Below the pieces are notes generated by a model. That model had not been told where the DNA came from. It ran no database searches and worked only from the letters and a program-made list of their open reading frames with translations. A DNA stretch of 64,000 nucleotides. It comes from Bacillales bacterium UBA6380 (GTDB lineage: Bacteria; Bacillota_I; Bacilli_A; RFN20; CAG-826). This document shows positions 1 to 64,000 of this stretch, piece after piece (within the stretch, counting starts at the first letter, position 1; the number at the start of each line of letters is the position of its first letter). A program made the position numbers and the translations under genes. The stretch spans positions 94,888-158,887 of the forward strand of contig DJQS01000011.1 in the NCBI GenBank assembly GCA_002438785.1, given 5' to 3'.

Positions 1-589
1 CGCCATCATCTGCAGCAACTACTAAAACTACGATATCAGTAACACTAGCACCACGCATTCTCATCGCACTAAATGCTTCATGTCCAGGAGTGTCAATAAA
101 TGTGATTTTTTTGCCTTTATATGTTTTTTGATAAGCACCAATCTCTTGAGAAATTCCACCATATTCTTCACTAGCTAAATTAGAATTTCTTATTGCATCA
201 ATTAAAGTAGTTTTACCATGGTCAACATGTCCCATAATGGTAACAACAGGTGGTCTTTCTTTTAAATCTTCTTGCTTGTCTTCGATATTTAATTTTTCAA
301 AATCTTCTTCATTAACAATCTCTTCTTTTTTAAAATCATATCCATATTCAAGACATAATTCTCCTATTGTATCATCATCAAGATATTGATTAATATTAAC
401 CATCTTTCCTTTTAAAAAAAGTTTCTTAATTATATCACCTGCACTAACATTTAATTGTTTAGCAAGTTCACCAACTGTAATAGACTTTGTAAATACGAAA
501 ACTCCACCATTTATTTTTGCATAATCTTTATTTTGTTTTCCTGAATTAGTTGATATATTACTAACTCTTTCATCATTTTTCTTTTTCAT
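1..589 (-). CDS. infB: translation initiation factor IF-2, N-terminal part (gene runs off the window start)
   Basis: Reverse translation from ATG 587-589 gives MKKKNDERV... G-domain motifs [10 protein letters not shown] and DTPGHEAF were read directly from the sequence. Lies downstream of nusA-ylxR as in Firmicutes. Confidence 0.95.
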
Positions 590-602
590 ATTTAACCCCC
601 CT

Positions 603-860
603 CTATACGTCTAAAAATTTATACATACGATCGTATATTTCATCAGGAACTTCTATTTCTAAAATTCGAGATAATACACGAGTTTTGCGAGCTTTTTCAA
701 TAGAATCAGGATCTTTATGAATGTAAGCTCCTCTTCCGTTAAGCTTGCCAGTAATATCTAAAATTACTTGATTATCTTTTGTTTTAACTACACGAAAAAG
801 TTCCTTTTTAGGAAAACTTTGGTTAGAAACTAAGCATTTTCTCATTGGAACTTTTTTCAT
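603..860 (-). CDS. ylxR: YlxR/DUF448-family RNA-binding protein
   Basis: 85-aa ORF with MRKCLVS...GRGAYI, typical of YlxR. Conserved position between nusA and infB. Confidence 0.85.
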
Positions 861-870
861 AATTTACTCC

Positions 871-2670
871 TTATTTATCCTCGTAGAATGAATCACTATC
901 ATATTCAGAATAATCATCTTCATCATCATAGTCATCTTCAAAATCATCATCTAAATCAGCGAGTTCTTCATCAGTATAAACTGCCATTTTTTGAATTTCT
1001 TTCTTATTATTATCATCAGAATTTCTATCTTCTTTAGAATGATTTTTCTTCTTTTTGTTTCTATTCATCTCTTTTTCTTTTTGCTTTTCTTTTTCTTCTT
1101 CTAAAGATTTTTCTAATGATTCAAGAGTTGTTGTAGTTTTTACTTCAGTTTGTTCATAAACAGGTTCTTTTTTAATAGGTTTAGTTTCGACAACTGGAGT
1201 CTCATTACTAATTTTAACTTCTTCAACTGGTTTAATAGTGTTCTTAGAAGCAACATTATCTTCTAAGGATTCTTCATCCTTATTAATTGTTTCAACTTCT
1301 TTTGCAGTTTCTTCACTAGTACTATTAATCATTTCATCGTCAATTAATTCATCTTCATAATCATCTTTATCAACAAATGAAACTTCATTAGTATTAACTT
1401 GAGATTTCTTTGATAAAGCTTCTTGATGCTGCTTAAGTGATTCTTCACGATATTTTCTTTTTTCTTCTTGACGTGCCTCAATTGTAAATTCTTCAATTGT
1501 TTTATAATTTAAATTTTCTTCACGAGCTGTAGTTTCATCAATAATTCGTAATGTATTTAAACCACAAAGTTGTTTAGCTAAATTAACATTTGAACCTCTT
1601 AAGCCAATAGCAGCTTGATTAGTACCATCTTGAGTTACAACAATAGCTTCTTTATTTTGAAGATCAATTTTAGCACCAAGCATGACACCAGGTTTTAAGC
1701 ATTCTTCTAAGTATAATCCAAGATTAGGTTTATAGGTAATAACATCAATTTTTTCTCTAGATCCTTCTTTACTATTTCCTAATTGAGAAACTATAGCTTG
1801 AATACGATTTCCGTTTGCACCAATGCAAGCACCACTAGCATCAACATTAGGATCATTACTATAAACACTAACTTTACTACGTACACCAGGAATTCGCGCA
1901 ATACCTTTTATAATAACAGTATGATCATAAATTTCGTGAATTTCATTTTCAAATAATTTTGCTAAAAATTCTGGACAACTTCTTGATATGTTGATTAAAT
2001 TGCCACCTTTTTTATCATCTTTGCCAATACCTTTAATATAAACTTTTATAGTATCACCAGCTTTAAAAGTTTCATTTCCAATTAAATCTTTTGAATATAA
2101 AGTAGCTGTTGTTCTACCTAAATTGACAATTACACTATGTTTATCAGCTTTTTCAACAACGCCAGAAACAATTTCACCAATTCTTCCATTATAAGTTTCA
2201 AGTAAAGCATCTTTTTCTGCTTTTGAAATTTTCTGTAAGAAACTAGCTTTAAATCTATTTACATCAGAGATTGTAAAGTCATTAAAATCTACTGGAGTTT
2301 CGTAATAATCACCAAGTTTTAAATTAGGATCTATTTGTTGAGCTTCGCTAAGTCCAATTTCAATAAAATCATCTTGGATGTCATCATCGTTTACAACTCT
2401 TTTTTGATGATAAATATCAATAGTTCCTAATTTTAAATCTACTTCACATCTAACTAAAGCATCATTAAGTTTAATTTTATTTAAGCCTTTATTACCTTTA
2501 GTCTTATTAAAAATGCGATCTTCATCTTCTAATTTTTTTGTAATAGCTACTTGAAATGATTCCTTAATAATATTAACAATAGCATCTGTGGAAATTCCTT
2601 TTTCATTTCCCATATCTTCAAGAGCTTTTAAAAATGCTTTCTTATTAAATTCTTGTTTCTTATTTTTCAT
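871..2670 (-). CDS. nusA: transcription termination/antitermination factor NusA with a long acidic C-terminal extension
   Basis: NusA N-terminal, S1 and KH regions are recognisable (GEIVSGVV..., IGANGNRIQAIV, GLRGSNVNLA). Start moved to MKNKKQEF (ATG 2668-2670), which follows AGGAGA. The track start is an upstream in-frame extension. Confidence 0.93.
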   Translation of the reverse strand: MKNKKQEFNKKAFLKALEDMGNEKGISTDAIVNIIKESFQVAITKKLEDEDRIFNKTKGNKGLNKIKLNDALVRCEVDLKLGTIDIYHQKRVVNDDDIQDDFIEIGLSEAQQIDPNLKLGDYYETPVDFNDFTISDVNRFKASFLQKISKAEKDALLETYNGRIGEIVSGVVEKADKHSVIVNLGRTTATLYSKDLIGNETFKAGDTIKVYIKGIGKDDKKGGNLINISRSCPEFLAKLFENEIHEIYDHTVIIKGIARIPGVRSKVSVYSNDPNVDASGACIGANGNRIQAIVSQLGNSKEGSREKIDVITYKPNLGLYLEECLKPGVMLGAKIDLQNKEAIVVTQDGTNQAAIGLRGSNVNLAKQLCGLNTLRIIDETTAREENLNYKTIEEFTIEARQEEKRKYREESLKQHQEALSKKSQVNTNEVSFVDKDDYEDELIDDEMINSTSEETAKEVETINKDEESLEDNVASKNTIKPVEEVKISNETPVVETKPIKKEPVYEQTEVKTTTTLESLEKSLEEEKEKQKEKEMNRNKKKKNHSKEDRNSDDNNKKEIQKMAVYTDEELADLDDDFEDDYDDEDDYSEYDSDSFYEDK

Positions 2671-2678
2671 AATTTCTC

Positions 2679-3140
2679 CTAAAATTTTATTGATAATCGA
2701 CATTCATCAATATTATTTTTATTAATTTCTATTCTTTTTCTCCTAGTTTTTATTTTTATTTCAATAACGATTTTATCGTCATTTACTGAAATTAAGTCTC
2801 CCTCATAACAATTTTCACCATTGATAGGATTAATTAGATGGAAATAAATATATTTATTTATATATTTATTAATATTATTTAAATTAATTGGTTTTTCTGC
2901 TCCTAAACTGCTTACATCAAGAGTATAATTATTATTTGTAAAATCATGATTATCAAGATATTCAGAAATTTTATTACTTACACTTACAATATCATCCATC
3001 GAAATCGGACCAACACTATCAATAATTATTTCAAGTGTCATTCCTCCACCTTTTTTCTTAAAATTAAAGGTGTATAAATCATAATTTAACTCGTTTAATA
3101 ATTTTTCAATACCGCTTCTAACAGTTTGAATTTCTTCCAT
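2679..3140 (-). CDS. rimP: ribosome maturation factor RimP
   Basis: 153-aa ORF directly upstream of nusA. Size and position fit RimP. GGAGG at 3147-3151. Confidence 0.8.
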   Translation of the reverse strand: MEEIQTVRSGIEKLLNELNYDLYTFNFKKKGGGMTLEIIIDSVGPISMDDIVSVSNKISEYLDNHDFTNNNYTLDVSSLGAEKPINLNNINKYINKYIYFHLINPINGENCYEGDLISVNDDKIVIEIKIKTRRKRIEINKNNIDECRLSIKF

Positions 3141-3152
3141 TAATTACCTCCT

Positions 3153-3182
3153 ATAAAAAATAAAGAATGCCAATCGGCACTC
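3153..3182 (-). terminator. hairpin plus U-tract in the rimP-nusA leader (candidate attenuator/intrinsic terminator)
   Basis: Minus-strand RNA reads GAGUGCC-GAUU-GGCAUUC, a 7-bp stem with one G-U pair. It is followed by UUUAUUUUUUAU, immediately 5' of the rimP RBS. Confidence 0.5.
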
Positions 3183-3209
3183 TCTCGAGTTGACTTAAAC
3201 GTCTATATT

Positions 3210-3238
3210 ATTCTAACAATTACTAGAGAATAGTTCAA
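3210..3238 (-). promoter_or_regulatory. candidate sigma-A promoter of the rimP-nusA-ylxR-infB operon
   Basis: Minus strand reads TTGAAC (3233-3238), a 17-nt spacer, then TAGAAT (3210-3215). Confidence 0.45.
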
Positions 3239-3251
3239 CATATTTATTAAC

Positions 3252-3758
3252 CTATTTAATAATATTAAGTTGGTAGGAAGGAACTTCTATTTCTATAATA
3301 TTATTAAATGTATTTAATAAATAAACACTTAAAGGTTCGATTTCTTTTGTCATCTTTATAATAACATCTTCTGGAACCCACTTTTCCTTAATTCTTTTTT
3401 TATTATTATTAAAATTAAAATTTAAATCTGTTGATTTAAAAATTATTAATTTATAATAATCAAATTTTTTAAGCTTTTTAATAAAATACTCTTTTTTATA
3501 ATTATCTAAAAAAGTGGAATCCATAATTATCGTTAAATCTTTATCTTTATACTTATCATATAAATTATTAGCTATATCAATCATATGATCATAAATTTCA
3601 TACATATTCTTTGGAAATATTAAATATGATCCAAACATCTTTCTTCTAGTTTCATCACTATCAATTCTTATTGGATTTTTATATTCTTTAATATGCTCTC
3701 TTAAATACGTAGATTTACCACTTCCTGGTAAACCACTAATCATTACTAATTCCTTCAT
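3252..3758 (-). CDS. small P-loop ATPase/kinase (AAA_33-like)
   Basis: Walker A motif GLPGSGKST near the N-terminus in a ~170-aa ORF. ATG 3756-3758 preferred over the track's TTG start. Function not assignable. Confidence 0.6.
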   Translation of the reverse strand: MKELVMISGLPGSGKSTYLREHIKEYKNPIRIDSDETRRKMFGSYLIFPKNMYEIYDHMIDIANNLYDKYKDKDLTIIMDSTFLDNYKKEYFIKKLKKFDYYKLIIFKSTDLNFNFNNNKKRIKEKWVPEDVIIKMTKEIEPLSVYLLNTFNNIIEIEVPSYQLNIIK

Positions 3759-3760
3759 TA

Positions 3761-4669
3761 TTAACAAAGTTTCTTTCTTAAGAAGCTAGATAAAATATCT
3801 ATTAATACTATCATTATAATGATGCCATAAATCATGCTAGCTTCTTGTGACCACGAATTAAAAGCACTATAAACCCATAAAGAATAACCTATACCACCAG
3901 CTCCAACAACACCTAATAAACTAGCAGTTCTAACATTTAAATCAAATCTATATAGAATTACTGATAAAAAATTAGGAGCAACTTGAGGAATTATACCATT
4001 TTTAATTCTAACTAAAGTATTAGCTCCACAAGCATCAAGAGCTTCAAGAGGAGCATTATCAATGACATCAAGTTGTTCTGCAAACATTTTTCCAATCATT
4101 CCAACACTATGAATTGATAAAACAACAACACCAGTAAAGGCACCAAAACCAACAACCTTAATAATAATCAATCCAAACAATAATTCAGGAAATGTTCTAA
4201 TAATAATCAAGACTAATTCACTAAAAAATGCCCATCTACCAACTATTTTTCTACTCGCTAGAAATCCAAAAGGTAAAGAAATTAATGAACTTATACTTGT
4301 TCCTACAAAAGCAATTGCCAAAGTTTCAATTATCTGATAAATTGTCGATTCATTAAACTTATAATTACCATAGCCAAAAAATAAAGACCAATCTGGATTA
4401 ACTAAGCCTTTAAATAACATTTTTATATTTGTTGAACTACTAGTAATATTCCCCATAAAATCTACTTCAATACAAGAATAAATTAATAAAGCTATAATAA
4501 CTAAAACTAAAATAATCGTATAAATCCAATATAGTGGACGATGAGTATAAGCATCTTTAGGGTCATCAAAAGTTTTTTTAGTTTTAAAAGTTAAAATATT
4601 CCAAAAATTATTTAATGGATTAATTATATATTTTCTAAAAAAATCATCTATAGCGATAATAAATTTCAT
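3761..4669 (-). CDS. phnE: phosphonate-type ABC transporter permease (PhnE-like)
   Basis: Polytopic membrane ORF in a phnD-phnC-phnE-phnE arrangement. Confidence 0.75.
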   Translation of the reverse strand: MKFIIAIDDFFRKYIINPLNNFWNILTFKTKKTFDDPKDAYTHRPLYWIYTIILVLVIIALLIYSCIEVDFMGNITSSSTNIKMLFKGLVNPDWSLFFGYGNYKFNESTIYQIIETLAIAFVGTSISSLISLPFGFLASRKIVGRWAFFSELVLIIIRTFPELLFGLIIIKVVGFGAFTGVVVLSIHSVGMIGKMFAEQLDVIDNAPLEALDACGANTLVRIKNGIIPQVAPNFLSVILYRFDLNVRTASLLGVVGAGGIGYSLWVYSAFNSWSQEASMIYGIIIMIVLIDILSSFLRKKLC

Positions 4670-4671
4670 AA

Positions 4672-5586
4672 TTAAGAAACCTTTCTTCTTAAAATACTTG
4701 AAATAATTTGTAATACAAACACTAAAATAAATAGTGGGATCAAAATAGCTCCAACTCGATCATATTGTCTAGCTTCCATAGCAGTTTTTAATAATTGTCC
4801 AATACCACCAGCATTAGCCCATGCTAAAATTACGCTAGCCCTAACATTAATTTCGAAAGTATAAATAAAATTAGAAATAAGCATTGGCATAGTGCTAGGT
4901 AATAAACTTACCTTAAAAGCCTCTAATCTATTAGCACCAGTTGATAAACTAGCTTCAAAAGGATTCATATCTAGAGTATCAATATATTCAAACATAAGTT
5001 TAAACATTATACCCATCGTAAAAATGATTATAGCTATAATTCCAGCAGTTGCTCCAATTCCAAAAAAAGCAACAGACATTAAAGCTAAAACATATGTTGG
5101 AATACTTCTAATTATATCCATAATAACTCTAACAGGCATATAAATATAAATATGTTTAGTAACATTTTTACTCGCTAAAATAAATAATGGTATAGCAATT
5201 AAAGTACCAATTAATGTACCGATAAAAACCATTTCTACAGTTTGCCCTATTGCAGGTATAGCATCATTAAATAAATAACTCCAATATCTAGGCCATGTCT
5301 TTAATGAAAGTTTATTAGGCACAAACATTTGTCTAAAAATAACACCAAATTGATCTAAAGCAACTCTATTAGGTAGTTCTATAAAAATAAAGCTTATAAA
5401 GAATAAGCAAATTATAAAAGCTAAAATAAGAAAAAATTTACTTCTCTTTTTTTCAATAAATTTAGTAACATTATTATTTTCATCAACACTTACGATAACT
5501 TTTTTATATAAACAATTATGAATAAATTCTTTTAATTTTGATGAAAAAACCTTCAGAAACTTATTATTTTTCATCGTTTTCAACAT
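4672..5586 (-). CDS. phnE: phosphonate-type ABC transporter permease (PhnE-like), second copy
   Basis: Paralogue of the downstream permease. Alternative start at MKNNK (5572-5574). Overlaps the phnC stop. Confidence 0.75.
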
Positions 5587-6346
5587 CCCCTAATTTTTCA
5601 TTATGTTTTAAAGCACGTCCATAAATATTAAGTAAAGCTTCATCTGTTACCTCAGTTGGCAAACCATCAAAAACTATCTTACCTTGTTTAATGCCAATAA
5701 TTCTAGTTGCATATTTAATAGCTAAATCAACATGGTGCATATTAGCCACTATTGTGATTTTATAATCTTTATTAATTCGTTTAAAATCATCCATAACACT
5801 TAATGTAGTTACAGGATCAAGACTTGCAACAGGTTCATCAGCCAAAATTATTGAAGGTTCTTGCGTTAAAGCTCTAGCTAAAGCAACACGTTGTTGCTGA
5901 CCACCACTTAATTCATCAGCTCTAACAAACGCTTTATCTAAAATCCCTAAATTATCTAAAGACTGTAACGCAAGCATCTTCTCTTTTTTACTATAAATAT
6001 TAAATAAATTACAAAATGTATTATGGTAACCAACTCTACCACTTAATACATTTTTATAAACACTACTTCTTTTAACTAAATTAAACGATTGGAATATCAT
6101 TCCAATATTTTTTCTTAAGGTACGTAATTTCTTACCTTTTACTTTACTAATATCAACGCCATTTACGAAAAGTTGACCATGTTGAATATCATGCATTTTA
6201 TTAATTGTACGAATTAAAGTAGATTTTCCTGCACCAGAAAGTCCAATAATGCATACAAAATCACCATCATTAATTTTTAAATTAACATCAGACAATGCTT
6301 TATATCCATTAGGATATATTTTATCAACATGATCAAACTCAATCAT
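5564..6346 (-). CDS. phnC: phosphonate-type ABC transporter ATP-binding protein
   Basis: Walker [10 protein letters not shown], signature LSGGQQQRV, Walker B ILADEP. Size is PhnC-like. Confidence 0.85.
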
Positions 6347-6370
6347 AAATTTTCCTTTTAATTTTTATTT

Positions 6371-7477
6371 TTATTTAATTAAATTGTTATCAACACAATA
6401 TTGATAGAATTCTCTTTCACCATCAAAATCGCTATCTTTAGCTTCAGTATATCCAGTATGTGAATAAACCTTATAAAGAATTTCAGATGGTGACATATCT
6501 TGACCTTCAATTTTATCAGTCATTTTAATTGCTTCTTTAAATGCTTTCTTAACTGCCTCTTTTTTAGCATCTTCTAAATTACTTCTTGCTGAAATTGTGT
6601 CATTATAAATTCCATCAGTAATAGCAATGACCTTAGTTTTAGTGAAAGCTTCTTCTTTATTAAAGTATGGATTGTCTTTTTTGATATAACCTTGTGCATA
6701 TCTAACATCGGTAAATCCCCAGAAGCCAGCAATAGTACCATCTTGTGTATTATTAAATGCAGCACCATAATCTGTTTGCTCGACACCAATAATCATAGTC
6801 TTTTTTTCTTCTTCAGTTGCTTTATCATATTTTGTTTGATCAACCATACTCATACCATAATCATTAAGATATTTTAAAGGTCTAAGATAACCAGCACCAC
6901 TAGTAGCACCCATTCTACCAATCTTTAAGCCAGCTAAGTCTTTAACATCAATCGTACCATCATTATTAGTATCTTTATAATATTCATTACGAACTGATAA
7001 TTGTGAAGTATACCAGTTTACATCTACATCGGATTGTTGACCTAAATACTTATAGCCATCAATTTCGCCATTCATTGCTTGCATTTGTTTTGTAACATCA
7101 TCTTTATAATCTTCAACTTGAACTTTATAACCTTTTCTAACTGATGTTAATAAAACTTCAATCTCACCTGGATCTTGTAAAGTAGCTTGAGCATAACCTG
7201 AAGCAGTTAAAAACCCAATATCTAATTGATTACTTAATAAACCTTCAGTTGTAGCATTATAAGAAGTACCGACACTAATTTCATAAGTGTATTCAGGGGT
7301 AATTTCATGTAAGACTGGTTCGAGTCTTTTTGCTAAAGCACCTAAAGTATCTGGATCATTTGATGGAACAAATTGAATTTTAATAACACTAGAATCATCT
7401 TTATTCCCACAACTAGTAGTTGTAGCAACCATCATTAATGCAGCTAAACTAGCACATAAACATAAACTTTTTCTCAT
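6371..7477 (-). CDS. phnD: PhnD-family substrate-binding lipoprotein
   Basis: Signal peptide with lipobox (VATTTSC|G). IKIQFVPSNDP and GFLTASGY are typical of the phosphate/phosphite/phosphonate binding-protein family. Confidence 0.75.
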   Translation of the reverse strand: MRKSLCLCASLAALMMVATTTSCGNKDDSSVIKIQFVPSNDPDTLGALAKRLEPVLHEITPEYTYEISVGTSYNATTEGLLSNQLDIGFLTASGYAQATLQDPGEIEVLLTSVRKGYKVQVEDYKDDVTKQMQAMNGEIDGYKYLGQQSDVDVNWYTSQLSVRNEYYKDTNNDGTIDVKDLAGLKIGRMGATSGAGYLRPLKYLNDYGMSMVDQTKYDKATEEEKKTMIIGVEQTDYGAAFNNTQDGTIAGFWGFTDVRYAQGYIKKDNPYFNKEEAFTKTKVIAITDGIYNDTISARSNLEDAKKEAVKKAFKEAIKMTDKIEGQDMSPSEILYKVYSHTGYTEAKDSDFDGEREFYQYCVDNNLIK

Positions 7478-7542
7478 TTTTTCTCTCCCTATGAATTTTT
7501 TAATTATATAAAGGATTCAAATAAACCTTTATAGAAAAGAAA

Positions 7543-7562
7543 AAAGGGGATACAACCCCTTT
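7543..7562 (-). terminator. intrinsic terminator downstream of the 859-aa gene
   Basis: AAAGGGG-ATACAA-CCCCTTT hairpin. On the minus strand it is followed by a TTTTTTCTTTTCT run. Confidence 0.7.
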
Positions 7563-7740
7563 AATAAACTATTAAACTTAATGAATAATTTTTAACATTT
7601 CTTTTCACGTCAATATTGTTTTATAAATGAAAAGCAAAGTAAACATTTTTTTAAATGAAAGCGGTTTCAAAAAATTGCAAATTGAAATTTATATATTACT
7701 TTATAATTTAAAAATATTGATACAATCTAATAAATTAACG

Positions 7741-10320
7741 TTAAATATTATACGTCAAATAAAAAATATAATTTTTGTAAATTTTTTGATGGCAAACTAA
7801 TTTATATTTATTTAAGTTTAAGTCAAATTCAAACTTAGCAACAACTGTTTTTGTAACACGATCAATCATTTTTATTCGTTTTAATACTTCATTTTCGTTA
7901 TATTCTCCATTGTATTTATAATTATCTTTAGCATAATTAATAATTGCTTCTTCTAATGTTTCATTTTCTTTACCTTCAATATTATTAAGATCATTTCTTT
8001 CCATATTGAGTCCTAGAAAATATTTCTTTTTAAAAATTAAAGTATTATTAATTATGTTTTCATCATGATTAACAAAATTATCTTGATAAGTATTTAAATT
8101 AGAATCAAACAATTTACAAAATAAGTTTGCATGACGATAAAAATAAATGCTAAAACTATCATTTTCATTATAAATTAATAAAATATCATATAATCCTTTA
8201 GCATCATCACTATTTAGTTTAAATAAGGAATGAATATCTCCATTATCAGTTTTGAAATTAACTAAACTAATATAATCCTTTGCTGAAACAAATAAATCAT
8301 CTACATCATAACTATAAACAGTTCCTGATATAGTCGGATTTATAATAACACTAGAATATTCTTGATTATCGATAGATAAAGTGAAATTGCTATTAAAAAC
8401 ATCACTAAATAAAATCATAAAATAATTAGTTTTACTATTCATAAAATTGACATTTTTAGCTAAATAAATATATGGATTTTTTTCATTTAAATCATAATTA
8501 GAATAGGCATAATTATTATTAACTAAGTTACGTCCATATATCGGTTTTTCAAATCTATAAAAGCCATGGCTAGTATCGCTATTATCTTTAATAAATTCAT
8601 TCATCTTATCAATTGAATTATAAGTTAATTCACCATTATTTTCTTTTAAATCGATATTATTAATAATCTTTGGATCGCCTATTTTTTCAAATCCAAAAAC
8701 AACTGGTGAATTATTAATTTGTGGAAAATTAGAAATTAAATCTCTTGAATCAATAAGTTTTATTTTTTTGCCTTTTAAAGATGGATAACCATTTTCACCA
8801 ATTGCCTCATCTATTATTAATTCATAAAAATCATCATAAATTATAGAAGCATTTTCTCTAGTAAAATTAGCTTCAAATAAATATAAATTATAAAGCCCAT
8901 CACCAAATTCAGCTATTAAACTATTATTTATATATTCAGTATCTAATTGATAAATTTGGTACCAATTGCCTGTCCAACTAGATATTCCCTCTCCATAAGC
9001 TAATTCAACACTTAAACTTTTATATAAATTATCTTTATTTAATTTTAAATAATTGTAATTATAATATCTTACATATTTATTTGGACTATTAGTATTATTA
9101 AAATTACCTGAACCACCATTAATTCTTTCACTTGATGGCATAAAATACTTATAAACATTTCTTTTATTAGAGTCATTAAAGCTTTGAACTAATTTAAAGC
9201 AATCTCCCCCACCACTTTCATAACTACTAGCATTATATGTTTTACCATTAGAAAATAATGGGAATAACCTAATTACACCATTTTCATCAGCATATTTCTC
9301 TAAATCTTCAAAAACATCAAAATAATGTGAAATTTCTTTAGCACTATAAGCTTCAGCAATCGGCTGTTTACTTGAATACGTATCCCAATCATTTGGTAAA
9401 TAACTATAAGGAAAGCTATAACTTCCATCATTATTCTTACTTACATATGTCCAGTTAGTAAATGTAAAGTTAAACCATAATTTATGATCGCCCATTGATG
9501 TAAAAACACTTTGAATAGCTTTAGATAATAAATCAATTGACATTGTATTAGTAACTACTAATTTAATTGGGATATATCTTCCTGTATTTGAGGTATTAGC
9601 TTCATCATAACTAATTAAACTAGTCGTATTATTATTTATATAAGTTTCTCCATAATAATAAGATTCTTCCCAAGCTCCAAAACGATCATTGCTAAATAAA
9701 TCGTGACCATTATATCGCTCATTAGTAGTTTCACTTATTGAACCACTAGTACTACTATTAAAAGTCAATGGATCATTAGGAAGGCCATAGTCTCTATTAT
9801 ATTTGTTATATGAATAATAATAGATATCGTTTGAATTGCCACTCGCAGTTCCTCCAATTTCAAATTTATCATTATATAAAAAATATTTATTTATAAATGA
9901 TTTGTATGCACCATCATAAGAGGCATTATTATCATATTTTCCATTATTTTCACTAAGCTTATAAAGAGCCTTACCTTCATCATTTAATAAAACATTACCA
10001 TTTTCATTTGTTAAAACTTCTTTATATCCAAATTCTTCTTCTGGTAAATGATGAGTTCCGTATGTATTAGTTTCATCGACTAAATATCGACCATATAAAA
10101 ACATATAAGCGGTACTAGGAAAGAAATAAATTGTATACGTTTTTTCTTCTTCATCTTTCCCAAATCGATAATTTTCTTTTATATCATCTATTTTAAAATT
10201 ACTTTCAATTTCATTACTTATCTCCTTTTGTTCATTAAAATACCATGCTGAAATACCAAAAGAAGTAACTCCAATTGTTAATGTTGATAAAATAAGTAAT
10301 AATTTATTAAATATTTTCAT
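7741..10320 (-). CDS. large secreted N/Y-rich protein with a SipW-type leader (locus 1, protein P3)
   Basis: 859-aa ORF. N-terminus MKIFNKLLLILSTLTIGVTSFGISAWYF. The start follows the upstream stop within TAAAATG. I recognise no known domain. Confidence 0.8.
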   Translation of the reverse strand: MKIFNKLLLILSTLTIGVTSFGISAWYFNEQKEISNEIESNFKIDDIKENYRFGKDEEEKTYTIYFFPSTAYMFLYGRYLVDETNTYGTHHLPEEEFGYKEVLTNENGNVLLNDEGKALYKLSENNGKYDNNASYDGAYKSFINKYFLYNDKFEIGGTASGNSNDIYYYSYNKYNRDYGLPNDPLTFNSSTSGSISETTNERYNGHDLFSNDRFGAWEESYYYGETYINNNTTSLISYDEANTSNTGRYIPIKLVVTNTMSIDLLSKAIQSVFTSMGDHKLWFNFTFTNWTYVSKNNDGSYSFPYSYLPNDWDTYSSKQPIAEAYSAKEISHYFDVFEDLEKYADENGVIRLFPLFSNGKTYNASSYESGGGDCFKLVQSFNDSNKRNVYKYFMPSSERINGGSGNFNNTNSPNKYVRYYNYNYLKLNKDNLYKSLSVELAYGEGISSWTGNWYQIYQLDTEYINNSLIAEFGDGLYNLYLFEANFTRENASIIYDDFYELIIDEAIGENGYPSLKGKKIKLIDSRDLISNFPQINNSPVVFGFEKIGDPKIINNIDLKENNGELTYNSIDKMNEFIKDNSDTSHGFYRFEKPIYGRNLVNNNYAYSNYDLNEKNPYIYLAKNVNFMNSKTNYFMILFSDVFNSNFTLSIDNQEYSSVIINPTISGTVYSYDVDDLFVSAKDYISLVNFKTDNGDIHSLFKLNSDDAKGLYDILLIYNENDSFSIYFYRHANLFCKLFDSNLNTYQDNFVNHDENIINNTLIFKKKYFLGLNMERNDLNNIEGKENETLEEAIINYAKDNYKYNGEYNENEVLKRIKMIDRVTKTVVAKFEFDLNLNKYKLVCHQKIYKNYIFYLTYNI

Positions 10321-10321
10321 T

Positions 10322-10984
10322 TTAATTTATCCTAAAAGTTATATTGATATTATGATTTTGATTATTATTTATTAATTTATATAAATTTAAATAAGAATCA
10401 TTTGTATTTGGTTTTACATCCATATTTTTATATTGAAATACTTCATTTAAATTTAATTCATAACGAAAACCACCTAATGGATATGTTTCATTGATATCGA
10501 TTTGTTTAATATATTTTTTAAAATCATATCCATCATTAGTGTTAGCATTATGATATTTTGAAGTAATACTAATAAAGTTATTTAACGAATCAGTCAAATT
10601 TCCATTATCTATTTCAATGAATAATGAAGTTGATAAATAATCTAAAGAATCGTTTTTATCAATAATTTCATATTCAATAATAATTTCTGGGTCATTAATA
10701 TAAATCTCATCATTTGTTTGAAAATCATCATTGTGTCTATAAAACTCAATACCATCAGTTAAATCATCTATTTTGCCAACTCCTTCACTAAAAACTATTA
10801 AGTTAGGACATTTAATTATCCTTAAATCACCAGTTTTAATCAACTCGCTAACTTTAATCGTCACATCACTTTCTTGGCTTTTAATTTCATTCGAATCAAA
10901 AAACCAGCTAGAAAAACCAAAACCTAATAACGTAAGTAAGGATGTTAATGGAACAAAAATATAAATAACTTTACGAAAAATCAT
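10322..10984 (-). CDS. secreted 220-aa protein with a SipW-type leader (locus 1, protein P2; paralogue of P1)
   Basis: N-terminus ...LLTLLGFGFSSWFFDSNE. Its ATG overlaps the peptidase stop (ATGA at 10981-10984). The C-terminal region aligns with P1 (NE-x-F-x-Y ... KP-x-T-x-D-x-Y). Confidence 0.8.
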   Translation of the reverse strand: MIFRKVIYIFVPLTSLLTLLGFGFSSWFFDSNEIKSQESDVTIKVSELIKTGDLRIIKCPNLIVFSEGVGKIDDLTDGIEFYRHNDDFQTNDEIYINDPEIIIEYEIIDKNDSLDYLSTSLFIEIDNGNLTDSLNNFISITSKYHNANTNDGYDFKKYIKQIDINETYPLGGFRYELNLNEVFQYKNMDVKPNTNDSYLNLYKLINNNQNHNINITFRIN

Positions 10985-11973
10985 TTTAAATCACCAATTA
11001 TTTTCTTATTATCGTAAGTATTAGCAACTTCCTTAAATCTAAGTTTATATTCTTTTTCAATTGAACTTTCAGAAATGTTAAACGCTATTAAGAAAATAAA
11101 GCAACTACTCAAAGCAACTATTCCTGCACTACTTTTTAAATAAGTTATCAAAACACCTAAACCAAAATTATTAAAACCAGTGTATCTACCAATTATATCT
11201 TCATAATGAACAGCAATTTCATATTTTGCACTACTAGTATTAGCATCACCTTGGAAAGTATAATAATTTTTATTTTCTGCACTATTATAATTTATTCTAA
11301 CTAAGCGATGAACGATAATTTCACCTTCATCATTTTTAAAAGCCACAACATCATATAAATTTAATTTTTTTTCATCTATTTTTTGAATAGAAATTAAACT
11401 GAATCTATTTATTTGATTATTTAAATTATTTTCTTTGATATAAGTGTTTTTCTCATTTGCTTCTTCCATTGAACCAGTTTTAATTACAATATAAGTTTTA
11501 TCCCCAATAAAAAATGCATCATTTTGTACTTTAAAACTTATAATAAAACTAAATAGTAAAGTGAAAATAAATAAAAATGTGAAAGAAAAAATGTAAGATA
11601 TTTTCTTTCTTTTTTTATCTTTCATATCTTCAATATTTAAAACTTTTGCTAATCTTCTTTTATCCTTATCTTCAATATCAGGATGATAATATAAATATGT
11701 TTCAACATTTCTTATTTTAGAAATACATTTAATTTCATTATTTGTTGAATTAACTTTATCAGTACTTATATCAAATTTTTCACCTTTAAAAAGATGTTTA
11801 TATTTAATTATCAATTCTTTTAATAATTTTTCATCTTCATGACCATATTTTATATGCTTCTTTTTATATGAAGCATATAAAATAAATAGAATTGTAAAAG
11901 TTATTGCTAAACCAATAATTGTCAATAAAGCAACATAAAAAACTATTTCAATTAATTGATTGTACCCTTCCAT
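10981..11973 (-). CDS. SipW/ER-type (S26B-like) signal peptidase I with an extra N-terminal TM and charged domain (SipW1)
   Basis: Boxes IKTGSME (catalytic Ser), IIVHRLV (His) and TFQGDAN. TM segments flank the catalytic domain on both sides. GAGG lies upstream of the ATG. Confidence 0.7.
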   Translation of the reverse strand: MEGYNQLIEIVFYVALLTIIGLAITFTILFILYASYKKKHIKYGHEDEKLLKELIIKYKHLFKGEKFDISTDKVNSTNNEIKCISKIRNVETYLYYHPDIEDKDKRRLAKVLNIEDMKDKKRKKISYIFSFTFLFIFTLLFSFIISFKVQNDAFFIGDKTYIVIKTGSMEEANEKNTYIKENNLNNQINRFSLISIQKIDEKKLNLYDVVAFKNDEGEIIVHRLVRINYNSAENKNYYTFQGDANTSSAKYEIAVHYEDIIGRYTGFNNFGLGVLITYLKSSAGIVALSSCFIFLIAFNISESSIEKEYKLRFKEVANTYDNKKIIGDLK

Positions 11974-11992
11974 TATTAACCTCTATAAAATA

Positions 11993-12679
11993 TTATTTAG
12001 CCTTGAATTCAAAAGAATATGCAAAATTTATTAAATTTCCACTTAATTTACTTATACCATTACTATAATCATCTTTAGTCTTTGGCTTACTTGTATATAT
12101 AAAACCTTCATTTACTAAAGTTTCTGAATTAGTATCAACATGGAATGTGAATGTTGAAGTAACATCATTAGTATAATCGTTAGTAATTTCTACTGTTTTT
12201 GTAAATGTTCTAACAAAATCACCAGTAGTATTATCTGTTTTAATATTACTACTAGTTACATTTGTATCATTAAATGAATCTTTAAAATTAATATATTTAG
12301 CTAAATCGCTTTTGATTGTAACTATCGCAGTAAATGTTCCAACTAATCCAGCATTATAAACATTTTCGATATTATCTTTAGTTAAAGTATAAGTAGCACC
12401 TATTGTTTTAACATAATCAGTTCCATTTTTAATACTAATACCAGCATCTAAATTCTCTTTGTTTCTATAACCACCTTGATCTAATATCAAATTATATTTA
12501 GTTGTATCATCAGCAGTAATTGTCCCTAGTTGACTAGCTAATGGCTCTACTATAACGCTAATATCTGAGTTAGCCCCAGCAACTGTATCATTACCAAAAT
12601 ACCAAGCACTAAAGCCACTACCAATAATTGCTAATCCACCAACAGTGGATAATAAAGAAATAAATAATTTTCTTTTCAT
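11993..12679 (-). CDS. secreted beta-rich 228-aa protein with a SipW-type leader (locus 1, protein P1; candidate major subunit)
   Basis: N-terminus MKRKLFISLLSTVGGLAIIGSGFSAWYFGND resembles the TasA leader (...GGGTWA|AFND). First gene of the operon, with a GGGGGA RBS. Confidence 0.8.
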   Translation of the reverse strand: MKRKLFISLLSTVGGLAIIGSGFSAWYFGNDTVAGANSDISVIVEPLASQLGTITADDTTKYNLILDQGGYRNKENLDAGISIKNGTDYVKTIGATYTLTKDNIENVYNAGLVGTFTAIVTIKSDLAKYINFKDSFNDTNVTSSNIKTDNTTGDFVRTFTKTVEITNDYTNDVTSTFTFHVDTNSETLVNEGFIYTSKPKTKDDYSNGISKLSGNLINFAYSFEFKAK

Positions 12680-12752
12680 AATTAAATCCCCCTATATAGT
12701 CAATTTATTTTTGCAAAATACATATCATCATTCAATGCTAATCAAATTATTA

Positions 12753-12780
12753 GTAACAAATATTCACAATTGCTTCACAA
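12753..12780. promoter_or_regulatory. three helically phased direct repeats, candidate OmpR-family response-regulator site
   Basis: Plus strand reads GTAACAAATATTCACAATTGCTTCACAA. TAACAA, TTCACAA and TTCACAA start at 12754, 12763 and 12774 (10-11 bp period). This is 75-100 nt upstream of the P1 start. Confidence 0.35.
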
Positions 12781-12937
12781 ATTATAATATTAAAAATTCT
12801 TAAATTTTTTATTAACCAATTACATTTAATTAACTTTTACATAATTATTTGTGCTTAATTTAACATATTATAAAAAAATTTCATACCTTTTATTAAATTA
12901 ATTAAAAAATTATAAGAATATGACTTACATATTATTT

Positions 12938-12956
12938 TTCACAAATAGTTACAAAT
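12938..12956. promoter_or_regulatory. second phased direct repeat of the same motif
   Basis: TTCACAAATAG-TTACAAAT with a one-turn period, 5 nt from the (TA)11 tract. Confidence 0.3.
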
Positions 12957-12961
12957 TATCC

Positions 12962-12983
12962 TATATATATATATATATATATA
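12962..12983. repeat. (TA)11 dinucleotide microsatellite in a divergent intergenic region
   Basis: Eleven uninterrupted TA units counted directly. Confidence 0.95.
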
Positions 12984-13240
12984 AAAGATAAAATTTACTA
13001 ATAAATTGTTTTAATGTCATATATATTATTTAAAGTCAATTTATGTCATCAATTAATAAAAATGAAAGTTTTAAAATAATTTCAAAAATATTTTATTAAT
13101 TAACTATTTATAATATTAAAAAATCAAAAATTAATTCACATTTATAAAATAAAAATATAGCAATTTTTAATTATTTTAATATAGTAGTAAATAAGAATTA
13201 TTATGTAGTAATTTATTTATTCAATTTTTAATGTTAAAAT

Positions 13241-13897
13241 ATGTCCATGAAAAATATATTATTAATAGAAGATGATGAACAAATATTAAAAGCAAATATG
13301 CTTTATTTAAAAGATAAATTTAATGTAACTTCTGCTACTTCAATTAAAGAAGCATTAAATGCTTTAAATGATAAAATTGATTTAATAGTTCTTGATTTAA
13401 TATTACCTGATGGAAATGGTGAAGAAATATTTAGAAAAATTTCTAATTCTATTCCAATTATAATTTTAAGTACGATTGATGATTATTCTTTTGTATGTAA
13501 ATATTTAGAAAATGGGGCCCTAGATTATTTAATTAAGCCTTGTAAGCCTTCAACTCTTTGCGCTCATATTGAAGCACGACTCAAAATAAATAATATTCTA
13601 ATCTATAAAGATATGAAAATTAATTTAAATTCACGTGAAGTAAGTATTAAAAATATTGATCTTCCATTAACAACAAGTGAATTTAATATTCTATTATTTT
13701 TAGCTCAACATGAAGGAGTTTGCTTTACACCAGACAAAATTTATCAAGAAGTTTGGCAACAAGAAACATTAAACCTAAGAACAAGTGTCTCAAGACATAT
13801 TTCTAGTTTAAGAAAAAAAATAAACGATATCTCTGATTTTAAATATATTTTTACTGAATTTGCAAAAGGATATTATTTTATATCAAATGACAACTAA
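13241..13897 (+). CDS. OmpR/PhoB-family response regulator
   Basis: Receiver domain (LLIEDDE, LIVLDLILPDGNG) plus a winged-helix output domain (LTTSEFNILLFL...). The start could be ATG 13247. Confidence 0.88.
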   Translation: MSMKNILLIEDDEQILKANMLYLKDKFNVTSATSIKEALNALNDKIDLIVLDLILPDGNGEEIFRKISNSIPIIILSTIDDYSFVCKYLENGALDYLIKPCKPSTLCAHIEARLKINNILIYKDMKINLNSREVSIKNIDLPLTTSEFNILLFLAQHEGVCFTPDKIYQEVWQQETLNLRTSVSRHISSLRKKINDISDFKYIFTEFAKGYYFISNDN

Positions 13898-15893
13898 TTA
13901 TAAGATTGATAAAATTGAGAAAATAACTTTTATCTCTTTTCTATTTGCTATTGTATTTTCAATATTATTCCCATATTTAATAATGTATAGAAATACATCT
14001 ACTTTTGCATCAAATAGTCATGAAATCGACAAAAATTCTTATGTAAGTTACTCTTTAAATGATTGTGCACCCAATAAATATAATTTAATAAGCAAGGTAA
14101 ATTATGTCGCTAATAGTTTTACTTCGGTTAATAAAAATGATATTGGAGAGATAAAGAACCTAAATGAAAATATCGCTAAATATGGCACAATATATGTCAT
14201 TTTAGATGAATTTAGTTTTGAAAATGAAATAGATTATCAAAATACATATAAAAGTTATGAGCATTATATAAATAAAGTTAATAATATTGAATTTGCTTTA
14301 TTTATTCCTTCTTTTTTTGATGTTTCATATATTTATTTCAATGATTCTTTAATTGAAAGTAATGGTTCTTTTGAAAAATACGATTCTGCTAAAAGAGATT
14401 TTACTAAATGCGAAGGTATTATTAGTTCAAAATCATTTAAGACCTCTATTGTCAAATTCTCAACTCAAATAAATTATGAAAATCAAGATAAAATCAATCA
14501 AAATATTATAACTATTCACTATCGACTTAATGATAAATTAATTATAGGTAATTTTTCTTTTTTATTTGGAAGATATAATTTAATTAGTCATTATAAAATA
14601 TTTATACAAATACAATTGATTGTTGGCTTAATAATAGCATGTATTTCTTTTGCAACATTAATTCCATTTGTGTTTATTATAAAACGTAATAAAAATAACT
14701 ATTTATTAATATCAATTATTACCTTGTTTTTTGTTTACGTATTGAGCTTATTTTTCTTAAAGTATGATTCTTCATTTGTTCCGAATTTATGGATTTACAT
14801 ATGTTTATCGTGCCTATCGATAATGCCTTTTACTTTAAGCTCTTTTCGTTTAAATAAATATAAATTAATTAATTTTTTATTTGTAATAGCTAATTCTATA
14901 TTAATCATTTTAAATTTTATATTTTTATCAATTAATATGGATATTTATAAGATAACAAATTTTATTTTTTTATTAATTTCAGTTTCGGAAATACTTATTA
15001 GTTTATATTTAACTATAAAATCACAAAAAACCATTGATTTTATAGCTATTTATATGAATATATTTATCGTTATTTCCTTTTTTAATTCTCATAACATATA
15101 TTCATTATTATCAATTAATTTTTTATATGTTATTTTATTTGCTACTTTAATATTCCTATTCGTATATTATAATTTAATAATCACTTTATATCGTAATAAA
15201 TTATCTTTAGCTAAAGAAATTAATCTTGATGAAACAATAGATAACTCTAATGATATGCAAAAAATATTAAGAGTTTTGTTTCATGATTTAAAAAATGAAT
15301 TAATTCTAGAAAGAAATTCTTTAGAATTATTAAAAGCAAATTCTACTATTAAAGAAAAATATTCTATAATTAACAATTTATTAGAGCATAATTCTCATCA
15401 ATTAAATTTAATTAAAGAAGGCAGTGAGTATGCTCATAAAACATTTAATCCTATTAAAATAGAAAGTATAAACATTGAAAATCTTATTAATAATATTTAT
15501 AAACAATTATTCGATGATGCTAAAGCTGTAGGTATTAATTTTTATCTAAAGAACATAAGGGAAGGTAATGTTATTAGTAGTCAATTTATTTTAGAAAGTT
15601 CTATAAAAAATATCATTTTCAATGCTATAGAACATAGTAAATGTAAAAATTTAAAAATTAAAACGTCAAAAACAACCTACTCCTATATCATAAAAATCAT
15701 TGACGATGGTGTCGGAATTGAGGATATTAAAAATATTTTTGCTCCTTATAAAAAGAAAGATAAAAATAATGAAGGTTTAGGTTTATATTTAATTAAGTCT
15801 CAATTAAATAATGCCAATGGTCGAATTGAATTAAAAAATACTAAAAGAGGAACAACTTTCAAAATTTTCTTATTAATTGATAATAGTTATTAA
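13887..15893 (+). CDS. sensor histidine kinase with a large extracytoplasmic domain and about 7 TM segments (7TMR-DISM-like architecture)
   Basis: H-box LFHDLKNEL. ATPase boxes DDGVGI and GLGLYL. One N-terminal TM, a ~200-aa external region, then about seven hydrophobic segments. ATG 13887 overlaps the regulator stop by 11 nt. The track start is TTG. Confidence 0.8.
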   Translation: MTTNYKIDKIEKITFISFLFAIVFSILFPYLIMYRNTSTFASNSHEIDKNSYVSYSLNDCAPNKYNLISKVNYVANSFTSVNKNDIGEIKNLNENIAKYGTIYVILDEFSFENEIDYQNTYKSYEHYINKVNNIEFALFIPSFFDVSYIYFNDSLIESNGSFEKYDSAKRDFTKCEGIISSKSFKTSIVKFSTQINYENQDKINQNIITIHYRLNDKLIIGNFSFLFGRYNLISHYKIFIQIQLIVGLIIACISFATLIPFVFIIKRNKNNYLLISIITLFFVYVLSLFFLKYDSSFVPNLWIYICLSCLSIMPFTLSSFRLNKYKLINFLFVIANSILIILNFIFLSINMDIYKITNFIFLLISVSEILISLYLTIKSQKTIDFIAIYMNIFIVISFFNSHNIYSLLSINFLYVILFATLIFLFVYYNLIITLYRNKLSLAKEINLDETIDNSNDMQKILRVLFHDLKNELILERNSLELLKANSTIKEKYSIINNLLEHNSHQLNLIKEGSEYAHKTFNPIKIESINIENLINNIYKQLFDDAKAVGINFYLKNIREGNVISSQFILESSIKNIIFNAIEHSKCKNLKIKTSKTTYSYIIKIIDDGVGIEDIKNIFAPYKKKDKNNEGLGLYLIKSQLNNANGRIELKNTKRGTTFKIFLLIDNSY

Positions 15894-15933
15894 TATTTAA
15901 TAAAAAGTTAAGTTTTGCATAGTTTTTAAAAAA

Positions 15934-15957
15934 ATAGCGACATTTTCTTGTCGCTAT
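15934..15957. terminator. hairpin terminator between the convergent kinase and hydA genes
   Basis: ATAGCGACA-TTTTCT-TGTCGCTAT, a 9-bp stem. A strong T-run follows it on the minus strand, so it fits the hyd operon. The T-run on the plus strand is weaker. Confidence 0.75.
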
Positions 15958-15979
15958 TATCATAGAATACTCTTTGTTT

Positions 15980-17755
15980 TTATTTTAAATCAGGGTATTT
16001 TTCTCGATGTGCATTATAGTGAGTATGTAACAATTTATGTGCTAAAGGCGAACCATATTCTCCTAAATATGATTTATATAGTTTTATAATATCTTTATTT
16101 AAATGAGATCTCCTTATTTCTTTCTTCTTATCTAAATCATATAAAACTTTAGCCCTTTTACTTACATATGTATTTAAGATATCGTCATCTTCATTCTCTA
16201 AAAATACTGGATAAACATAAGGCTGTCCTCCACCATTGATGCAACCTCCTGGACACCCCATTACTTCAATAAAATCATATTTATTTTCATGATTTTTTAT
16301 CTTTTCAAGTAAAATTTTAGCATTTTTCATTCCACTACAAACTGCTATATGGTATTTTGATCCTAAAATAGTTATTTCAGCTTCTTTAATACCCTCAAAT
16401 CCTCTTACTGGCGTAAAATCAATTGGCTCCATTTCTTGATTAGTTAAAATATAATAAGCGGTTCTTATTGCAGCTTCCATTACGCCACCAGTTGCTCCAA
16501 AAATATCAGCTGCACCAGTAGTTTCTCCTATTAAATCATCGTCAAAATTTTCATTAGGAAGTTTATTCCATATAATACCACTTCTTCTAATTAAACTCGC
16601 TAATTCTCTCGTAGTTAAAACTATATCAACATCTTTAATTCCATCAACAGAATTTTCTGGTCTTTCTTTTTCATATTTTTTAGCTGTACAAGGCATAATA
16701 GAAACAACACAAATTTTACTACGATCAATATTTTTTCTTTCTGCATAATAAGACTTTATAATAGCTCCAACCATTTCATGTGGAGATTTGCAAGTTGATA
16801 AGTGACCCAATAATTCTGGGTAATAATATTCAATATAATTTACCCATCCTGGTGAACATGAAGTAATCATCGGCATAGGTTGATGAGTAATTACACGTTG
16901 TACAAATTCGTTTGCTTCTTCTGTAATTGTTAAATCAGCACCAAAATTTGTATCAAAAACCTTGCTAAACCCAAGTCTTTTTAAGGCAGCAACCATTTTT
17001 CCTTCTGAATTGGTACCTATTTTTTCACCAAATTCTTCACCTAAAGCAGCTCTTACTGCAGGGGCAGTTTGAACAACGACAAATTTCCCTTCTTTAAAAG
17101 CTTTATCTAATTTATCTATCTCACTATGTTCCATTAGTGCTCCAGTTGGACAAACTAATGTACATTGTCCACATTGAATACAAGGAACATTATTAAAAGA
17201 TCTATTTTCACTAGGTCCAACAAAAGTATTAAAACCTCTTTTTTCAAATCCCAAAATTCCAATTCCTTGAATTTCCTTACACGCTGATATGCATCTTCCA
17301 CACAAAATGCATTTCGATGTATCTCTAATTAATCCTGGAGCTAAATCATCATATGTAGTTTTAGTCTTTTCCCCTAAATATTTATCTGGTTCTGCACCTA
17401 CTCTTTTAGAAACTTCAAGGAGTTCACATTTCCCATTTTTTCTACATGTTTGACAAGATAATGAATGATTAGAAAGTAATAATTCAACACTTGTTCTTCT
17501 AGCAATTACAGCATCAGGATCACTAATAAAAATTTTTAAACCATCTCTAATAGGATAAGCACATGATGGAACAAGTCTTCTTTCACCTTCTACTTTAACT
17601 AAGCAAACACGACAACTAGCCACCGAACACATTCCATTTTTCCATGTACAAAGATTTGGAATATTATATCCACAAATTTTAGCAGCTTCTAATATAGTTA
17701 AATTATCATCTACTAAATAAGGTTTATTTTCAAAATATACAGTAATTTTTGCCAT
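15980..17755 (-). CDS. hydA: [FeFe] hydrogenase catalytic subunit, multi-cluster HydA type
   Basis: N-terminal 2Fe-2S and 4Fe-4S Cys clusters. H-cluster motifs MPCTAKKYE and EVMGCPGGCINGGGQP are present. The L1 motif reads TSCSPGW. Confidence 0.9.
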   Translation of the reverse strand: MAKITVYFENKPYLVDDNLTILEAAKICGYNIPNLCTWKNGMCSVASCRVCLVKVEGERRLVPSCAYPIRDGLKIFISDPDAVIARRTSVELLLSNHSLSCQTCRKNGKCELLEVSKRVGAEPDKYLGEKTKTTYDDLAPGLIRDTSKCILCGRCISACKEIQGIGILGFEKRGFNTFVGPSENRSFNNVPCIQCGQCTLVCPTGALMEHSEIDKLDKAFKEGKFVVVQTAPAVRAALGEEFGEKIGTNSEGKMVAALKRLGFSKVFDTNFGADLTITEEANEFVQRVITHQPMPMITSCSPGWVNYIEYYYPELLGHLSTCKSPHEMVGAIIKSYYAERKNIDRSKICVVSIMPCTAKKYEKERPENSVDGIKDVDIVLTTRELASLIRRSGIIWNKLPNENFDDDLIGETTGAADIFGATGGVMEAAIRTAYYILTNQEMEPIDFTPVRGFEGIKEAEITILGSKYHIAVCSGMKNAKILLEKIKNHENKYDFIEVMGCPGGCINGGGQPYVYPVFLENEDDDILNTYVSKRAKVLYDLDKKKEIRRSHLNKDIIKLYKSYLGEYGSPLAHKLLHTHYNAHREKYPDLK

Positions 17756-17766
17756 ATTAGTACCTC

Positions 17767-19644
17767 CTATTCTTTATAAATGGCATTAAATTTGCAGGCA
17801 CTAATACAAGTTCCGCATTTAATACACTTATTTTGATCAATTACAAATGGCTCTTTACCAACTACACCACTAATTGCATTAGGAGGACAATTACGAGCGC
17901 ATAAAGAACACTTTTTACATTTATCTTTATCAATATGATAAGAGATTAAATTTTTACATACACCAGCATCACATTTTTTATCATTTATATGTCGAAGATA
18001 AACTTCTTTAAATTTGTGTAAAGTCGATAATACTGGGTTTGGTGCTGTTTGTCCAAGCCCACATAAAGATCCAACTTGAATGGAATGAGCTAAAGTTTCT
18101 AATTTTTCGATATCTGAAATTTCACCCTTTCCATCAGTAATTCTATTAATTATTTCAAGTAACCTTTTAGTTCCAATCCTACATTGCGAGCATTTTCCAC
18201 ATGACTCATCACAAATAAATTCAAGATAAAATTTGGCAACATCAACCATACAATTATCTTCATCCATTACGATTGCTCCACCACTTCCCATCATTGAACC
18301 TTTTTCAATTAAATTATCAAAGTCAATTGGAGTATCTAGCTCAGATAAAGTAAGACATCCACCACTTGGCCCACCAGTTTGTATTGCTTGAAATCTTTTA
18401 TTATTTGGAATTCCTCCACCAATATCAAAAACTAATTCCCTAAGAGTCGTACCCATAGGAACTTCAACTAAACCGACATTTTTAACTTTACCACCTAAAG
18501 CAAAAACTTTAGTACCTGTCGAATTTTTTGTTCCGATTTTTTTAAATTCTTTTGCTCCAACTCTTAATATATAAGGAATATTAGCAAGAGTCTCAACATT
18601 ATTTATAATAGTTGGTTTTCCCCATAAACCTTTAATTGCAGGAAATGGAGGACGTGGTCTAGGCATACCTCTTTTTCCTTCTATTGAATTTAATAAAGCA
18701 GTTTCTTCTCCACAAACAAAAGCACCAGCTCCATAACGAATATGACAATTAAAATCAAAGCCACTTCCTAAAATATTTTTCCCTAAAAGTCCAACTTCTT
18801 TTAATTCTTCAATTGCTTTTGATAATCTATTTACAGCTATAGGATATTCTGCACGAATATAAAAATATCCATCACTAGCACCAATTGCATACCCTGCAAT
18901 CATCATTCCTTCAATTACAGAAATAGGATTACCTTCTAAAATCGATCGATCCATAAAGGCACCTGGATCGCCTTCGTCACCATTACAAACAACATATTTT
19001 ATTTTAGATTCTTGGTCATAAGCAAATTTCCATTTTTTACCAGTTAAAAATCCGCCGCCGCCACGACCTCTTAATCCAGATTCTAAAATTTCATTTATAA
19101 CTTCTAATCTAGTTTTATGTAAGGCATTAATAAAACCTGTAAAAGCATCATATCCAAATGATTCGTGTAAATCTTCTGGATTAATCGTTCCACAACCATG
19201 AAGAGCAATCCTTAATTGTTTTTTATAAAATGTAATATCATCTTGTCTTTCAACCTTTTTATTAATAATTGGGTCTAGATATAATAAATCATTAATGCAT
19301 TTACCTTCAATTATGTCTTCATTAATAATTCTTTCACAGTCTTTTACTTTAACAGCGTGATATAAGCGGTCTTCTGGATAAATTTTAACAAATGGACCTT
19401 GTGAACAAAATCCAAAACATCCAACAACATTTACAGTTACTTTGTCTTCAAGTTTCTTTTCTTTAATTAATTTTTCTAATTGATTAATAATCTCTTGCGA
19501 ATCACTTGATAAACATCCAGTTCCTCCACAAACAACAATATGTCTTTTATTATCTTTACCATTAAATTTTTCTTCTAAACATTTCGAGCAATGTTTTAAT
19601 TTATTTAATAATTCTTCTTCATTCTTTATTTTTTTAATACTCAT
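17767..19644 (-). CDS. hydB: NuoF-like flavoprotein subunit of an NAD(P)H-linked/bifurcating hydrogenase
   Basis: GLRGRGGGGF (FMN/NADH site). Thioredoxin-like 2Fe-2S N-terminal domain and C-terminal 2x[4Fe-4S] ferredoxin motifs. Start moved to MSIKKIK (ATG 19642-19644), which follows AAGGAG. Confidence 0.9.
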   Translation of the reverse strand: MSIKKIKNEEELLNKLKHCSKCLEEKFNGKDNKRHIVVCGGTGCLSSDSQEIINQLEKLIKEKKLEDKVTVNVVGCFGFCSQGPFVKIYPEDRLYHAVKVKDCERIINEDIIEGKCINDLLYLDPIINKKVERQDDITFYKKQLRIALHGCGTINPEDLHESFGYDAFTGFINALHKTRLEVINEILESGLRGRGGGGFLTGKKWKFAYDQESKIKYVVCNGDEGDPGAFMDRSILEGNPISVIEGMMIAGYAIGASDGYFYIRAEYPIAVNRLSKAIEELKEVGLLGKNILGSGFDFNCHIRYGAGAFVCGEETALLNSIEGKRGMPRPRPPFPAIKGLWGKPTIINNVETLANIPYILRVGAKEFKKIGTKNSTGTKVFALGGKVKNVGLVEVPMGTTLRELVFDIGGGIPNNKRFQAIQTGGPSGGCLTLSELDTPIDFDNLIEKGSMMGSGGAIVMDEDNCMVDVAKFYLEFICDESCGKCSQCRIGTKRLLEIINRITDGKGEISDIEKLETLAHSIQVGSLCGLGQTAPNPVLSTLHKFKEVYLRHINDKKCDAGVCKNLISYHIDKDKCKKCSLCARNCPPNAISGVVGKEPFVIDQNKCIKCGTCISACKFNAIYKE

Positions 19645-19645
19645 T

Positions 19646-20134
19646 TTAAGCTCCTTCTTTATCAAGTTTTCGATAATCATCAATTATTTTCTTAACTGAT
19701 GATAAAGTTACTTTTGGAAAAACTTTTCCATTAATTGAAATCGCAGGAGCAATACCACACGCACCAATGCAACGCAATGCATCTAAGGTAAATAAACCAT
19801 CATCACTAGTTTGACCAGGTTTAATTTTTAAAAGTTCAGAAAATTTATCTAAAATATTTTGACCACCTTTTACATAACAAGCAGTTCCTAAACATACACC
19901 AATAACATATCTACCTTTAGGCGTTAAACTAAAAAATGAATAAAATGTTACAACACCATAAATTTCACTTACTGGAATGTCTAATTCATCAGATATTATC
20001 TCTTGTACTTCTAGTGGAATATAGCCATATTCTTTTTGAGTTTCCGATAACACTAACATTAAGGGTGATGGTTCATTTTTATATTTAGCACAAATATTTT
20101 TAATAATGTCCACAGCTTCTTTTCTTAAATGCAT
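19646..20134 (-). CDS. hydC: NuoE-like 2Fe-2S subunit of the hydrogenase
   Basis: NuoE-type Cys pattern (GVCLGTACYVKG ... CIGACGIAP). Start moved to MHLRKEA (ATG 20132-20134), which follows AGGAGA. Confidence 0.88.
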   Translation of the reverse strand: MHLRKEAVDIIKNICAKYKNEPSPLMLVLSETQKEYGYIPLEVQEIISDELDIPVSEIYGVVTFYSFFSLTPKGRYVIGVCLGTACYVKGGQNILDKFSELLKIKPGQTSDDGLFTLDALRCIGACGIAPAISINGKVFPKVTLSSVKKIIDDYRKLDKEGA

Positions 20135-20157
20135 ATAATTTCTCCTAAACATTTAAA

Positions 20158-20186
20158 ATTATAATGTAAGCGCTTACAAATAACAA
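20158..20186 (-). promoter_or_regulatory. candidate sigma-A promoter of hydCBA
   Basis: Minus strand reads TTGTTA (20181-20186), a 17-nt spacer, then TATAAT (20158-20163). This is ~25 nt upstream of the hydC start. Confidence 0.55.
20165..20178. promoter_or_regulatory. perfect 14-bp palindrome matching the catabolite-responsive element (cre)
   Basis: TGTAAGCGCTTACA fits the consensus TGWAANCGNTNWCA at every position. It lies within the promoter spacer. Confidence 0.6.
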
Positions 20187-20276
20187 ATTATTATTTTAAA
20201 TTATTCAAACATTATATTTATAGTCATTTAGCTTCTAATTATTTACTATTTTTTAGATTTTTTCTAAAATATTTTT

Positions 20277-22100
20277 ATGAAAAAATTTATAAAGGTTTTA
20301 AATATTTTAATTAAAGATACTAAATTAGAATATTATTCATATTTTGTTTTGATGTTCTTTAGTGTCTTATTTATGATTGCTTCGACTTATTCAACTAAAG
20401 TTTTAGTTGATATTTTAGAAGCTCAATTAAATCTTGGACTTGGTTTTAATAGTGAATTATCATTATCAAATCTAAATGATTTAGATATTCTAGAAAAAGC
20501 TTTTATATATTGTTTTGGTGGCATAAAATATTTGTCAACTAATCTCTACGTTTTTGCAATAATTATACTTGGTTTCGCCTTTTTTAGTGGTGTTTTATCA
20601 TTAATAAGATTTTTTCAAAGAAGTGATTTTATATCTAAAATGAGTAAAAATATGCAACTACTTCTTTTTTATCATATAGAACGTCTTCCTTATTCAACAA
20701 TTAAAAGTTTAAATAACGGAGATATAATCCAAACTTGTACTCGTGATGAAGATGTTTTAAAGAGATTTTTTGGCTTTAATATTTCTTTAATTGTTTATAC
20801 TTTTTATATTGTTATTATTTCTTTTATCATTTTATGTATAACAAGTTATAAGATAGCTCTTATATCGATTTGTATTATGCCTATAATGTTTACCTATAGC
20901 TTTTTTGTAATAAAAGAAGTTAGAAAAAGATATCGTATTACGGATGATTCAGAATCGCAAATGACTACAAAAATAGAAGAAAATTTAGCAAGTATACGTC
21001 TAGTAAAAGCTTTTAATAATGAAAGTTATGAAATAAATGATTTTGATAAATATATAAAAGATTACAAAAGAAAATATCTTAATTGGAGAAAATTATCTGC
21101 TTTTTTCTTTTCAAGTAGTGATATTTTTGTTTTTAGTCAAATTGCATTAACAACTATTTTTGGTTTTTATTTAATGTTTATTAAAGAAATTAGCGTTGGT
21201 ACATTAGTAATTAGCTTTAGTTTTGTTTCGATGATGGTTTGGCCAATTAGAGATGTTGCTACTGTTTTAAGTAATTTAGCTCAAGCAATCGCTAGTTTAG
21301 ATCGTATAAATTTACTTCTAGATTTGCCATTAGAAGATATTGATAGTGGTTTAACTCCAATAATTAAGGGCAATATCGAACTAAATAATGTTTCATTTAA
21401 TTATACTGATAGTGATATAGCAACTTTAAAAAATATTACTTTTAAAATTAATCAAGGACAAACCGTTGCAATAATGGGTAAAACTGGTAGTGGTAAATCA
21501 ACATTAGTTTATTTATTAACTAGATTATATGATTATAATTCTGGTTCAATAAAACTTGATGGAGTGGAATTAAATAAAATTCAAAAAGAATATTTAAGAA
21601 ATAATATCTCAATAGTTTTACAAGAGCCATTCTTATTTTCTAAAACAATAAAAGATAATATATCGATTACTAATAAATATATAGATTTTAGTGAAATAGA
21701 AAATGTCACTAAAATCTCACATATAGATAAATCTATACGTAATTTTAAAGATGGATATGATACTCCAGTCGGTGAAAAAGGAACAACATTAAGTGGTGGG
21801 CAAAAGCAACGTGTAGCAATTGCTAGAAGTTTACTTAAAAAAGCACCTATATTAATATTTGATGATTCTTTAAGTGCGGTTGATACTGAAACCGATTATG
21901 AAATCAGAAAATCTTTAAAAGAATCTAAAAATAATGTAACTACTTTAATTATTACTCATCGTATCGCTACTGCTAAAGACGCTGATTTGATTGTTGTTTT
22001 AGATGAAGGCAAAATAAGTGAAATCGGAAACCATAATGATTTAATAAAAGAAAATGGTCTATATAAAAAAATTTATGAGATTCAAACAAAAATGGTATAA
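20277..22100 (+). CDS. ABC exporter, fused permease/ATPase half-transporter
   Basis: Six-TM N-terminal domain followed by Walker A GKTGSGKST, LSGGQKQR and Walker B ILIFDD. Confidence 0.88.
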   Translation: MKKFIKVLNILIKDTKLEYYSYFVLMFFSVLFMIASTYSTKVLVDILEAQLNLGLGFNSELSLSNLNDLDILEKAFIYCFGGIKYLSTNLYVFAIIILGFAFFSGVLSLIRFFQRSDFISKMSKNMQLLLFYHIERLPYSTIKSLNNGDIIQTCTRDEDVLKRFFGFNISLIVYTFYIVIISFIILCITSYKIALISICIMPIMFTYSFFVIKEVRKRYRITDDSESQMTTKIEENLASIRLVKAFNNESYEINDFDKYIKDYKRKYLNWRKLSAFFFSSSDIFVFSQIALTTIFGFYLMFIKEISVGTLVISFSFVSMMVWPIRDVATVLSNLAQAIASLDRINLLLDLPLEDIDSGLTPIIKGNIELNNVSFNYTDSDIATLKNITFKINQGQTVAIMGKTGSGKSTLVYLLTRLYDYNSGSIKLDGVELNKIQKEYLRNNISIVLQEPFLFSKTIKDNISITNKYIDFSEIENVTKISHIDKSIRNFKDGYDTPVGEKGTTLSGGQKQRVAIARSLLKKAPILIFDDSLSAVDTETDYEIRKSLKESKNNVTTLIITHRIATAKDADLIVVLDEGKISEIGNHNDLIKENGLYKKIYEIQTKMV

Positions 22101-22105
22101 ATAAT

Positions 22106-24037
22106 ATGAATAATGTATTTAAAGATGAAACTAGTTCTAAAAAATTAAAATTCGGTATATGGGGAAAAGTATTTAAATATCTATTATCAAGTTACCCTTT
22201 AATAATTCTTACTTCAATTTGTATGGTAATAGTTGCTTTTTATGACTCTAGTTTTGTTCCTAGTATGAATGCGAGTTTAATTAATGCAAGTAAACAAAAT
22301 TTAAATTTTTATACTGATATAATGAATGTTAGACTTGATATTACGCTATTAGGATTTAAAATAACTGTTAATTTTATTAGTTATATTGTTTTTTATATAG
22401 TCATGATTTTATTTAGAAGTGTAAGCATATTTGTTGTATTTTTTTCAAGTTCTTATTTTGAAATGAAAATTATGACTGGCTTAAGAGAAGATGCTTTTAA
22501 AAAAGTTCAAGAATTATCTTTTTCATATTTTGACCGCACTCCAAGTGGATGGCTAATTTCTAGATTACAAAATGATGCTAGTAGCATTGGCGATGTATTA
22601 GGCAATAGTTTAGTCAGAATTTTTTGGATCGTTATGAATATAATTTTTACATTAATAACGATGTTTACAATAAACTATCAATTATCACTTTTAATACTTG
22701 CAACGACTCCTTTTGTTTTTATTATTGTCGTCATTTTCGAAAAAGCTATGCTAAAAGCCAGTAGAATTGCAAGAAATGCCTATAGTGATTTCGTTAAATA
22801 TCTTGCGGAATGTATAAACGGAACTAAAACAATTAAAACTTTAGCTATTGAAAAAACAATTTATGAAGAAAGTAAAGAAATTACAGTCGATGTACAGAAA
22901 AAAAGAAAACATTCATTAAAGGTTGGTGCAAGTTTTCAGCCTATTATTTCTTTTTTAAGTGCTATTACTACTGCCATCATTATAATTATTTTCCCTATTT
23001 TAGGCGTTGATAATAATACAACATTTAACGTTGCAACATTAGTTTTATTTATAAGCTTTGTTGGACAGATATATAATCCTATTCAGCAGCTTAGTGAAAT
23101 TTTTACAGATTTAATTTCTACACAAGCTAATGTTGAAAAAATCGTTTCTTTAATTGACACAAAACCAGAATTAAATGATACTCAAGAAGTTATCGATAAA
23201 TATGGTGATATATTTAATTCAAAAAAAGAAAATTTTGAAAAATTAAATGGTGATATCTATTTTAAAAACGTTTCATTTTCTTATAATAAAGGAAAGGAAG
23301 TAATTCATAATTTAAATTTAAAAATAAATGCCCATCAAAGTGTAGCTATTGTAGGTGAAACAGGTAGTGGAAAATCAACTACTGTTAATTTATTATGTCG
23401 ATTCTATGAGCCAACTTCAGGTGAAATTTTTATAGATGGTGTAAATTATAAAAATCGATCAGTAAGTTGGATTAGATCAAATTTAGGTTATGTGCAACAA
23501 ACACCTTTCATATTTAAAGGAACAATTATCGATAATATTCGCTATGGTAAGCATGATGCAACACTTGATGAAATTAAACGTGTTTGTAAATTACTTGATA
23601 TTGATTCATTTATAAAATCTTTAAAAAATGGCTATAATACTTATTTAAAAGATGGAGGAAATGAACTTTCACTTGGTCAAAAGCAATTAATTTCTTTCGC
23701 TAGAGCGTTAATTAGAGATCCAGCTATTTTAATTTTAGATGAAGCAACTTCTAGTATCGACACTGAAACAGAAGCTAATATTCAAAATTCTATTAATAAA
23801 ATGTTAAGTGGTCGCACTTCTATTATCATTGCCCATCGTTTGTCAACTATTGTTAATTGTGATCAAATTATTGTTATGAAAGACGGATTAATTATTGAAA
23901 AAGGCACACATAAAGAACTAATAGATAGAAAAGGATACTACTATTCTTTATACATGAATCAATTTAAAGAATTATCTATAGAAAATCAAATTAACATCTA
24001 TCAAGATCAAATAATTGATAAAAATATTAAATTATAA
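22106..24037 (+). CDS. ABC exporter, fused permease/ATPase half-transporter (partner subunit)
   Basis: GETGSGKST, LSLGQKQL (a degenerate signature suggesting a heterodimer) and ILILDEA. Confidence 0.88.
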   Translation: MNNVFKDETSSKKLKFGIWGKVFKYLLSSYPLIILTSICMVIVAFYDSSFVPSMNASLINASKQNLNFYTDIMNVRLDITLLGFKITVNFISYIVFYIVMILFRSVSIFVVFFSSSYFEMKIMTGLREDAFKKVQELSFSYFDRTPSGWLISRLQNDASSIGDVLGNSLVRIFWIVMNIIFTLITMFTINYQLSLLILATTPFVFIIVVIFEKAMLKASRIARNAYSDFVKYLAECINGTKTIKTLAIEKTIYEESKEITVDVQKKRKHSLKVGASFQPIISFLSAITTAIIIIIFPILGVDNNTTFNVATLVLFISFVGQIYNPIQQLSEIFTDLISTQANVEKIVSLIDTKPELNDTQEVIDKYGDIFNSKKENFEKLNGDIYFKNVSFSYNKGKEVIHNLNLKINAHQSVAIVGETGSGKSTTVNLLCRFYEPTSGEIFIDGVNYKNRSVSWIRSNLGYVQQTPFIFKGTIIDNIRYGKHDATLDEIKRVCKLLDIDSFIKSLKNGYNTYLKDGGNELSLGQKQLISFARALIRDPAILILDEATSSIDTETEANIQNSINKMLSGRTSIIIAHRLSTIVNCDQIIVMKDGLIIEKGTHKELIDRKGYYYSLYMNQFKELSIENQINIYQDQIIDKNIKL

Positions 24038-24089
24038 ATTTAATGATAAAAATTTTAAAAACTATACTAATCTAATATATTTTATAAAA

Positions 24090-25412
24090 TTAAATAATTA
24101 AAAAAATTAACATTAATCCTAATAAGCCAATTAATAATGTTGGAATTGAAATAATTAATCCATATTTAGTAAACATTAAATAATTCATTTTAATGTTATT
24201 TTTCCTTAAAATATTCATCCACATTACTCCAGCTAAAGCCCCTAGTGGAGTTAGAAAAGCACAAATATTACTGGCAATTATAGAAGCATATACTGAAAAT
24301 ATAGAAACATTATTAGCATGTTTTAAAATGTCAACATAAAGTATACTCATTGGAATATTATTAATTAAATTAGCTAAGAAAAAACTACTAAATCCATAGC
24401 TTAATATATTTAAATATTCATTATTAGAAGTTAATAATTCACTTAAATATTTTGTGGCACCACTACTACCTAGTCCTAAAACTAATGTAAACATTGATAA
24501 AAGTAAAGGAATTAAATTAAACGGTAATCTTTTTAAAGAATTAAATAAAACGCTTCTTTTCTCTTTTTTAATAATTGTATAAATTATTAAAAATATTAAT
24601 AAAATTAATGAAGAGATTAAACTAATTAAATACATTTTTATACCAATAAAATTGGAAATTGCTAACAAAATAATACAAGAGATTAATAATATTAAACTCA
24701 TTAAGAAAATATATTTATCTTTAATATCAACTTCAGTAATTTCAACATCAATAGGTTTTTTTAATTCTTTTTTAAATAATAAAAAAAGAATTAAAAAAGA
24801 TAATAACCCACTTAGCAAAGTAGGTAATCCCATTATTTCTATATAAGAAAAGAAATTAATATTCTGATTAAATGAACTTCCTAAATAAATATTTGTTGGA
24901 TTACCAATTAATAATAACATACTCCATGTATTACTAGAAACAAACTCCATGATTAAATAAGGTAGTGGATTAATCTTAGCATTTTTAGTAAAAAATATTA
25001 AAAATGGAGTAAAAGTAATGATAATAATATCATTTGAAGTAAAAATAGTTAAAATAGAAATAATTAAATAATATAAGATAAATAAAACAATTTGATTATT
25101 ATGTGCTTTTTTAATAGCTATTTGAGCTAAATATTTAAAAAATCCAACTTCATCTAAAACAATTGAAATAAAAACCATTGATATAAATAAAATTAAAATT
25201 TCTAACGGATTTACTCCAACTTGATTAACTAATGAATGAATAAAATAATCAAAATCAATAATTTTAAATATTAATAAAATTAATGCGCCAATTAAAGGAA
25301 AAATCCAATAAATAGAAATTTCGTGATTTTTAATTTTAATATTAGGAAAAAATATTGATGATAGAATCATCAATATTATAGATATTAAAAATACAATAAT
25401 CGTTATAACCAC
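24090..25412 (-). CDS. ArsB/NhaD-superfamily (citrate-transporter-like) permease
   Basis: 440-aa polytopic ORF with an internal two-fold hydrophobic organisation. Substrate unknown. Confidence 0.55.
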   Translation of the reverse strand: MVITIIVFLISIILMILSSIFFPNIKIKNHEISIYWIFPLIGALILLIFKIIDFDYFIHSLVNQVGVNPLEILILFISMVFISIVLDEVGFFKYLAQIAIKKAHNNQIVLFILYYLIISILTIFTSNDIIIITFTPFLIFFTKNAKINPLPYLIMEFVSSNTWSMLLLIGNPTNIYLGSSFNQNINFFSYIEIMGLPTLLSGLLSFLILFLLFKKELKKPIDVEITEVDIKDKYIFLMSLILLISCIILLAISNFIGIKMYLISLISSLILLIFLIIYTIIKKEKRSVLFNSLKRLPFNLIPLLLSMFTLVLGLGSSGATKYLSELLTSNNEYLNILSYGFSSFFLANLINNIPMSILYVDILKHANNVSIFSVYASIIASNICAFLTPLGALAGVMWMNILRKNNIKMNYLMFTKYGLIISIPTLLIGLLGLMLIFLII

Positions 25413-25458
25413 GATTAATTACTATATCACTTCTATTTTGAAATTAAAGTAATATATA

Positions 25459-26184
25459 TTAAACAACGTATAAATAAATTGATACAAACTGTAAAATAGT
25501 TCCAATTAAGACAAAAATATGAAAAACAGTATGAAACCAAACTGATTTTTTACTACCTATTCCATATAATATTGATCCTAAAGTATAACTAATTCCACCC
25601 ATTAATAATAAAATAAACCCATTAAAACCTATAATATTTAATAATTCTTTAGCTTCAAATATAATCATCCATCCACTAGCTATATACATAATAAAACTTA
25701 ATATTTTAAATTTATTAATATTAATTGAATTAAAAACAATACCAAGAATTATTAAAATATAAACGATCGCTAAAATAATATAACCTGAATAAGGAATTAT
25801 ATTATAAAGTTTTACATTTCTTAAAGAAATTAAACAATAAGGAGTGTAAGTCCCAGAAATTAATAAATAAACTGTGTCGTGATCAATAATCCTTAATACT
25901 TTCTTTCCATTATTTCTTTTTAATGCATGGTAAATACAACTAATAGTATATGTAATCATTAGTGATATAGAATAAATTGCAATAGATAATATCTTAATAA
26001 TATACGAAGAATAACTTAATGGATTAGATGAATCTAATCCATTAATATAACCAGTATTAATTATTTTTATTAACGAAAAAATTAAAATAAAAATTCCAAA
26101 TAATGCACCTAATCCATGTGTGATACTATTCCATAATTCATGTCGCAATTTATAATTTGGTAATTTAACTTCTTCTAAACTCAT
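25459..26184 (-). CDS. hemolysin III/PAQR-family membrane protein
   Basis: Seven-TM ORF with WNSITHGLG, HD..., and HxxxH-like FHTVFHIF motifs. Confidence 0.75.
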   Translation of the reverse strand: MSLEEVKLPNYKLRHELWNSITHGLGALFGIFILIFSLIKIINTGYINGLDSSNPLSYSSYIIKILSIAIYSISLMITYTISCIYHALKRNNGKKVLRIIDHDTVYLLISGTYTPYCLISLRNVKLYNIIPYSGYIILAIVYILIILGIVFNSININKFKILSFIMYIASGWMIIFEAKELLNIIGFNGFILLLMGGISYTLGSILYGIGSKKSVWFHTVFHIFVLIGTILQFVSIYLYVV

Positions 26185-26250
26185 AATTAAAACCTCTATA
26201 TCTAGTATATAATACTAGTATATCTAGTTAATTAATTATTTCAATAGTTT

Positions 26251-26913
26251 TTATTTAGTTTCAATTAATTCGTTTCTTTTTTTATTAAAATTTCCTTCTT
26301 TGACTCCACCAATTTTAAAAACCTTATTAACAGTAATATAAATTAAAGGTGTAACAACCATTGCTGAAATAATTTCAAATAAAGCCCCTAGACTTATAAA
26401 GGTAGCAACAAAACTAACAAAAGTATAATTCTTAATCATCTCTCCAAGTCCTAAAGCTCTAGAGATATAAAAAGGATCTAAGATACCAAATAAATACCAA
26501 AATAAGACAACAATTATTGTATGAAATAATGTCAATATACCCGAACAAGGTAAAATTAATGAAGCATATAATTTTTGTGAACAACACTTTTTTAATATAT
26601 CAAAAGTAAGTCCACTAACTAAACCAAATATCATTCTTGGCAGAATTGAAATAAATGGATTTAAGAAAAAATAATTCCCAGTTCCTGGATATTGTATAGC
26701 TTTTAGTAATGAAAAAACACCCATAATTGTCCCATATAATAATCCTTTTTTATAGCCAAATAAACTAGCACCAATAAGGACTAAAATATGAATTGTTGTA
26801 AAACTAACAAACCCAATATTTATATAGCCTAAATAATCAACAAACGTAAATAAAATAATTAGTGCAATAAACATTGCGTCATAACTTATACTCTTTATAA
26901 CTTTATTTTTCAT
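26251..26913 (-). CDS. ECF-transporter S (substrate-capture) component, possibly for pantothenate
   Basis: ~220-aa six-TM protein. Its start overlaps the coaX stop by 11 nt. Confidence 0.55.
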   Translation of the reverse strand: MKNKVIKSISYDAMFIALIILFTFVDYLGYINIGFVSFTTIHILVLIGASLFGYKKGLLYGTIMGVFSLLKAIQYPGTGNYFFLNPFISILPRMIFGLVSGLTFDILKKCCSQKLYASLILPCSGILTLFHTIIVVLFWYLFGILDPFYISRALGLGEMIKNYTFVSFVATFISLGALFEIISAMVVTPLIYITVNKVFKIGGVKEGNFNKKRNELIETK

Positions 26914-27658
26914 ACGAATTTACCTTATAAATTTCTAATAACCCTTCTAAAACCACATTTTTTTCATAAATAAAGTTATCTAAATGCTTAATAACTGAAT
27001 TAGCATATCCACCAGTAATAATTCTTTTTACTTTATAGCCAAGTTCTAACTCTATTTTATTAGCAAATTCATTAATCATAAAAGCATGCCCTAAAACAAT
27101 ACCTGATTCAATTGAATCTTTAGTATTTTTACCAATAACATTTTTTGGAGCAATTAAAGGAACTTCAATTAATAATGAAGTTGAATTAACTAAAGCATTT
27201 AATGAAATGCCAAGTCCGCTAGTAATAATTCCACCAATAAAATTACCATATTTATCTATTACGTAAATTTTGCTTGCTGTACCTAAATCACATACTAAAC
27301 AAGCTTCTTTAAATTTAGTATAAGCGCCAATTGCGCCAGAAAGCATATCAGCACCTAATTCACTAGGATTGTCAATTTTAATCGCCATCCTAGTTCTAAG
27401 TGATTTTGAAACTATAAGCGAATTTAAAGAAAAAACTTTACTTATTGCTTCTTTTAAAATCAATGTTAATGATGGAACAACTGAACTTATTAATGATCCA
27501 TTTATATTTTTTTCTTTAATAAGTGAAGAAATAATAATTGCATATTCATCACTACTTTTGTTACGATCTGTTTTAACTAAATAAGTATCTACTAACTTAT
27601 TTTTATCAAATAGACCAAGTTTAATCATGGAATTACCACAATCGACAACTAATATCAT
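26903..27658 (-). CDS. coaX: type III pantothenate kinase
   Basis: MILVVDCGNSMIKLG N-terminus and DLGTA and TGG motifs, typical of CoaX. Confidence 0.88.
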   Translation of the reverse strand: MILVVDCGNSMIKLGLFDKNKLVDTYLVKTDRNKSSDEYAIIISSLIKEKNINGSLISSVVPSLTLILKEAISKVFSLNSLIVSKSLRTRMAIKIDNPSELGADMLSGAIGAYTKFKEACLVCDLGTASKIYVIDKYGNFIGGIITSGLGISLNALVNSTSLLIEVPLIAPKNVIGKNTKDSIESGIVLGHAFMINEFANKIELELGYKVKRIITGGYANSVIKHLDNFIYEKNVVLEGLLEIYKVNSYEK

Positions 27659-27741
27659 ATTTTCCTCCTACAAGCTTTAAATATTTTTAAAGTCTCGTGC
27701 TTATTTAATATATACTTTTTAATTAATTTTTACAAATAAAA

Positions 27742-27762
27742 GGAGTAACAAGTTGTTACTCC
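27742..27762 (-). terminator. intrinsic terminator after the second signal-peptidase gene
   Basis: GGAGTAACA-AGT-TGTTACTCC. On the minus strand it is followed by TTTTATTTGT. Confidence 0.75.
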
Positions 27763-27783
27763 TAAATATTTAAGTTTATATAA

Positions 27784-28743
27784 TTATTTAAGTTCTATTA
27801 CTTTAACTTTAGGTAATTTATTAATCTCTTCTTGATTAATTCGATCTTTAACGCTATTAAATTGACTTTCATATAATTTAACTTTTTTATTATCAAATAT
27901 ATCTAAAATAATTAAAGAGAGTAAGGTATATGTAATGCTAACTAAGCCAACATAACTTCCACTAAAAGAAAAGATAATTCCTAATGGATAATTATTATAA
28001 CCAGTATAATGATACAAAATGTCACTACTTTTAACTAAATAATAATCACTTGAACTATTAGCATCACCTCTAAAAGTATAATAAATTTCATTATTTACTT
28101 CTAGCTTAGCAATTACTCTATGAACTATTAGATTATTTTTATTATTTTTATAAGCATATATATCAAATAATTTAATATCATCATTATTATTAACTTTTTC
28201 TAATGAAATTAATGAATACGTTTTTATTTGATCATTTAAATTCATATCTTTAAGATATGAATTTTCTTCATTTTTATAACTCATTGATCCACTATTTATA
28301 GTTACATAAGTTTTATTATTTATTTCATATAAATTATTAGATAACTTTGAATAAACTGTAAAAGAGAATATAAAAATAAAAATTATAGAAAATATAATAT
28401 CAAAAATAATTTTTAATATTATATTTCTTTTTTTATTTTTAACCTTTAAATCATATCTTTTAATATATAAAGGCTTATAATCATTATTTAATGGTGGATT
28501 AGATGCATCAATTGTTAAATTAATTGATTTCTTAGAATTAATTAGCCTATATTCAATAGGTCGATTATCTTTATATTCCTTAATAGACATATTCATATCA
28601 TTTTTATATGTCTTATCTAATTTATTATTCTTTATTTTTTCTTTAAATAAAGAATAATTATCTAAAATAATTAAAAGAATAATTATAAAAATAATTGTTA
28701 ATAATAAAACATTAAGTAATATAGATTGAGTTTGTTTAGTCAT
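27784..28743 (-). CDS. SipW/ER-type signal peptidase I paralogue with the same extended architecture (SipW2)
   Basis: INSGSMS, LIVHRVI and TFRGDAN boxes. TM1, charged region, TM2, catalytic domain and C-terminal TM are colinear with SipW1. Confidence 0.7.
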   Translation of the reverse strand: MTKQTQSILLNVLLLTIIFIIILLIILDNYSLFKEKIKNNKLDKTYKNDMNMSIKEYKDNRPIEYRLINSKKSINLTIDASNPPLNNDYKPLYIKRYDLKVKNKKRNIILKIIFDIIFSIIFIFIFSFTVYSKLSNNLYEINNKTYVTINSGSMSYKNEENSYLKDMNLNDQIKTYSLISLEKVNNNDDIKLFDIYAYKNNKNNLIVHRVIAKLEVNNEIYYTFRGDANSSSDYYLVKSSDILYHYTGYNNYPLGIIFSFSGSYVGLVSITYTLLSLIILDIFDNKKVKLYESQFNSVKDRINQEEINKLPKVKVIELK

Positions 28744-28783
28744 ATTTAAAATTATATTAAAATAATTAAAGGATTAATAGATT

Positions 28784-28927
28784 TTATTTATTATTATTAA
28801 ATCCTATTTCATACTCTAAGTTATTACTATAACTATTATTTGAATTAGTTTTAGTAATAACCCAAGCAGAAATACCTACTCCAATTAATCCTGATAATAA
28901 TATTAAAGTTAATAAGAGTTTTTTCAT
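28784..28927 (-). CDS. unannotated 47-aa ORF with a SipW-type leader plus a single short beta-strand (P5)
   Basis: My own translation is MKKLLLTLILLSGLIGVGISAWVITKTNSNNSYSNNLEYEIGFNNNK*. The leader closely matches that of P3. It starts 7 nt after the 839-aa gene stop. No clear SD. Confidence 0.55.
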   Translation of the reverse strand: MKKLLLTLILLSGLIGVGISAWVITKTNSNNSYSNNLEYEIGFNNNK

Positions 28928-28933
28928 AAGGTG

Positions 28934-31453
28934 TCATTTATATAATTTAATACCAATTATAACAGCTCTTTTTTTATTTGTCGAAATTTCAATAGTTTTA
29001 GTAGGATTGAATGTATAAGCTAAAGTCTTCGACAATGTTTTTCCATCAGTATTTTTATCCATAGACAATGTCACACCATTTACAGTAACATCACAAGTAT
29101 CATTTTTCCATGCATAACCAATTAATTCAATTTTAGAAACTTCTTCTTTAGTTTCAAAAGATAAATTTCCAGCTTTTTTGCTTGTTCCAAGCCTAATACC
29201 ACCTTTAGTATTTGAAGTAAAACCATTTTCAGCATTTATTAAAGAAGTAATCATGCCACTATCGTTAGTAGAAGATTGTAATGCAACATCTAGAAAATTT
29301 TCTTTGCTTATAGATTGCGAATAAATATCTCCACTTATTGTTTCGCTTTCAGCTTCAAATTTATATTCACCAAGCAAAGTATAAGAAGTACCCTCTTCAA
29401 CTTTTAAAAGAAGTTTATTACTAATAACATCATTATATTTAGCAGTTATCTCAGTTTCCCCAACACTTAAAGCATGAATTATTCCATCATTAGAAATGGT
29501 AGCAACACTAGGATTAGATGAACTCCATTCCAAAGTAACATTTATTTGACTTGGATTTGTAGTAACGGTGACTTTTCTATCAGCATCACCTAATTTCATT
29601 GTCATTTCATTTTCAAGCGTAATTGAAGTAGGGACAACATCAACACTTTCATAACTTATAATTACACCATAATAATTATTATATTTACCTTTACTAATTG
29701 TACCAAATACTTGTATTTTTATCTTATAACCAACTTTCATTGCAGGAGTAGGATCATCACCTTTTTTAAAATCATAGCTATATTTGTACTCAGTATAACT
29801 TAATGATTTATTATCATTATTTTCAATACGTGATCCATAAATTACTAATTTATTATTATTTGAATCAACTAAAGTAAATCTACCATATTCAGCTTTTTCA
29901 ATTGAATAAACAGTACCTTCAACTTCATAAAGGTGGGTAGAATCATAAGTAGTATCGGATAAAACTTTTTCAATAGTAGATTGAATAGGTTTACTTAAAT
30001 CAATAACTTCATAGCCAATTACATAAGCTCCTTCTTGTTCTACTTTAAATGAATAATCCTCTAAATAAACTTTATCACCACCATTTAAAGTGTAATAAAC
30101 TTTACTTAATTCATAACCTTCATTTGCTTTAACAGTAAAACTTATAGATGAACCTAATTGATATTTACTATCTTCTTTAGCATCGGTTATAGTAACTTCT
30201 GCACCAGTTAATGTATCATCAATATTGATAGTAACAGTCTTAACTGGTTCTTCTTTCTTACTAACTTCTAATTTAAAAACATTTTCACCTTCTAATAATG
30301 TAAAGTATTCTTCAGTTAGTTTAGTTTCGTTTAAATAAGCTACATAACTAAATCCATCATCAACTGTAACTTTATAAGTAACCTTACTACCGACATTATA
30401 TTCTTCATTTAATTTAAGCTCAGTACCTTTATCATCAAGAAATTTAACTGTAGCGTGTTCAACATCGTTATATAAAATGCTACCTTTTTTAACTTCATCA
30501 ACTAATTCATATTTAAATTTATAATTTACACCTTCTAAGAAATTGTAACTTCCTTCGTAAGTATAACCTTTATTTGTAGCTCTAGTTGTAGAAGCTACTT
30601 TCTTCATACTAACTTTATCTTCATTTATATAAATTACATCATCTTTAAGTAATTTTCCTTCATCTAAAGTTAAAGTTAAACTATGTTCTCCAGTAACTAA
30701 TTTATTATCTTTTAATCCTTCAATAGTTAAACTAGATCCACTAATTTCAGGTAAAGTAATTTCACCTGTTAATTTTTCAACAGGTTTAACTTCACTACTT
30801 CCACCAAGTTGAATAGTATATCTAAAAGCAACACCATCAAAAGCTTTAACTAAACTTTCAAAATTTTTAACTTGCTCTTCTTTAGCTAAATCTTTCCAAA
30901 CAATTTGTGGATTATTTCCTAATTTTTCACTCCAAGAGAAAGTAAATGTATAAGGATATCCATCATTTTCATATTGAGCATCAAGCCAAGTTTTATAATT
31001 AATTGTGCTATCAATAGGCAAAGCAATATAACTTAATAAATTCTCTAACCTAGTTCCTTCTAAAGCTTTCTTTGTTTCTTTATCAATAGCCTCAGTTTTA
31101 ATAACTAAATTAGGTCGATATTGTTCACTAACTAAATCCCAGTACTTATCTTTTAAAGCTTGATAAGGAGAAACATTTAATCCGCCATCTTTTTTAACAC
31201 CTTTAATTAAATAAGATTTAGATAAATTTTCTTCACCATAATATTCTTTAGGTGCATCAAATTTAATTTTTTCATTAGTATCTTTTTCTTTAACTTCCAA
31301 ATCAAAGTCGCTATTTCCAACTGTAGTGATTTCAAAAGGAATTTCACCATCTTTTGAAGTAAAGCCTCCATTAACTGTCCAAGTAGCATAAGCAGTTCCG
31401 ATTAAACTTCCGACACTAAGAACACCTATAAGTAATTTACCAACCTTTTTCAT
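28934..31453 (-). CDS. large secreted multi-domain surface protein with a SipW-type leader and a Big_2 domain (P4)
   Basis: N-terminus MKKVGKLLIGVLSVGSLIGTAYATWTV. GGGAGG RBS. Contains repeated Ig-like segments, an OB-like segment (aa ~508-602) and a Big_2-like segment (SSSNPSVATISNDGIIHALSVGETEITA). Confidence 0.85.
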   Translation of the reverse strand: MKKVGKLLIGVLSVGSLIGTAYATWTVNGGFTSKDGEIPFEITTVGNSDFDLEVKEKDTNEKIKFDAPKEYYGEENLSKSYLIKGVKKDGGLNVSPYQALKDKYWDLVSEQYRPNLVIKTEAIDKETKKALEGTRLENLLSYIALPIDSTINYKTWLDAQYENDGYPYTFTFSWSEKLGNNPQIVWKDLAKEEQVKNFESLVKAFDGVAFRYTIQLGGSSEVKPVEKLTGEITLPEISGSSLTIEGLKDNKLVTGEHSLTLTLDEGKLLKDDVIYINEDKVSMKKVASTTRATNKGYTYEGSYNFLEGVNYKFKYELVDEVKKGSILYNDVEHATVKFLDDKGTELKLNEEYNVGSKVTYKVTVDDGFSYVAYLNETKLTEEYFTLLEGENVFKLEVSKKEEPVKTVTINIDDTLTGAEVTITDAKEDSKYQLGSSISFTVKANEGYELSKVYYTLNGGDKVYLEDYSFKVEQEGAYVIGYEVIDLSKPIQSTIEKVLSDTTYDSTHLYEVEGTVYSIEKAEYGRFTLVDSNNNKLVIYGSRIENNDNKSLSYTEYKYSYDFKKGDDPTPAMKVGYKIKIQVFGTISKGKYNNYYGVIISYESVDVVPTSITLENEMTMKLGDADRKVTVTTNPSQINVTLEWSSSNPSVATISNDGIIHALSVGETEITAKYNDVISNKLLLKVEEGTSYTLLGEYKFEAESETISGDIYSQSISKENFLDVALQSSTNDSGMITSLINAENGFTSNTKGGIRLGTSKKAGNLSFETKEEVSKIELIGYAWKNDTCDVTVNGVTLSMDKNTDGKTLSKTLAYTFNPTKTIEISTNKKRAVIIGIKLYK

Positions 31454-31569
31454 TAAGAATCCTCCCTTTTAGCAAATGTTTAATAAATTAAATCGTTAAA
31501 AAAGTAATATAAAAAACTCAGATAAAAATTCTCTTTCTAAACATATTTTATAAAACTTTTCATGAATTT

Positions 31570-31580
31570 ATAATATCACA
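31570..31580 (-). promoter_or_regulatory. candidate extended -10 promoter element for locus 2
   Basis: Minus strand reads TGTGATATTAT (TRTGn + TATTAT), ~115 nt upstream of the P4 start. The -35 is weak. Confidence 0.35.
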
Positions 31581-31616
31581 TCTGTATTTTGAAATGAAAA
31601 TATATTTATTAAAAAG

Positions 31617-31633
31617 TTGTAAATAAATTGTAA
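31617..31633. promoter_or_regulatory. TTGTAA-N5-TTGTAA direct repeat (11-bp period), related to the locus 1 repeats
   Basis: TTGTAA at 31617 and 31628. TTGTAA is the reverse complement of TTACAA, which occurs in the locus 1 distal site. Confidence 0.25.
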
Positions 31634-31728
31634 TATGTTTTCGTTAATCATTAACACATTAAGATATCAACTAATAGTTAAATTCAAAAAAATATTTAAC
31701 TTCTAAAGACTTTTTATAAAAAATTAGA

Positions 31729-32424
31729 TTATTTTATTTTACTTAACTTAATTAATTTATCTATTAAATTAGTAATTATATAAAATATTGGTATAATTAA
31801 AAATATAACCCAACTAGGACTCCAACCATTAAAAGTATTTGTATATGTTCCATATAATCCTATAATTAAATAAATACTAATAACTAAAAATACGATATTA
31901 AAACGTCTTATATCTTTATAAATATAGCAATCATAAATACTACTTGGTAAAAACCCAATAAAAAAGATAGGCCAAAATACAAAAAATCCAAGATTATTCT
32001 TATTTAGTATTAATCCTAATACTAAATAAATAATAAATATTATAAGCAAAGAAATAGATAAAACTAAAGAACTAATCAAACGTTGTTTTTTCTTTTTATT
32101 ATAAAATTTATAAAAACTCTCTTTACCAAAATGTACTTTTTTATCTCTAGGAGCTTTAAATTTAACCTCTTCTTCAATTATAACATCATCATTGCGTTTA
32201 CTTAAAATATCATCTATTTTTTTATTAGTATCAATTAAATCACTTATAGAAACATGGTAAATATTAGCTAATTCATGAAGTTGATCATAAGTTAAATCAA
32301 CCTCTCCTTCTTCAATTTTAATAATAAGATCAGAACTAATATTTAATAAATTAGCTAATTCATTAATACTATAACCAAACTCTTCTCTAAATTCTTTTAA
32401 TCGATTTCCAAGTAATTTATCCAT
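31729..32424 (-). CDS. XRE-family HTH protein fused to a 4-TM membrane domain
   Basis: N-terminal HTH (LKEFREEFGYSINELANLLNISSDLIIKIEEG) followed by several hydrophobic segments. Confidence 0.75.
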   Translation of the reverse strand: MDKLLGNRLKEFREEFGYSINELANLLNISSDLIIKIEEGEVDLTYDQLHELANIYHVSISDLIDTNKKIDDILSKRNDDVIIEEEVKFKAPRDKKVHFGKESFYKFYNKKKKQRLISSLVLSISLLIIFIIYLVLGLILNKNNLGFFVFWPIFFIGFLPSSIYDCYIYKDIRRFNIVFLVISIYLIIGLYGTYTNTFNGWSPSWVIFLIIPIFYIITNLIDKLIKLSKIK

Positions 32425-32453
32425 ATATCTATATTATTATATTTAAAATAATT

Positions 32454-33536
32454 TTATTGAATAGGTTTTCTAAAAAATTTTCCATAAACTTGTTCCATTG
32501 GAACAACATTAATAAAAACACTAGGATCAATTTCTTTTGTAATTCTAATTACCTTTTTTACTTCACTTTTCCTTACAGCAATATCGATAATAAATAAATC
32601 TTTACCACTATAACCACCTTTCCCTTGAATAATAGTACATCCATGAGGAATCGCAGCAATAATTGCTTGAGATAAATTATAATTAGGAGTGATGATTTTC
32701 ATTTCATATTTTTTATTAGTCGTATTAATTGTATCAACTACTAGCGAAACAACTATCATATATAAAATAGTGAATAAGAAAATAATAATTGCTGTAGGAA
32801 CTTCTACTCTACCTAAACCACCACTATCTGGAAATAACTTCTCATTTAATGGTAAAACAGATAAAATCGAGTAGACAGTCACAACAATTAAATTTAAAAA
32901 AGCACTCCATTTTCCAATTTGAACAGATTTTCTTTCACTAATATAAAAAGCAATAATATCTGTTCCTCCAGCTGTAGTATCAATAATATAAGCTAAAGCA
33001 GCAGCAATACCTGTACACATTCCAGCAAATAAAACTCTAGCTACAGTTTCTGTTGCCATTTTCGCACTTATTAAATTAATAATATTATTCGGATCATCAC
33101 TTTTAATCAAAATACCAAAGATAGAAGCAAAAATAACATTTAATAAAGAATAAATAGCAAATTTTTTACCGACTTTAAAAAATCCCAAGAAAAATAAAGG
33201 AATATTAACTAATAAATAAAAACACCAATATACAATATTATAATTAATATCACTACTCATAAATTCAAAACCGCATAATTTTAAAATAGTTGCTAAAGAT
33301 TGAGAAATTCCACTAGCTCCACAACTTGCTAAATGTTTAATGGTTGCTTCATTAGCAATACTAGGATCAATCGCTTGAAAATTTGGTTGTATAAAGCAAT
33401 TAAATCCAAAGGCAAAAACAATTCCACTTAACGCAGTTATAAAAACCATATAACTATTCTTAATTATTGAATTCAAAATAGGGTGATCAAATAAATAATT
33501 TTTAATGTTTTTCTTAAATTTTATAAATTTATACAT
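32454..33536 (-). CDS. YitT-family membrane protein (DUF161/DUF2179)
   Basis: Polytopic N-terminal part plus a soluble C-terminal domain, with YitT-like size and layout. Confidence 0.65.
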   Translation of the reverse strand: MYKFIKFKKNIKNYLFDHPILNSIIKNSYMVFITALSGIVFAFGFNCFIQPNFQAIDPSIANEATIKHLASCGASGISQSLATILKLCGFEFMSSDINYNIVYWCFYLLVNIPLFFLGFFKVGKKFAIYSLLNVIFASIFGILIKSDDPNNIINLISAKMATETVARVLFAGMCTGIAAALAYIIDTTAGGTDIIAFYISERKSVQIGKWSAFLNLIVVTVYSILSVLPLNEKLFPDSGGLGRVEVPTAIIIFLFTILYMIVVSLVVDTINTTNKKYEMKIITPNYNLSQAIIAAIPHGCTIIQGKGGYSGKDLFIIDIAVRKSEVKKVIRITKEIDPSVFINVVPMEQVYGKFFRKPIQ

Positions 33537-33730
33537 AACAAAAATATTATTTTACAAAATAGTTTTAATAACAAGAAAAAAATAATAATCATCTATAAAT
33601 CTTCATCTTTTCATATAGCATTTAATTTTAAAACTTTATATATATTTATATATATAATTAAAAAAATAAAGTTGTTAATTTATTTAACTAGTGTTATTAT
33701 TTTTATTGCATATTATTTGAGGTAATTTAC

Positions 33731-34603
33731 ATGAAATTTTTAAAAATATTAGCTACACCATTTATTAAATTATGGGGTTGGATTAGAGATACCGCTTGGG
33801 TTCAACCACTTCTTATTGTCGGTTGTATTTTTGCAGTTATATTTTCAATTCCATATATTTCTAAAGGAATTCAAAATCTTTCTAAAAGTGAAGAAGATAC
33901 AATGAAATTCTATAACAATAATCGCTTATCAATGTCAGGTGCTTATAAAGATAATTCTGATGCTGGAAAATTTTTATATGCTTATTCTAATGCCCAAAAC
34001 GCTTGGGAAGATTATAACAATAGTAAAAATTTAGAAGATAGCAAGAAAACTTTATCTGAATTTAGTGATAGATATGGTGATAAATTCTTCTTTATCTTAG
34101 CTAAATCAAGTTGTGATGCCTGTGAAAACATTTCTACTGGTCTAGAATATTTGAAAAATAATCAAAGTAAATATGACGTTAAAGGTGTTAAATTACATAC
34201 CATCGTTGTTGATCAAGATTTAAGTAAAAATGATGAGGATGATAATTATAAAACCGATAGTGCTTTTAAAATGATTTATGACAATTATTCTGGAGCATTT
34301 GATAATTTCTATGATGCTGGTAGAAATGGTAGTTATTATACAAGTAATGTCAGTGATTATAGTTCATATGTCGATAATTTAGAAACATTGCATGGAAAAG
34401 TTGAAGATATTAAAGTTCCTTTAGTTGTAATGGTTGATTTATCTAAAGATGATTATGGTGAATATGTGATGAAAGGATATGATTATATTGCTACTCAAGT
34501 ATTCTTTGAAATTACTGGCGATACTAAATATGATCGTGCTTCTAGTTTTGCTGATTGTTGGAAATATTATGGCAAAACATTCGGTAAATCAGTTACTGAA
34601 TAA
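33731..34603 (+). CDS. membrane-anchored protein with a possible thioredoxin-like CxxC domain
   Basis: N-terminal TM. FFFILAKSSCDACENI resembles a thioredoxin-fold CxxC context. Otherwise uncharacterised. Confidence 0.45.
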   Translation: MKFLKILATPFIKLWGWIRDTAWVQPLLIVGCIFAVIFSIPYISKGIQNLSKSEEDTMKFYNNNRLSMSGAYKDNSDAGKFLYAYSNAQNAWEDYNNSKNLEDSKKTLSEFSDRYGDKFFFILAKSSCDACENISTGLEYLKNNQSKYDVKGVKLHTIVVDQDLSKNDEDDNYKTDSAFKMIYDNYSGAFDNFYDAGRNGSYYTSNVSDYSSYVDNLETLHGKVEDIKVPLVVMVDLSKDDYGEYVMKGYDYIATQVFFEITGDTKYDRASSFADCWKYYGKTFGKSVTE

Positions 34604-34635
34604 TTTTAGTTAATATTTATTAAATTCATTAAAAA

Positions 34636-34656
34636 ATAGTTCTATAAAAGAACTAT
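34636..34656. terminator. bidirectional hairpin terminator
   Basis: ATAGTTCT-ATAAA-AGAACTAT, flanked by an A-run and a T-run, between convergent genes. Confidence 0.75.
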
Positions 34657-34661
34657 TTTTT

Positions 34662-35147
34662 CTATTTATCTTTATTTTGATAAGCTTTAATAACTTCTTT
34701 AGGAACTAATGGTGAAATGTCTACTCCAGAATGATACATTTCATCAATTGCTGAACTAGAAATAAATGTTGTTTCTTGATGTGACATCAAAAAAACCATT
34801 TCGATATTAGGATCAATATATTCATTAGCTGCTGCAAGCTGCCATTCATATTCAAAATCACTTACAACTCGAATTCCTCTAATTAGTGCACTTGCATGAT
34901 GAATTTTTGCATAATCAATTGTTAATCCACTAGTTGAATCGACTTTAACATTTGGATATTTTTTAATTATCTCTTTAATTATCGCTAATCTTTCATCAAT
35001 ACTAAATCTAGCATTATTAATTTTTTCTTTATTAAAAGCTATTAAAATAATTATTTCATCAAATAATTTACTAGCTCTATTTAAAATATCTAGATGACCA
35101 TTCGTAATTGGGTCGAAACTTCCTGGATAAATGCCTATTCTTTTCAT
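34662..35147 (-). CDS. coaD: phosphopantetheine adenylyltransferase
   Basis: GIYPGSFDPITNGHLDI N-terminus. 161 aa. Confidence 0.93.
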   Translation of the reverse strand: MKRIGIYPGSFDPITNGHLDILNRASKLFDEIIILIAFNKEKINNARFSIDERLAIIKEIIKKYPNVKVDSTSGLTIDYAKIHHASALIRGIRVVSDFEYEWQLAAANEYIDPNIEMVFLMSHQETTFISSSAIDEMYHSGVDISPLVPKEVIKAYQNKDK

Positions 35148-35686
35148 TTTATTTTACCTCTTAATATATAAATTAATGTACGCCCATATTTTAATTCTTT
35201 AATAGAATAATCTTTAAAATCATTAATATCTAATTTATTTTCTCTTTCTATAATAATAGTAGAATCATTGTTTATTATATAATTATTTTTTAGTAAAGTA
35301 ATAAATGTATTATCAATATTATATTTATAAGGTGGATCAATAAATACAATATCAAATGTAAAATTTAATTTAATGATAGCCTTATAAAAATCATCATTAA
35401 TAACTTTAATATCTTCATTTATTTTTAAATTATTAATATTATCTAAAATTATATTATAAGCATCTTTATCTTTTTCAATAGCAACAACTTTTTTAGCATT
35501 TCGACTAATAGCTTCTATAGCAATAGCTCCACTACCACTAAAAGCATCTAAAAAAGATTTATTAGTTAAATCACCCAAAGAAGAAAATAAACCACATTTA
35601 GCAATATCTTTTGTTGCTCGTGTTGTTTCTTTTAATGGCTGTTTTAATAACCTATGCTTATATTTCCCACCAATAACCCTAAGCAT
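35144..35686 (-). CDS. rsmD: 16S rRNA (guanine966-N2)-methyltransferase
   Basis: MLRVIGGKYK start, a SAM-binding motif and DPPY. Conserved rsmD-coaD pairing. Confidence 0.85.
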   Translation of the reverse strand: MLRVIGGKYKHRLLKQPLKETTRATKDIAKCGLFSSLGDLTNKSFLDAFSGSGAIAIEAISRNAKKVVAIEKDKDAYNIILDNINNLKINEDIKVINDDFYKAIIKLNFTFDIVFIDPPYKYNIDNTFITLLKNNYIINNDSTIIIERENKLDINDFKDYSIKELKYGRTLIYILRGKIK

Positions 35687-35687
35687 A

Positions 35688-36029
35688 TTATTCCTTTAAA
35701 AAACTAAATAATTTATTATCAATTTCTTCATATAATTTATTTAAATTATTTAGTTTTTCATTATATATTTTTACATCGTCGATACTATTTATTTGATCCA
35801 TAATTTCTTTTAATTTAATTTGTTCTTTAAGCACTTCTTTACTATTTTTTGAGAAATGTTTTAAGGCATCTTCATAGTCCATTATAACTAAATCTTTCTT
35901 ATATGCTAATTTCATTAATTCTTCATTATGATTAATTTTTTCTTCAATCTTAATAAATTCTTGATATTCTTTACTTTCATGAATTAGCTCATTAAGTTCA
36001 TAACATTTAAGTAACAATTCTTCATTCAT
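35688..36029 (-). CDS. YlbF/YmcA/YheA (Com_YlbF) family protein
   Basis: 113-aa helical protein with a ...IHESKEYQEF... motif. Neighbourhood matches the Bacillus ylbF-rsmD-coaD arrangement. Confidence 0.55.
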   Translation of the reverse strand: MNEELLLKCYELNELIHESKEYQEFIKIEEKINHNEELMKLAYKKDLVIMDYEDALKHFSKNSKEVLKEQIKLKEIMDQINSIDDVKIYNEKLNNLNKLYEEIDNKLFSFLKE

Positions 36030-36210
36030 AATTATTATTTTATCATAAGTTAGTTTTATTTACTTCTTTAATTTTCTTAAGCAAAATTCTCACTTATTTT
36101 ATAAAAAAGTCTTTAAAAACTGAATATTTTTGTTAATTTTAATTAAATAATATGAATTTTAATACATATAAAACTAGTCAATTTATAATATTTATATTAT
36201 AATTTTTCAT

Positions 36211-36759
36211 ATGAAATTATTTAAGATAGTAAAAGATAACAAGAAAAGTTTAAGAGAAATAAGCACTGAATTAGAGCTTCCTTTATCTAAAGAATATAAA
36301 GATACTTTGTTTGATATGCTCGAGTATTTAAAAGCATCTCAAGATGAGGAGTTATCAAATAAATATCATATTAGATCTGGAGTTGGTTTAGCTGCTCCAC
36401 AAATAGGAATAAATAAACGTATGTTAGCAATTTATATTCAAACTGAAAAAACTACATATCAATATTTATTAGTTAATCCAAAAATTATTTCAATGAGTGC
36501 AAAACTAACTTATTTAGAACAAGGCGAAGGTTGTTTATCTGTTGATCAAGATCATAAAGGATATGTTTATAGACATTATAAAATTAAAGTTCAAGCCTAC
36601 GATGCATTAGTTGATAAAATGATGGAATATACTTTTGTTGGCTATTTAGCAATTGTTGTACAACACGAAATTGATCATTTAAATGGCGTTTTATATTACG
36701 ATCATATAAATAAATTTGATCCATACAAAAAACTACCAAATAGTATCGCTATTGGTTAA
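36211..36759 (+). CDS. def: peptide deformylase
   Basis: GVGLAAPQ, EGCLS and HEIDH motifs. Confidence 0.93.
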   Translation: MKLFKIVKDNKKSLREISTELELPLSKEYKDTLFDMLEYLKASQDEELSNKYHIRSGVGLAAPQIGINKRMLAIYIQTEKTTYQYLLVNPKIISMSAKLTYLEQGEGCLSVDQDHKGYVYRHYKIKVQAYDALVDKMMEYTFVGYLAIVVQHEIDHLNGVLYYDHINKFDPYKKLPNSIAIG

Positions 36760-36865
36760 ATTTTAATTAATTTTATATTCATTTTTCTTGTATAATTTAA
36801 TCTATTTTTATATAATTTAATCGCAAATTCGATTATATATATTTATTTAAGGAGTTTATTTTTTA

Positions 36866-38554
36866 ATGGTAATGAAAATAGCAAATAATCCGATAAAAAT
36901 TTATGCTTTAGGTGGCTTAGGTGAAGTTGGAAAAAACACATATTGTATTGAAAGTGAAAGACATTTAATTATTATCGATGCTGGCGTGAAATTTCCTGAA
37001 GATGATTTAGTTGGCGTTGATTATGTTATACCAAATTATACTCATTTAAAAAATAATCAAGGTAAAATTCGTGCATTATTTATAACTCATGGTCATGAAG
37101 ACCATATTGGTGCTATCCCATTTTTAGTAAAAGCCATTAAGGTTCCAGTAATTTATGCACCTAAACTTGCTGCTGCTTTAATTCGCCAAAAATTAGAAGA
37201 AAAGAAATGTAAGGAAAAAGTTAATATCGTTGAATACGATGAAAATTCAAAAATTGTTGCAGGCGAATTTAATGTAAGTTTTTTTAGGGTAACACATTCT
37301 ATTCCAGATTCTTTTGGTATATGTGTTGATACTAGTGAAGGTAGAATCGTTACTACAGGTGATTTTAAAATTGATTTAACTCCAGTTGGTCCTGATATAC
37401 AACTTGCAAAAATGGCAGATATTGGTGAAGAAGGCGTTGATTTATTATTAGCCGATTCAACTAATGCTGAAAAAGAAGGTTGGACACCTAGTGAAAGAAA
37501 TGTCATTAATTCTATTAATGAAATTTTTGATAAAGCTCCTGGAAGATTAATCATTTCTACTTTTAGTAGTAATGTATCTCGTATTCAGCAAATTGTTGAA
37601 TCAACCATTTTACATCATCGTAAACTTGTCGTTGTTGGACGAAGTATGGTCAATACATTAGAATATGCTCGTAAATTTGGTTATATTAAAATTCCTACTT
37701 CTATTTTAAAAACCGTGGAAACAATGCATGATTGTAAAGATAACGAAATGGTCATTTTATGTACCGGTAGTCAAGGTGAACCAATGGCTGCATTAAGCCG
37801 AATTGCTAATGGTACATTCAAAAATCTTCATATAATACCAGGTGATACTGTTGTTTTTTCAAGTTCTCCAATTCCTGGAAATGGTGCTAGTATCAATAAA
37901 GTCGTTAATTTATTGACTAGATTTGGTGCTGATGTTATTACAAATAGTGTCTTTAGTGAAATTCATTCTAGCGGTCACCCATCTAGAAAAGAACTTCAAT
38001 TAAATTTAAAATTATTCAATCCTAAATATTTTATGCCAGCTCATGGTGAATATCATATGTTAAAACTTCATGCTGATCTCGCTAAAAATATTGGTATTCC
38101 TAGTGAAAATATTTTCGTTTTGGGGAATGGTGATACATTAGTTCTAAGTAACCATAAAATTACTGATGGTGAAAGAATTTTAGCTGATGATGTCTATATC
38201 GATGGTAATGACATTAATGGCGTTTCTACTGCTGTTATTCGTGACCGTAAAATTCTTCAAGATGATGGCATGGTTAGTGTTTTAGTGTGTTTAGATAGTA
38301 AACAAAATAAATTGGCAGCTAAACCAAAAGTTATAACTTGTGGTTTCGTTAGTAATGGTGCTGCTGAATCACATCTAACTCGTCACGCGGCAATTCAAGT
38401 GGAAGATGCTTTAAATCAAATCCTTAATAAAAATGCTAAAGTTACTTTTGGCGATATTAAAAACGCTATACGTAGTGTTGTTAGTAAATATTATTTTAGA
38501 AAAACACAACGTAACCCAATGATAATTCCATTAGTTATGAATTATCATAACTAA
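36866..38554 (+). CDS. rnj: ribonuclease J
   Basis: Metallo-beta-lactamase HGHEDHIG, a beta-CASP region and ~560 aa. AAGGAG lies upstream. Confidence 0.92.
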   Translation: MVMKIANNPIKIYALGGLGEVGKNTYCIESERHLIIIDAGVKFPEDDLVGVDYVIPNYTHLKNNQGKIRALFITHGHEDHIGAIPFLVKAIKVPVIYAPKLAAALIRQKLEEKKCKEKVNIVEYDENSKIVAGEFNVSFFRVTHSIPDSFGICVDTSEGRIVTTGDFKIDLTPVGPDIQLAKMADIGEEGVDLLLADSTNAEKEGWTPSERNVINSINEIFDKAPGRLIISTFSSNVSRIQQIVESTILHHRKLVVVGRSMVNTLEYARKFGYIKIPTSILKTVETMHDCKDNEMVILCTGSQGEPMAALSRIANGTFKNLHIIPGDTVVFSSSPIPGNGASINKVVNLLTRFGADVITNSVFSEIHSSGHPSRKELQLNLKLFNPKYFMPAHGEYHMLKLHADLAKNIGIPSENIFVLGNGDTLVLSNHKITDGERILADDVYIDGNDINGVSTAVIRDRKILQDDGMVSVLVCLDSKQNKLAAKPKVITCGFVSNGAAESHLTRHAAIQVEDALNQILNKNAKVTFGDIKNAIRSVVSKYYFRKTQRNPMIIPLVMNYHN

Positions 38555-38559
38555 TTATT

Positions 38560-39123
38560 ATGATAATTCTAGGTAGTTCTTCTCCTCGAAGAATTGAATT
38601 AATAAAGACATTGACTAATAATTTTAAAGTCATTAAACCCCTTTTTGATGAATCAACATTAGACAAATCTAGTTTCTTTTACTTACATAAAATTAGTCGT
38701 TATAAATTAAAATCTATTCTTAATTTGATTAATTATGATGATTTTGTGATATGTTTAGATACTGTTATTAAATTTAAAAATAAAATTTTAACTAAACCAT
38801 TAAATAAACTAGAAGCAATAAATGACTTAAGACTACTATCTAATAAAAAACATTTAGTTATTACAAGTGTTACTTATAAATATAAAAATAGAATACATAC
38901 TAAATTAATAAAAACTAAAGTTTATTTTAATAAATTAAGTAATGATGATATATTAACTTATTTAAACGAAGTCTATGTTTATGATAAAGCTGGTTCTTAT
39001 GCTATACAGGATAAGTCCAGTATTAATCTAATTAAAAAAATAAAGGGGAGCTATACTAATGTAATTGGCTTCCCTATTGAATATATCGAAAAATTATTTA
39101 AAAAATATAAATTAATTAATTAA
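38560..39123 (+). CDS. maf: Maf-family nucleoside triphosphate pyrophosphatase
   Basis: ILGSSSPRR N-terminus and KAGSYAIQ motif. Confidence 0.85.
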   Translation: MIILGSSSPRRIELIKTLTNNFKVIKPLFDESTLDKSSFFYLHKISRYKLKSILNLINYDDFVICLDTVIKFKNKILTKPLNKLEAINDLRLLSNKKHLVITSVTYKYKNRIHTKLIKTKVYFNKLSNDDILTYLNEVYVYDKAGSYAIQDKSSINLIKKIKGSYTNVIGFPIEYIEKLFKKYKLIN

Positions 39124-39900
39124 TTAATTAATAAAAGCATCATTTAATTTATTAACGTATGTTAAATAAGTAGATTTAAGTACTTTAATTTTTTTATTTG
39201 TTAATGAAATTTTAATATCTTTATTAAAATTTCTAACTTCATAAACTAGATTATCATAATAAATGTTAAAATTAGGAAAAGAAAATCGATCTAAGACAAT
39301 ATAATTATTCTTATCAAGAATAATTGGAGAATTAATTGCATTATAGCAGCGATTAATAATAGGTGTTTTTTCAATTAATTGCATTACTTCTAATCGATGA
39401 TCAATCAAACTTCCTCCAAGTCCACGACTAATCCCACTACTTCCTAAACTAGTTGAAATAACAACGCCATCTCCATTAAGCTTTTCTAAATAATCATCAT
39501 TTATATTAATATCAAATCTAATTGAAGCACCATTAATACTTTCAATTCTAATCTCATTTAAAGCATAAAAAATCTCATCATTAATAGTAAAACTTAATAA
39601 AGGATAATAAAATAAATTAGATTCATCAAAATTATTAATTAAATCTAAAATATAATTAAAATCACCATAATTAAATTCACATAAAAATCCTAAATTTCCT
39701 TCATTAATGCCGATAAAAATTGGATTAGCATTTAAATACGAATGGACAGTTTTTAAAAAAGTCCCATCTCCCCCAATGCTAAAAACAAATTCTGGATTAA
39801 TTTCATCAATAACGTGACCCTCATTAATTAATAAATCAATTATCTCTTCACTAATTTTTAAGCATCGCGCTGTCTCTTTATGTTTTACATAAAATCTCAT
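39124..39900 (-). CDS. nadK: NAD kinase
   Basis: GGDGTFL motif. ~258 aa. Confidence 0.88.
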   Translation of the reverse strand: MRFYVKHKETARCLKISEEIIDLLINEGHVIDEINPEFVFSIGGDGTFLKTVHSYLNANPIFIGINEGNLGFLCEFNYGDFNYILDLINNFDESNLFYYPLLSFTINDEIFYALNEIRIESINGASIRFDININDDYLEKLNGDGVVISTSLGSSGISRGLGGSLIDHRLEVMQLIEKTPIINRCYNAINSPIILDKNNYIVLDRFSFPNFNIYYDNLVYEVRNFNKDIKISLTNKKIKVLKSTYLTYVNKLNDAFIN

Positions 39901-39962
39901 AGTTATTACCTTTAAAAAAACTTATAATTATTGTATCATATTTTATAGGAGAATTAATAGAT

Positions 39963-40544
39963 ATGGCAACAAATATTGAAATTGAAGCAAAGGTATTAAT
40001 TAGTAAAGAAGAGTACTTAAAAGCTATTAAATTTTACAAAAAAGAAAACGTAACTAAAATTAACCAAACTAATTATTATATTGATACAGATGATTTATAT
40101 TTAAAGAAATTTGGAATTTTATTACGTATTAGAGAAAAAGGCTATTTTGTAATGAACTTAAAAGCTCCATTAGCCGAAGGATTATTAGAAAAGAAAGAAT
40201 CAATCACTAAAGAACAATACGATGATTTTAAAAATAAAGGAATTTTTCCTACTAGTGACATTAAAAGTTTTTTACAAATGCTTGGAGTTGATGTTAATAA
40301 ATTAAAAATTCAAACCTCCTTATTCACTGAAAGAACAGAAATTGATAATTATGAAGGTGGTGAAATTTTCTCTATTGATAAAAATACATATAATGGAATC
40401 ACTGACTATGAGCTTGAAATGGAAGGAAATTCATTATCTAGAGCTAAAAATGCTCTTAAAGAAAAATGCTTAGAATTAGGAATTCCGTTTATTATCAATG
40501 AAAAATCTAAGCAAGTTCGTGCAATGGATACAATTAAAAAATAA
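39963..40544 (+). CDS. CYTH-domain protein (triphosphate tunnel metalloenzyme)
   Basis: N-terminal EIEAKVL motif, alternating charged beta-strands, 193 aa. Confidence 0.75.
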   Translation: MATNIEIEAKVLISKEEYLKAIKFYKKENVTKINQTNYYIDTDDLYLKKFGILLRIREKGYFVMNLKAPLAEGLLEKKESITKEQYDDFKNKGIFPTSDIKSFLQMLGVDVNKLKIQTSLFTERTEIDNYEGGEIFSIDKNTYNGITDYELEMEGNSLSRAKNALKEKCLELGIPFIINEKSKQVRAMDTIKK

Positions 40545-40561
40545 TTAATTACAATTATAAA

Positions 40562-40585
40562 AAGAAACTCATTCAAGAGTTTCTT
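40562..40585. terminator. bidirectional hairpin terminator
   Basis: AAGAAACTC-ATTCAA-GAGTTTCTT with T-runs on both strands, between convergent genes. Confidence 0.8.
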
Positions 40586-40596
40586 TTTTTATGTAA

Positions 40597-41037
40597 TTAT
40601 TTAATAAATAATGAGTTATCTTTTTGACAATTTGGACAATCTTCACAATGCTCAAATTTAGGACAATTACGACTACTGATACGTCTAGCTGCTGGTATAA
40701 AAGAACGAATCTCTTCTTCATTATAGCCAACCTGAATCTTACGATCATCAACCATAATAGGTCTTTTTAAACAACTTGGATTCTTTTTAATAAAATCAAT
40801 TAATTCATTAACAGTCATACTATCAATATCAATGTTACCTTCTTTTATAATGTTACTCCTTTTAGAAATAATATCATCAGTACCATTTTCAGTTTTTGAT
40901 AATATATCTTTTAATTCTTCAGGATTTAAAACGGAGGTAAAAATATTTTTTTCAACGTAAGGGATTTTTTGCTCATCAAACCATTTTTTAACCTTACGAC
41001 AACTTGAACAGCTAGGTGAAGTATATATTCTAATCAT
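40597..41037 (-). CDS. spx: Spx/ArsC-family redox-sensing regulator with an extra Cys-rich tail
   Basis: MIRIYTSPSCSSCRK carries the N-terminal CxxC. The C-terminus adds CPKFEHCEDCPNC. Confidence 0.85.
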   Translation of the reverse strand: MIRIYTSPSCSSCRKVKKWFDEQKIPYVEKNIFTSVLNPEELKDILSKTENGTDDIISKRSNIIKEGNIDIDSMTVNELIDFIKKNPSCLKRPIMVDDRKIQVGYNEEEIRSFIPAARRISSRNCPKFEHCEDCPNCQKDNSLFIK

Positions 41038-41060
41038 TAAAGTTATCCTCCTTATTCATT

Positions 41061-41705
41061 TTACTTTAAAAAATTTAATAATTCATTAAACTTTTCAATC
41101 TTAAATCCAACAATTTTGTTTTTATTTTCTAAACTGCAATAGCCATATTCACAAAAACAAAAATCCATTTTAATGTTAATACTTGTTAAAAAGTCAACAT
41201 AACCATCACCAACATATAGACCATTAATTGGTGCTAAATCATATTTATCAAGAATTAATCTTAATAAAGTCACATCTGGTTTTGGAGGGAAATTATCATC
41301 TTGTCCTTGCAAATGTAAAAATTTAACTTCACTTAATTTATTTGAGATCAATTTTTGCAATAAAGCATTTGGCTTATTAGAATAAACAATAATTTTAATT
41401 CCCATTTTATTTAAAGTTAATAAAGTTTCTTTTACTCCATCATAAGGAATACTAGAATATTGATTTTCTTCATAAAATTTTAAGAATTCTCGATACTCTT
41501 TTTCTAATTTACCATCAAAGTCTTCTTTATGAACTAAACATAAAAATAGCCTTCTAGCTCCTCGACCAATAAAAGATTTTACTTGTTCTTCACTATAAAA
41601 ATAAGGATAATTAAATGCTTTTAAAAATAAATTGCTAGCTTTAGTTATTCCAATTAAAGTATTAATTAGAGTTCCATCTAAATCTAATACAACAAAATCT
41701 TTCAT
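41061..41705 (-). CDS. HAD-superfamily hydrolase (phosphoglycolate phosphatase-like)
   Basis: DLDGTLINT motif I and GD..D motif IV. Start at MKDF (ATG 41703-41705), 5 nt after GGAGG. Confidence 0.75.
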   Translation of the reverse strand: MKDFVVLDLDGTLINTLIGITKASNLFLKAFNYPYFYSEEQVKSFIGRGARRLFLCLVHKEDFDGKLEKEYREFLKFYEENQYSSIPYDGVKETLLTLNKMGIKIIVYSNKPNALLQKLISNKLSEVKFLHLQGQDDNFPPKPDVTLLRLILDKYDLAPINGLYVGDGYVDFLTSINIKMDFCFCEYGYCSLENKNKIVGFKIEKFNELLNFLK

Positions 41706-41727
41706 TTTTACCTCCATATAGAGACAA

Positions 41728-41750
41728 AAAGGAGGAAATCATCCTCCTTT
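41728..41750 (-). terminator. intrinsic terminator closing the ribosomal/alpha operon
   Basis: AAAGGAGGA-AATCA-TCCTCCTTT. On the minus strand it is followed by TTGTCTC after the U-rich stem end. Confidence 0.7.
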
Positions 41751-41768
41751 AAAATATTATTTATACAA

Positions 41769-42164
41769 TTAATCAGCTAATACTAATAATCTTACTGGAG
41801 CGTTATCGCCTTTTCTATTTTCAAGTTTCAAAACTCTTAAATATCCACCATTACGACTACTAAATCTTTTAGCTAAATCATTAAATAATTTATCTAATGC
41901 ATCAACATCGCTATTTAAGTGATATTTTCTAAGAACACTTGCGGCAAGTCTTCTACTATGTAAATCACCTTTTTTAGCATAAGTTACTAAACGATCAAAA
42001 GTTTTAACAACATCTTTAACCATACTTCTAGTAACAACAACTTTTTCAAAAATAACGAGTTCTGTACAAAGATTTCTTACTTGAGATTTTTGTTTACTTG
42101 AGGTATAAGGGGTCTTAAATCTAACACCACCCTTACCATGTACATTTTTTCTACCAATTTGCAT
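41769..42164 (-). CDS. rplQ: 50S ribosomal protein L17
   Basis: Position after rpoA and L17-like sequence (LFNDLAKRF..RNGGYLRVLKL). Confidence 0.93.
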   Translation of the reverse strand: MQIGRKNVHGKGGVRFKTPYTSSKQKSQVRNLCTELVIFEKVVVTRSMVKDVVKTFDRLVTYAKKGDLHSRRLAASVLRKYHLNSDVDALDKLFNDLAKRFSSRNGGYLRVLKLENRKGDNAPVRLLVLAD

Positions 42165-42183
42165 ATATATCTCCTATAATCGA

Positions 42184-43173
42184 TTAATCTTCTTTAGAAT
42201 CTCTAAATGATAAACCTTTTTCTTCTAGTTTATCCTTAACTTCTTTAAGAGATTTTTTACCTAGATTTCTAATTTTCATCATTTCAGCTTCACTCTTTTG
42301 AGTTAACTCTAAGACATTAGAAATACCTGCTCTTTTTAAGCAATTGTAACTTCTAATGCTTAAATCAAGGTCTTCAACTGAAAGATTTTCAAATGTTTCT
42401 TCTTTAGCTTTTTCAACATCTTTAACTAAACCGACTTCTTCAAATTTATCATTATCTAAATCAAGGAAGTTATCTAGATAAGAAATAAGAATTTTACTAG
42501 CTAAACTTATTGCATCTTTAGGAGAAATTGAACCATTTGTCCAAACTTCTAAAGTAAGCTTATCATAATGAGCATCATGCCCAACACGAGTAGGCTCAAC
42601 AATATAATTAACTTTAGTAACGCTAGAGAAATTACTATCGGTAGCAATACCATGTAATGGTAATTTATTTAAAGTTTTATTTTGCTCACTTGTAACATAT
42701 CCTCTACCATTTTTAATATGTAGAGTCATTTTCAAATGTCCACCTTCTGCGACATGAGCAATAACTAAATCTTTATTGACAACTTCAAGTCCGGTAGGAA
42801 GTTCAATATCACTAGCTAAAAATTCTTTAGGTCCATGAATATCAACTGTTGCTGTATAATCTTCATCACCAATAGTATCAGATTTTAGAATTAAATCTTT
42901 TAAATTTAAGATGATTTGAGTTAAATCTTCTTCGATGCCTTCTAAAGCAGTAAATTCGTGAACTGCACCTTCAACCTCAACACAGTAAACACTAGTACCA
43001 GGTAAACTAGAAAGTAACACACGTCTTAGTGCATTTCCTAAAGTTGTACCAAATCCTCTTTCAAGAGGTTCACAGACGATTCTAGCATAATTTTCACTAG
43101 AATCATTAACTGTCATATTGAAAGAACATCTTTCAAAAGGACGAGCAATTTTTACTTCATTATTATTTTCCAT
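42184..43173 (-). CDS. rpoA: DNA-directed RNA polymerase alpha subunit
   Basis: GFGTTLGNALRRVLLSSLPG motif and a C-terminal domain (SVRSYNCLKRAGI-like). Confidence 0.96.
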   Translation of the reverse strand: MENNNEVKIARPFERCSFNMTVNDSSENYARIVCEPLERGFGTTLGNALRRVLLSSLPGTSVYCVEVEGAVHEFTALEGIEEDLTQIILNLKDLILKSDTIGDEDYTATVDIHGPKEFLASDIELPTGLEVVNKDLVIAHVAEGGHLKMTLHIKNGRGYVTSEQNKTLNKLPLHGIATDSNFSSVTKVNYIVEPTRVGHDAHYDKLTLEVWTNGSISPKDAISLASKILISYLDNFLDLDNDKFEEVGLVKDVEKAKEETFENLSVEDLDLSIRSYNCLKRAGISNVLELTQKSEAEMMKIRNLGKKSLKEVKDKLEEKGLSFRDSKED

Positions 43174-43196
43174 TTTCTAGCCTCCTATAATAGTTA

Positions 43197-43586
43197 TTAA
43201 CCGTGTGGATGTTTTGGTGGACGGCAACCATTATGTGGAATAGGTGTAGTATCAATAATTGATGTAATGGTTAATCCAGCATTAGCTAAAGCTCTAATTG
43301 CGCTTTCTCTACCAGCACCTGGACCCTTAACATCAACATCAACAGACTTAATACCTTGTTCGACAGCAGCCTTTCCAGCCGCTTCTGCAGCACTTTGAGC
43401 AGCAAAAGGAGTTGATTTCTTTGCACCTTTAAATCCTAACACACCAGTACTAGACCAAGCAATTGCATTACCTTTTTCATCAGTAATAGTAATTATTGTG
43501 TTATTAAAGGTTGCATGAATATGAGCAACACCTTTCGTAAAAGCTCTTTTAATTTTCTTTTTACGAGTAGTTTGTTTATTAGCCAT
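43197..43586 (-). CDS. rpsK: 30S ribosomal protein S11
   Basis: [18 protein letters not shown], typical of S11. Confidence 0.96.
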
Positions 43587-43601
43587 ATTAATTTACCTCC
43601 T

Positions 43602-43976
43602 TTATTTAACTGCTTCTTTCTTATTAGCAATTGTCTTACGTGGACCTTTACGAGTTCTTGCGTTAGTCTTGGTTCTTTGACCTCTAACTGGGAGTCCTCT
43701 TCTATGACGAATGCCTCTATAGCAGCCAATTTCTTGAAGCCTTTTAATATTCATTAAAACTTCACGTCTAAGATCACCTTCAACTTTGAAGTGACTTACT
43801 TCATTTCTAATTCTTGTTAATTCATCTTCGCTTAAATCTTTGACTCTTTTAGAGCCATCAACTTTAGCAAGTTCAACAATCTTTTTTGCACTTGATAAAC
43901 CAATACCATAAATATAGGTTAATGAATAAGCTACTGCTTTATCATTTGGAATATCAACACCGACAACACGTGCCAT
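43602..43976 (-). CDS. rpsM: 30S ribosomal protein S13
   Basis: [13 protein letters not shown] start. Confidence 0.96.
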
Positions 43977-43994
43977 ACTACATTTTCCTCCTAA

Positions 43995-44108
43995 TTAACC
44001 TTGTCTTTGTTTGTGTTTTGGATTAGAACAAATAACCATGACTTTACCATGTCTTCTAATAACCTTGCATTTGTCACAAATAGGTTTTACTGAGGGTCTT
44101 ACTTTCAT
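43995..44108 (-). CDS. rpmJ: 50S ribosomal protein L36
   Basis: Not in the ORF track. My own translation is [37 protein letters not shown]. Confidence 0.95.
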
Positions 44109-44123
44109 AATGTTACCTCCTAA

Positions 44124-44342
44124 TTACTTATGTCTAAAGACGATTCTGCCATTGTTTAAATCATAAGGCGATAATTCGATGGTAACTTTATCACCAGGTA
44201 AGATGCGAATGTAATGCATTCGGATTTTACCTGAAACAGTGGCATGAATTACTACATCGTTTTCTAGTTTTACCTTAAAATTACAATTTGGTAAAGCTTC
44301 TACAACTACCGCCTCTACGGTTATAACATCTTGTTTTGCCAT
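44124..44342 (-). CDS. infA: translation initiation factor IF-1
   Basis: 72 aa. [13 protein letters not shown]...GRIVFRHK. Confidence 0.96.
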
Positions 44343-44351
44343 TAATGTCTA

Positions 44352-45113
44352 TTATTCTCCTTTTTTTAAAGTAATGATTTCATAGCCATCATCCGTAACT
44401 ACGACCGTATTCTCGTAGTGGCTACATATTTTACCATCACAAGTCTTAGTTGTCCAACCATCATCCATAATTTTTACATCTTTCTTTCCTAAATTAACCA
44501 TAGGTTCAATCGCTAAAGTCATACCTTTAACAATTTTAGGACCAGTATGTGGTTTTCCAACGTTAGGAATAAGTGGATCTTCATGAACTTCACGTCCAAC
44601 TCCATGACCACCAAATTCATCAGTTAAGCTATATCCAAAGCTTTCTACATATTTCTCAATAGCATTGGAAATATCACCTATTCGATTGTTAGGTTTAACT
44701 TCCTTGACCCCAACAAAGAAAGCTTCTTCGGTAACTTTAATTAAATTTAGTGCTTCTTCGCTAACTTTTCCGACTGGATAAGTACGACAAGCATCTGCAG
44801 TATAACCATTTTTAGTTACAAGCACATCATAACTTACGATATCTCCTTCTTTTAAGATAATCTTTTTAGAAGGAATGCCATGAACTAAAGTATCGTTAAC
44901 TGAGACACAGATTTCCCCAGGATAGCCTTCATAATTCTTACAAGATGGTATCGCTCCACGAGAGCGAATAAAATCTCCTGCAATTTTAGCTAATTCCCAC
45001 GTAGATTTACCAGGAAGCGTATTTTCTTTCAAGATGTCGAATAAATCAATAATAATCTTCCCAGCATCTTTTATTAAAGCAATCTCACGGGGAGATTTAA
45101 TAATGATACTCAT
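44352..45113 (-). CDS. map: type I methionine aminopeptidase
   Basis: IKSPREI start and metal-ligand motifs (D..., HGVG, EPM). Start moved to MSIIIK (ATG 45111-45113). Confidence 0.93.
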   Translation of the reverse strand: MSIIIKSPREIALIKDAGKIIIDLFDILKENTLPGKSTWELAKIAGDFIRSRGAIPSCKNYEGYPGEICVSVNDTLVHGIPSKKIILKEGDIVSYDVLVTKNGYTADACRTYPVGKVSEEALNLIKVTEEAFFVGVKEVKPNNRIGDISNAIEKYVESFGYSLTDEFGGHGVGREVHEDPLIPNVGKPHTGPKIVKGMTLAIEPMVNLGKKDVKIMDDGWTTKTCDGKICSHYENTVVVTDDGYEIITLKKGE

Positions 45114-45120
45114 TAATAAA

Positions 45121-45768
45121 TCACCCAATAAGTGCAATAATATCACTCATAATTTTATCTAAAGGCAATGTACCATCAACTTCATGAAGTAAATTAGCCT
45201 TAGAATAAAATTTAACTAATGGAGTTGTGTTATGATGATATTCACTTAAACGAGCCTTTAAAGTCTCTTCATTATCATCCTTTCTTTGAATAAGCTCACC
45301 ACCACATAAATCGCATACACCCTCAACTTTAGAAGGCATATTTTTAATATGATAAGGGGCCCCACAACTTTTACAAACTCTTCTACCAGTAATGCGCTCT
45401 ACAAGAACACTTTCTGGAACAACTATATTTATTACATAATTAATTGGCCTAGATAATTCTTTTCCAATTTCTTCTAAAGCTTCAGCTTGAGGAATCGTTC
45501 TAGGAAAACCATCTAATAAAAAGCCATCTTTACAATCATCTTTAGATAATCTTTCTTTTACTAAGCCAATCGTTACTTCATCAGGAACAAGAAGTCCTTG
45601 AGAAATATAAGAATTAGCTAGTTCACCTAACGAAGTCTTATTTTTAATCGCTTCCCTAAACATATCACCAGTTGAGATATGTGGAATATGATAATAAGCA
45701 CAAATTTTCTTAGCATTTGTTCCTTTACCAGCTCCTGGAGCTCCAAGTAAAATAATACTTTTTAACAT
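45121..45768 (-). CDS. adk: adenylate kinase (zinc-lid type)
   Basis: GAPGAGKGT P-loop and a CxxC...CxxC lid. Terminates with TGA. Confidence 0.96.
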   Translation of the reverse strand: MLKSIILLGAPGAGKGTNAKKICAYYHIPHISTGDMFREAIKNKTSLGELANSYISQGLLVPDEVTIGLVKERLSKDDCKDGFLLDGFPRTIPQAEALEEIGKELSRPINYVINIVVPESVLVERITGRRVCKSCGAPYHIKNMPSKVEGVCDLCGGELIQRKDDNEETLKARLSEYHHNTTPLVKFYSKANLLHEVDGTLPLDKIMSDIIALIG

Positions 45769-45770
45769 CT

Positions 45771-47105
45771 TTACATTCCTCCGATAACTTCATCATAGCT
45801 TTTTCCAGCAATAAGACCATTAATTTGGTTATTGATTTCAAGAGCAACACCAACAACAATAATCAAACCGGTTCCGCCAATTGCTAAAGAAGAATTTTCT
45901 TTAAATACAGTTAAAGATAAAACAACAGGTAATGCTGCAACAAACATCAAACTGATAGCTCCAATAAATGTTACTCTATTAAGCACTTGCTTAACATAAC
46001 GTGCTGTTTCATTTCCAGGTCTAATTCCAGGGATATAACTGCCGTTTTTTTGGAAATTATCAGCCATTTGATCTGGATTAATTTGTAAATTGGCATAAAA
46101 ATATGTAAATAATAAAATTAATACAAGATATATAATTAATCCCCAAGGAATCATTACTCCACCAGTGTTATATAATTGATTATATTGAAAGATTTTCAAC
46201 CATTCAGCATTTGCTGCATCACTTGAAATAAAACTTGCAATAACACTAGGAGCCATCAAAATTGAACTGGCGAAAATTACAGGAATAACACCAGCGCTAT
46301 TAATTTTAATAGGTAAGAAACTTGCCTTAGACATTTTTTCACTACCACCACTACGAGTTGCATGTTGAACAGGAATTTTTCTTTTTGCAAGTTCAATAAA
46401 GACTACAAATGCAATAATAGCAACTAAACTAGCTACATATAATAAGAATTTAAATACACCACTCATTGCTTCAATACTGCCCATATTCCAGGAATTTAAA
46501 ATCCAACTAGTAAAAGCAGTATAAATTTGAGTAGGTAAACTACTAACAATACCAGCAAAAATTATAATTGAAATACCATTACCAATTCCTTTTGAAGTAA
46601 TTTGATCACCAAGCCACATAACAAGCATAGCTCCAGCAACCATAACAGTTACAACATAAGCATAATTAATAAAATTTTCTTCAAAAGTAAATGTAATCCA
46701 ATCAGTATTTTTTGCAGTTTGAATAATACCATAAGCTTGTACAGCAGCAAGCATTAACGTTAAATAACGCGTTGCCATCTCAATTTTTTTACGTCCATAT
46801 TGACCTTGCTTATTAAGTTCACTTAAAGCAGGAAGAACATCCATACTTAATAATTGAATAATAATTTGTGCTGTAATATATGGAGAAACACCTAAAGCAA
46901 AAATTGAGAAATTCTGTAAAGCGCCACCTCCAAGTAAATTCATTAAAGCAAATATATTATTTGAAGAATCTAATGTATCTTCATTTACTTGGATACCTGG
47001 AGCAGTAATTGCTGCTCCGATTCTAAAAACAAATAAAATCATAATCGTAAAAAATATACGACCAACGACTTCTTTGTTTTTAAAAATCTGCACTAACTTC
47101 TTCAT
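45771..47105 (-). CDS. secY: preprotein translocase subunit SecY
   Basis: 444-aa ten-TM protein in the canonical rplO-secY-adk position. Confidence 0.96.
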   Translation of the reverse strand: MKKLVQIFKNKEVVGRIFFTIMILFVFRIGAAITAPGIQVNEDTLDSSNNIFALMNLLGGGALQNFSIFALGVSPYITAQIIIQLLSMDVLPALSELNKQGQYGRKKIEMATRYLTLMLAAVQAYGIIQTAKNTDWITFTFEENFINYAYVVTVMVAGAMLVMWLGDQITSKGIGNGISIIIFAGIVSSLPTQIYTAFTSWILNSWNMGSIEAMSGVFKFLLYVASLVAIIAFVVFIELAKRKIPVQHATRSGGSEKMSKASFLPIKINSAGVIPVIFASSILMAPSVIASFISSDAANAEWLKIFQYNQLYNTGGVMIPWGLIIYLVLILLFTYFYANLQINPDQMADNFQKNGSYIPGIRPGNETARYVKQVLNRVTFIGAISLMFVAALPVVLSLTVFKENSSLAIGGTGLIIVVGVALEINNQINGLIAGKSYDEVIGGM

Positions 47106-47131
47106 AATTTTTCTTTAATACAAAGAATATT

Positions 47132-47572
47132 TTAATCCAAAGTTTCAGCTTTTGCACCTGCTTTATTAATTTTTTCTAAAGCAACTGCACTAAATTTATT
47201 AGCTTTGATTGTAACTTTTTTAGTTAATTCACCATTTCCTAAAACTTTTAAACCATCAAGCTCTTTTTTAATTAAATGTGCTTCGACAAGTGAAGTCATA
47301 TCAACAACAGCTCCATCTTCGAATTTATTTAAATCACCAACGTTAATAGTAGCATATTCTACTTTTCCATAGTGTTTAAATCCTCTTTTTGGTAATCTTC
47401 TAAATAATGGAAGTTGTCCACCTTCAAAACCTAGTCTAACACCACCACCTGATCTTGAATTTTGTCCTTTATTACCAGAACCACCATTTTTTCCTAATCC
47501 ACTGCCAAGACCACGGCAACGTCTAGTTTTTGCTTTTCTACTACCTTCAGTAGGTTTTAAATTATTTAACAT
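47132..47572 (-). CDS. rplO: 50S ribosomal protein L15
   Basis: [11 protein letters not shown] start (ATG 47570-47572), 9 nt after AGGAGG. Overlaps the rpsE 3' end. Confidence 0.93.
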
Positions 47573-48206
47573 CAGCCTTAACCTCCTCATTACTTCTAAG
47601 AGCTTTAACAGCTTGATAATTCTTTAAATTACTTAAAGCATTATTGGTAGCTCTAATAACGTTAATTGGTGTTCTTGAACCATAAACTTTACTATAAACA
47701 TTTTTTATACCAGTAAGTTCAAGAATAGCTCTAACAGCACCACCAGCAATAATACCAGTACCTTCAGGAGCAGGTTTTAAGAATACTCTAGTGGCACCAT
47801 AACTTCCAATTATTTCATGAGAAATTGAACCAGCATTAACAAGTTTTACTGTAAAAGTATTTCTTTTTGCTCTATCAACAGCCTTTTTAATTGCATCTGG
47901 GACTTCACCAGATTTGCCAGTAGCAAAGCCATATTTTCCTTTACCATTGCCAATAACGACAACAGCAGAAAATTTCATTCTTTTACCACCTTTAACAACT
48001 TTAGTGACACGATTAATAGCAACTACTCTTTCCTCATATTCTTTTTGTTCAACTTTTCTTTCTCTACGTTGGAAATTTCTTTTACCATTTCTAAGGTTTT
48101 TCTTGCTAGTTTTATCATTTCCTTCACTAGAAGTAACTACTTTAGCTTCTTCTTTAACTTCTTCACTAGTTGTAGTTTCATTTACTTTATTTTCATTTTC
48201 TACCAT
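47562..48206 (-). CDS. rpsE: 30S ribosomal protein S5 with an N-terminal extension
   Basis: [19 protein letters not shown] core, preceded by ~50 charged residues. Confidence 0.94.
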
Positions 48207-48216
48207 AAGATTCTCC

Positions 48217-48573
48217 TTAGAAATTTAATCCACCTTCACGAGCAGCTTCTGCTAAAGCTTTTACACGTCCATGATAGACATATCCACCACGATCGAAAAC
48301 AACACTATTAATATTTAAAGCTAAACATTTTTTAGCAATATCAGCACCAACTGCTTTACTTGCTTCGATGTTATTACCTCTTTCAAGATGGAGTTGTTCG
48401 CTACTACTACTAGCTAAGGTAACACCTTTAGTGTCATCGATAACTTGTACTTCAATATTCTTGTTAGAACGATATACGCATAAACGAGGAGTTAAACTAG
48501 TTCCACTAATTTTTGCACGAACTCTAAGATGTTTTCTTCTTCTAACTTTACTTCTATCAATATTATTAATCAT
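48217..48573 (-). CDS. rplR: 50S ribosomal protein L18
   Basis: L18 sequence and position. Confidence 0.95.
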
Positions 48574-48584
48574 AGTCTATCTCC

Positions 48585-49130
48585 TTACTTCTTACCAGCT
48601 CTCTTACCTTCTTTACGTAAGATATGTTCACCTTTGTATTTAATACCTTTACCACCATAAGGTTCTGGTTTACGAGTATTTCTAATTAAAGCAGCAGTTT
48701 GACCAACTTTGAATTTATCACTACCTGTAACAACTACATGGTTAGCATCTTTACAAGAAATTTTGACACCTTCAAGTGGACTAATAACGTTCTCGTGAGA
48801 ATAACCAACATGGAGCACTAAGTCATTACCTCTCATTTCAGCACGATAACCGATACCAACTATTTCAAGTTCTTTACTAAATCCATCATGGCATCCTTTT
48901 ACAGCATTATTTATCAATGCTCTAATAGTGCCGTGAATTTGTTTAGTTGATTTTTCTTCATTATGACGAGTAACTTTAATATGATTATCTTCAATAGCAA
49001 CACTAATTAATGAAGGATTAAAATAGATTTTATCTTCTCCATTTTTTCCTTTTACATCAACATAATTATCGTTGATAGTAACAGTTACTCCATCGACCAT
49101 AGGGATTAATTTTTTACCAATACGTGACAT
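48585..49130 (-). CDS. rplF: 50S ribosomal protein L6
   Basis: MSRIGKKLIP start. 181 aa. Confidence 0.95.
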   Translation of the reverse strand: MSRIGKKLIPMVDGVTVTINDNYVDVKGKNGEDKIYFNPSLISVAIEDNHIKVTRHNEEKSTKQIHGTIRALINNAVKGCHDGFSKELEIVGIGYRAEMRGNDLVLHVGYSHENVISPLEGVKISCKDANHVVVTGSDKFKVGQTAALIRNTRKPEPYGGKGIKYKGEHILRKEGKRAGKK

Positions 49131-49147
49131 AATAAATTAACCTCCGA

Positions 49148-49543
49148 TTACCAAACGTAACAAATTACTTCGCCACCAACATGTAATTGTCTACATGCTT
49201 TATCAGTGAGAAGCCCTTTACTAGTTGAAATAATAGCAATTCCAAGCCCTCTAAGAACGCTAGGAATATGACGTGAATCAACTGTAACTCTAAGACCTGG
49301 TTTAGAAATTCTTCTTAAGCCAGTAATAACTCTAACATTATCTGCACCATATTTTAATGTAATGGTGAGATTCTTTTTACCTTCAACTTCAACTTCTTTA
49401 TAAGATTTAATGAAGCCTTCATCTAATAAGATTTTAGCAATACTAACCTTCATTTTACTAGAAGGCATTGAAACGCTCTCATGATTAGTTAAATTAGCAT
49501 TTCTAATTCTTGTAAGCATATCTGCGATTGGATCTTGATGCAT
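49148..49543 (-). CDS. rpsH: 30S ribosomal protein S8
   Basis: [13 protein letters not shown] motif. Confidence 0.96.
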
Positions 49544-49561
49544 ATTTTTACCTCCTAATAA

Positions 49562-49747
49562 TTACCATGATGATTTTTTAAGTCCTGGAATTTCGCCTTT
49601 ATAAGCTAATTCTCTAAGACAAATTCTACAAAGTCCGAATTTTGAATAAACAGCATGAGGACGTCCACATCTTTTGCAACGTGTATATTCTCTAACTTTA
49701 AATTTTTGTGGTCTTGATTGTTTAACCTTTAAACTAGTTTTTGCCAT
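49562..49747 (-). CDS. rpsN: 30S ribosomal protein S14, zinc-binding type Z
   Basis: 61 aa from MAKTSLKVK (ATG 49745-49747). CKRCGRP...CRIC pattern. Confidence 0.94.
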
Positions 49748-49757
49748 AACGTTCCCC

Positions 49758-50357
49758 CTATTTACTAAATGGCATTCCAAGCTCTTTTAATAAAGCAAAT
49801 GCCTCTTCATCGGTTTTAGCGGTAGTGACAATTACTATATCCATACCTCTAACTTTGCCAACTTTATCATAATCGATTTCAGGGAAAATTAATTGTTCTT
49901 TAACACCTAAAGTATAATTTCCTCTGCCATCAAATGCGTTTTTATTAACACCACGGAAATCTCTAACACGTGGTAAGGCGATTGAAACAAGTTTATCTAA
50001 AAATTCATACATTCTAACGCCACGTAAAGTTACTTTACAACCAATAGCTTGTCCTTCTCTTAATTTAAAAGTAGCAATTGATTTCTTAGCCTTAGTAATA
50101 ATAGGTTTTTGACCAGTAATTAAAGCGATTTCACTAACAGCTTCATCAAGTCTTTTACTATCACTTGTTGCATCACCAACACCAATATTAACAACAATTT
50201 TTTCTAAGTGTGGAACTTCCATAATAGAGGAATATTCGAACTTTTTCATTAAAGTAGGAGTAATTTCTTTATGGTATTTTTCAAGTAATCTAGTAGTAGT
50301 TACTCTTTCTTTATGACCGCCTTTAGTAGCAGTTTCAACTTTCTTTTCTTTTGCCAT
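49758..50357 (-). CDS. rplE: 50S ribosomal protein L5
   Basis: L5 core preceded by a ~20-aa N-terminal extension. Confidence 0.94.
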
Positions 50358-50368
50358 AAAATTCTCCT

Positions 50369-50683
50369 TTATTCTTTGATGATGGTTCCATTAGATTTCA
50401 TAAATCTTACTTTTTTACCATCTTTATCAAATTTATAACCTAATTTGGTTCCTTTTTTAGTTTTAGCATCATAATACATAACATTACTTGCATCAAATGG
50501 ACTATACATTTCTAAAATAGAACCATTAGGATTTTGTTGAGTAGGCTTTTGATGTTTCTTGTGTACGTTTACCCCTTCAACTACAACTTTATTGAGTTTA
50601 GGGTAGGCTCTCTGGATGACACCAACTTTACCTTTGTCCTTGCCACTAATGACAATGACCTTATCACCTTTTTTAAGTTTCAT
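50369..50683 (-). CDS. rplX: 50S ribosomal protein L24
   Basis: [19 protein letters not shown] start (ATG 50681-50683), which follows AGGAGGA. Confidence 0.94.
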
Positions 50684-50696
50684 ATCCAAATCCTCC

Positions 50697-51071
50697 TTAT
50701 AAAACTTCGTTAGCAAGAGAGACGATTTTCATAAAAGCATCTCCCTTTTCTCTTAATTCACGAGCAACAGGTCCAAAGACACGTGTTCCAACTGGAGTTT
50801 TATCTTCATTAATAATAACACAAGCATTGTCATCAAATCTGATAGTTGAGCCGTCTTTTCTTTGAATAGGATAAGAAGTTCTAACTATAACAGCTTTAAC
50901 AACATCACTTTTTTTAACTTTGCCATTTGGGATAGCATCCTTAACTGCACAAAGAACAATATCACCAACTGAGCAAGATTTTCTATGGCTACCGCCATAA
51001 ATTCTAAATACTCTAACACTACGAGCACCAGAATTATCAGCGACTTTTAAATTTGTTTCAGTTTGAATCAT
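50697..51071 (-). CDS. rplN: 50S ribosomal protein L14
   Basis: [16 protein letters not shown] start. Confidence 0.96.
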
Positions 51072-51073
51072 AA

Positions 51074-51409
51074 TTATTTAGCCTCCTTTTCTTCTGGATT
51101 TTCTTCAACTTCTTCGTGAAGTACTTTTTCGACTTCAGTTTCTTCGAGTACTTTAATTGACTCAAGAGCTTTTTGATCAATCGAAATTAATTTAAACTTC
51201 TTAGTTTTAGAAATTGGTCTACACTCTTCGATTGTAACAATATCGCCAACATTAGCTTTATTTTCTTCATCGTGAGCATAATATTTGCTTCTTGATTGAA
51301 CTCTTTTCTTATACTTAGGATGTTTCTTATAAGATTCAACTTGGACAATAATGGTTTTATCAGCTTTATTTCCAACAACGCTTCCTTGAATTTTTCTTCT
51401 ATTATTCAT
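51074..51409 (-). CDS. rpsQ: 30S ribosomal protein S17 with an acidic C-terminal tail
   Basis: [18 protein letters not shown] core with an added ~25-aa E-rich tail. Confidence 0.94.
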
Positions 51410-51419
51410 AATTAACTCC

Positions 51420-51617
51420 TTATTTTACTCCAAGTTCTCTTTCTTTAAGAACTGTGTTGATACGAGCAATGTCTTTACGAACTGTTTTGATCATAGCAGG
51501 ATTTTCAAGTTGACCAACAGCTTTCTTTCTTCTTAAATTAAATAATTGTTCTTTTAAGGAGTAAATACGTTGATTTAATTCTTCTGTAGATAACTCTCTT
51601 ACTTCATTAATTTTCAT
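51420..51617 (-). CDS. rpmC: 50S ribosomal protein L29
   Basis: 65 aa. ELRELSTEEL-like start. Confidence 0.94.
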   Translation of the reverse strand: MKINEVRELSTEELNQRIYSLKEQLFNLRRKKAVGQLENPAMIKTVRKDIARINTVLKERELGVK

Positions 51618-51619
51618 AC

Positions 51620-52036
51620 TTATTTAACCTCCTCTTTTTTAATTATTCTAGTCTTAATTGGAAGTTTGTAAGCAGCCATTCTAAGAGCTTCTTTAGCTAC
51701 ATCATCAGGTACTCCACCAATTTCAAATAAAACTCTATTCTTTTTTACAACAGCGACCCAATATTCAGGATTACCTTTACCAGAACCCATACGAACTTCA
51801 GCAGGTTTCTTAGTTTTTGCTAAATGTGGGAAGATTCTGATCCAAATTTTACCTTGTCTTTTTGTATATCTACTTAAGACAACACGACAAGCTTCGATTT
51901 GACGATCACTTATATAATTACCAGTAACAGCTTGAAGACCATATGTTCCAAAGCTAACTTCGTTACCAGCTTTTGATAAACCTTCATATCTAATAATATG
52001 AGGTCTTCTATATTTAACTCTTTTAGGTTGTAACAT
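51620..52036 (-). CDS. rplP: 50S ribosomal protein L16
   Basis: [11 protein letters not shown] start. Confidence 0.96.
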
Positions 52037-52037
52037 A

Positions 52038-52724
52038 CTATTCTCCTTTCTTGTTAGAAGGTTTTACTGTTTTAGGATTAATTTCTTTTTCACCACGGCA
52101 AATCCAAACTTTAACACCAAGCTTACCATAAGTAGTCATAGCTTCACTTACTGCGAAATCTATATCACTCTTTAAAGTATTGATAGCCATTGTTCCTTCT
52201 TTATAGCCTTCACTACGGGCAATATCAGCACCTGCTAAACGACCGCTAACTTCAGTTTTGCAACCTTTAGCGCCGCTCTTTCTAACTTGCATAAGAGCTT
52301 TCTTTTGAACAATTCTGAAACTTGCTCTTTCTTCTAATTGCTTTGCGATTTGTAAACCAACAATTCTCGCATCAAGATTTGGTTGTTTAACTTCAACAAC
52401 ATCAAGTTTGAGATTATCATTTTTAATTAATTTAACTAAATCTTTCTTTAAAGCATTAATATTTGCACCATCTTGTCCAATAACGACACCAGGTCTAGCA
52501 ACGAAGATCATTACAGTAACTAGTTGTCCTTTATTAGTTTTCTTTCTTTCAATTTCAATGTGTGATAAGAAAGCATTTCTATCAAGATGTTTTTCAATAT
52601 AATTTCTAATTTTGTCGTCTTCAATTAAGAATTTGGAGTAATCTTTACCGGTAGCAAACCATCTGCTATTCCAATTTTTATTAAGACCAATTCTCATTCC
52701 TACTGGATTAACTTTTTGACCCAT
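52038..52724 (-). CDS. rpsC: 30S ribosomal protein S3
   Basis: [13 protein letters not shown] start. Confidence 0.96.
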
Positions 52725-52734
52725 ATCTTACTCC

Positions 52735-53373
52735 TTAATTTCTTTCCTTAACAGTGACATAGATATTAGCAAATCTTTTAACTAAGCCACTTGCGCTTCC
52801 TTTAGCTCTAGGTAAATATCTTTTCATTTTGATAGAATCACTAGCCATAATAGAAGCAACATATAATTTATCACCATTCATATTAAAGTTATTGACTGCA
52901 TTAGCATACGCACTTTTTATAACTTTACCAACAGCATCACTAGCTTTACGATGAGTGTTATTAAGAATATCAAGAGCAACATCAACATCTTTTCCTCTAA
53001 CTAAATCAATGACTAATCTAGCTTTACGAGGTGTAACTTTTACATTGAGTGCTTTAGCACTAGCCTCTGTTCTAAGAACTTTTGGAGTTTCAACAACTTT
53101 TTTATCTTTTTTACTTGTTTTTGCTTCTTTAGTTTCTTTAACATCAGCGGTTTTTTCAACTTTTTCTTCTTTAGCAACTTCTTTTTTTGCTAATTTCTTA
53201 GCTGGAGCTTTTTTAGTAGCAGGTTTCTTGCTAGTTTCAGGTTTAGTAACTTTTTCTTCACTAGAAGCAGCTTTTTTAGTAGTTCTAGTCTTTGTTGTCT
53301 TTGTTACTTTTTCTTCACTAGAAGCAGCTTTTTTAGTAGTCTTCTTCTTTGTTTCAGTTTTAACTTCTTCCAT
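52735..53373 (-). CDS. rplV: 50S ribosomal protein L22 with a ~100-aa Lys/Thr/Glu-rich N-terminal extension
   Basis: The canonical L22 core starts near TEASAKALNVKVTPRKARLVIDLVRGK. GGAGG precedes ATG 53371-53373. Confidence 0.93.
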   Translation of the reverse strand: MEEVKTETKKKTTKKAASSEEKVTKTTKTRTTKKAASSEEKVTKPETSKKPATKKAPAKKLAKKEVAKEEKVEKTADVKETKEAKTSKKDKKVVETPKVLRTEASAKALNVKVTPRKARLVIDLVRGKDVDVALDILNNTHRKASDAVGKVIKSAYANAVNNFNMNGDKLYVASIMASDSIKMKRYLPRAKGSASGLVKRFANIYVTVKERN

Positions 53374-53387
53374 AACCTAACCTCCTA

Positions 53388-53699
53388 TTATTTCTTTTTA
53401 ACTCCAGCAGCAGCCATTGCTGCAGCTTTATCTTCAGCGTTATTACCAAAGTGACCTTTATAAGTTCTAGTTGGAGCAAATTCACCTAATTTATGTCCAA
53501 CCATATCTTCAGTAACAAACACTGTTATAAATGCATGCCCATTATAAACAGCAAAGGTATGTTCAACAAAATTTGGAAAAATTGTACTTCTTCTAGACCA
53601 AGTTTTAATGACTTCTTTTTTGCCACTTGCATTTAAAGCTTCAACTTTTTTCATTAAGCTTTCATCGACAAATGGTCCTTTTTTTAAACTACGTGCCAT
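53388..53699 (-). CDS. rpsS: 30S ribosomal protein S19
   Basis: [12 protein letters not shown] start. Short Ala/Lys C-terminal tail. Confidence 0.96.
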
Positions 53700-53714
53700 C
53701 CTAATTCTCCTTTA

Positions 53715-54548
53715 CTATTTACCATTTCTTCTTCTTACAATAAGTTTTGTAGAAGCCTTTTTATTCTTACGTGTTTTAACACCAAGGGCTCTTTTACCCC
53801 AAGGTGTACGTGGAGCATCACGTCCAACAGGACATTTACCTTCACCACCACCATGTGGGTGATCATTTGGGTTCATCGCGCTACCTCTAACAGTAGGACG
53901 AGTACCTAACCATCTAGTTTTACCAGCTTTACCTAAATTTACTAAGCTGTAATCTTCATTCCCAACAATGCCGATTGTAGCTTTACAAGTACCTAAGATT
54001 TTTCTCATTTCACCAGATTGAAGTCTAACAATAACATATTTTCCTTCTTTACCTAAGATTTGAGCACTACATCCAGCACTTCTACAAAGTTGACCGCCTT
54101 TTTTAGGAGTTAATTCAACATTGTGAATGAAAGTACCTTCAGGTATATTGTCAAGTAACATTGCATTACCAGTAATAATATCAACAGCGTCACCACTAAC
54201 AATCTTATCGCCAACTTTTAATCCTTTAGGTTGAAGTATGTAACGTTTTTCACCATCAACATAATGAATTAATGCGATATTAGCATTTCTATTTGGATCA
54301 TATTCAATTGCGAATACTTTTCCAACTACTCCATCCTTGTCACGTTTGAAGTCGATGATACGGTATTTTCTTTTATTACCACCACCGATATGGCGAGTTG
54401 TTATAACACCTTGGTTATTTCTACCACCAGTTTTCTTTAATGTTACAAGTAAACTTTTTTCAGGAGTAGATTTTGTTATCTCCTCGTTAGAGATTGTAGT
54501 CATTGCTCTACGAGAAGGAGTATATGGTTTATAATTTTTAATTGGCAT
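53715..54548 (-). CDS. rplB: 50S ribosomal protein L2
   Basis: [18 protein letters not shown] motif. Confidence 0.97.
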
Positions 54549-54573
54549 AATAATCTCCTATATATAAGTTCCT

Positions 54574-54918
54574 TTATTCTTTGAATAAATCAATAGCTTC
54601 ACCACTAGCAATAGTTACAATAGCTTTTTTAAATCCACTAATAGTTCCTTTATGTCTAGTACCACGTGTAGTTTCTTTACTATGAACATTTACGACACTA
54701 ACACCTTTAACATGAACTTGATAGATTCTTTCAACAGCATTTTTAATTGCAGTCTTGTTAGCATTACCTTTAACGATAAATGTAGCTTTGTTTTGTTCTT
54801 GAGATAATGACATACTTTTTTCAGTGATAAGTGGTTCAACAATTACATCAAAATCACTAAGAGTAGCTTTTGGTTTAGAAAGAACAACTTCTTCTTTCTT
54901 TTCAACTTTTTTAGCCAT
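54574..54918 (-). CDS. rplW: 50S ribosomal protein L23
   Basis: L23 core preceded by a short charged N-terminal extension. Conserved position. Confidence 0.93.
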   Translation of the reverse strand: MAKKVEKKEEVVLSKPKATLSDFDVIVEPLITEKSMSLSQEQNKATFIVKGNANKTAIKNAVERIYQVHVKGVSVVNVHSKETTRGTRHKGTISGFKKAIVTIASGEAIDLFKE

Positions 54919-55544
54919 TATTTAAGTTCCTCCTCAATTTTGCTAACATCATCCTTATTTAATATAAGTGCGTTAGTATTTAATAAATCATAAACTGAGA
55001 TATTGTTATTTGCTCTTAAAGTAAGATTACTAACATTACCACTAGCTCTTAAAACTAAATCATTATCACTTACTAATAATACTTTTTTATTTTCTAATTT
55101 AAGTGCTTTTAATAAAGCAACAATTTCTTTAGTTTGACCATTAACTTTCAATTCATCTAAAACATAAACATTTTTGCTTCCTAAACTTGCCAATGCACTC
55201 TTAAGAGCTAAATTATGTTCTTTTTTATTTTGCTTAATTTTAAAATTTTGAGTTCCTTTTGGACCAAAGACGTTTCCGCCACCAACCCAAATAGGAGAAC
55301 GAGTACTTCCAGCACGAGCTCTACCAGTACCTTTTTGTCTCCATGGCTTTCTACCACCACCACTTACTTCTGCTCTAGTTTTAGTTTTAGCAGTTGCTTG
55401 ACGAGCATTAGCCATATAGACATTTACAGCATCAAACATTACTTGTTCATTAACTTCTCCACCAAATATAGAAGCACTAACACTCATAGTAGAAGTAGCT
55501 TCACCATTTTGGTTATAGACATTTAATTTAACTTTTTTATCCAT
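54918..55544 (-). CDS. rplD: 50S ribosomal protein L4
   Basis: KPWRQKGTGRARAGS motif. Confidence 0.96.
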   Translation of the reverse strand: MDKKVKLNVYNQNGEATSTMSVSASIFGGEVNEQVMFDAVNVYMANARQATAKTKTRAEVSGGGRKPWRQKGTGRARAGSTRSPIWVGGGNVFGPKGTQNFKIKQNKKEHNLALKSALASLGSKNVYVLDELKVNGQTKEIVALLKALKLENKKVLLVSDNDLVLRASGNVSNLTLRANNNISVYDLLNTNALILNKDDVSKIEEELK

Positions 55545-55561
55545 AATACACTCCTTTCTAC

Positions 55562-56257
55562 TTATTTAGTTTCTTCGACTTTAGGTGTTCTATCAATTAA
55601 ATTCTTAATTGCTGGTTCATGTCCAGTAGCAGTCTTAACAGCGCTTCTAATCATGACAATGCCCTTTTTAGGTCCTGGGACACCACCAGAAATTAAGATA
55701 TATCCATGTTCAGCATCAGCTTTAACTACTCTTTGATTTAAAACAGTTGCATTTTGATTTCCCATATGTCCAGCCATTTTCTTGCCAGGAATAACACGGT
55801 TATTGCAACGACCATTATTAGCAAATGAACCTTGTCCTCTATGGTATCCACTACCATGTCCCTTAGGTCCAATGGTATGTCCCCATCTTTTGATGACACC
55901 GGCATAGCCTCTACCTTTACTAGTTCCAAGTACATCAACAATGTCACCTGTTTTGAATAAATCAGCCTTAATCTCATTGCCGACTTCAAATTTCATCATT
56001 TCATCACCTTTAAGTTCATATAAACCAGCTTTAGTAGCGACACCAGCTTTTTTATAAATACCCTTAAGGGCGTTTGTAACTGATTTTTCTTTCTTATCTT
56101 CGTAGCCAACTTGAATTGCTTCATAGCCATCTTTTTCGACAGATTTTTTAAGAGTTACAACATTAGGTAAGACTTCAACAACTGTAACTGCATACATTGT
56201 TCCATCTTCTGCGTATACTTGGGTCATTCCCATTTTACGACCGATGATACTTTTCAT
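55562..56257 (-). CDS. rplC: 50S ribosomal protein L3
   Basis: MKSIIGRKMGMTQVY start (ATG 56255-56257), which follows GGAGGTAAGA. The track start is an in-frame extension into rpsJ. Confidence 0.95.
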   Translation of the reverse strand: MKSIIGRKMGMTQVYAEDGTMYAVTVVEVLPNVVTLKKSVEKDGYEAIQVGYEDKKEKSVTNALKGIYKKAGVATKAGLYELKGDEMMKFEVGNEIKADLFKTGDIVDVLGTSKGRGYAGVIKRWGHTIGPKGHGSGYHRGQGSFANNGRCNNRVIPGKKMAGHMGNQNATVLNQRVVKADAEHGYILISGGVPGPKKGIVMIRSAVKTATGHEPAIKNLIDRTPKVEETK

Positions 56258-56270
56258 TGCTCTTACCTCC

Positions 56271-56582
56271 TTATAATTTAATATCGATATCGACACCACT
56301 TGGTAAATCTAATCTCTTTAAAGCTTCGATTGTATCATTAGTTGGATGAGTGATATCAATGATTCTCTTATGTGTTCTAATTTCAAATTGTTCACGAGAA
56401 TCCTTATATTTGTGAACAGCTCTCAATATTGTGTAGACTTGTTTTTCCGTTGGAAGTGGAATTGGTCCGACTACACCTGCACCAGTTTTAGTAATTGCAC
56501 CGACAATTTTTTCGACTGCAAAGTCAAGTACTTTGTGATCGTAAGCTTGAAGGCGAACTCTAATTTTTTTAACTTTTGCCAT
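56271..56582 (-). CDS. rpsJ: 30S ribosomal protein S10
   Basis: [20 protein letters not shown] start. 103 aa. First gene of the cluster. Confidence 0.97.
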
Positions 56583-56709
56583 GAATTTTCTCCTTTCATT
56601 TTAACAGGCACAACTTTTGCTCATTGTAAGTTCCCTGATTACCATTCATGACAACGCCTGTTGGTGTATCAGCAATCTTCCAAATCTACGCAAAAACGCC
56701 AGTGAAATA

Positions 56710-56739
56710 ATCTTACTATATATAAGATATTAATGTCAA
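56710..56739 (-). promoter_or_regulatory. candidate sigma-A promoter of the S10 operon
   Basis: Minus strand reads TTGACA (56734-56739), an 18-nt spacer, then TAAGAT (56710-56715). This gives a ~120-nt leader before rpsJ. Confidence 0.5.
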
Positions 56740-56802
56740 TATCAATTTCAGTATTTTTTTTGATAATTTTTTATATCATTAGTTAAGTTTTTTTATATAA
56801 TT

Positions 56803-57567
56803 TTTGTCTCGTAAATAATACCATTATTTGTTACTTCAGTAGTAATTAATTTAGCTATTTTTTTAACTTCATCAACAACATTTCCCATCGCAATTTAATT
56901 AAAATTTAATCATTAAAAGTCATTTAAAGTATTATCAAAAGCAAATGTATCTCTCTATCAATGTTTAACAGTTTAATCAATTTTTCAACCCTACAAACTT
57001 TATCAATATTCTTTATCGTTATGTCAATATAAAAATATATTACTCCTTACAATTTGATAATTATTTTTAAGTTTATCACTAATTTCAATTTTTTTATTTA
57101 CATCATAATCTATTCAAATTATAATCTTCTCTAAAATAAAATTTACTTTATTTTTATATTTATTTAAATTACGAGAAATAGTATCATTTAAAGACATTCA
57201 CTTTCAAACCACTTACTATATCTAAGATATCCAGTTTTATTATCAAAAAAAGAAAAAACTTCAATTTTAGTAGAGTTTTTTGAAAAATTATCATATATTT
57301 TTTAGTAAATTATATTTTATTTCTTCTTTATAAAAATCAAATTTTCGTTATAATTGTATATACTAACTACATTAGAACAAATAGCACACATAAATTCATT
57401 TTTAAATAAAAATAGATTTTTTTAAAACCAGAAAATAAAAGTTCACTACCTATAAAAATAGCCTCATCTTTATCATGCAATTTATTAATTATTTTAATAG
57501 TTTCATCATTAATATTTTATTTAAAATCAATTAATGTATCGTCAACATCAAAGACAAATTATTTCAT
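56803..57567 (-). pseudogene. decayed Cof-type HAD-IIB phosphatase gene
   Basis: Minus-strand translation gives MK*FVFDVDDTLIDFK*NINDETIKIINKLHDKDEAIFIGS... and, near the 3' end, IAMGNVVDEVKKIAKLITTEVTNNGIIYETKII*. Both are Cof-like motifs. Multiple in-frame stops and frame changes lie between them. Confidence 0.6.
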
Positions 57568-58068
57568 AGTTATCTTCTAATCTTATAAAGATAATCAAAT
57601 TATTTAGTAGTTATATTTAATGTATACTTATTGTTCTAATATAAATATTAATCAAACAGTAATTAATTTTTATTTGATGTTTTACATTCTACTAGTGCAC
57701 CATTAAATTAATAAATATTTTAAATGAATAACTTTTAAATTAAATATATTAGCATAGTAAAATTATGCCTTTTTATTTTTTTACCATAATAATTAATTTT
57801 AGCAAAATAAATTAATTATTAATTATTTAACAAGAATATAAAAAATATATTTTTTAATGCATTAAATTTTATCAATTGATAATTATTGATGTTAACTTAT
57901 GTTACAACTTTTTATTAAAACGATAGTAAATATGATATTTTTTACAAATTTTTAGGAAAAATATGGTGGTTAATTTGTTTTATAAAAAGTATAATAAACA
58001 TAAGTGAATATAGAAAAATGATGCATTAATAAATTATATTTGTACATCGTTTTGGAGGGTAATTTTCT

Positions 58069-58911
58069 ATGGATAACTGTCTTATTAGGGTTAATGAGGC
58101 ATTAGATACTTTTTCAAAACAAGAATTAAAAGTAGCTAATTATGTCTTAAAACATCCAAATGAAGTCTCAATAATGACTGTAGCTGAACTTTCACATAAA
58201 TGTAAATGTTCAACAGCTACAATAATGCGTTTTTGCTATGCTTTAAAATACGACGGATATCGAGATTTTATTAAATCTCTTTATAGTGAAGTAAGAAACA
58301 AAGATCAAAATCAAGAACAGATTTATAGCTTTAATAATGCTAAGAATCTCGATGAAATGTCTATTAAATCACTAATTTATACTATAAGCAAACTTAATTT
58401 CGAAGCCATAAACTCAACCTCAAAAATTTTAAATGAAGATGATGTTTCAAAAGCTATCAATCTTATTGATAAAGCTAATAAAGTCCATATTTATGCTTTA
58501 AGTGGTTCCGTAGTCGTAGCAGATGATGCAGTTTTTAAATTTCAACGATTAGGAATTGATGCACAATCTTATAAAGATCAGCATTCACAAATTTTATCTG
58601 CTAGTTTTTTAAATCCTAGTGATGTTGCACTTGTTATTTCATATACCGGTGAAACAGATGATATTCTAAATACAGCCAAAATTCTAAAAAAGAATAAAAT
58701 TCCAGTTATAGCTATTTTAAAATATGGCGACAATTCCTTATCAAAATTGGCCGATATAAATTTATATCACTCATCTATAGGAAAAGATTTAAAAACGTAT
58801 TCAACTCGCTCTCGCGTAGTTCAAAATAACATAATTGACATATTATTTACTGCTTTGTCTCAAATTAGAAAAGACCAACTTGATAAATATTATAAATTAT
58901 TTGCTAAATAA
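58069..58911 (+). CDS. RpiR/MurR-family transcriptional regulator (HTH_6 + SIS domain)
   Basis: N-terminal RpiR-type HTH (ELKVANYVLKHPNEVSIMTVAELSHKCKCSTATIMRF) and a SIS domain. GGAGGG RBS. Confidence 0.85.
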   Translation: MDNCLIRVNEALDTFSKQELKVANYVLKHPNEVSIMTVAELSHKCKCSTATIMRFCYALKYDGYRDFIKSLYSEVRNKDQNQEQIYSFNNAKNLDEMSIKSLIYTISKLNFEAINSTSKILNEDDVSKAINLIDKANKVHIYALSGSVVVADDAVFKFQRLGIDAQSYKDQHSQILSASFLNPSDVALVISYTGETDDILNTAKILKKNKIPVIAILKYGDNSLSKLADINLYHSSIGKDLKTYSTRSRVVQNNIIDILFTALSQIRKDQLDKYYKLFAK

Positions 58912-58948
58912 AATATTATTTTAATATATAAACTTATTCGTACCTTTT

Positions 58949-61330
58949 TTATAGAGGTAAATCTTTCTTATTGAAATAAGCTATACCAATATTTGTTGTT
59001 ATAAGAGAAATTGCCAATAAACCAACTAATTTAAGCCAATAAATAGCTTCGCCATTCATGGCCGCAAGGCCATCATATAAAGAGTCGATTGTAAAATAAT
59101 TAAAAATATCCATTGAGTCAATTCTAATAGCTCCAGGCATTGCCTTGCTCCCAAATAATCCTAAAATTGAACATATAAAGAAAAATATATTGATTCCACC
59201 ACCAATTCCTATTGCATAACGAGTTTTATTAAATATACAACTAGATAAAAAGCAAATTCCACTCATTGCAATAATAACCATTACAGATCCTAAAGCAAAT
59301 TTAAGAATATCAGATAAAAGTAATGATTCTAAGAAATCAGTTCCTCCAATTGCAATACCAACTTCTCTAGAAATAATTGCCCCTAAAAATAAGATAATTC
59401 CAGAAGCTATTTCACTAACAGCTAAATAAACTGCTTGAGTAAATACAAATGTATTTCTAGTTGTAGGTGTTGCTAAAGTAAAAGCTAAAGAGCCAGTTTC
59501 TACTTTTTCTGCAACTAATCCGTTTGACAAGATGATTGTGTATACTAAAGGCATAAGTAAACATGCCATTCCAAAAGCAACTACACCAACCATAAATCCA
59601 TAAGTATTCATGTTTCCTAATTCAGTGAGTGTATCCATCAAATCTAAAGGTAAGGAACCAGTAACAGTTTTACAAGCTAACGACATACTTACTAGCATTG
59701 CATCCATCATAGAATATTTATTACTATATTCATTATATAAATCATTGTAACTACTTAACCCACTTACTGCATAGACTCTTAGTAATTTTATAATTGACTC
59801 TCCAGTCATTCCCATGTAATCGCTTGGTAATTCATCAATAGAAATAATTGACGTACCTTTAGCAGTGTTATACTGGTTAATTATTGTATTTTGACCTTCT
59901 TCAATTATCGTATCAATTGACTTATTTTTAATTGCTTCATAATCAATATTCTCCCCATCAAAATATGCGTTCTTATTTTCATAATTTCTATTAATAAATT
60001 CCACCATAAAAGAACTTATATATTTTTTAGACATGTCTATTGAAGACTTAGCATCTTCTTTAGCTTTTTTTATTTCCTTATCAGAATATTCTTTACCTGT
60101 AATAATTGCTTTGTTTTTCTTTTCTAAAATACTAGGTGCATTGCCCATTGTACCATTAACTCTAATAAATTTATCTGGCTCATATTTGGTCGATTCTACT
60201 TCTTTGTAAATAATATTTCCATTACTATCAACTGTACCGGTTGATTCTTTTATTAATGGAAGCCCTCTAACACTTGTTATGTATTCAACTTTGTATGAAG
60301 GAAGATAATTTAAATAAGCAAAATCTTCCAAAGAATTAACAATTACATCAATTACAGCATTAGATAAACTTTCGTTGTAATAATTATCAACGTTACCAAT
60401 AAACGATTCTTTTCTTTCTTCATATTTTTCTTTTAAATCATCAATTAAGTAATTTACTTGTTCGCTCAAAGATGTATCCGTAGCTAATCGGATAATTTCA
60501 AAAGAAACTTCAGTTGAAACTTCTTTTGCAATTGTTTTTAACTTTGTTGCATCGTTAATACCATCTATTCTACCATTATAAGTATCAATTGAAGAAATTA
60601 CTAAATTTTTTATTTTTTCAACATTTTCATCACTTACCTGCTCATATTGTTTTTTAATTGTATCTGATAAATAGTTTCCAATAGCATTAATTAATCTATT
60701 TTTAGTTGAAGTGTTATCGTTCATTGTATGATAATATTCATCTATATAATATGGAATAATTTGTTTAACAAGTTCTTTTTGCTCATTGCTCATTGATGAA
60801 AATAAATTTAAATAAGTGTTAACAAGACTAATAGTTTGACTTTTAGCACTTTCATGATTATTTTCAATATCATATAAACGCTTATACGTAGTCTCAACGT
60901 ATTTTAGAGATTGTTGTGTATTGGAATCATCAATTTGTTCATACATCGACGATAAAGAATTTACTAATTCTTTTTGATTATTTGAAAACATTTCATATGT
61001 TTCAGCAGCTTGACTAAAACCAGTATAAAGCCCAATAACACCAGTTTTAACAGTCGATTCTGTGTCGGCGTTTTGAAACATATCAGTCATAGCTTTTTTT
61101 GTTTCATTTATGTTTAAACTTGCTAAAATCATTACAACAATAATAACTAATAAAGCATTGCCTAACGAAACAATTGACCATGAGCCCCAATAACTTTTGA
61201 TGTTTTCTTTAAATAAAGCCCACGAAAATAAGCCTTTATGTCTATTACTGGTTAGTTTTATAGTATTGGTATTTTCAGGAAATTCTAAATTTTCATTTGT
61301 ATTTAGCTGACTTTTTTTATTTTTTAGCAT
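58949..61330 (-). CDS. ABC-2-type permease with a ~500-aa extracytoplasmic domain (YhgE/Pip-like architecture)
   Basis: One N-terminal TM, a long coiled/charged external region, and five C-terminal TM segments. Start at MLKNKK (ATG 61328-61330), which follows AGGAGA and overlaps the upstream ATPase stop. Confidence 0.7.
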   Translation of the reverse strand: MLKNKKSQLNTNENLEFPENTNTIKLTSNRHKGLFSWALFKENIKSYWGSWSIVSLGNALLVIIVVMILASLNINETKKAMTDMFQNADTESTVKTGVIGLYTGFSQAAETYEMFSNNQKELVNSLSSMYEQIDDSNTQQSLKYVETTYKRLYDIENNHESAKSQTISLVNTYLNLFSSMSNEQKELVKQIIPYYIDEYYHTMNDNTSTKNRLINAIGNYLSDTIKKQYEQVSDENVEKIKNLVISSIDTYNGRIDGINDATKLKTIAKEVSTEVSFEIIRLATDTSLSEQVNYLIDDLKEKYEERKESFIGNVDNYYNESLSNAVIDVIVNSLEDFAYLNYLPSYKVEYITSVRGLPLIKESTGTVDSNGNIIYKEVESTKYEPDKFIRVNGTMGNAPSILEKKNKAIITGKEYSDKEIKKAKEDAKSSIDMSKKYISSFMVEFINRNYENKNAYFDGENIDYEAIKNKSIDTIIEEGQNTIINQYNTAKGTSIISIDELPSDYMGMTGESIIKLLRVYAVSGLSSYNDLYNEYSNKYSMMDAMLVSMSLACKTVTGSLPLDLMDTLTELGNMNTYGFMVGVVAFGMACLLMPLVYTIILSNGLVAEKVETGSLAFTLATPTTRNTFVFTQAVYLAVSEIASGIILFLGAIISREVGIAIGGTDFLESLLLSDILKFALGSVMVIIAMSGICFLSSCIFNKTRYAIGIGGGINIFFFICSILGLFGSKAMPGAIRIDSMDIFNYFTIDSLYDGLAAMNGEAIYWLKLVGLLAISLITTNIGIAYFNKKDLPL

Positions 61331-62231
61331 ATAAATTATCTCCTTTCCTTCTTTCCTCAAAATATTTAGTTAAATCATATTTTATTTCACTAAAAAATCT
61401 TAAATCATAATTAGATAATTCTCTTATTAAAATTGAAATATTACTTTTTTTAACTCTTAATGTTAATTGATTAAATTTTTCTTGTTCTCGAATTATATCA
61501 GTTCGAGAATATTTAAATTTTTCATAAGCTTCTTTTTCCTTAAATTCAAATTTAAAATCTCTAAAATCAATATTATGAATAAAATTAACATCAGCAATAT
61601 CTAATATTTTACCATTAGAAAGCAAAATTACTCTATCACAAACCTTTTCTAATTCTTCAATACTATTACTAGACATGAAGATGGTTGTACCTTTATTTTT
61701 TTCTTCTAAAACTATTTTAAGTAACTCATCTCTCATCAATGGATCTAGACCTGTTGTTGGTTCATCTAAGAAAACGATTGGAGGATGTTTCATAAATGCA
61801 GTTACTATCGCAGTTTTCTGTTTCATGCCTTTAGACATTCTTTTTGGATATGCGCGAATATCAAGTTGTAAACGTTTAATTAATGAATCTGCATATTCAA
61901 AATCAGTTATTCCACACATTTTGGCATAACTATGTAGAAAAATAATTCCGCTTTTTACATCAGGAAAATTAATTTCACCTGGAACATATCCTATATATCT
62001 TTTAGTATCAGCAGCACATTTATAAGCATCTAAATTATCTATGGTTATTTTACCACTATCAGATTTTATAAATCCCATTAATTGTCTCATCAATGTAGTT
62101 TTACCAGCACCATTTTCTCCGACAATTCCAACAGCTTCGCCCTTTGATATATCAAAAGAAATATTAAAATTTCCTCTTCCTTGGCCATAATCTTTAGTAA
62201 CATTATCTATTATTATATATTTATTAGGCAT
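61317..62231 (-). CDS. ABC transporter ATP-binding protein with a C-terminal accessory domain
   Basis: GENGAGKTT, MSKGMKQK signature and VFLDEP. Confidence 0.88.
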   Translation of the reverse strand: MPNKYIIIDNVTKDYGQGRGNFNISFDISKGEAVGIVGENGAGKTTLMRQLMGFIKSDSGKITIDNLDAYKCAADTKRYIGYVPGEINFPDVKSGIIFLHSYAKMCGITDFEYADSLIKRLQLDIRAYPKRMSKGMKQKTAIVTAFMKHPPIVFLDEPTTGLDPLMRDELLKIVLEEKNKGTTIFMSSNSIEELEKVCDRVILLSNGKILDIADVNFIHNIDFRDFKFEFKEKEAYEKFKYSRTDIIREQEKFNQLTLRVKKSNISILIRELSNYDLRFFSEIKYDLTKYFEERRKGDNLYAKK

Positions 62232-62232
62232 A

Positions 62233-63162
62233 TTAATTTATCCCAACATAAGATTTATTTTCCTTATAAAAAGACATGAAATAATCTTCCAAAGTCTCTT
62301 TAATTTCTTTAAAATCAATCAATTCGTATTTTGAAAGGTCTTTCATTAAGTAATTTATATTTGAATCATTAATTGAAAGTACTACTTCATAATTTTTTTT
62401 ATCATGATGAACAATTTTAAGAAAATTTTGCTCTTCATTTAAAAAAGAATTAAAATCATATAAATTTATAAAATTTAAAATATAATTCTTGTTAGCTTTG
62501 TGTTTTAGATCACTTGATAGAAAAATTGACACAATTTTTCCATCTTTTATAACAGCGATTCGATCGCAGCAATCATCTATTTCTTTAAAAATATGACTCG
62601 ACATAAGAATAGTTTTTCCACGTTTTTTTTCTTCAAGAACTAAATTAATGAATACATCTTGCATTTCTGGATCTAAGCCACTACTAGGTTCATCCATAAT
62701 TATTATATCTGGGTCATTCATAAAACAACAAACAACTGCCAATTTCCTTTTCATTCCTAAAGACATTTCTTTGCATAATAATTTAGTATCTAATTTAAAT
62801 AAAGTAATTAAATAATTTAAAAAAGTGTCATCAACTACATTCTTTAATGATTTTTGTATTTTAATAAATTCTGCACCTGTTAGAGCTTCTGGCAAGGCAA
62901 TTTCTCCTGGTAAATATGATACGTTTTTCATTACTTCTTCATGATATTTAAAACTATTCTTACCATCAATCAAAGTTTCACCATGATCAGGTTTTGAAAA
63001 TCCCATTAAATGGCGAATTGTCGTAGATTTACCTGCACCATTTGGACCTAAAAATCCAAAGCATTCGCCTTTAAACACATCAAAAGAAACACCAAAGATG
63101 CCACGACCTTGTCCGTAATCTTTTTCTAAATTTTTAATTTCGATTACACGATTGCCTTCCAT
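62233..63162 (-). CDS. ABC transporter ATP-binding protein with a C-terminal accessory domain
   Basis: GPNGAGKST, LSLGMKRK and IIMDEP. Start probably MEGNRVIEI (ATG 63160-63162), 5 nt after GGAGG. The track start is 63174. Confidence 0.88.
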   Translation of the reverse strand: MEGNRVIEIKNLEKDYGQGRGIFGVSFDVFKGECFGFLGPNGAGKSTTIRHLMGFSKPDHGETLIDGKNSFKYHEEVMKNVSYLPGEIALPEALTGAEFIKIQKSLKNVVDDTFLNYLITLFKLDTKLLCKEMSLGMKRKLAVVCCFMNDPDIIIMDEPSSGLDPEMQDVFINLVLEEKKRGKTILMSSHIFKEIDDCCDRIAVIKDGKIVSIFLSSDLKHKANKNYILNFINLYDFNSFLNEEQNFLKIVHHDKKNYEVVLSINDSNINYLMKDLSKYELIDFKEIKETLEDYFMSFYKENKSYVGIN

Positions 63163-63185
63163 CATTTCCTCCATTTATTATTATA

Positions 63186-63268
63186 ATACATTAGTTTTTT
63201 AAGATACTCTATAACTATTTTACTTGTATTACAATAGTTTACTTGTATAATAATATTTATACATTAGT
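63186..63268. promoter_or_regulatory. nested direct repeats and a small palindrome in the ABC/TetR divergent region (candidate operator)
   Basis: ATACATTAGT occurs at 63186 and 63259. TTTACTTGTAT occurs at 63219 and 63238. Palindrome TTGTA-T-TACAA lies at 63224-63234. Confidence 0.35.
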
Positions 63269-63332
63269 ATCAAGTCAATACTCATGTATAGTTATTAAAC
63301 TTTTTATTAAAATAAGTTTATTTTGGAGTTTT

Positions 63333-63932
63333 ATGAAAGCAATGATAAAGAAAAAAGAAGACGCAAGAATTGTTAGAAGTAAAAGAGACCTAGCAAATTC
63401 ATTAGAAAAATTATTAGAACTTAAAAATTATGATGATATCACGATTAAAGAAATCTGTGAAAATGCATTAGTTAGTAAATTAACTTTCTATAATAATTTT
63501 TATGATAAAAATGAACTTTTAAAGTTTCTTTTTGCTAGATATGTAAATGAGATTACCTCTGAAATAGATTTATTATTTAATTATAAAAAAGATAATAAAG
63601 TATTATATAAAGATATAATAAGAACAATAATCCATTATTTTTATAAAAATAAAGAGAGATTTTCAAAAGTTATTCAAAATGATAGATCACATACTATGTT
63701 TTGGAATATAAATTTATTCATAAATGATATAACTCCATTATTGACATCAATTTATGATAAGCTAATTCACTTTAATGTTCCAAAAGAGATCTTATCTTCT
63801 TATTATGTTGGTGCATTTGCAAACATTCTTTATACAACAAACGAGAAAGATTTAAATATAAGCGAAGAAAAAATGACTGAATATATTTATAATCTCACTT
63901 TAGGTTTAGGAATTAAAATAATAAACGATTAA
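63333..63932 (+). CDS. TetR/AcrR-family transcriptional regulator
   Basis: N-terminal TetR HTH (ITIKEICENALVSKLTFYNNF). Start moved to MKAMIKKK (ATG 63333), which follows GGAG. The track start is an upstream TTG. Confidence 0.85.
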   Translation: MKAMIKKKEDARIVRSKRDLANSLEKLLELKNYDDITIKEICENALVSKLTFYNNFYDKNELLKFLFARYVNEITSEIDLLFNYKKDNKVLYKDIIRTIIHYFYKNKERFSKVIQNDRSHTMFWNINLFINDITPLLTSIYDKLIHFNVPKEILSSYYVGAFANILYTTNEKDLNISEEKMTEYIYNLTLGLGIKIIND

Positions 63933-64000
63933 TTTGTATTGCTATTTAATAATAATCGTTAAATTTATAAATCTTTGATTATATGCATTTTTTATCGTAA

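Follow-up and report, generated by a model that had tools for sequence, protein, structure and literature searches.

Operon organization

The window analysed here, a 64-kb stretch of DNA, comes from an uncultured gut bacterium with very AT-rich DNA. It carries an operon of four minus-strand ORFs lying close together (228, 330, 220, and 859 aa), with one terminator at the end and a divergently transcribed regulator/kinase pair on the other side. The features are listed below.

7543..7562, minus strand: terminator-like intrinsic hairpin (AAAGGGG-TTGTAT-CCCCTTT, then a T-run), closing the operon
7741..10320, minus strand: P3, an 859-aa exported protein (ORF, homologue clusters, AlphaFold2 model)
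10249-10320, minus strand: putative P3 leader, of the same type as that of P1
10322..10984, minus strand: P2, a 220-aa paralogue of P1 (hhalign to P1 with the leaders removed)
10910-10984, minus strand: putative P2 leader, residues 1-25 (shared motif)
10981..11973, minus strand: ER/archaeal-type (S26B, SipW-like) signal peptidase, 330 aa (profile matches and invariant catalytic residues)
11470-11472, 11308-11310, and 11245-11247, minus strand: catalytic residues Ser168, His222, and Asp243 of the peptidase (alignment of homologues)
11993..12679, minus strand: P1, a 228-aa exported protein, first gene of the operon (ORF, family alignment, AlphaFold2 model)
12608..12679, minus strand: putative P1 leader, residues 1-24, MKRKLFISLLSTVGGLAIIGSGFS (invariant residues, -1/-3 statistics, TasA alignment)
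12680..13240, no strand: divergent AT-rich intergenic region of 561 nt (P1 ribosome-binding site GGGGGA, promoter-like hexamers, (AT)11 run)
13241-13897, plus strand: divergent OmpR-type response regulator (Pfam Response_reg and Trans_reg_C)
13860-15893, plus strand: divergent multi-TM histidine kinase (Pfam HATPase_c)

The four head-to-tail ORFs claimed in the preliminary description were recovered at exactly these coordinates, which also give the overlap of ATGA at 10981-10984 and the junction TAAAATG at 10318-10324. AGAGG lies in the 19 nt that separate P1 from the peptidase gene. The terminator was reproduced by the hairpin scan, with 3 overlapping calls in the region versus 0.6 expected. 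The number of promoter-like hexamer matches in the intergenic region was not above the shuffle expectation. The response regulator and histidine kinase (13241..15893) are possible regulators of the operon; the divergent pair recurs in the L001, L002, and L005 loci and in the distant L023. Among the 39 sequences (the window counted) that gave a hit to any of the families, only 5 contain the pair, and the upstream flank of many of the 39 is short.

The signal peptidase

Judged from its sequence, the 330-aa protein is a divergent S26B signal peptidase, homologous to SipW and SEC11 across the whole catalytic domain. The family profile significantly matched Bacillus SipW residues 2-146 (hhalign 99%, E 3.6e-18) and human SEC11C/A (E 4e-10), and Ser168, His222, and Asp243 were invariant in 36 aligned peptidase homologues, in agreement with the S26-type identity proposed earlier. 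The three catalytic boxes named in the preliminary description were found as KTGSMEE (S168), IVHRLV (H222), and QGDAN (D243). The first aligns with SGSMEP of SipW, the other two with THRIV and KGDNN of SipW and with IVHRV and KGDNN of SEC11A/C, and the general base is His, not Lys.

The NCBIfam matches, SipW (E 6e-11) and TIGR02228 (E 3e-8), both stayed under the curated cut-offs (42.2 bits versus 190 for the SipW equivalog NF046067; 33.8 versus 51.85 for TIGR02228). A Pfam search with the window peptidase gave no match, Peptidase_S26 included, and the homologue in L004 scored 20 bits to Peptidase_S26, for which the cut-off is 22.9; the enzyme therefore represents a divergent subfamily and not a SipW orthologue. 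Unlike SipW, it has three TM segments (14-32, 128-146, 282-300) and a cytoplasmic loop that is rich in Lys and contains an invariant G..D motif, and 15 residues are inserted behind its Ser box.

The exported proteins

The paralogy of P1 and P2 suggested previously was confirmed with the leaders removed, when independently built alignments matched over 184 columns (hhalign 97.5%, E 6e-12), including the C-terminal Y..KP...Y block aligned in the preliminary description. Counted at 90% identity, the P1 family has about 50 clusters, and at 50% identity it has 746 representatives; K198 is invariant, N190 and D67 near-invariant. The AlphaFold2 model of P1 (pLDDT 81.7 overall) contains a beta-rich domain at residues 44-228, preceded by residues 1-43 with pLDDT <50. 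Mature P1, P2, and P3 are acidic (pI 4.4-4.8), Cys-poor, and without a C-terminal anchor.

The mature cargo was not recognisable as TasA or camelysin, as the first reading of the sequence had indicated. The Pfam search gave no family for P1 or P2, the profile search of PDB sequences gave no match, TasA included, and Foldseek of the P1 model versus PDB returned nothing at E<=1e-3 (best E 6.6e-3, TM-score about 0.2), with no TasA and no pilin among the top 50 PDB entries. Against TasA, hhalign aligned only the leader and left the mature P1 domain unmatched. PF12389 (Peptidase_M73) was weakly matched by 4 of the 50 P1-family members (best E 0.026), and in P0005, the one member checked, the match was limited to residues 1-39. 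P1 was thus not placed in the TasA superfamily by sequence or fold searches, in which TasA was compared individually and the rest of the superfamily through general PDB searches. The top Foldseek matches of P1, weak and non-significant, were the adhesin-type beta-sandwiches Fap1 and SadP/Fhb.

The P3 homologues form 128 clusters that are essentially unannotated (a precomputed Pfam domain in 1, the source name 'hypothetical protein' in 2), and the Pfam search gave no family for P3 itself. Its AlphaFold2 model (pLDDT 82.6, pTM 0.78) shows a mixed alpha/beta, mainly beta fold, for which the fold search versus PDB and BFVD found no match. The overlap of P1 and P3 is restricted to residues 1-55 (hhalign 94.7%).

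Leader and cleavage site

The leaders end with ...IIGSGFSAWYF in P1, ...LLGFGFSSWFF in P2, and ...VTSFGISAWYF in P3. The matching leaders reported earlier hold as a common block in all three proteins and not in every detail, P3 having S-F-G in place of G-x-G and the P2 n-region only R4/K5. The leader and ~30 residues after it are common to P1, P2, and P3, and the shared N-terminal extension (~20-30 residues) has low AlphaFold confidence in both the P1 and P3 models. G20, G22, F23, S24, W26, and F28 are invariant in 50 P1-family sequences, which is far beyond chance. The residue two before the Trp is S/A/C/G and that four before it G/A/T in 52 of 52 leaders, while the residue directly before the Trp is variable among them, in line with a P1' position. 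We infer that P1 is probably cleaved at S24|A25, yielding the mature N-terminus AWYFGND with an aromatic residue at position 2; cuts after Gly22 or after Ala25 are possible alternatives.

The P1 leader aligns with TasA residues 3-27, and its resemblance to the TasA/camelysin N-terminus is weak (hhalign E 9.5e-5; Pfam PF12389 E 0.026, residues 1-39). The NCBIfam model for the SipW-cognate class signal peptide (TIGR04088), if contained in the release searched, and related models matched 0 of 50 P1-family members at E<=10. LepB cuts poorly with an aromatic P2' residue (PMC10269814).

Conservation of the module

The comparison covered 36 related loci in MAGs of gut Bacilli/"Mollicutes". Wherever the flank suffices, a locus unites the three families: the peptidase, a single P3-type protein of 720-1170 aa, and two or more small paralogues. 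The P1/P2-family genes adjoin the peptidase gene, always with matching-leader genes, in 33 of the 33 related loci with enough flank, so that the linkage to a signal peptidase on which the preliminary description depended is seen throughout this set. Clustering of the neighbours in 40 sequences (39 loci and the window) detected 87 small-subunit genes, spread over 39 of the sequences; 37 have the peptidase, and 37 have P3 (25) or its remote homologue P3b (12), with no conserved ATPase, sortase, chaperone, or other accessory gene. In about 22 loci the P2 gene comes after that for the peptidase, and as many as 4-5 tandem small-subunit paralogues are present in L021 and L025. In 593 kb, 86 N-termini bear the leader, 85 of them at <=6 kb from a peptidase gene, and no motif-bearing gene stands alone in the flanks of the related loci. 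The order and content of the genes are kept across about 37 loci despite differing surrounding neighbourhoods. A peptidase-substrate module is well supported.

A smaller second peptidase-plus-cargo module is located at 27784-31453, the second peptidase paralogue of the window being flanked by its own leader-bearing genes. The same peptidase subfamily is found with other cargo, in a Big_2 protein module in the window and in modules in Clostridiales.

Two known types of surface filament were considered and rejected. In type IV pilins and class III signal peptides, a short charged leader is cut after Gly, ahead of a hydrophobic helix; here the hydrophobic stretch lies on the wrong side, before the conserved Gly and Trp, and there is no ATPase or prepilin peptidase among the conserved neighbours. 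Sortase-dependent Gram-positive pili have an LPXTG sorting signal and a linked sortase; P1, P2, and P3 have no C-terminal anchor and no sortase is found among these neighbours.

Comparison with known systems

As in tapA-sipW-tasA of B. subtilis, a dedicated ER-type peptidase lies within the operon of its presumed substrates, this peptidase is a homologue of SipW (hhalign 99%), and the leader has the same build as that of TasA, with aromatic residues after the cut (A|AF in TasA). The TasA donor strand consists of the first 11 mature residues (28-38), and TapA has that strand too (PMC9674648); the N-terminal extension common to P1, P2, and P3 is comparable to this strand sharing. In contrast to that system, the mature cargo has no sequence or Foldseek match to TasA, no TapA homologue was detected at this locus by hhalign, and an 859-aa third substrate is added.

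In content, the operon resembles sipW-bsaA-bsaB-bsaC of Clostridium perfringens, four genes in which BsaA and BsaB are the major and minor matrix proteins, all with signal sequences, and in which the BsaA lock is an N-E-K isopeptide (PMC11580942). K198, N190, and D67 of P1 might conceivably act in a similar way. Both operons consist of a peptidase, two small paralogues, and one large secreted protein; the gene order differs, and Pfam recognises no domain in P1, P2, or P3, whereas BsaA/BsaB are detectable TasA-family proteins and BsaC has a VWA domain.

The AbpX/AbpA/Tafi/thread loci of the TasA superfamily encode a major subunit, one or more minor subunits, a structurally variable tip, and a dedicated TIGR02228-type SPase I, sometimes with histidine kinases nearby (bioRxiv 10.64898/2026.01.04.697558; PMC9245690; PMC9715654). 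In AbpX, position 2 of the mature donor strand is a conserved aromatic residue (W2; bioRxiv 10.64898/2026.01.04.697558). The operon shares with these loci the major/minor/large-protein layout, the aromatic residue at the predicted mature position 2, and acidic subunits, but position 4 is not acidic, and its peptidase has three TM segments and no conserved accessory gene, unlike the AbpX-associated SPase I with ten TM helices and a DUF5305 partner.

The locus thus combines a dedicated SPase I, small paralogues, and a large protein with the same leader, as the loci of TasA-superfamily filaments do, and its layout matches theirs (sipW-bsaA-bsaB-bsaC, AbpX). The system was originally called undescribed; the architecture of dedicated SPase I and major, minor, and tip proteins is already recognised, and the novelty is in the cargo families, the peptidase subfamily, and the lineage.

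Proposed function and alternatives

The peptidase identity, the shared leader, the P1/P2 paralogy, and the strict co-occurrence are established, and we somewhat favour reading the operon as a self-contained export-and-processing module whose products P1, P2, and P3 form a donor-strand fibre or matrix. The three proteins would be made with a TasA-like Sec leader (K/R n-region, ~18 hydrophobic residues, small-aromatic-small, x-Trp-x-Phe), inserted into the membrane by Sec, and cut by the operon-encoded membrane-bound Ser/His/Asp peptidase of ER/archaeal type, a type of enzyme that accepts aromatic residues right after the cut, with which the ordinary LepB-type enzyme copes poorly. The likeliest cut is two residues ahead of the invariant Trp (S24|A25 in P1 and P3, S25|S26 in P2) and would expose an aromatic N-terminus (A-W-Y-F...) with a flexible ~20-residue extension. 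On the model of TasA, BsaA, and AbpX, the extension may enter the beta-sandwich of an adjacent P1 or P2 as a donor strand, producing an extracellular fibre or matrix of P1, the candidate major subunit, with P2 as the candidate minor (initiating or terminating) subunit and P3 at one end as a candidate large tip, adhesin, or anchor. The fibre, which is plausible, and these subunit roles are suggested by the analogy with TasA-superfamily loci (PMC9674648, PMC11580942, bioRxiv 10.64898/2026.01.04.697558) and by the low-confidence N-terminal extension common to all three proteins.

A dedicated module could instead produce a non-filamentous surface or secreted complex (heteromeric adhesin, coat, or nutrient-binding complex), with the aromatic N-terminus serving only as the peptidase recognition site. 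We regard this as unlikely, though deserving serious attention: P1 matches no donor-strand pilin fold and has its weak, non-significant similarities among adhesins, and P3 is large, globular, and mostly beta with a confident monomer model. Yet the common region reaches well beyond the leader with no confident intramolecular partner, the tandem small paralogues are typical of pilin-like systems, and, in the studies cited here, the characterised loci with dedicated S26B peptidases and small beta-sandwich paralogues all make donor-strand polymers (PMC9674648, PMC11580942, bioRxiv 10.64898/2026.01.04.697558).

It is improbable that the leaders are uncleaved membrane anchors, with the G-F-S-A-W-Y-F block at the interface and the peptidase homologue processing something else or acting as a scaffold. 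The invariant catalytic Ser, His, and Asp, the small residues strictly conserved at -1 and -3 of the proposed site, the strict linkage of the peptidase to leader-bearing genes, and the resemblance to the TasA leader, which is cleaved, all argue for processing, even though residues 2-29 of P3, motif included, are modelled as a single continuous helix (pLDDT 70-89), P1, P2, and P3 have no other anchor, and the label 'Mollicutes' is attached to many members of these lineages, which may have no wall for protein retention. Very improbable is the reading of the 330-aa protein as a housekeeping signal peptidase placed by chance among genes for secreted proteins. All signal-bearing ORFs of the window other than lipoproteins carry the leader motif with no counter-example, and therefore the leader style could in principle be lineage-wide; on the other hand, the lipoprotein at 6371-7477 has a normal lipobox leader, two paralogous peptidases in one window each have their own motif-bearing flanking genes, the order and content of the module are conserved in differing surroundings, and isolated motif-bearing genes are absent from the flanks of the related loci.

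A bolder hypothesis, which we consider possible but rather doubtful, is a new surface filament class, independent of chaperone and ATPase, with a new beta-sandwich pilin fold and an aromatic donor strand, released by the peptidase and capped by P3. If true, uncultured small-genome gut Bacilli ('Mollicutes'-like lineages) would possess a novel filament class in which a three-TM SipW-like peptidase frees the donor strand and the cap is a novel tip or anchor protein of 98 kDa, and this system would be a sister invention to the TasA/AbpX fibres, not a divergent member of them.

Operon and genomic setting

We located the four ORFs of the minus-strand operon within 7741-12679 at exactly the coordinates that the preliminary description had claimed (all coordinates are those of the window):

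11993-12679, minus strand: P1 gene, ORF of 228 aa
10981-11973, minus strand: peptidase gene, ORF of 330 aa
10322-10984, minus strand: P2 gene, ORF of 220 aa
7741-10320, minus strand: P3 gene, ORF of 859 aa
13241-15893, plus strand: OmpR-type response regulator and multi-TM histidine kinase, divergent from the operon

The 19-nt spacer between the P1 and peptidase genes is present and contains AGAGG, and the ATGA start/stop overlap and the TAAAATG junction are both implied by the ORF coordinates. The terminator-like hairpin at 7562-7543 (minus strand) is the sole such site in the scanned region (3 calls versus 0.6 expected).

Upstream of the operon, a 561-nt AT-rich gap precedes the divergent response regulator and histidine kinase genes. 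The histidine kinase ORF has a TTG start and a 38-nt overlap with the response-regulator gene; the protein has many TM segments and a sole Pfam match to HATPase_c. An (AT)11 dinucleotide run lies inside this gap (about 12962-12986) and could be a slippage-prone spacer influencing expression. The divergent pair adjoins the module also in the related loci L001, L002 and L005 and in the distant L023. The two-component system is not a universal part of the module: of 39 sequences in which any family matched, it is linked in 5.

The window (G+C ~25%) reads well with code 11 and has no Rfam match. For ribosomal protein L2, identity to uncultured gut 'Bacilli bacterium' MAGs reaches no more than 85%, and identity to Erysipelotrichaceae and Acholeplasmataceae MAGs is ~72%. 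The minus-strand genes at 15980-20152 resemble a cluster for an electron-bifurcating [FeFe]-hydrogenase, with products of 591 aa (HydA-like, with Fe-S domains), 638 aa (NuoF-like) and 168 aa. This cluster is kept beside the module in L001 and L002 and suggests an anaerobic, fermentative way of life.

The peptidase is a divergent S26B enzyme

The 330-aa protein had no Pfam match; NCBIfam searches detected SipW (NF046067) at E 6e-11 and, at E 3e-8, archaeal-type signal peptidase I (TIGR02228); the two scores fall well under the curated cut-offs. In the alignment of 36 peptidase homologues Ser168 (TGSME), His222 (VHR) and Asp243 (GDAN) are invariant. The family profile matched human SEC11C and SEC11A (E about 4e-10) and, using five SipW sequences extractable from real tapA-sipW-tasA loci of eleven Bacillus species, aligned to SipW residues 2-146 (hhalign probability 99%, E 3.6e-18). 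The earlier assignment to SipW/ER-type signal peptidases is thus upheld, and the catalytic residues and profile matches indicate a divergent but genuine S26B enzyme, which is, judged by its sequence, not a SipW orthologue. Three TM segments are predicted here (14-32, 128-146, 282-300), whereas SipW has two, the extra one being N-terminal. The family differs further by a Lys-rich, presumably cytoplasmic loop with invariant Gly44 and Asp47 (YGHED), and by 15 residues inserted behind the Ser box, among which N176 and Y178 are invariant and Q187 near-invariant. Some homologues carry extra cytoplasmic C-terminal extensions of 300-400 aa, internally duplicated (L004, 702 aa).

A second, smaller module is encoded in the window:

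27784-28743, minus strand: 319-aa peptidase paralogue (39% identity over the catalytic half, same three-TM layout)
28784-28927, minus strand: 47-aa ORF, leader ...GVGISAWVI, mature part only ~27 residues
28934-31453, minus strand: 839-aa Big_2-domain protein, leader ...LIGTAYATWTV
31729-32424, minus strand: XRE-type HTH protein with several C-terminal hydrophobic segments, just upstream of the module

The two leader-bearing genes lie immediately upstream of the paralogue gene. The 47-aa ORF encodes little more than a leader and short tail (AWVITKTNSNNSYSNNLEYEIGFNNNK) and could be a 'donor-strand-only' mini-subunit (primer or cap) or a decayed-gene remnant; the XRE-type protein is a possible membrane-bound regulator. 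A scan of genome contigs found no relatives of the second-module peptidase.

Predicted leader cleavage

The cleavage statistics cover 52 non-redundant leaders, gathered without condition on the scored positions.

Residues relative to the invariant leader Trp (W = 0)
W-4: G/A/T in 52/52 leaders
W-3: F/Y/L/I
W-2: S/A/C/G in 52/52 leaders
W-1: variable (A, S, T, L, Y, M, V, I, F)

Type I signal peptidases follow the -1/-3 rule, which, given the small residues at W-2 and W-4, predicts a cut between W-2 and W-1. The putative cuts are S24|A25 in P1, S25|S26 in P2 and S24|A25 in P3, and the putative semi-tryptic N-terminal peptide of P1 is AWYFGNDTVAGANSDISVIVEPLASQLGTITADDTTK. The same register in distant modules gives the canonical sites AYA|TW, VYA|TW and VFA|TW. 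Two other sites are weaker candidates. One, after Gly22, fails for distant-module leaders, where W-4 can be Val; the other, immediately N-terminal to the Trp, would break the -1 rule for roughly one leader in five and place Phe at -3.

The predicted cut mirrors TasA (GTWA|AF), where -2 and P2' are both aromatic. An aromatic P2' is poorly handled by E. coli LepB, which is given as the reason TasA needs SipW (PMC10269814). Donor strands of AbpX-type fibres conserve an aromatic as the second mature residue (bioRxiv 10.64898/2026.01.04.697558).

The cargo proteins form unannotated families

At 90% identity the P1 family falls into about 50 clusters, whose fullest annotation is 'hypothetical protein [Mollicutes bacterium]', and an exhaustive profile search gave 746 P1/P2 representatives at 50% identity (429 with E<=1e-10). 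Invariant P1 positions are G20, G22, F23, S24, W26 and F28 in the leader and G70 (LDQGG block), G80, Y97, Y195, K198 and P199 in the mature domain. The proposed paralogy of P1 and P2 was borne out by independently built alignments from related loci, which, with leader and motif removed, match over 184 columns (hhalign 97.5%, E 6e-12). P3 forms 128 clusters, one with a precomputed Pfam domain and two source-named 'hypothetical protein'; it shares with P1 residues 1-55 only, the leader and ~30 residues more (hhalign 94.7%, E 6e-8). The mature proteins are acidic (pI 4.4-4.8), with almost no Cys and no C-terminal anchors.

P1, P2 and P3 had no Pfam or NCBIfam match, and scanning all 50 P1-family members for known families returned noise and a weak leader-confined match to Peptidase_M73 (PF12389, residues 1-39). 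The P1 family profile and the P3 sequence matched no PDB sequence. Against real TasA only the leader aligns (P1 1-25 to TasA 3-27, hhalign E 9.5e-5), in agreement with the earlier view that the mature cargo contains no recognisable TasA; hhalign detected no relation of the P1 family to TapA.

The P1 structure model has pLDDT 81.7 (residues 44-228 >90, residues 1-43 <50) and the P3 model pLDDT 82.6 and pTM 0.78, with low confidence at residues 30-57. By Foldseek neither matched the PDB at E<=1e-3 and P3 had no BFVD match; TasA is absent from the top 50 matches of the P1 model. The sequence tests and the P1 Foldseek search of the PDB (E<=1e-3) thus did not place the cargo in the TasA family or superfamily.

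Conservation of the module

A pattern scan, keeping one genome per species, gave 36 loci, which were searched with an HMM of each family. The source MAGs are of gut origin and bear the labels Bacilli, Mollicutes or Firmicutes, though certain bin names are obviously wrong: the 'cleanbin' records L007, L010, L014, L015, L018 and L035 are titled Prevotella, Bacteroides uniformis, Alistipes etc., and are almost certainly mislabelled bins, bearing a Bacilli-type module. The expected co-occurrence was found throughout, P1/P2 homologues adjoining the peptidase in 33/33 loci with enough flank; the other three are cut off by contig ends. The order P1-peptidase-P2-P3 is retained in about 22 loci; among other arrangements are P1-P2-large protein-peptidase and loci in which small paralogues stand in tandem, three to five at a time. 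The 'other' large protein of variant loci is a remote P3 homologue, P3b (hhalign 99.7%, E 9e-27).

Clustering of all adjoining ORFs in 40 sequences (39 loci and the window) detected small subunits in 39 (87 genes), the peptidase in 37, and P3 or P3b in 25+12; no conserved ATPase, sortase, chaperone or secretion component was found among these neighbours. Of 86 leader-bearing N-termini in 593 kb, 85 have a peptidase gene no more than 6 kb away, a count biased by the choice of loci via the motif.

Two more distant peptidase-family members are also flanked by small proteins with related leaders (...GGVYATWTY, ...GFASWVI). One of them, a 421-aa protein of L134 (6278-9366, Clostridiales MAG), lies between a 210-aa protein (leader ...IGGVYATWTY) and a 367-aa protein (leader ...SLGVFATWKY). 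Genes like spoIIGA and sigE immediately precede this group and one like sigG follows it, suggesting a sporulation-linked variant.

Discussion

We consider it well supported, and highly probable, that the dedicated peptidase and its cognate substrates form one module. A housekeeping role of the peptidase is very improbable; the 319-aa paralogue at 27784-28743 with its own leader-bearing cargo speaks against it, and, at the level of sequence, shows a peptidase subfamily apparently serving varied cargo. That the leaders are uncleaved anchors is also improbable.

SipW of B. subtilis cuts TasA and TapA, and the TasA donor strand is formed by residues 28-38, the first mature residues, with the same strand in TapA (PMC9674648). 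The C. perfringens sipW-bsaA-bsaB-bsaC locus encodes a large secreted protein besides its peptidase and a pair of small paralogues (PMC11580942). In AbpX-type loci, the major and minor subunits are accompanied by a tip protein of variable structure and by a dedicated SPase I of the TIGR02228 type, and kinases are often encoded close by (bioRxiv 10.64898/2026.01.04.697558). These systems have the same parts list and logic as the module, known here from genomics alone. By this analogy, and with the shared flexible N-terminal extension, donor-strand fibre assembly would be the most likely function, a reading we hold tentatively, at somewhat under even chances; a non-filamentous surface complex is rather unlikely.

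The novelty lies in the families and folds of the cargo, in the peptidase subfamily and in the uncultured gut lineage; the overall kind of system is already known. We found no relevant literature on SipW together with Mollicutes. To our knowledge, the host gut Bacilli are known from metagenomes only, and their surfaces and attachment to host or other microbes are wholly uncharted.

Taken together, the analysis sets apart a subfamily within the SipW-like peptidases, whose substrate motif can be recognised, and defines two unannotated families (P1/P2 and P3) with confident predicted folds for which no solved structure gave a match. It extends the rule of a dedicated ER-type signal peptidase, an aromatic P2' leader and small beta-sandwich paralogues past recognisably TasA-like proteins. 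The module, consisting of four parts with no further conserved machinery, is a compact, strongly conserved candidate for the main surface structure of these gut Bacilli.

Follow-up and report, generated by a model that had tools for sequence, protein, structure and literature searches.

The 64-kb window (the whole stretch of DNA analyzed here) carries on its minus strand a three-gene operon, referred to below as module 2, which encodes a large surface protein, a mini-protein, and a membrane-bound signal peptidase and is closed by a terminator. We consider it likely that this operon pairs a Ser/His signal peptidase of the S26B type with its own two substrates; the peptidase is called dedicated because of gene linkage. 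A second, paralogous peptidase lies beside a different set of exported proteins elsewhere in the window (module 1).

Organization of the Module 2 Operon

The features of module 2 are as follows.

27741–27763, minus strand: intrinsic terminator closing the operon (10-bp stem with 4 GC pairs, T-run)
27784–28743, minus strand: membrane S26B (Sec11/SipW-type) signal peptidase, 319 aa, with an N-terminal transmembrane (TM) extension (from profiles and invariant residues)
28784–28927, minus strand: mini-gene, 47 aa, leader plus short mature peptide (12/12 loci, hhalign, dN/dS, JGI gene call)
28934–31453, minus strand: gene for the 839-aa exported multi-domain surface protein (ORF; Shine-Dalgarno GGGAGG 7 nt upstream)
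29429–29629, minus strand: Big_2 immunoglobulin-like domain, codons 609–675 (Pfam PF02368)
30806–31381, minus strand: conserved N-terminal domain, codons 25–216, which defines the module 2 cargo family (kept across 12 relatives)
31382–31453, minus strand: signal peptide with the family leader motif (…GTAYA/TW…), codons 1–24 (from sequence, with a predicted cleavage site)
31454–31728, minus strand: upstream intergenic region, 275 nt, presumed to bear the promoter (from sequence; Shine-Dalgarno at 31461–31466)

The first-pass annotation had named ORFs of 839, 47, and 319 aa on this strand and a terminator at 27742–27762; all three genes lie where it placed them, and the terminator was recovered at 27763–27741, the only terminator-like site in 27500–31900 (0.2 expected by chance). 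Transcription would run from the surface protein gene through the mini-gene, which starts 6 nt past the stop of its neighbor, and then across 40 nt to the peptidase gene. Only the first gene is preceded by a strong Shine-Dalgarno sequence. An Rfam scan of 26000–34000 for regulatory RNAs matched no family. GC content in module 2 equals that of its flanks, and ORFs as long as 839 and 319 codons would not arise by chance in DNA of 25% GC.

A phage or mobile origin of module 2 was considered and rejected: PHROGs matches of the 839-aa protein are restricted to its Ig domain, BFVD gives none, and the GC content is that of the flanks. A membrane protein with an XRE-type HTH domain (31729–32424) was left out of the module because one related locus (L002) lacks it at that position. 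The annotation also described the locus as embedded between core genes; this is true of the window and of L002, but more distant relatives have a different context.

A Signal Peptidase of the S26B Type

Both peptidases of the window share one layout, consisting of an N-terminal TM helix, a Lys-rich and presumably cytoplasmic linker, a second TM helix, the catalytic domain, a C-terminal TM helix, and a tail. The conserved boxes are NSGSMS, IVHRVI, and RGDANS in the 319-aa enzyme and KTGSME, IVHRLV, and QGDANT in the 330-aa enzyme of module 1. As in S26B enzymes, the catalytic Ser stands in an S-G-S-M-type box behind an N-terminal membrane anchor and aligns with VLSGSME of SEC11A/C, and the general base is His (not Lys), accompanied by conserved Asp residues, in boxes that align with IVHRV and GDNN..D of the same proteins. 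Seven residues (S153, M154, H208, R209, G226, D227, and N229) are invariant across 34 family sequences, and D233 is kept in at least 90% of them. The family profile matches human SEC11C (7P2Q, E 3e-11) and SEC11A (7P2P, E 7e-10), with SGSM, IVHRV, and GD.N..D aligned in both.

Curated models place the enzymes near, and outside, established families. The 319-aa peptidase scores 53.9 bits (E 1.6e-14) against NCBIfam SipW (NF046067), short of the cut-off of 190, and 39.1 bits (E 6.3e-10) against archaeal SPase I (TIGR02228), short of 51.85; the 330-aa peptidase, with 42.2 and 33.8 bits, is likewise below both cut-offs. A Pfam S24/S26 match was sought in both proteins and not found. Judged by sequence, both peptidases are members of a small subfamily within S26B (Sec11/SipW type), marked by an additional membrane helix at the N-terminus. 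The label "SipW-type" given earlier thus describes how the system works; it does not extend to family membership, given the scores below the SipW and archaeal cut-offs, leaders that miss the TIGR04088 model, and cargo that is not TasA-like.

Cargo Proteins and Their Common Leader

Signal peptides tie the two other module 2 proteins to each other. Both leaders, MKKVGKLLIGVLSVGSLIGTAYATWTV in the 839-aa protein and MKKLLLTLILLSGLIGVGISAWVI in the mini-protein, consist of MKK, a hydrophobic core, and the motif G-x-G-x-[AS]-x-W, which continues beyond the presumed cleavage site and takes in mature residues. All five ORFs with the leader motif in the window adjoin peptidase genes. Across 21 sources, 40 of the 42 such ORFs lie within 4 kb of a peptidase gene on the same strand, although the amounts of sequence inside and outside that range are about equal (192 kb vs. 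188 kb). The peptidase gene is adjacent to, and co-oriented with, its presumed substrate genes, as in a SipW-type system.

The leaders do not belong to TIGR04088: none of the five in the window matches that model at E ≤ 10, whereas TasA, run as a positive control, matches at 6.1e-11. A resemblance to the TasA signal peptide is visible by hhalign only; it includes the Trp and amounts to 43% identity over 23 residues (MKKKL…GLALVGGGTW vs. MKRKL…GLAIIGSGFSAW). The N-terminus of mature TasA was confirmed against PDB 8AUR.

An intact copy of the 839-aa protein (P0040) is 98% identical to it, and there are relatives with 51–54% identity. Its N-terminal domain was modeled with AlphaFold2 from 16 sequences (pLDDT 76, pTM 0.75), with a low-confidence stretch after the leader at aa 30–35. 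The domain has no Pfam or NCBIfam match, and the model has no match at E ≤ 0.001 to the PDB (Foldseek) or to viral folds (BFVD). Further along, the Big_2 domain assigned in the first pass is borne out at aa 609–675 by a match to PF02368 above the curated threshold (E 1.1e-10, 41.7 bits vs. a gathering cut-off of 22.8). Compared with PDB sequences, the C-terminal half shows Ig-like similarity alone. After the presumed cleavage, no membrane or wall anchor is evident in the protein.

The 47-codon ORF is taken as a real gene because each of the 12 module-2-type loci from other genomes has it in the corresponding place; the JGI record also annotates it. Its dN/dS was below 1 in each of seven pairs tested (roughly 0.25–0.85), which points to mild purifying selection. 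When aligned with hhalign, the mini-protein matches the N-terminus of the large protein with 97% probability (E 6.7e-11, 37 columns), i.e., it reproduces, as a separate protein, the leader and first ~15 mature residues of the 839-aa protein. The mature mini-protein is conserved, with a length of 20–45 residues.

A Paralogous Module and Conservation in Relatives

Module 1 occupies another part of the window.

7741–12679, minus strand: module 1 as a whole, with a 228-aa protein, the peptidase, a 220-aa protein, and an 859-aa protein (all three cargo proteins with a G-F-S-[AS]-W-[YF]-F leader)
10981–11973, minus strand: paralogous module 1 peptidase, 330 aa (grouped with P0020, P0019, and P0031 in the tree)

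The two peptidases are 38% identical over 212 residues (E 2e-41) and agree in TM layout and in their Ser, His-Arg, and GD.N boxes, which bears out the paralogy and common domain order proposed in the first pass. A neighbor-joining tree assigns each to an orthologous group of its own, the two groups having distinct operon layouts, and the module 1 enzyme stands apart from the module-2 clade. Duplication of the system was also proposed, with each peptidase kept next to its own cargo. The linkage is indeed conserved for each paralog, but the modules are not simple duplicates, as a relationship between their cargo proteins can be detected only in the leader and roughly the first 50 residues of the mature chain. 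Within module 1, hhalign identifies the 228- and 220-aa proteins as homologs (98%). The AlphaFold2 model of the 228-aa protein has a low-confidence segment just past the leader (aa 25–42) and no PDB match in Foldseek at E ≤ 0.001. An exhaustive homolog search was done for this protein, whose family comprises about 155 clusters; word-indexed searches for cargo gave few matches.

Relatives were found in related gut "Mollicutes/Bacilli" genomes. In all 20 complete loci from other genomes, a count that leaves out L008 with its truncated peptidase gene alone, the long-form peptidase gene lies in an operon with genes of the same leader class. These loci are a lower bound, since the genome-collection scan used 11 sequences and the pattern FRGDANxxSD only and relatives lacking that pattern were missed. 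The large gene, mini-ORF, and peptidase gene are intact in all 12 module-2-type loci, also in near-identical strains, and the module 1 layout is kept in L013–L017 and L023. Two outcomes that the first-pass annotation named as damaging to its reading, orthologs never linked to such cargo and decay of the second locus in relatives, are contradicted by these loci.

Because the genome search covered these 64 kb only, the peptidases could double as the housekeeping enzyme. We regard it as quite unlikely, though, that they are simply the general signal peptidases of a lineage that has lost LepB, situated beside its few remaining exported proteins that are not lipoproteins. Reduced genomes of the Mollicutes type carry few peptidases, a tblastn search of the 64-kb window with an approximate SipS query found no LepB/SipS-like sequence, and the other exported protein in the window is a lipoprotein, all of which would suit a general role. 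Against it, there are two paralogs, each tied to its own conserved operon; one relative (L023) has a whole module duplicated in tandem; and the leader motif, which continues into the mature protein, is confined to peptidase neighbors. A general enzyme would also have no need of co-inherited substrates.

Proposed Function

In the dedicated-peptidase reading, both module 2 proteins would be exported through Sec and then cut at or next to the invariant Trp, at A-Y-A/T-W in the large protein and I-S-A/W in the mini-protein. Cleavage would free an adhesin-like protein made up of the unmatched N-terminal domain, Ig-like repeats, Big_2, and a domain at the C-terminus. It would also expose a flexible segment at the new N-terminus, which may matter for later assembly or retention on the cell, which is probably wall-less; we take the organism to belong to a wall-less gut group because GTDB places its relative Candidatus Onthovivens there. 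The mini-protein could rely on this same segment to act as a partner, cap, nucleator, or tether, by analogy with the TapA N-terminus complementing TasA. Module 1 would serve other cargo proteins, whose leader differs slightly. The difference in leader ends (W-Y-F in module 1 vs. W-x-[VI] in module 2), together with the separate cargo sets, suggests substrate specialization between the two paralogous modules.

In the TapA-TasA pair, the N-terminus of TapA complements TasA as a donated strand (PMC10151520). For the present cargo such a step is an analogy only, as no TasA, camelysin, or pilin fold was found in it by Pfam, Foldseek, or PDB profile searches. A bolder version, which we put forward as a doubtful conjecture, is that the two modules represent an unrecognized surface-assembly system of wall-less gut Bacilli whose subunits match no solved fold. 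S26B cleavage would then expose a donor strand, and the mini-protein would serve the 839-aa adhesin as an "orphan donor strand," capping, nucleating, or tethering it. The low-confidence N-terminal segments of the two monomer models and the mimicry by the mini-protein are indirect hints of donor-strand exchange. To our knowledge, such a stand-alone role has no described counterpart.

It is also conceivable, though very improbable, that nothing is cut, with the leaders serving as uncleaved membrane anchors and the peptidase homolog as an assembly chaperone, like SipA/LepA for streptococcal pili. In a cell with neither wall nor sortase, an uncleaved anchor might be the simplest way of retaining an 839-aa adhesin. 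However, the leaders have small residues at −3/−1, as cleavable signals do (A-Y-A in the large protein, I-S-A in the mini-protein), and among 34 diverse family members the catalytic Ser, His, and Asp never vary, which would not be expected of a non-enzymatic chaperone.

If processing by a dedicated peptidase is correct, a private enzyme and the leader class belonging to it would offer uncultured gut bacteria one way to display large adhesins, and the principle of SipW plus cognate signal peptide would be widened past TasA-type cargo. The system defines families without a Pfam model or a match among solved structures (the 228-aa type, the N-domain type of the 839-aa protein, and the mini-protein), and the leader motif together with the peptidase subfamily could be used as a genomic marker for such surface proteins in metagenomes.

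Comparison With Known Systems

Module 2 is not a TapA-SipW-TasA system. We give hardly any credence to the idea that its cargo consists of highly diverged TasA/camelysin subunits forming biofilm fibers by donor-strand exchange: the gene logic is the same, the signal peptides are similar, and a flexible N-terminal segment precedes a predicted beta-rich domain, but hhalign to TasA halts at the end of the signal peptide, TIGR04088 is unmatched by the leaders, Pfam finds no Peptidase_M73/TasA (PF12389) match in the window proteins or 59 family members, and Foldseek of both models against the PDB (including 5OF1 and 8AUR) gives none at E ≤ 0.001, with TasA not listed. Searched against PDB sequences, one cargo profile (A5) had no match and another (A6) a best E of 0.58.

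In chemistry and core fold signature, the peptidases align with eukaryotic SEC11A/SEC11C and archaeal Sec11-type SPase I. Those enzymes are general, single-copy, and unlinked to particular substrates, whereas the window enzymes are duplicated and linked to cargo in operons. Streptococcal pilus islands offer a parallel in SipA/LepA, a gene of the signal peptidase family within a surface-structure operon. SipA resembles S26A enzymes, is without the catalytic residues, and acts together with sortases; in the present family the catalytic residues are invariant, and the locus has no sortase. In archaeal bundling pili (AbpA/AbpB), the beta-rich subunits are exported, use their processed N-terminus for donor-strand assembly, and are encoded beside a larger, multi-domain TapA-like protein, but their locus has no dedicated peptidase (PMC9245690). 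Foldseek detected no structural similarity of the modeled cargo domains to AbpA/AbpB.

The closest parallels are tapA-sipW-tasA of Bacillus subtilis, sipW-tasA-calY of B. cereus, and sipW-bsaA of Clostridium perfringens, in which an S26B gene likewise shares an operon with exported substrates. With tapA-sipW-tasA, module 2 also shares a special class of signal peptide common to the substrates, and each system may have a substrate that works by way of its N-terminal segment, TapA in the one and possibly the mini-protein in the other (PMC10151520, PMC9674648). The differences lie in the enzyme, the cargo, and the host. Compared to SipW, the peptidase has ~130 more residues, as it bears an additional TM helix and linker at the N-terminus and an insertion behind the SGSM box; the cargo shows no TasA, camelysin, or TapA fold and is a giant Ig-domain protein and a 47-aa peptide rather than a fiber subunit and an accessory protein; and the system is found in a gut lineage with a reduced genome and probably no cell wall. 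A signal peptidase encoded beside its own exported proteins is an arrangement already known; the form that it takes here is new.

Gene content and layout of module 2

Module 2 lies on the minus strand of the window, which has a GC content of about 25% and was read with code 11. It comprises three ORFs and a terminator-like hairpin:

28934-31453, minus: gene for the 839-aa protein, from ORF reading
28784-28927, minus: 47-aa mini-ORF, beginning 6 nt past the stop of the 839-aa gene
27784-28743, minus: 319-aa peptidase gene, 40 nt beyond the mini-ORF
27763-27741, minus: terminator-like hairpin, the only such site in the module 2 region (chance expectation 0.2)

The first-pass annotation was correct in all details of this locus (ORFs, sequence boxes, Big_2 domain and terminator position). 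Tight ORF spacing, the lone terminator and a strong Shine-Dalgarno sequence (GGGAGG), found within the module only before the 839-aa gene, identify it by layout as a single operon. The 839-aa gene contains at its 3′ end (28956-28984, minus), just upstream of the mini-ORF, a promoter-like site close to consensus (TCGACA, 17 nt, TG-TATAAT; 11/12); judged by its sequence, this site could separately drive the mini-ORF and peptidase gene. Directly upstream of the module is an HTH protein of XRE type whose C-terminal half spans the membrane (31729-32424, minus). This protein is kept in same-species contigs and absent from the equivalent position in L002, a peptidase locus from another genome; its similarity to SlrR is weak, SlrR being one of many HTH models matched.

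Near-identical copies of the operon occur in MAG GCA_002298615.1 and JGI metagenome 3300029947. Relatives are named as gut MAGs under Mollicutes, uncultured Bacilli and Candidatus Onthovivens, the last of which we take to belong to GTDB order RFN20, family CAG-826. The window also encodes an [FeFe]-hydrogenase large subunit with ferredoxin-like domains (15980-17755, minus; Pfam, E 4e-97), which fits an anaerobic, fermentative gut organism.

Two divergent S26B signal peptidases

The 319-aa protein contains SGSM, VHR and GDAN boxes and aligns with the 330-aa protein of module 1 (10981-11973) at 38% identity across 212 residues (E 2e-41). Both share one order of parts (TM helix, Lys-rich linker, TM helix, catalytic domain, TM helix, tail), which bears out the earlier claim that the second peptidase is colinear with the first, with the same domain order and boxes. 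No Pfam family matched either peptidase. NCBIfam models for SipW (1.6e-14 and 6.3e-11) and archaeal signal peptidase (TIGR02228; 6.3e-10 and 2.8e-08) matched both paralogues, in each case under the curated cut-off, and a profile of 34 family members matched human SEC11C and SEC11A (PDB 7P2Q, 7P2P) at 3e-11 and 7e-10, with an alignment that covers the Ser box, His-Arg and the GD.N…D box. S153, M154, H208, R209, G226, D227 and N229 do not vary among the 34 sequences. From these matches and invariant catalytic residues, both are, on sequence grounds, catalytically intact S26B (Sec11/SipW-type) enzymes of a divergent subfamily, whose marks are an additional helix and linker at the N-terminus and an insertion past the Ser box. 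A word-indexed search of 5.8 billion proteins returned only 39 relatives, and the sole name given was "Mollicutes bacterium". One Bacilli MAG (1.48-Mb contig; L018, 5224-9591) encodes S26B peptidases of both forms, long (315 aa) and short (208 aa), among three small leader-bearing proteins of 80-158 aa.

The main rival to a dedicated role is that these enzymes serve as the general, housekeeping signal peptidase, and a search of the 64-kb window found no LepB-type gene; this explanation is partly compatible with the one we favor. Invariance of the catalytic residues makes a chaperone-only role for the peptidase homologue unlikely.

Conserved layouts and duplication

In a neighbor-joining tree, the 319-aa enzyme clusters with peptidases of loci ordered large protein, mini-ORF, peptidase, and the 330-aa enzyme with loci ordered ~250-aa protein, peptidase, ~210-aa protein, ~900-aa protein. 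These two groups with distinct layouts indicate that the duplication predates these species and that each paralogue has retained its own cargo, the latter as had been proposed from the window. L023 (6195-15110) carries two complete module-1-type operons in tandem, each encoding a long S26B peptidase of its own (369 aa in one, 373 aa in the other) and three cargo proteins with leaders. In a third peptidase clade (L021, L022), Tyr or Phe replaces the leader Trp and further genes are conserved.

A conserved polytopic membrane protein of ~600 aa lies 3′ of the third-clade module (L021, 11030-12835; L022, 7915-9753), a possible extra component lacking in the window. Divergent beside module 1 are an OmpR-type response regulator (218 aa) and a histidine kinase (677 aa; 13241-15893, plus; Pfam); the module-1-type loci L015 and L018 are likewise flanked by ORFs resembling response regulators, and expression of these modules could be regulated. 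Module-1-type loci L013-L017 (36-42% GC) come from bins labelled Oscillospiraceae, Alistipes, Lachnospiraceae and Faecalibacterium, but probably by mis-binning, with one higher-GC relative, not the taxa named, as the source of the contigs.

Leaders and cargo proteins

One leader plan is common to the five cargo proteins that the two modules encode: MK(K/R), a hydrophobic core and G-x-G-x-[AS]-x-W. Exactly five ORFs in the window have this motif in their first 45 residues, and all five adjoin the two peptidases. Counted over the window plus 20 loci of other genomes, 40 leader-bearing ORFs are near a peptidase gene (≤4 kb, same strand) and 2 are elsewhere, near and far sequence being about equal in amount; the two exceptions are both in L022, a few kb from the peptidase. 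The leader class is private to these loci, and its gene linkage strict and ancient. A steady difference between the modules (W-Y-F in module 1 vs. W-x-[VI] in module 2) would fit substrate specialization of the two peptidases.

Pfam and NCBIfam scans of the cargo matched only a Big_2 domain at aa 609-675 of the 839-aa protein, which passed the curated threshold. The N-terminal domain of this protein (aa 25-216) is conserved in 12 relatives, and its AlphaFold2 model (pLDDT 76, pTM 0.75) had no Foldseek match in PDB or BFVD at E ≤ 0.001. Its C-terminal ~155 residues (aa ~685-839; 28934-29400, minus; …GGIRLGTSKKAGNLSFE…RAVIIGIKLYK) form an unassigned terminal domain, conserved in relatives with differing middle regions and without a match to any family or PDB sequence. 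In module 1, the 228-aa protein is homologous to the 220-aa protein (98% by hhalign), and its family counts ~155 clusters among 1.84 billion representatives. No credible Pfam family emerged for any of the 59 members scanned (the hits of two lone members, E about 0.002, were at chance level), and the model of the 228-aa protein (pLDDT 87, pTM 0.74) had no match in PDB. Between the modules, cargo relatedness is detectable in the leader and roughly the first 50 residues of the mature protein, and no further; by inspection, the 839-aa N-domain and 228-aa models place their secondary-structure elements in a similar order.

A conserved mini-protein

A mini-ORF of 47-70 codons separates the large gene from the peptidase gene in 12/12 module-2-type loci, with dN/dS <1 in all seven pairs tested. 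Its products share MKK, a leader, a ~12-residue segment, an (E/T)-P-x-[VI]-G-[DF] motif and often an acidic tail. Since none has its own Shine-Dalgarno sequence and all start at or just past the stop of the large gene, translation is likely coupled to that gene. By profile comparison, the family and the N-terminal ~40 residues of the large protein are homologous (97% probability, E 6.7e-11), which makes the mini-protein a free-standing copy of the leader and first mature segment.

Proposed mechanism and comparison with known systems

In the dedicated-peptidase reading, leaders would be removed by the S26B peptidase after Sec export. Small residues occupy positions -3 and -1 (A-Y-A|T-W and I-S-A|W), a trait of cleavable signals; on a literal reading of the TasA alignment, the cut could instead fall one or two residues later. 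The segment past the leader, of low confidence in both models, may once exposed mediate assembly or retention, and this segment may also be the means by which the mini-protein acts. The nearest precedent is TapA, whose N-terminus complements TasA as a donated strand (PMC10151520); a further one is the donor-strand exchange seen in fibres of TasA and AbpA (PMC9674648, PMC9245690). A role resembling strand complementation, with the mini-protein as an orphan complementing strand, would be by analogy only.

True TasA homology of the cargo is not supported. With a TasA query checked against PDB 8AUR, alignment to the window cargo families is confined to the signal peptide, Trp included; the models lack PDB matches, and TIGR04088, the curated model of SipW-cognate leaders, recognizes TasA (6e-11) and misses all five leaders of the window. 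A literature search found no paper linking SipW-type peptidases to Mollicutes-like lineages. The modules follow the same logic as tapA-sipW-tasA and the SipW-linked substrates of the TIGR04088 class, so the kind of system is already known. New here are the architecture of the peptidase subfamily, a leader class outside recognition by the curated model, cargo families without a match among solved folds (a giant Ig-domain protein among them), a conserved mini-protein mimicking the cargo N-terminus, and the presence of two modules, tandem elsewhere, in a reduced, probably wall-less gut lineage.

Follow-up and report, generated by a model that had tools for sequence, protein, structure and literature searches.

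Organisation of the P4 locus

The window, i.e. the whole stretch of 64,000 nucleotides analysed here, comes from Bacillales bacterium UBA6380 and has a G+C content of about 25%. On its minus strand the gene of a large surface protein, P4, is followed by a small ORF and then by the gene of a putative SipW-like signal peptidase. The features assigned to this locus are listed below.

28934..31453, minus strand: P4, predicted secreted multidomain surface protein of 839 aa (strong Shine-Dalgarno sequence; Pfam, AF2 and Foldseek)
31310..31384, minus strand: P4 N-terminal extension, residues 24-48, TWTVNGGFTSKDGEIPFEITTVGNS (alignment with the small proteins)
30749..31309, minus strand: P4 N-domain core, residues 49-235, alpha/beta, no known family (densest invariant columns of alignments A2/A3)
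28956..28984, minus strand: promoter-like site TCGACA-17-TGtTATAAT within the 3' end of P4, 28 nt upstream of the small ORF
28784..28927, minus strand: small ORF, 47 aa plus stop, belonging to a conserved family of 45-70 aa
28868..28927, minus strand: leader of the small protein, residues 1-20, MKKLLLTLILLSGLIGVGIS (alignment of 15 orthologues)
28787..28867, minus strand: predicted mature peptide, 27 aa, AWVITKTNSNNSYSNNLEYEIGFNNNK, collinear with mature residues 1-32 of P4-like proteins
27784..28743, minus strand: putative SipW-like (archaeal/ER-type) signal peptidase I, 319 aa (NCBIfam, invariant residues)
27741..27763, minus strand: terminator-like hairpin with T-run, after the SipW-like gene

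The small ORF runs on the minus strand from ATG 28927-28925 to TAA 28786-28784 and its product is exactly MKKLLLTLILLSGLIGVGISAWVITKTNSNNSYSNNLEYEIGFNNNK, with TNSNNSYSNNLEYEIGFNNNK (or AWVITK) as predicted tryptic peptide. The original prediction, made from the letters of the window, had described this ORF at 28784-28927, and both its position and its translation were found as claimed. It had also placed the start 7 nt after the P4 stop; the ORF does open after this stop (TGA 28936-28934), and the measured spacing is 6 nt. P4 and the small ORF share a reading frame, with TGA-CAC-CTT between them (28928-28936, minus strand), and the corresponding gaps are in frame at 8 of 11 loci. Downstream, 40 nt separate the stop codon from the 319-aa SipW-like ORF (27784-28743). 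A Shine-Dalgarno search upstream of the small ORF gave none, in agreement with the earlier reading, and the SipW-like gene also has no such sequence; clear ones precede 23 of the 46 genes in the window, P4 among them (GGGAGG). The promoter-like site at 28984-28956 is near-consensus with an extended -10 and was found in the window only; an own promoter as a feature of the family was rejected, the site being absent from all relatives. The terminator-like site was the sole one found in 27400-32600 and probably marks the end of a P4-small ORF-sipW transcription unit. Directly upstream of P4 (31729-32424, minus strand) lies a gene for an XRE-type HTH protein with a C-terminal multi-TM region and weak NCBIfam similarity to SlrR (E = 5e-4), which is present in the same-species locus L047 and for which there is no room in L004.

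P4 is built of a leader, a 25-aa N-terminal extension, an N-domain, Ig-like domains including Big_2 (Pfam E = 1e-10) and a C-terminal CBM-like domain. AF2 models were computed with alignments of 12-13 close homologues only. In the full-length model residues 1-226 are below pLDDT 50, while the cropped model of residues 24-235 (pLDDT 69, pTM 0.65) has a confident alpha/beta core, most of 49-235 lying at pLDDT 76-93. In the cropped model no secondary structure is assigned to the first 25 mature residues, whose pLDDT is 27-34; this fits a flexible N-terminal extension as the P4 segment paralleled by the small protein, low model confidence being no proof of flexibility. The N-domain had no match in Pfam or PDB sequence profile searches and no Foldseek match at E ≤ 1e-3; the comparison with the TasA fibre 8aur_A gave E = 0.42 and TM 0.19 with a query model of moderate quality (pLDDT 69). 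A TasA-like P4 (TasA/camelysin, Peptidase_M73) was rejected since Pfam, PDB profile and Foldseek searches were all negative, the structural part being weakly informative with such a model. Over its length the AF2 model of P4 resembles Ig-like, S-layer-like and CBM36/56-like structures, suggesting a surface protein of Ig/CBM type or an S-layer-like one. The middle of P4 is modelled as a string of Ig-like domains resembling those of the S-layer proteins Sap, EA1 and SbsC, and its C-terminal domain (28934-29600, minus strand) as CBM36/CBM56-like.

The 319-aa protein has an N-terminal extension of about 110 aa containing a TM segment. It was matched by the NCBIfam SipW model with E = 1.6e-14 (54 bits, below the curated cutoff of 190) and by TIGR02228 with E = 6e-10 (39 bits, below the curated cutoff of 52), and S153 (SGSM), H208 (HR), D227 and D233 are invariant in 16 homologues (alignment A1). 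It is a putative divergent SipW/archaeal-type signal peptidase I, with S153 and H208 as the presumed catalytic residues. In contig L019 (447-1490) a 347-aa protein has a C-terminal half 98% identical to this protein and an unrelated N-terminal half, with no small ORF upstream; this contig is 1.6 kb long at about 1.7x coverage and may be a chimera.

A second cluster at 7741-12679 (minus strand) encodes P1 (228 aa), another SipW-like protein (330 aa), P2 (220 aa) and P3 (859 aa). The leaders of this cluster end in G-F/I-S-[AS]-W-x-F and the proteins have no Pfam domains. Such P1-SipW2-P2-P3 clusters are widespread in gut Bacilli/Mollicutes MAGs (L014-L018, L021-L038) and far commoner than the P4 type, and the small ORF was never found in them.

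Conservation of the small ORF and its leader

Related loci were collected through the SipW-like neighbour from species genomes, metagenomes and contigs encoding individual homologues, and the syntenic orthologues used were L001-L010, L012, L013 and L041-L047. An ORF of 45-70 aa beginning with MKK occupies the same slot in all 16 related lineages inspected, 2-18 nt after the stop of the large gene and 14-54 nt before sipW, although outside the window's own species the SipW proteins of these lineages are only 35-66% identical to that of the window. The three alleles inside the window's species each have the ORF intact. The chance of an open stretch of 47 codons is about 0.01 at the base composition of the window, which agrees with the earlier statement that the ORF is unlikely to be accidental; the decisive evidence is its syntenic conservation at every related locus.

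Sequence searches recovered little of this family. A direct protein search with the 47-aa query gave one 47-aa protein (96% identical), single-sequence searches with this query gave very close family members only, and a HMMER scan of 1.84 billion representative proteins added two further small clusters, three in total. A metagenome scan for more examples yielded almost only P1-SipW2-P2-P3 clusters without the small ORF. The ORF was annotated in 3 of 9 contigs and skipped by the gene callers in the other 6.

Pairwise dN/dS of the small ORF was 0.05-0.86, that is below 1, and the leader was its most constrained part: between L003 and L004 the leader has 0/45 non-synonymous against 4/15 synonymous changes. 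The conservation and dN/dS checks proposed with the original prediction therefore both came out for the ORF, with the short length kept in 16/16 lineages. Its alternative suggestion, a stump left from a deleted paralogue, is wrong if a recent event is meant, since no relative inspected has a full-length gene at this position and the short form is constrained. Judged from these comparisons, the short form is ancient and under constraint, and the small ORF is a real, conserved and usually unannotated gene of uncultured gut Bacilli.

Several relatives differ in the genes around the ORF. L005 (2666-7750), L042 (1-4298) and L044 (394-4294) have 2-3 tandem P4-like paralogues with a single small ORF downstream. 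In L045 (1256-4305) the P4-like gene is apparently split into ORFs of 319 aa (N-terminal) and 428 aa (C-terminal) lying some 800 nt apart, with sipW and the small ORF intact. A near-identical strain (L001, 1-2640, and L002, with the same junction at window position ~28951) keeps the small ORF and sipW, and everything upstream of the final 17 nt of P4 gives way there to higher-GC DNA encoding DUF5688 and other proteins on the opposite strand; the junction may stem from an insertion or a replacement, or from chimeric assembly at low coverage. Read-through of the P4 stop or use of genetic code 4 was rejected, as the gaps in relatives are 2, 3, 6, 9, 15 and 18 nt, the same-species L047 has TAA in place of TGA, and Trp is encoded by TGG.

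The leader consists of the n-region MKK, a 17-residue h-region and a G-x-G-x-S c-region, and its length and G-x-G pattern equal those of the P4 leader. The family consensus is MKKLLL.LL.LS.L[IV]G.G.[SA], and the leader motif is restricted to proteins of the clusters. Cleavage is predicted at S20↓A21-W22 (the arrow marks the cleaved bond) from the -3/-1 rule and from the equivalent position of the TasA site A27↓A28-F29 (PMC9674648). The likeness to TasA is at motif level only, with G-x-G-x-[SA]↓[AS]-W here and G-G-G-T-W-A↓A-F in TasA. Local alignment scores of the leader were 57 with P3, 47 with P1, 45 with P4 and 37 with P2; P3 had been named as the closest leader and is so by a small margin. 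A scan of the small protein and P1-P4 against NCBIfam (E ≤ 0.1) listed no SipW-cognate signal model, which we take to be TIGR04088 (SipW-dependent-type signal peptide) and presume to be included in that library. The A-W following the predicted site is replaced by I-R in two lineages, L008 (7740-7925) and L012 (7804-7986), whose leaders are variant, that of L008 with Cys at -1. In L013 (5384-5596) a lipobox-like L-A-G-C stands ahead of S-A-W in the leader. The small proteins of L013, L008 and L012 have long, strongly acidic tails.

Resemblance of the mature peptide to the P4 N-terminal extension

The mature core of the family reads [AS]-W-x-[IVL]-[ST], about 10 polar residues, [IVL]-x-P-x-[IV]-G-[DF], followed by a short variable tail that is N/T-rich or strongly acidic depending on the lineage. 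The matching pattern in the large proteins is G-T-G-[YVF]-A↓[AT]-W-x-[IV]-x-G-G ... [IVL]-x-P-x-[IV], and the alignment of the small proteins with their large neighbours is collinear from the leader to mature residue 20-30. Profile-profile comparison of the mature parts (hhalign) gave P = 2e-4 over positions 1-32 without gaps. When mature parts of own-genome pairs were compared with shuffles, z reached up to 7.7 and the combined Fisher P over 12 lineages was 4e-8. Examples of such pairs are RHVSG and WHISGG (L008 and L012), SKDGTIDYEI and SNDGEIPFEI (L003), and TSHSEFVEP and TSHTEEAEP (L013), the small protein being given first.

The two partners also co-vary. The small protein is nearer to the large protein of its own genome or clade than to those of other genomes (permutation p = 1e-4), the resemblance of the mature parts follows SipW identity (Mantel test, p = 0.0012), and no own-genome signal was found in the leader (p = 0.63). 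In L013 the codon is shared at 2 of 9 identical residues; since the codons mostly differ, the resemblance is maintained at the protein level. Recent gene conversion from P4 was ruled out by the DNA identity of the matching segments, about 51%, and by the differing codons for identical residues. It had been proposed that the mature part repeats the N-termini of the large proteins: this holds across the family (P = 4e-8), whereas the window's own pair is among the weakest (shuffle z = -0.9, rank 12/15). Mimicry of the N-terminal segment of the major protein by the mature N-terminus is thus a property of the family that is weak in the window pair. On the basis of synteny and of co-variation in relatives, the relevant partner is P4, the adjacent gene, and not P3.

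Candidate roles of the small protein

The closest known parallel is TapA (YqxM) of Bacillus subtilis. TasA polymerises by completion of the fold of one subunit with the N-terminal strand of another, and TapA, whose N-terminus resembles this donor strand, has been suggested to provide the initial strand (PMC9674648). TapA is of low abundance, acting as a catalyst, and its gene overlaps sipW (PMC10151520). A strain with tapA 1-57, from which only residues 44-57 are secreted after leader cleavage, forms normal biofilms, so that the engineered TapA(1-57), a leader plus 14 residues, is sufficient (PMC10151520; bioRxiv 10.1101/794164). Like TapA, the small ORF adjoins sipW in the operon of a major secreted protein, lying between P4 and the SipW-like gene in 16/16 lineages, and its product has a SipW-type leader and a mature N-terminus resembling the N-terminal segment of the major protein. 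Like TapA(1-57), it is a leader plus a short peptide, likely of low stoichiometry; the strong Shine-Dalgarno sequence of P4 against none for the small ORF and sipW matches the low abundance reported for TapA and SipW relative to TasA (PMC10151520). The differences are considerable. The small protein is naturally 45-70 aa long and has neither a V-set Ig domain (TapA residues 71-190) nor a C-terminal region, the gene order is major protein, small ORF, sipW as opposed to tapA-sipW-tasA, and the partner is an Ig/CBM protein of 700-1065 aa with a novel N-domain as opposed to the 26-kDa TasA jellyroll. No TapA or related model was found for the small ORF in Pfam and NCBIfam at E ≤ 0.1. With no homology and no Ig domain, the small ORF is by these comparisons not a member of the TapA family.

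Completion of another subunit's fold by an N-terminal extension is also the concept of the chaperone-usher Fim/Pap and type V pili. In Gram-negative donor-strand pili dedicated minor components start or end the chain. Unlike the small protein, these initiators and terminators are full pilin domains or chaperones and have no evolutionary relationship to it, and we know of no natural stand-alone gene product in these pili that consists of the strand only.

The reading we favour, although we put it somewhat short of an even chance, is that the small ORF encodes a SipW-processed mimic of the P4 N-terminal extension, a TapA-like factor priming or capping P4. The small protein would be exported; its ORF would share a transcript with P4 and the SipW-like gene, and its low-level translation would come from ribosomes re-initiating past the P4 stop. 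Cutting of the leader at G-x-S↓A-W by the dedicated SipW-like peptidase would free some 25-45 residues, in whose conserved core the flexible extension of mature P4 is copied (A/T-W-x-I/V ... I/V-x-P-x-I/V). As the peptide presents this extension without any folded domain, it could fill the place where a P4 extension normally docks, on the P4 N-domain or on a partner, and the first subunit would be primed for assembly or attachment, or capped. Cleavage by SipW, binding to P4 and the effect on assembly are steps that we infer; with its good precedent, the donor-strand idea may be considered the best available hypothesis. In its favour count the fixed synteny, the constraint on the ORF, the restriction of the leader motif to cluster proteins, the similarity and co-variation of the mature part with the P4 N-terminus, the unstructured P4 segment that it copies and the contrast in Shine-Dalgarno sequences. 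Against it weigh the faint resemblance within the window's own pair, the negative TasA comparisons of the P4 N-domain together with the Ig/CBM or S-layer-like character of P4, the NCBIfam scan that listed no SipW-cognate signal model, and the I-R of L008 and L012. A more doubtful proposal, which we hold to be possible though on balance unlikely, is that of a strand-only minimal assembly factor, in which a SipW-exported P4-type extension nucleates, caps or membrane-tethers the large protein in putatively wall-reduced gut Bacilli.

The same segment could act without being released. If the leader stayed uncleaved as a type-II anchor, the 25-residue outer segment would hold P4 or a P4 polymer at the membrane, which corresponds to the 'anchoring' half of the role proposed for TapA, with the extension-binding site occupied. 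The hydrophobic stretch LLLTLILLSGLIGVGISAWVI of about 21 residues is long enough to cross the membrane, P4 would otherwise be released once SipW cleaves it, the relatives are labelled 'Mollicutes bacterium' (NCBI), and the co-variation evidence fits equally. However, the G-x-G-x-[SA]↓[AS]-W c-region of the large, presumably cleaved proteins is kept in 13 of 15 lineages and the h-region has the length of that of P4, so we consider such a tether unlikely. Distinctly unlikely, in our estimation, is a regulatory upstream ORF for sipW, serving either for coupling or, in the manner of SecM/MifM/VemP, as a secretion-monitoring leader peptide; its translation or export status would set SipW synthesis. 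A signal-peptide N-terminus directly upstream of an export-pathway gene is indeed what the small ORF shares with SecM, MifM and VemP. Moreover, sipW has no Shine-Dalgarno sequence and starts 14-54 nt past the small-ORF stop, so that ribosomes probably have to complete the small ORF for sipW to be translated. Compared with these leader peptides the small protein is much shorter, has no arrest motif and no structure masking the ribosome-binding site, and its mature part parallels a neighbouring structural protein. With 45-51 aa in 9 lineages, its leader cannot leave the ribosome tunnel before termination; the C-terminus, where an arrest motif is lacking, is the least conserved part; no RNA structure was found around the sipW start (fold z = -0.31), a score on which an attenuator RNA was likewise rejected; and the tracking of the P4 N-terminus by the mature part would be left unexplained.

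An independent secreted peptide, for example an antimicrobial, a signal or a component of the matrix, having only the SipW export route in common with the other proteins, would account for a leader with a short polar mature part and for a tail that is N/T-rich or strongly acidic by lineage. We regard it as very unlikely, since the conserved part is the N-proximal P4-like core and not the tail, and the ORF occurs strictly with P4-type clusters, the P1-SipW2-P2-P3 clusters, which are far commoner, lacking it. Hardly credible, and already strongly disfavoured, is that the ORF is spurious or a functionless remnant left when the 5' end of P4 was partly duplicated. Homology to the first ~45 codons of P4-like genes, the missing Shine-Dalgarno sequence and the frequent omission by gene callers would fit a remnant, but it would not be expected to stay intact with the same start context across 16 lineages at 35-66% SipW identity, with dN/dS below 1, a nearly invariant leader, and retention by all three alleles of the window's species.

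In conclusion, the comparisons reveal a conserved small-protein family that standard gene callers overlook (absent from 6/9 annotated contigs). If the favoured reading is true, the small ORF would be the first natural gene encoding only an export leader and a donor/extension segment, and N-terminal strand donation as in TapA/TasA would extend to an unrelated large surface protein, TapA-like donor mimicry having evolved independently for a non-TasA fold. This would bear on the question in B. subtilis of why TapA has 253 aa though 57 suffice. The three genes would also provide a compact system for testing SipW specificity and extension-mediated assembly or anchoring, and the finding would be relevant to abundant but uncultured gut Bacilli, relatives of Candidatus Onthovivens.
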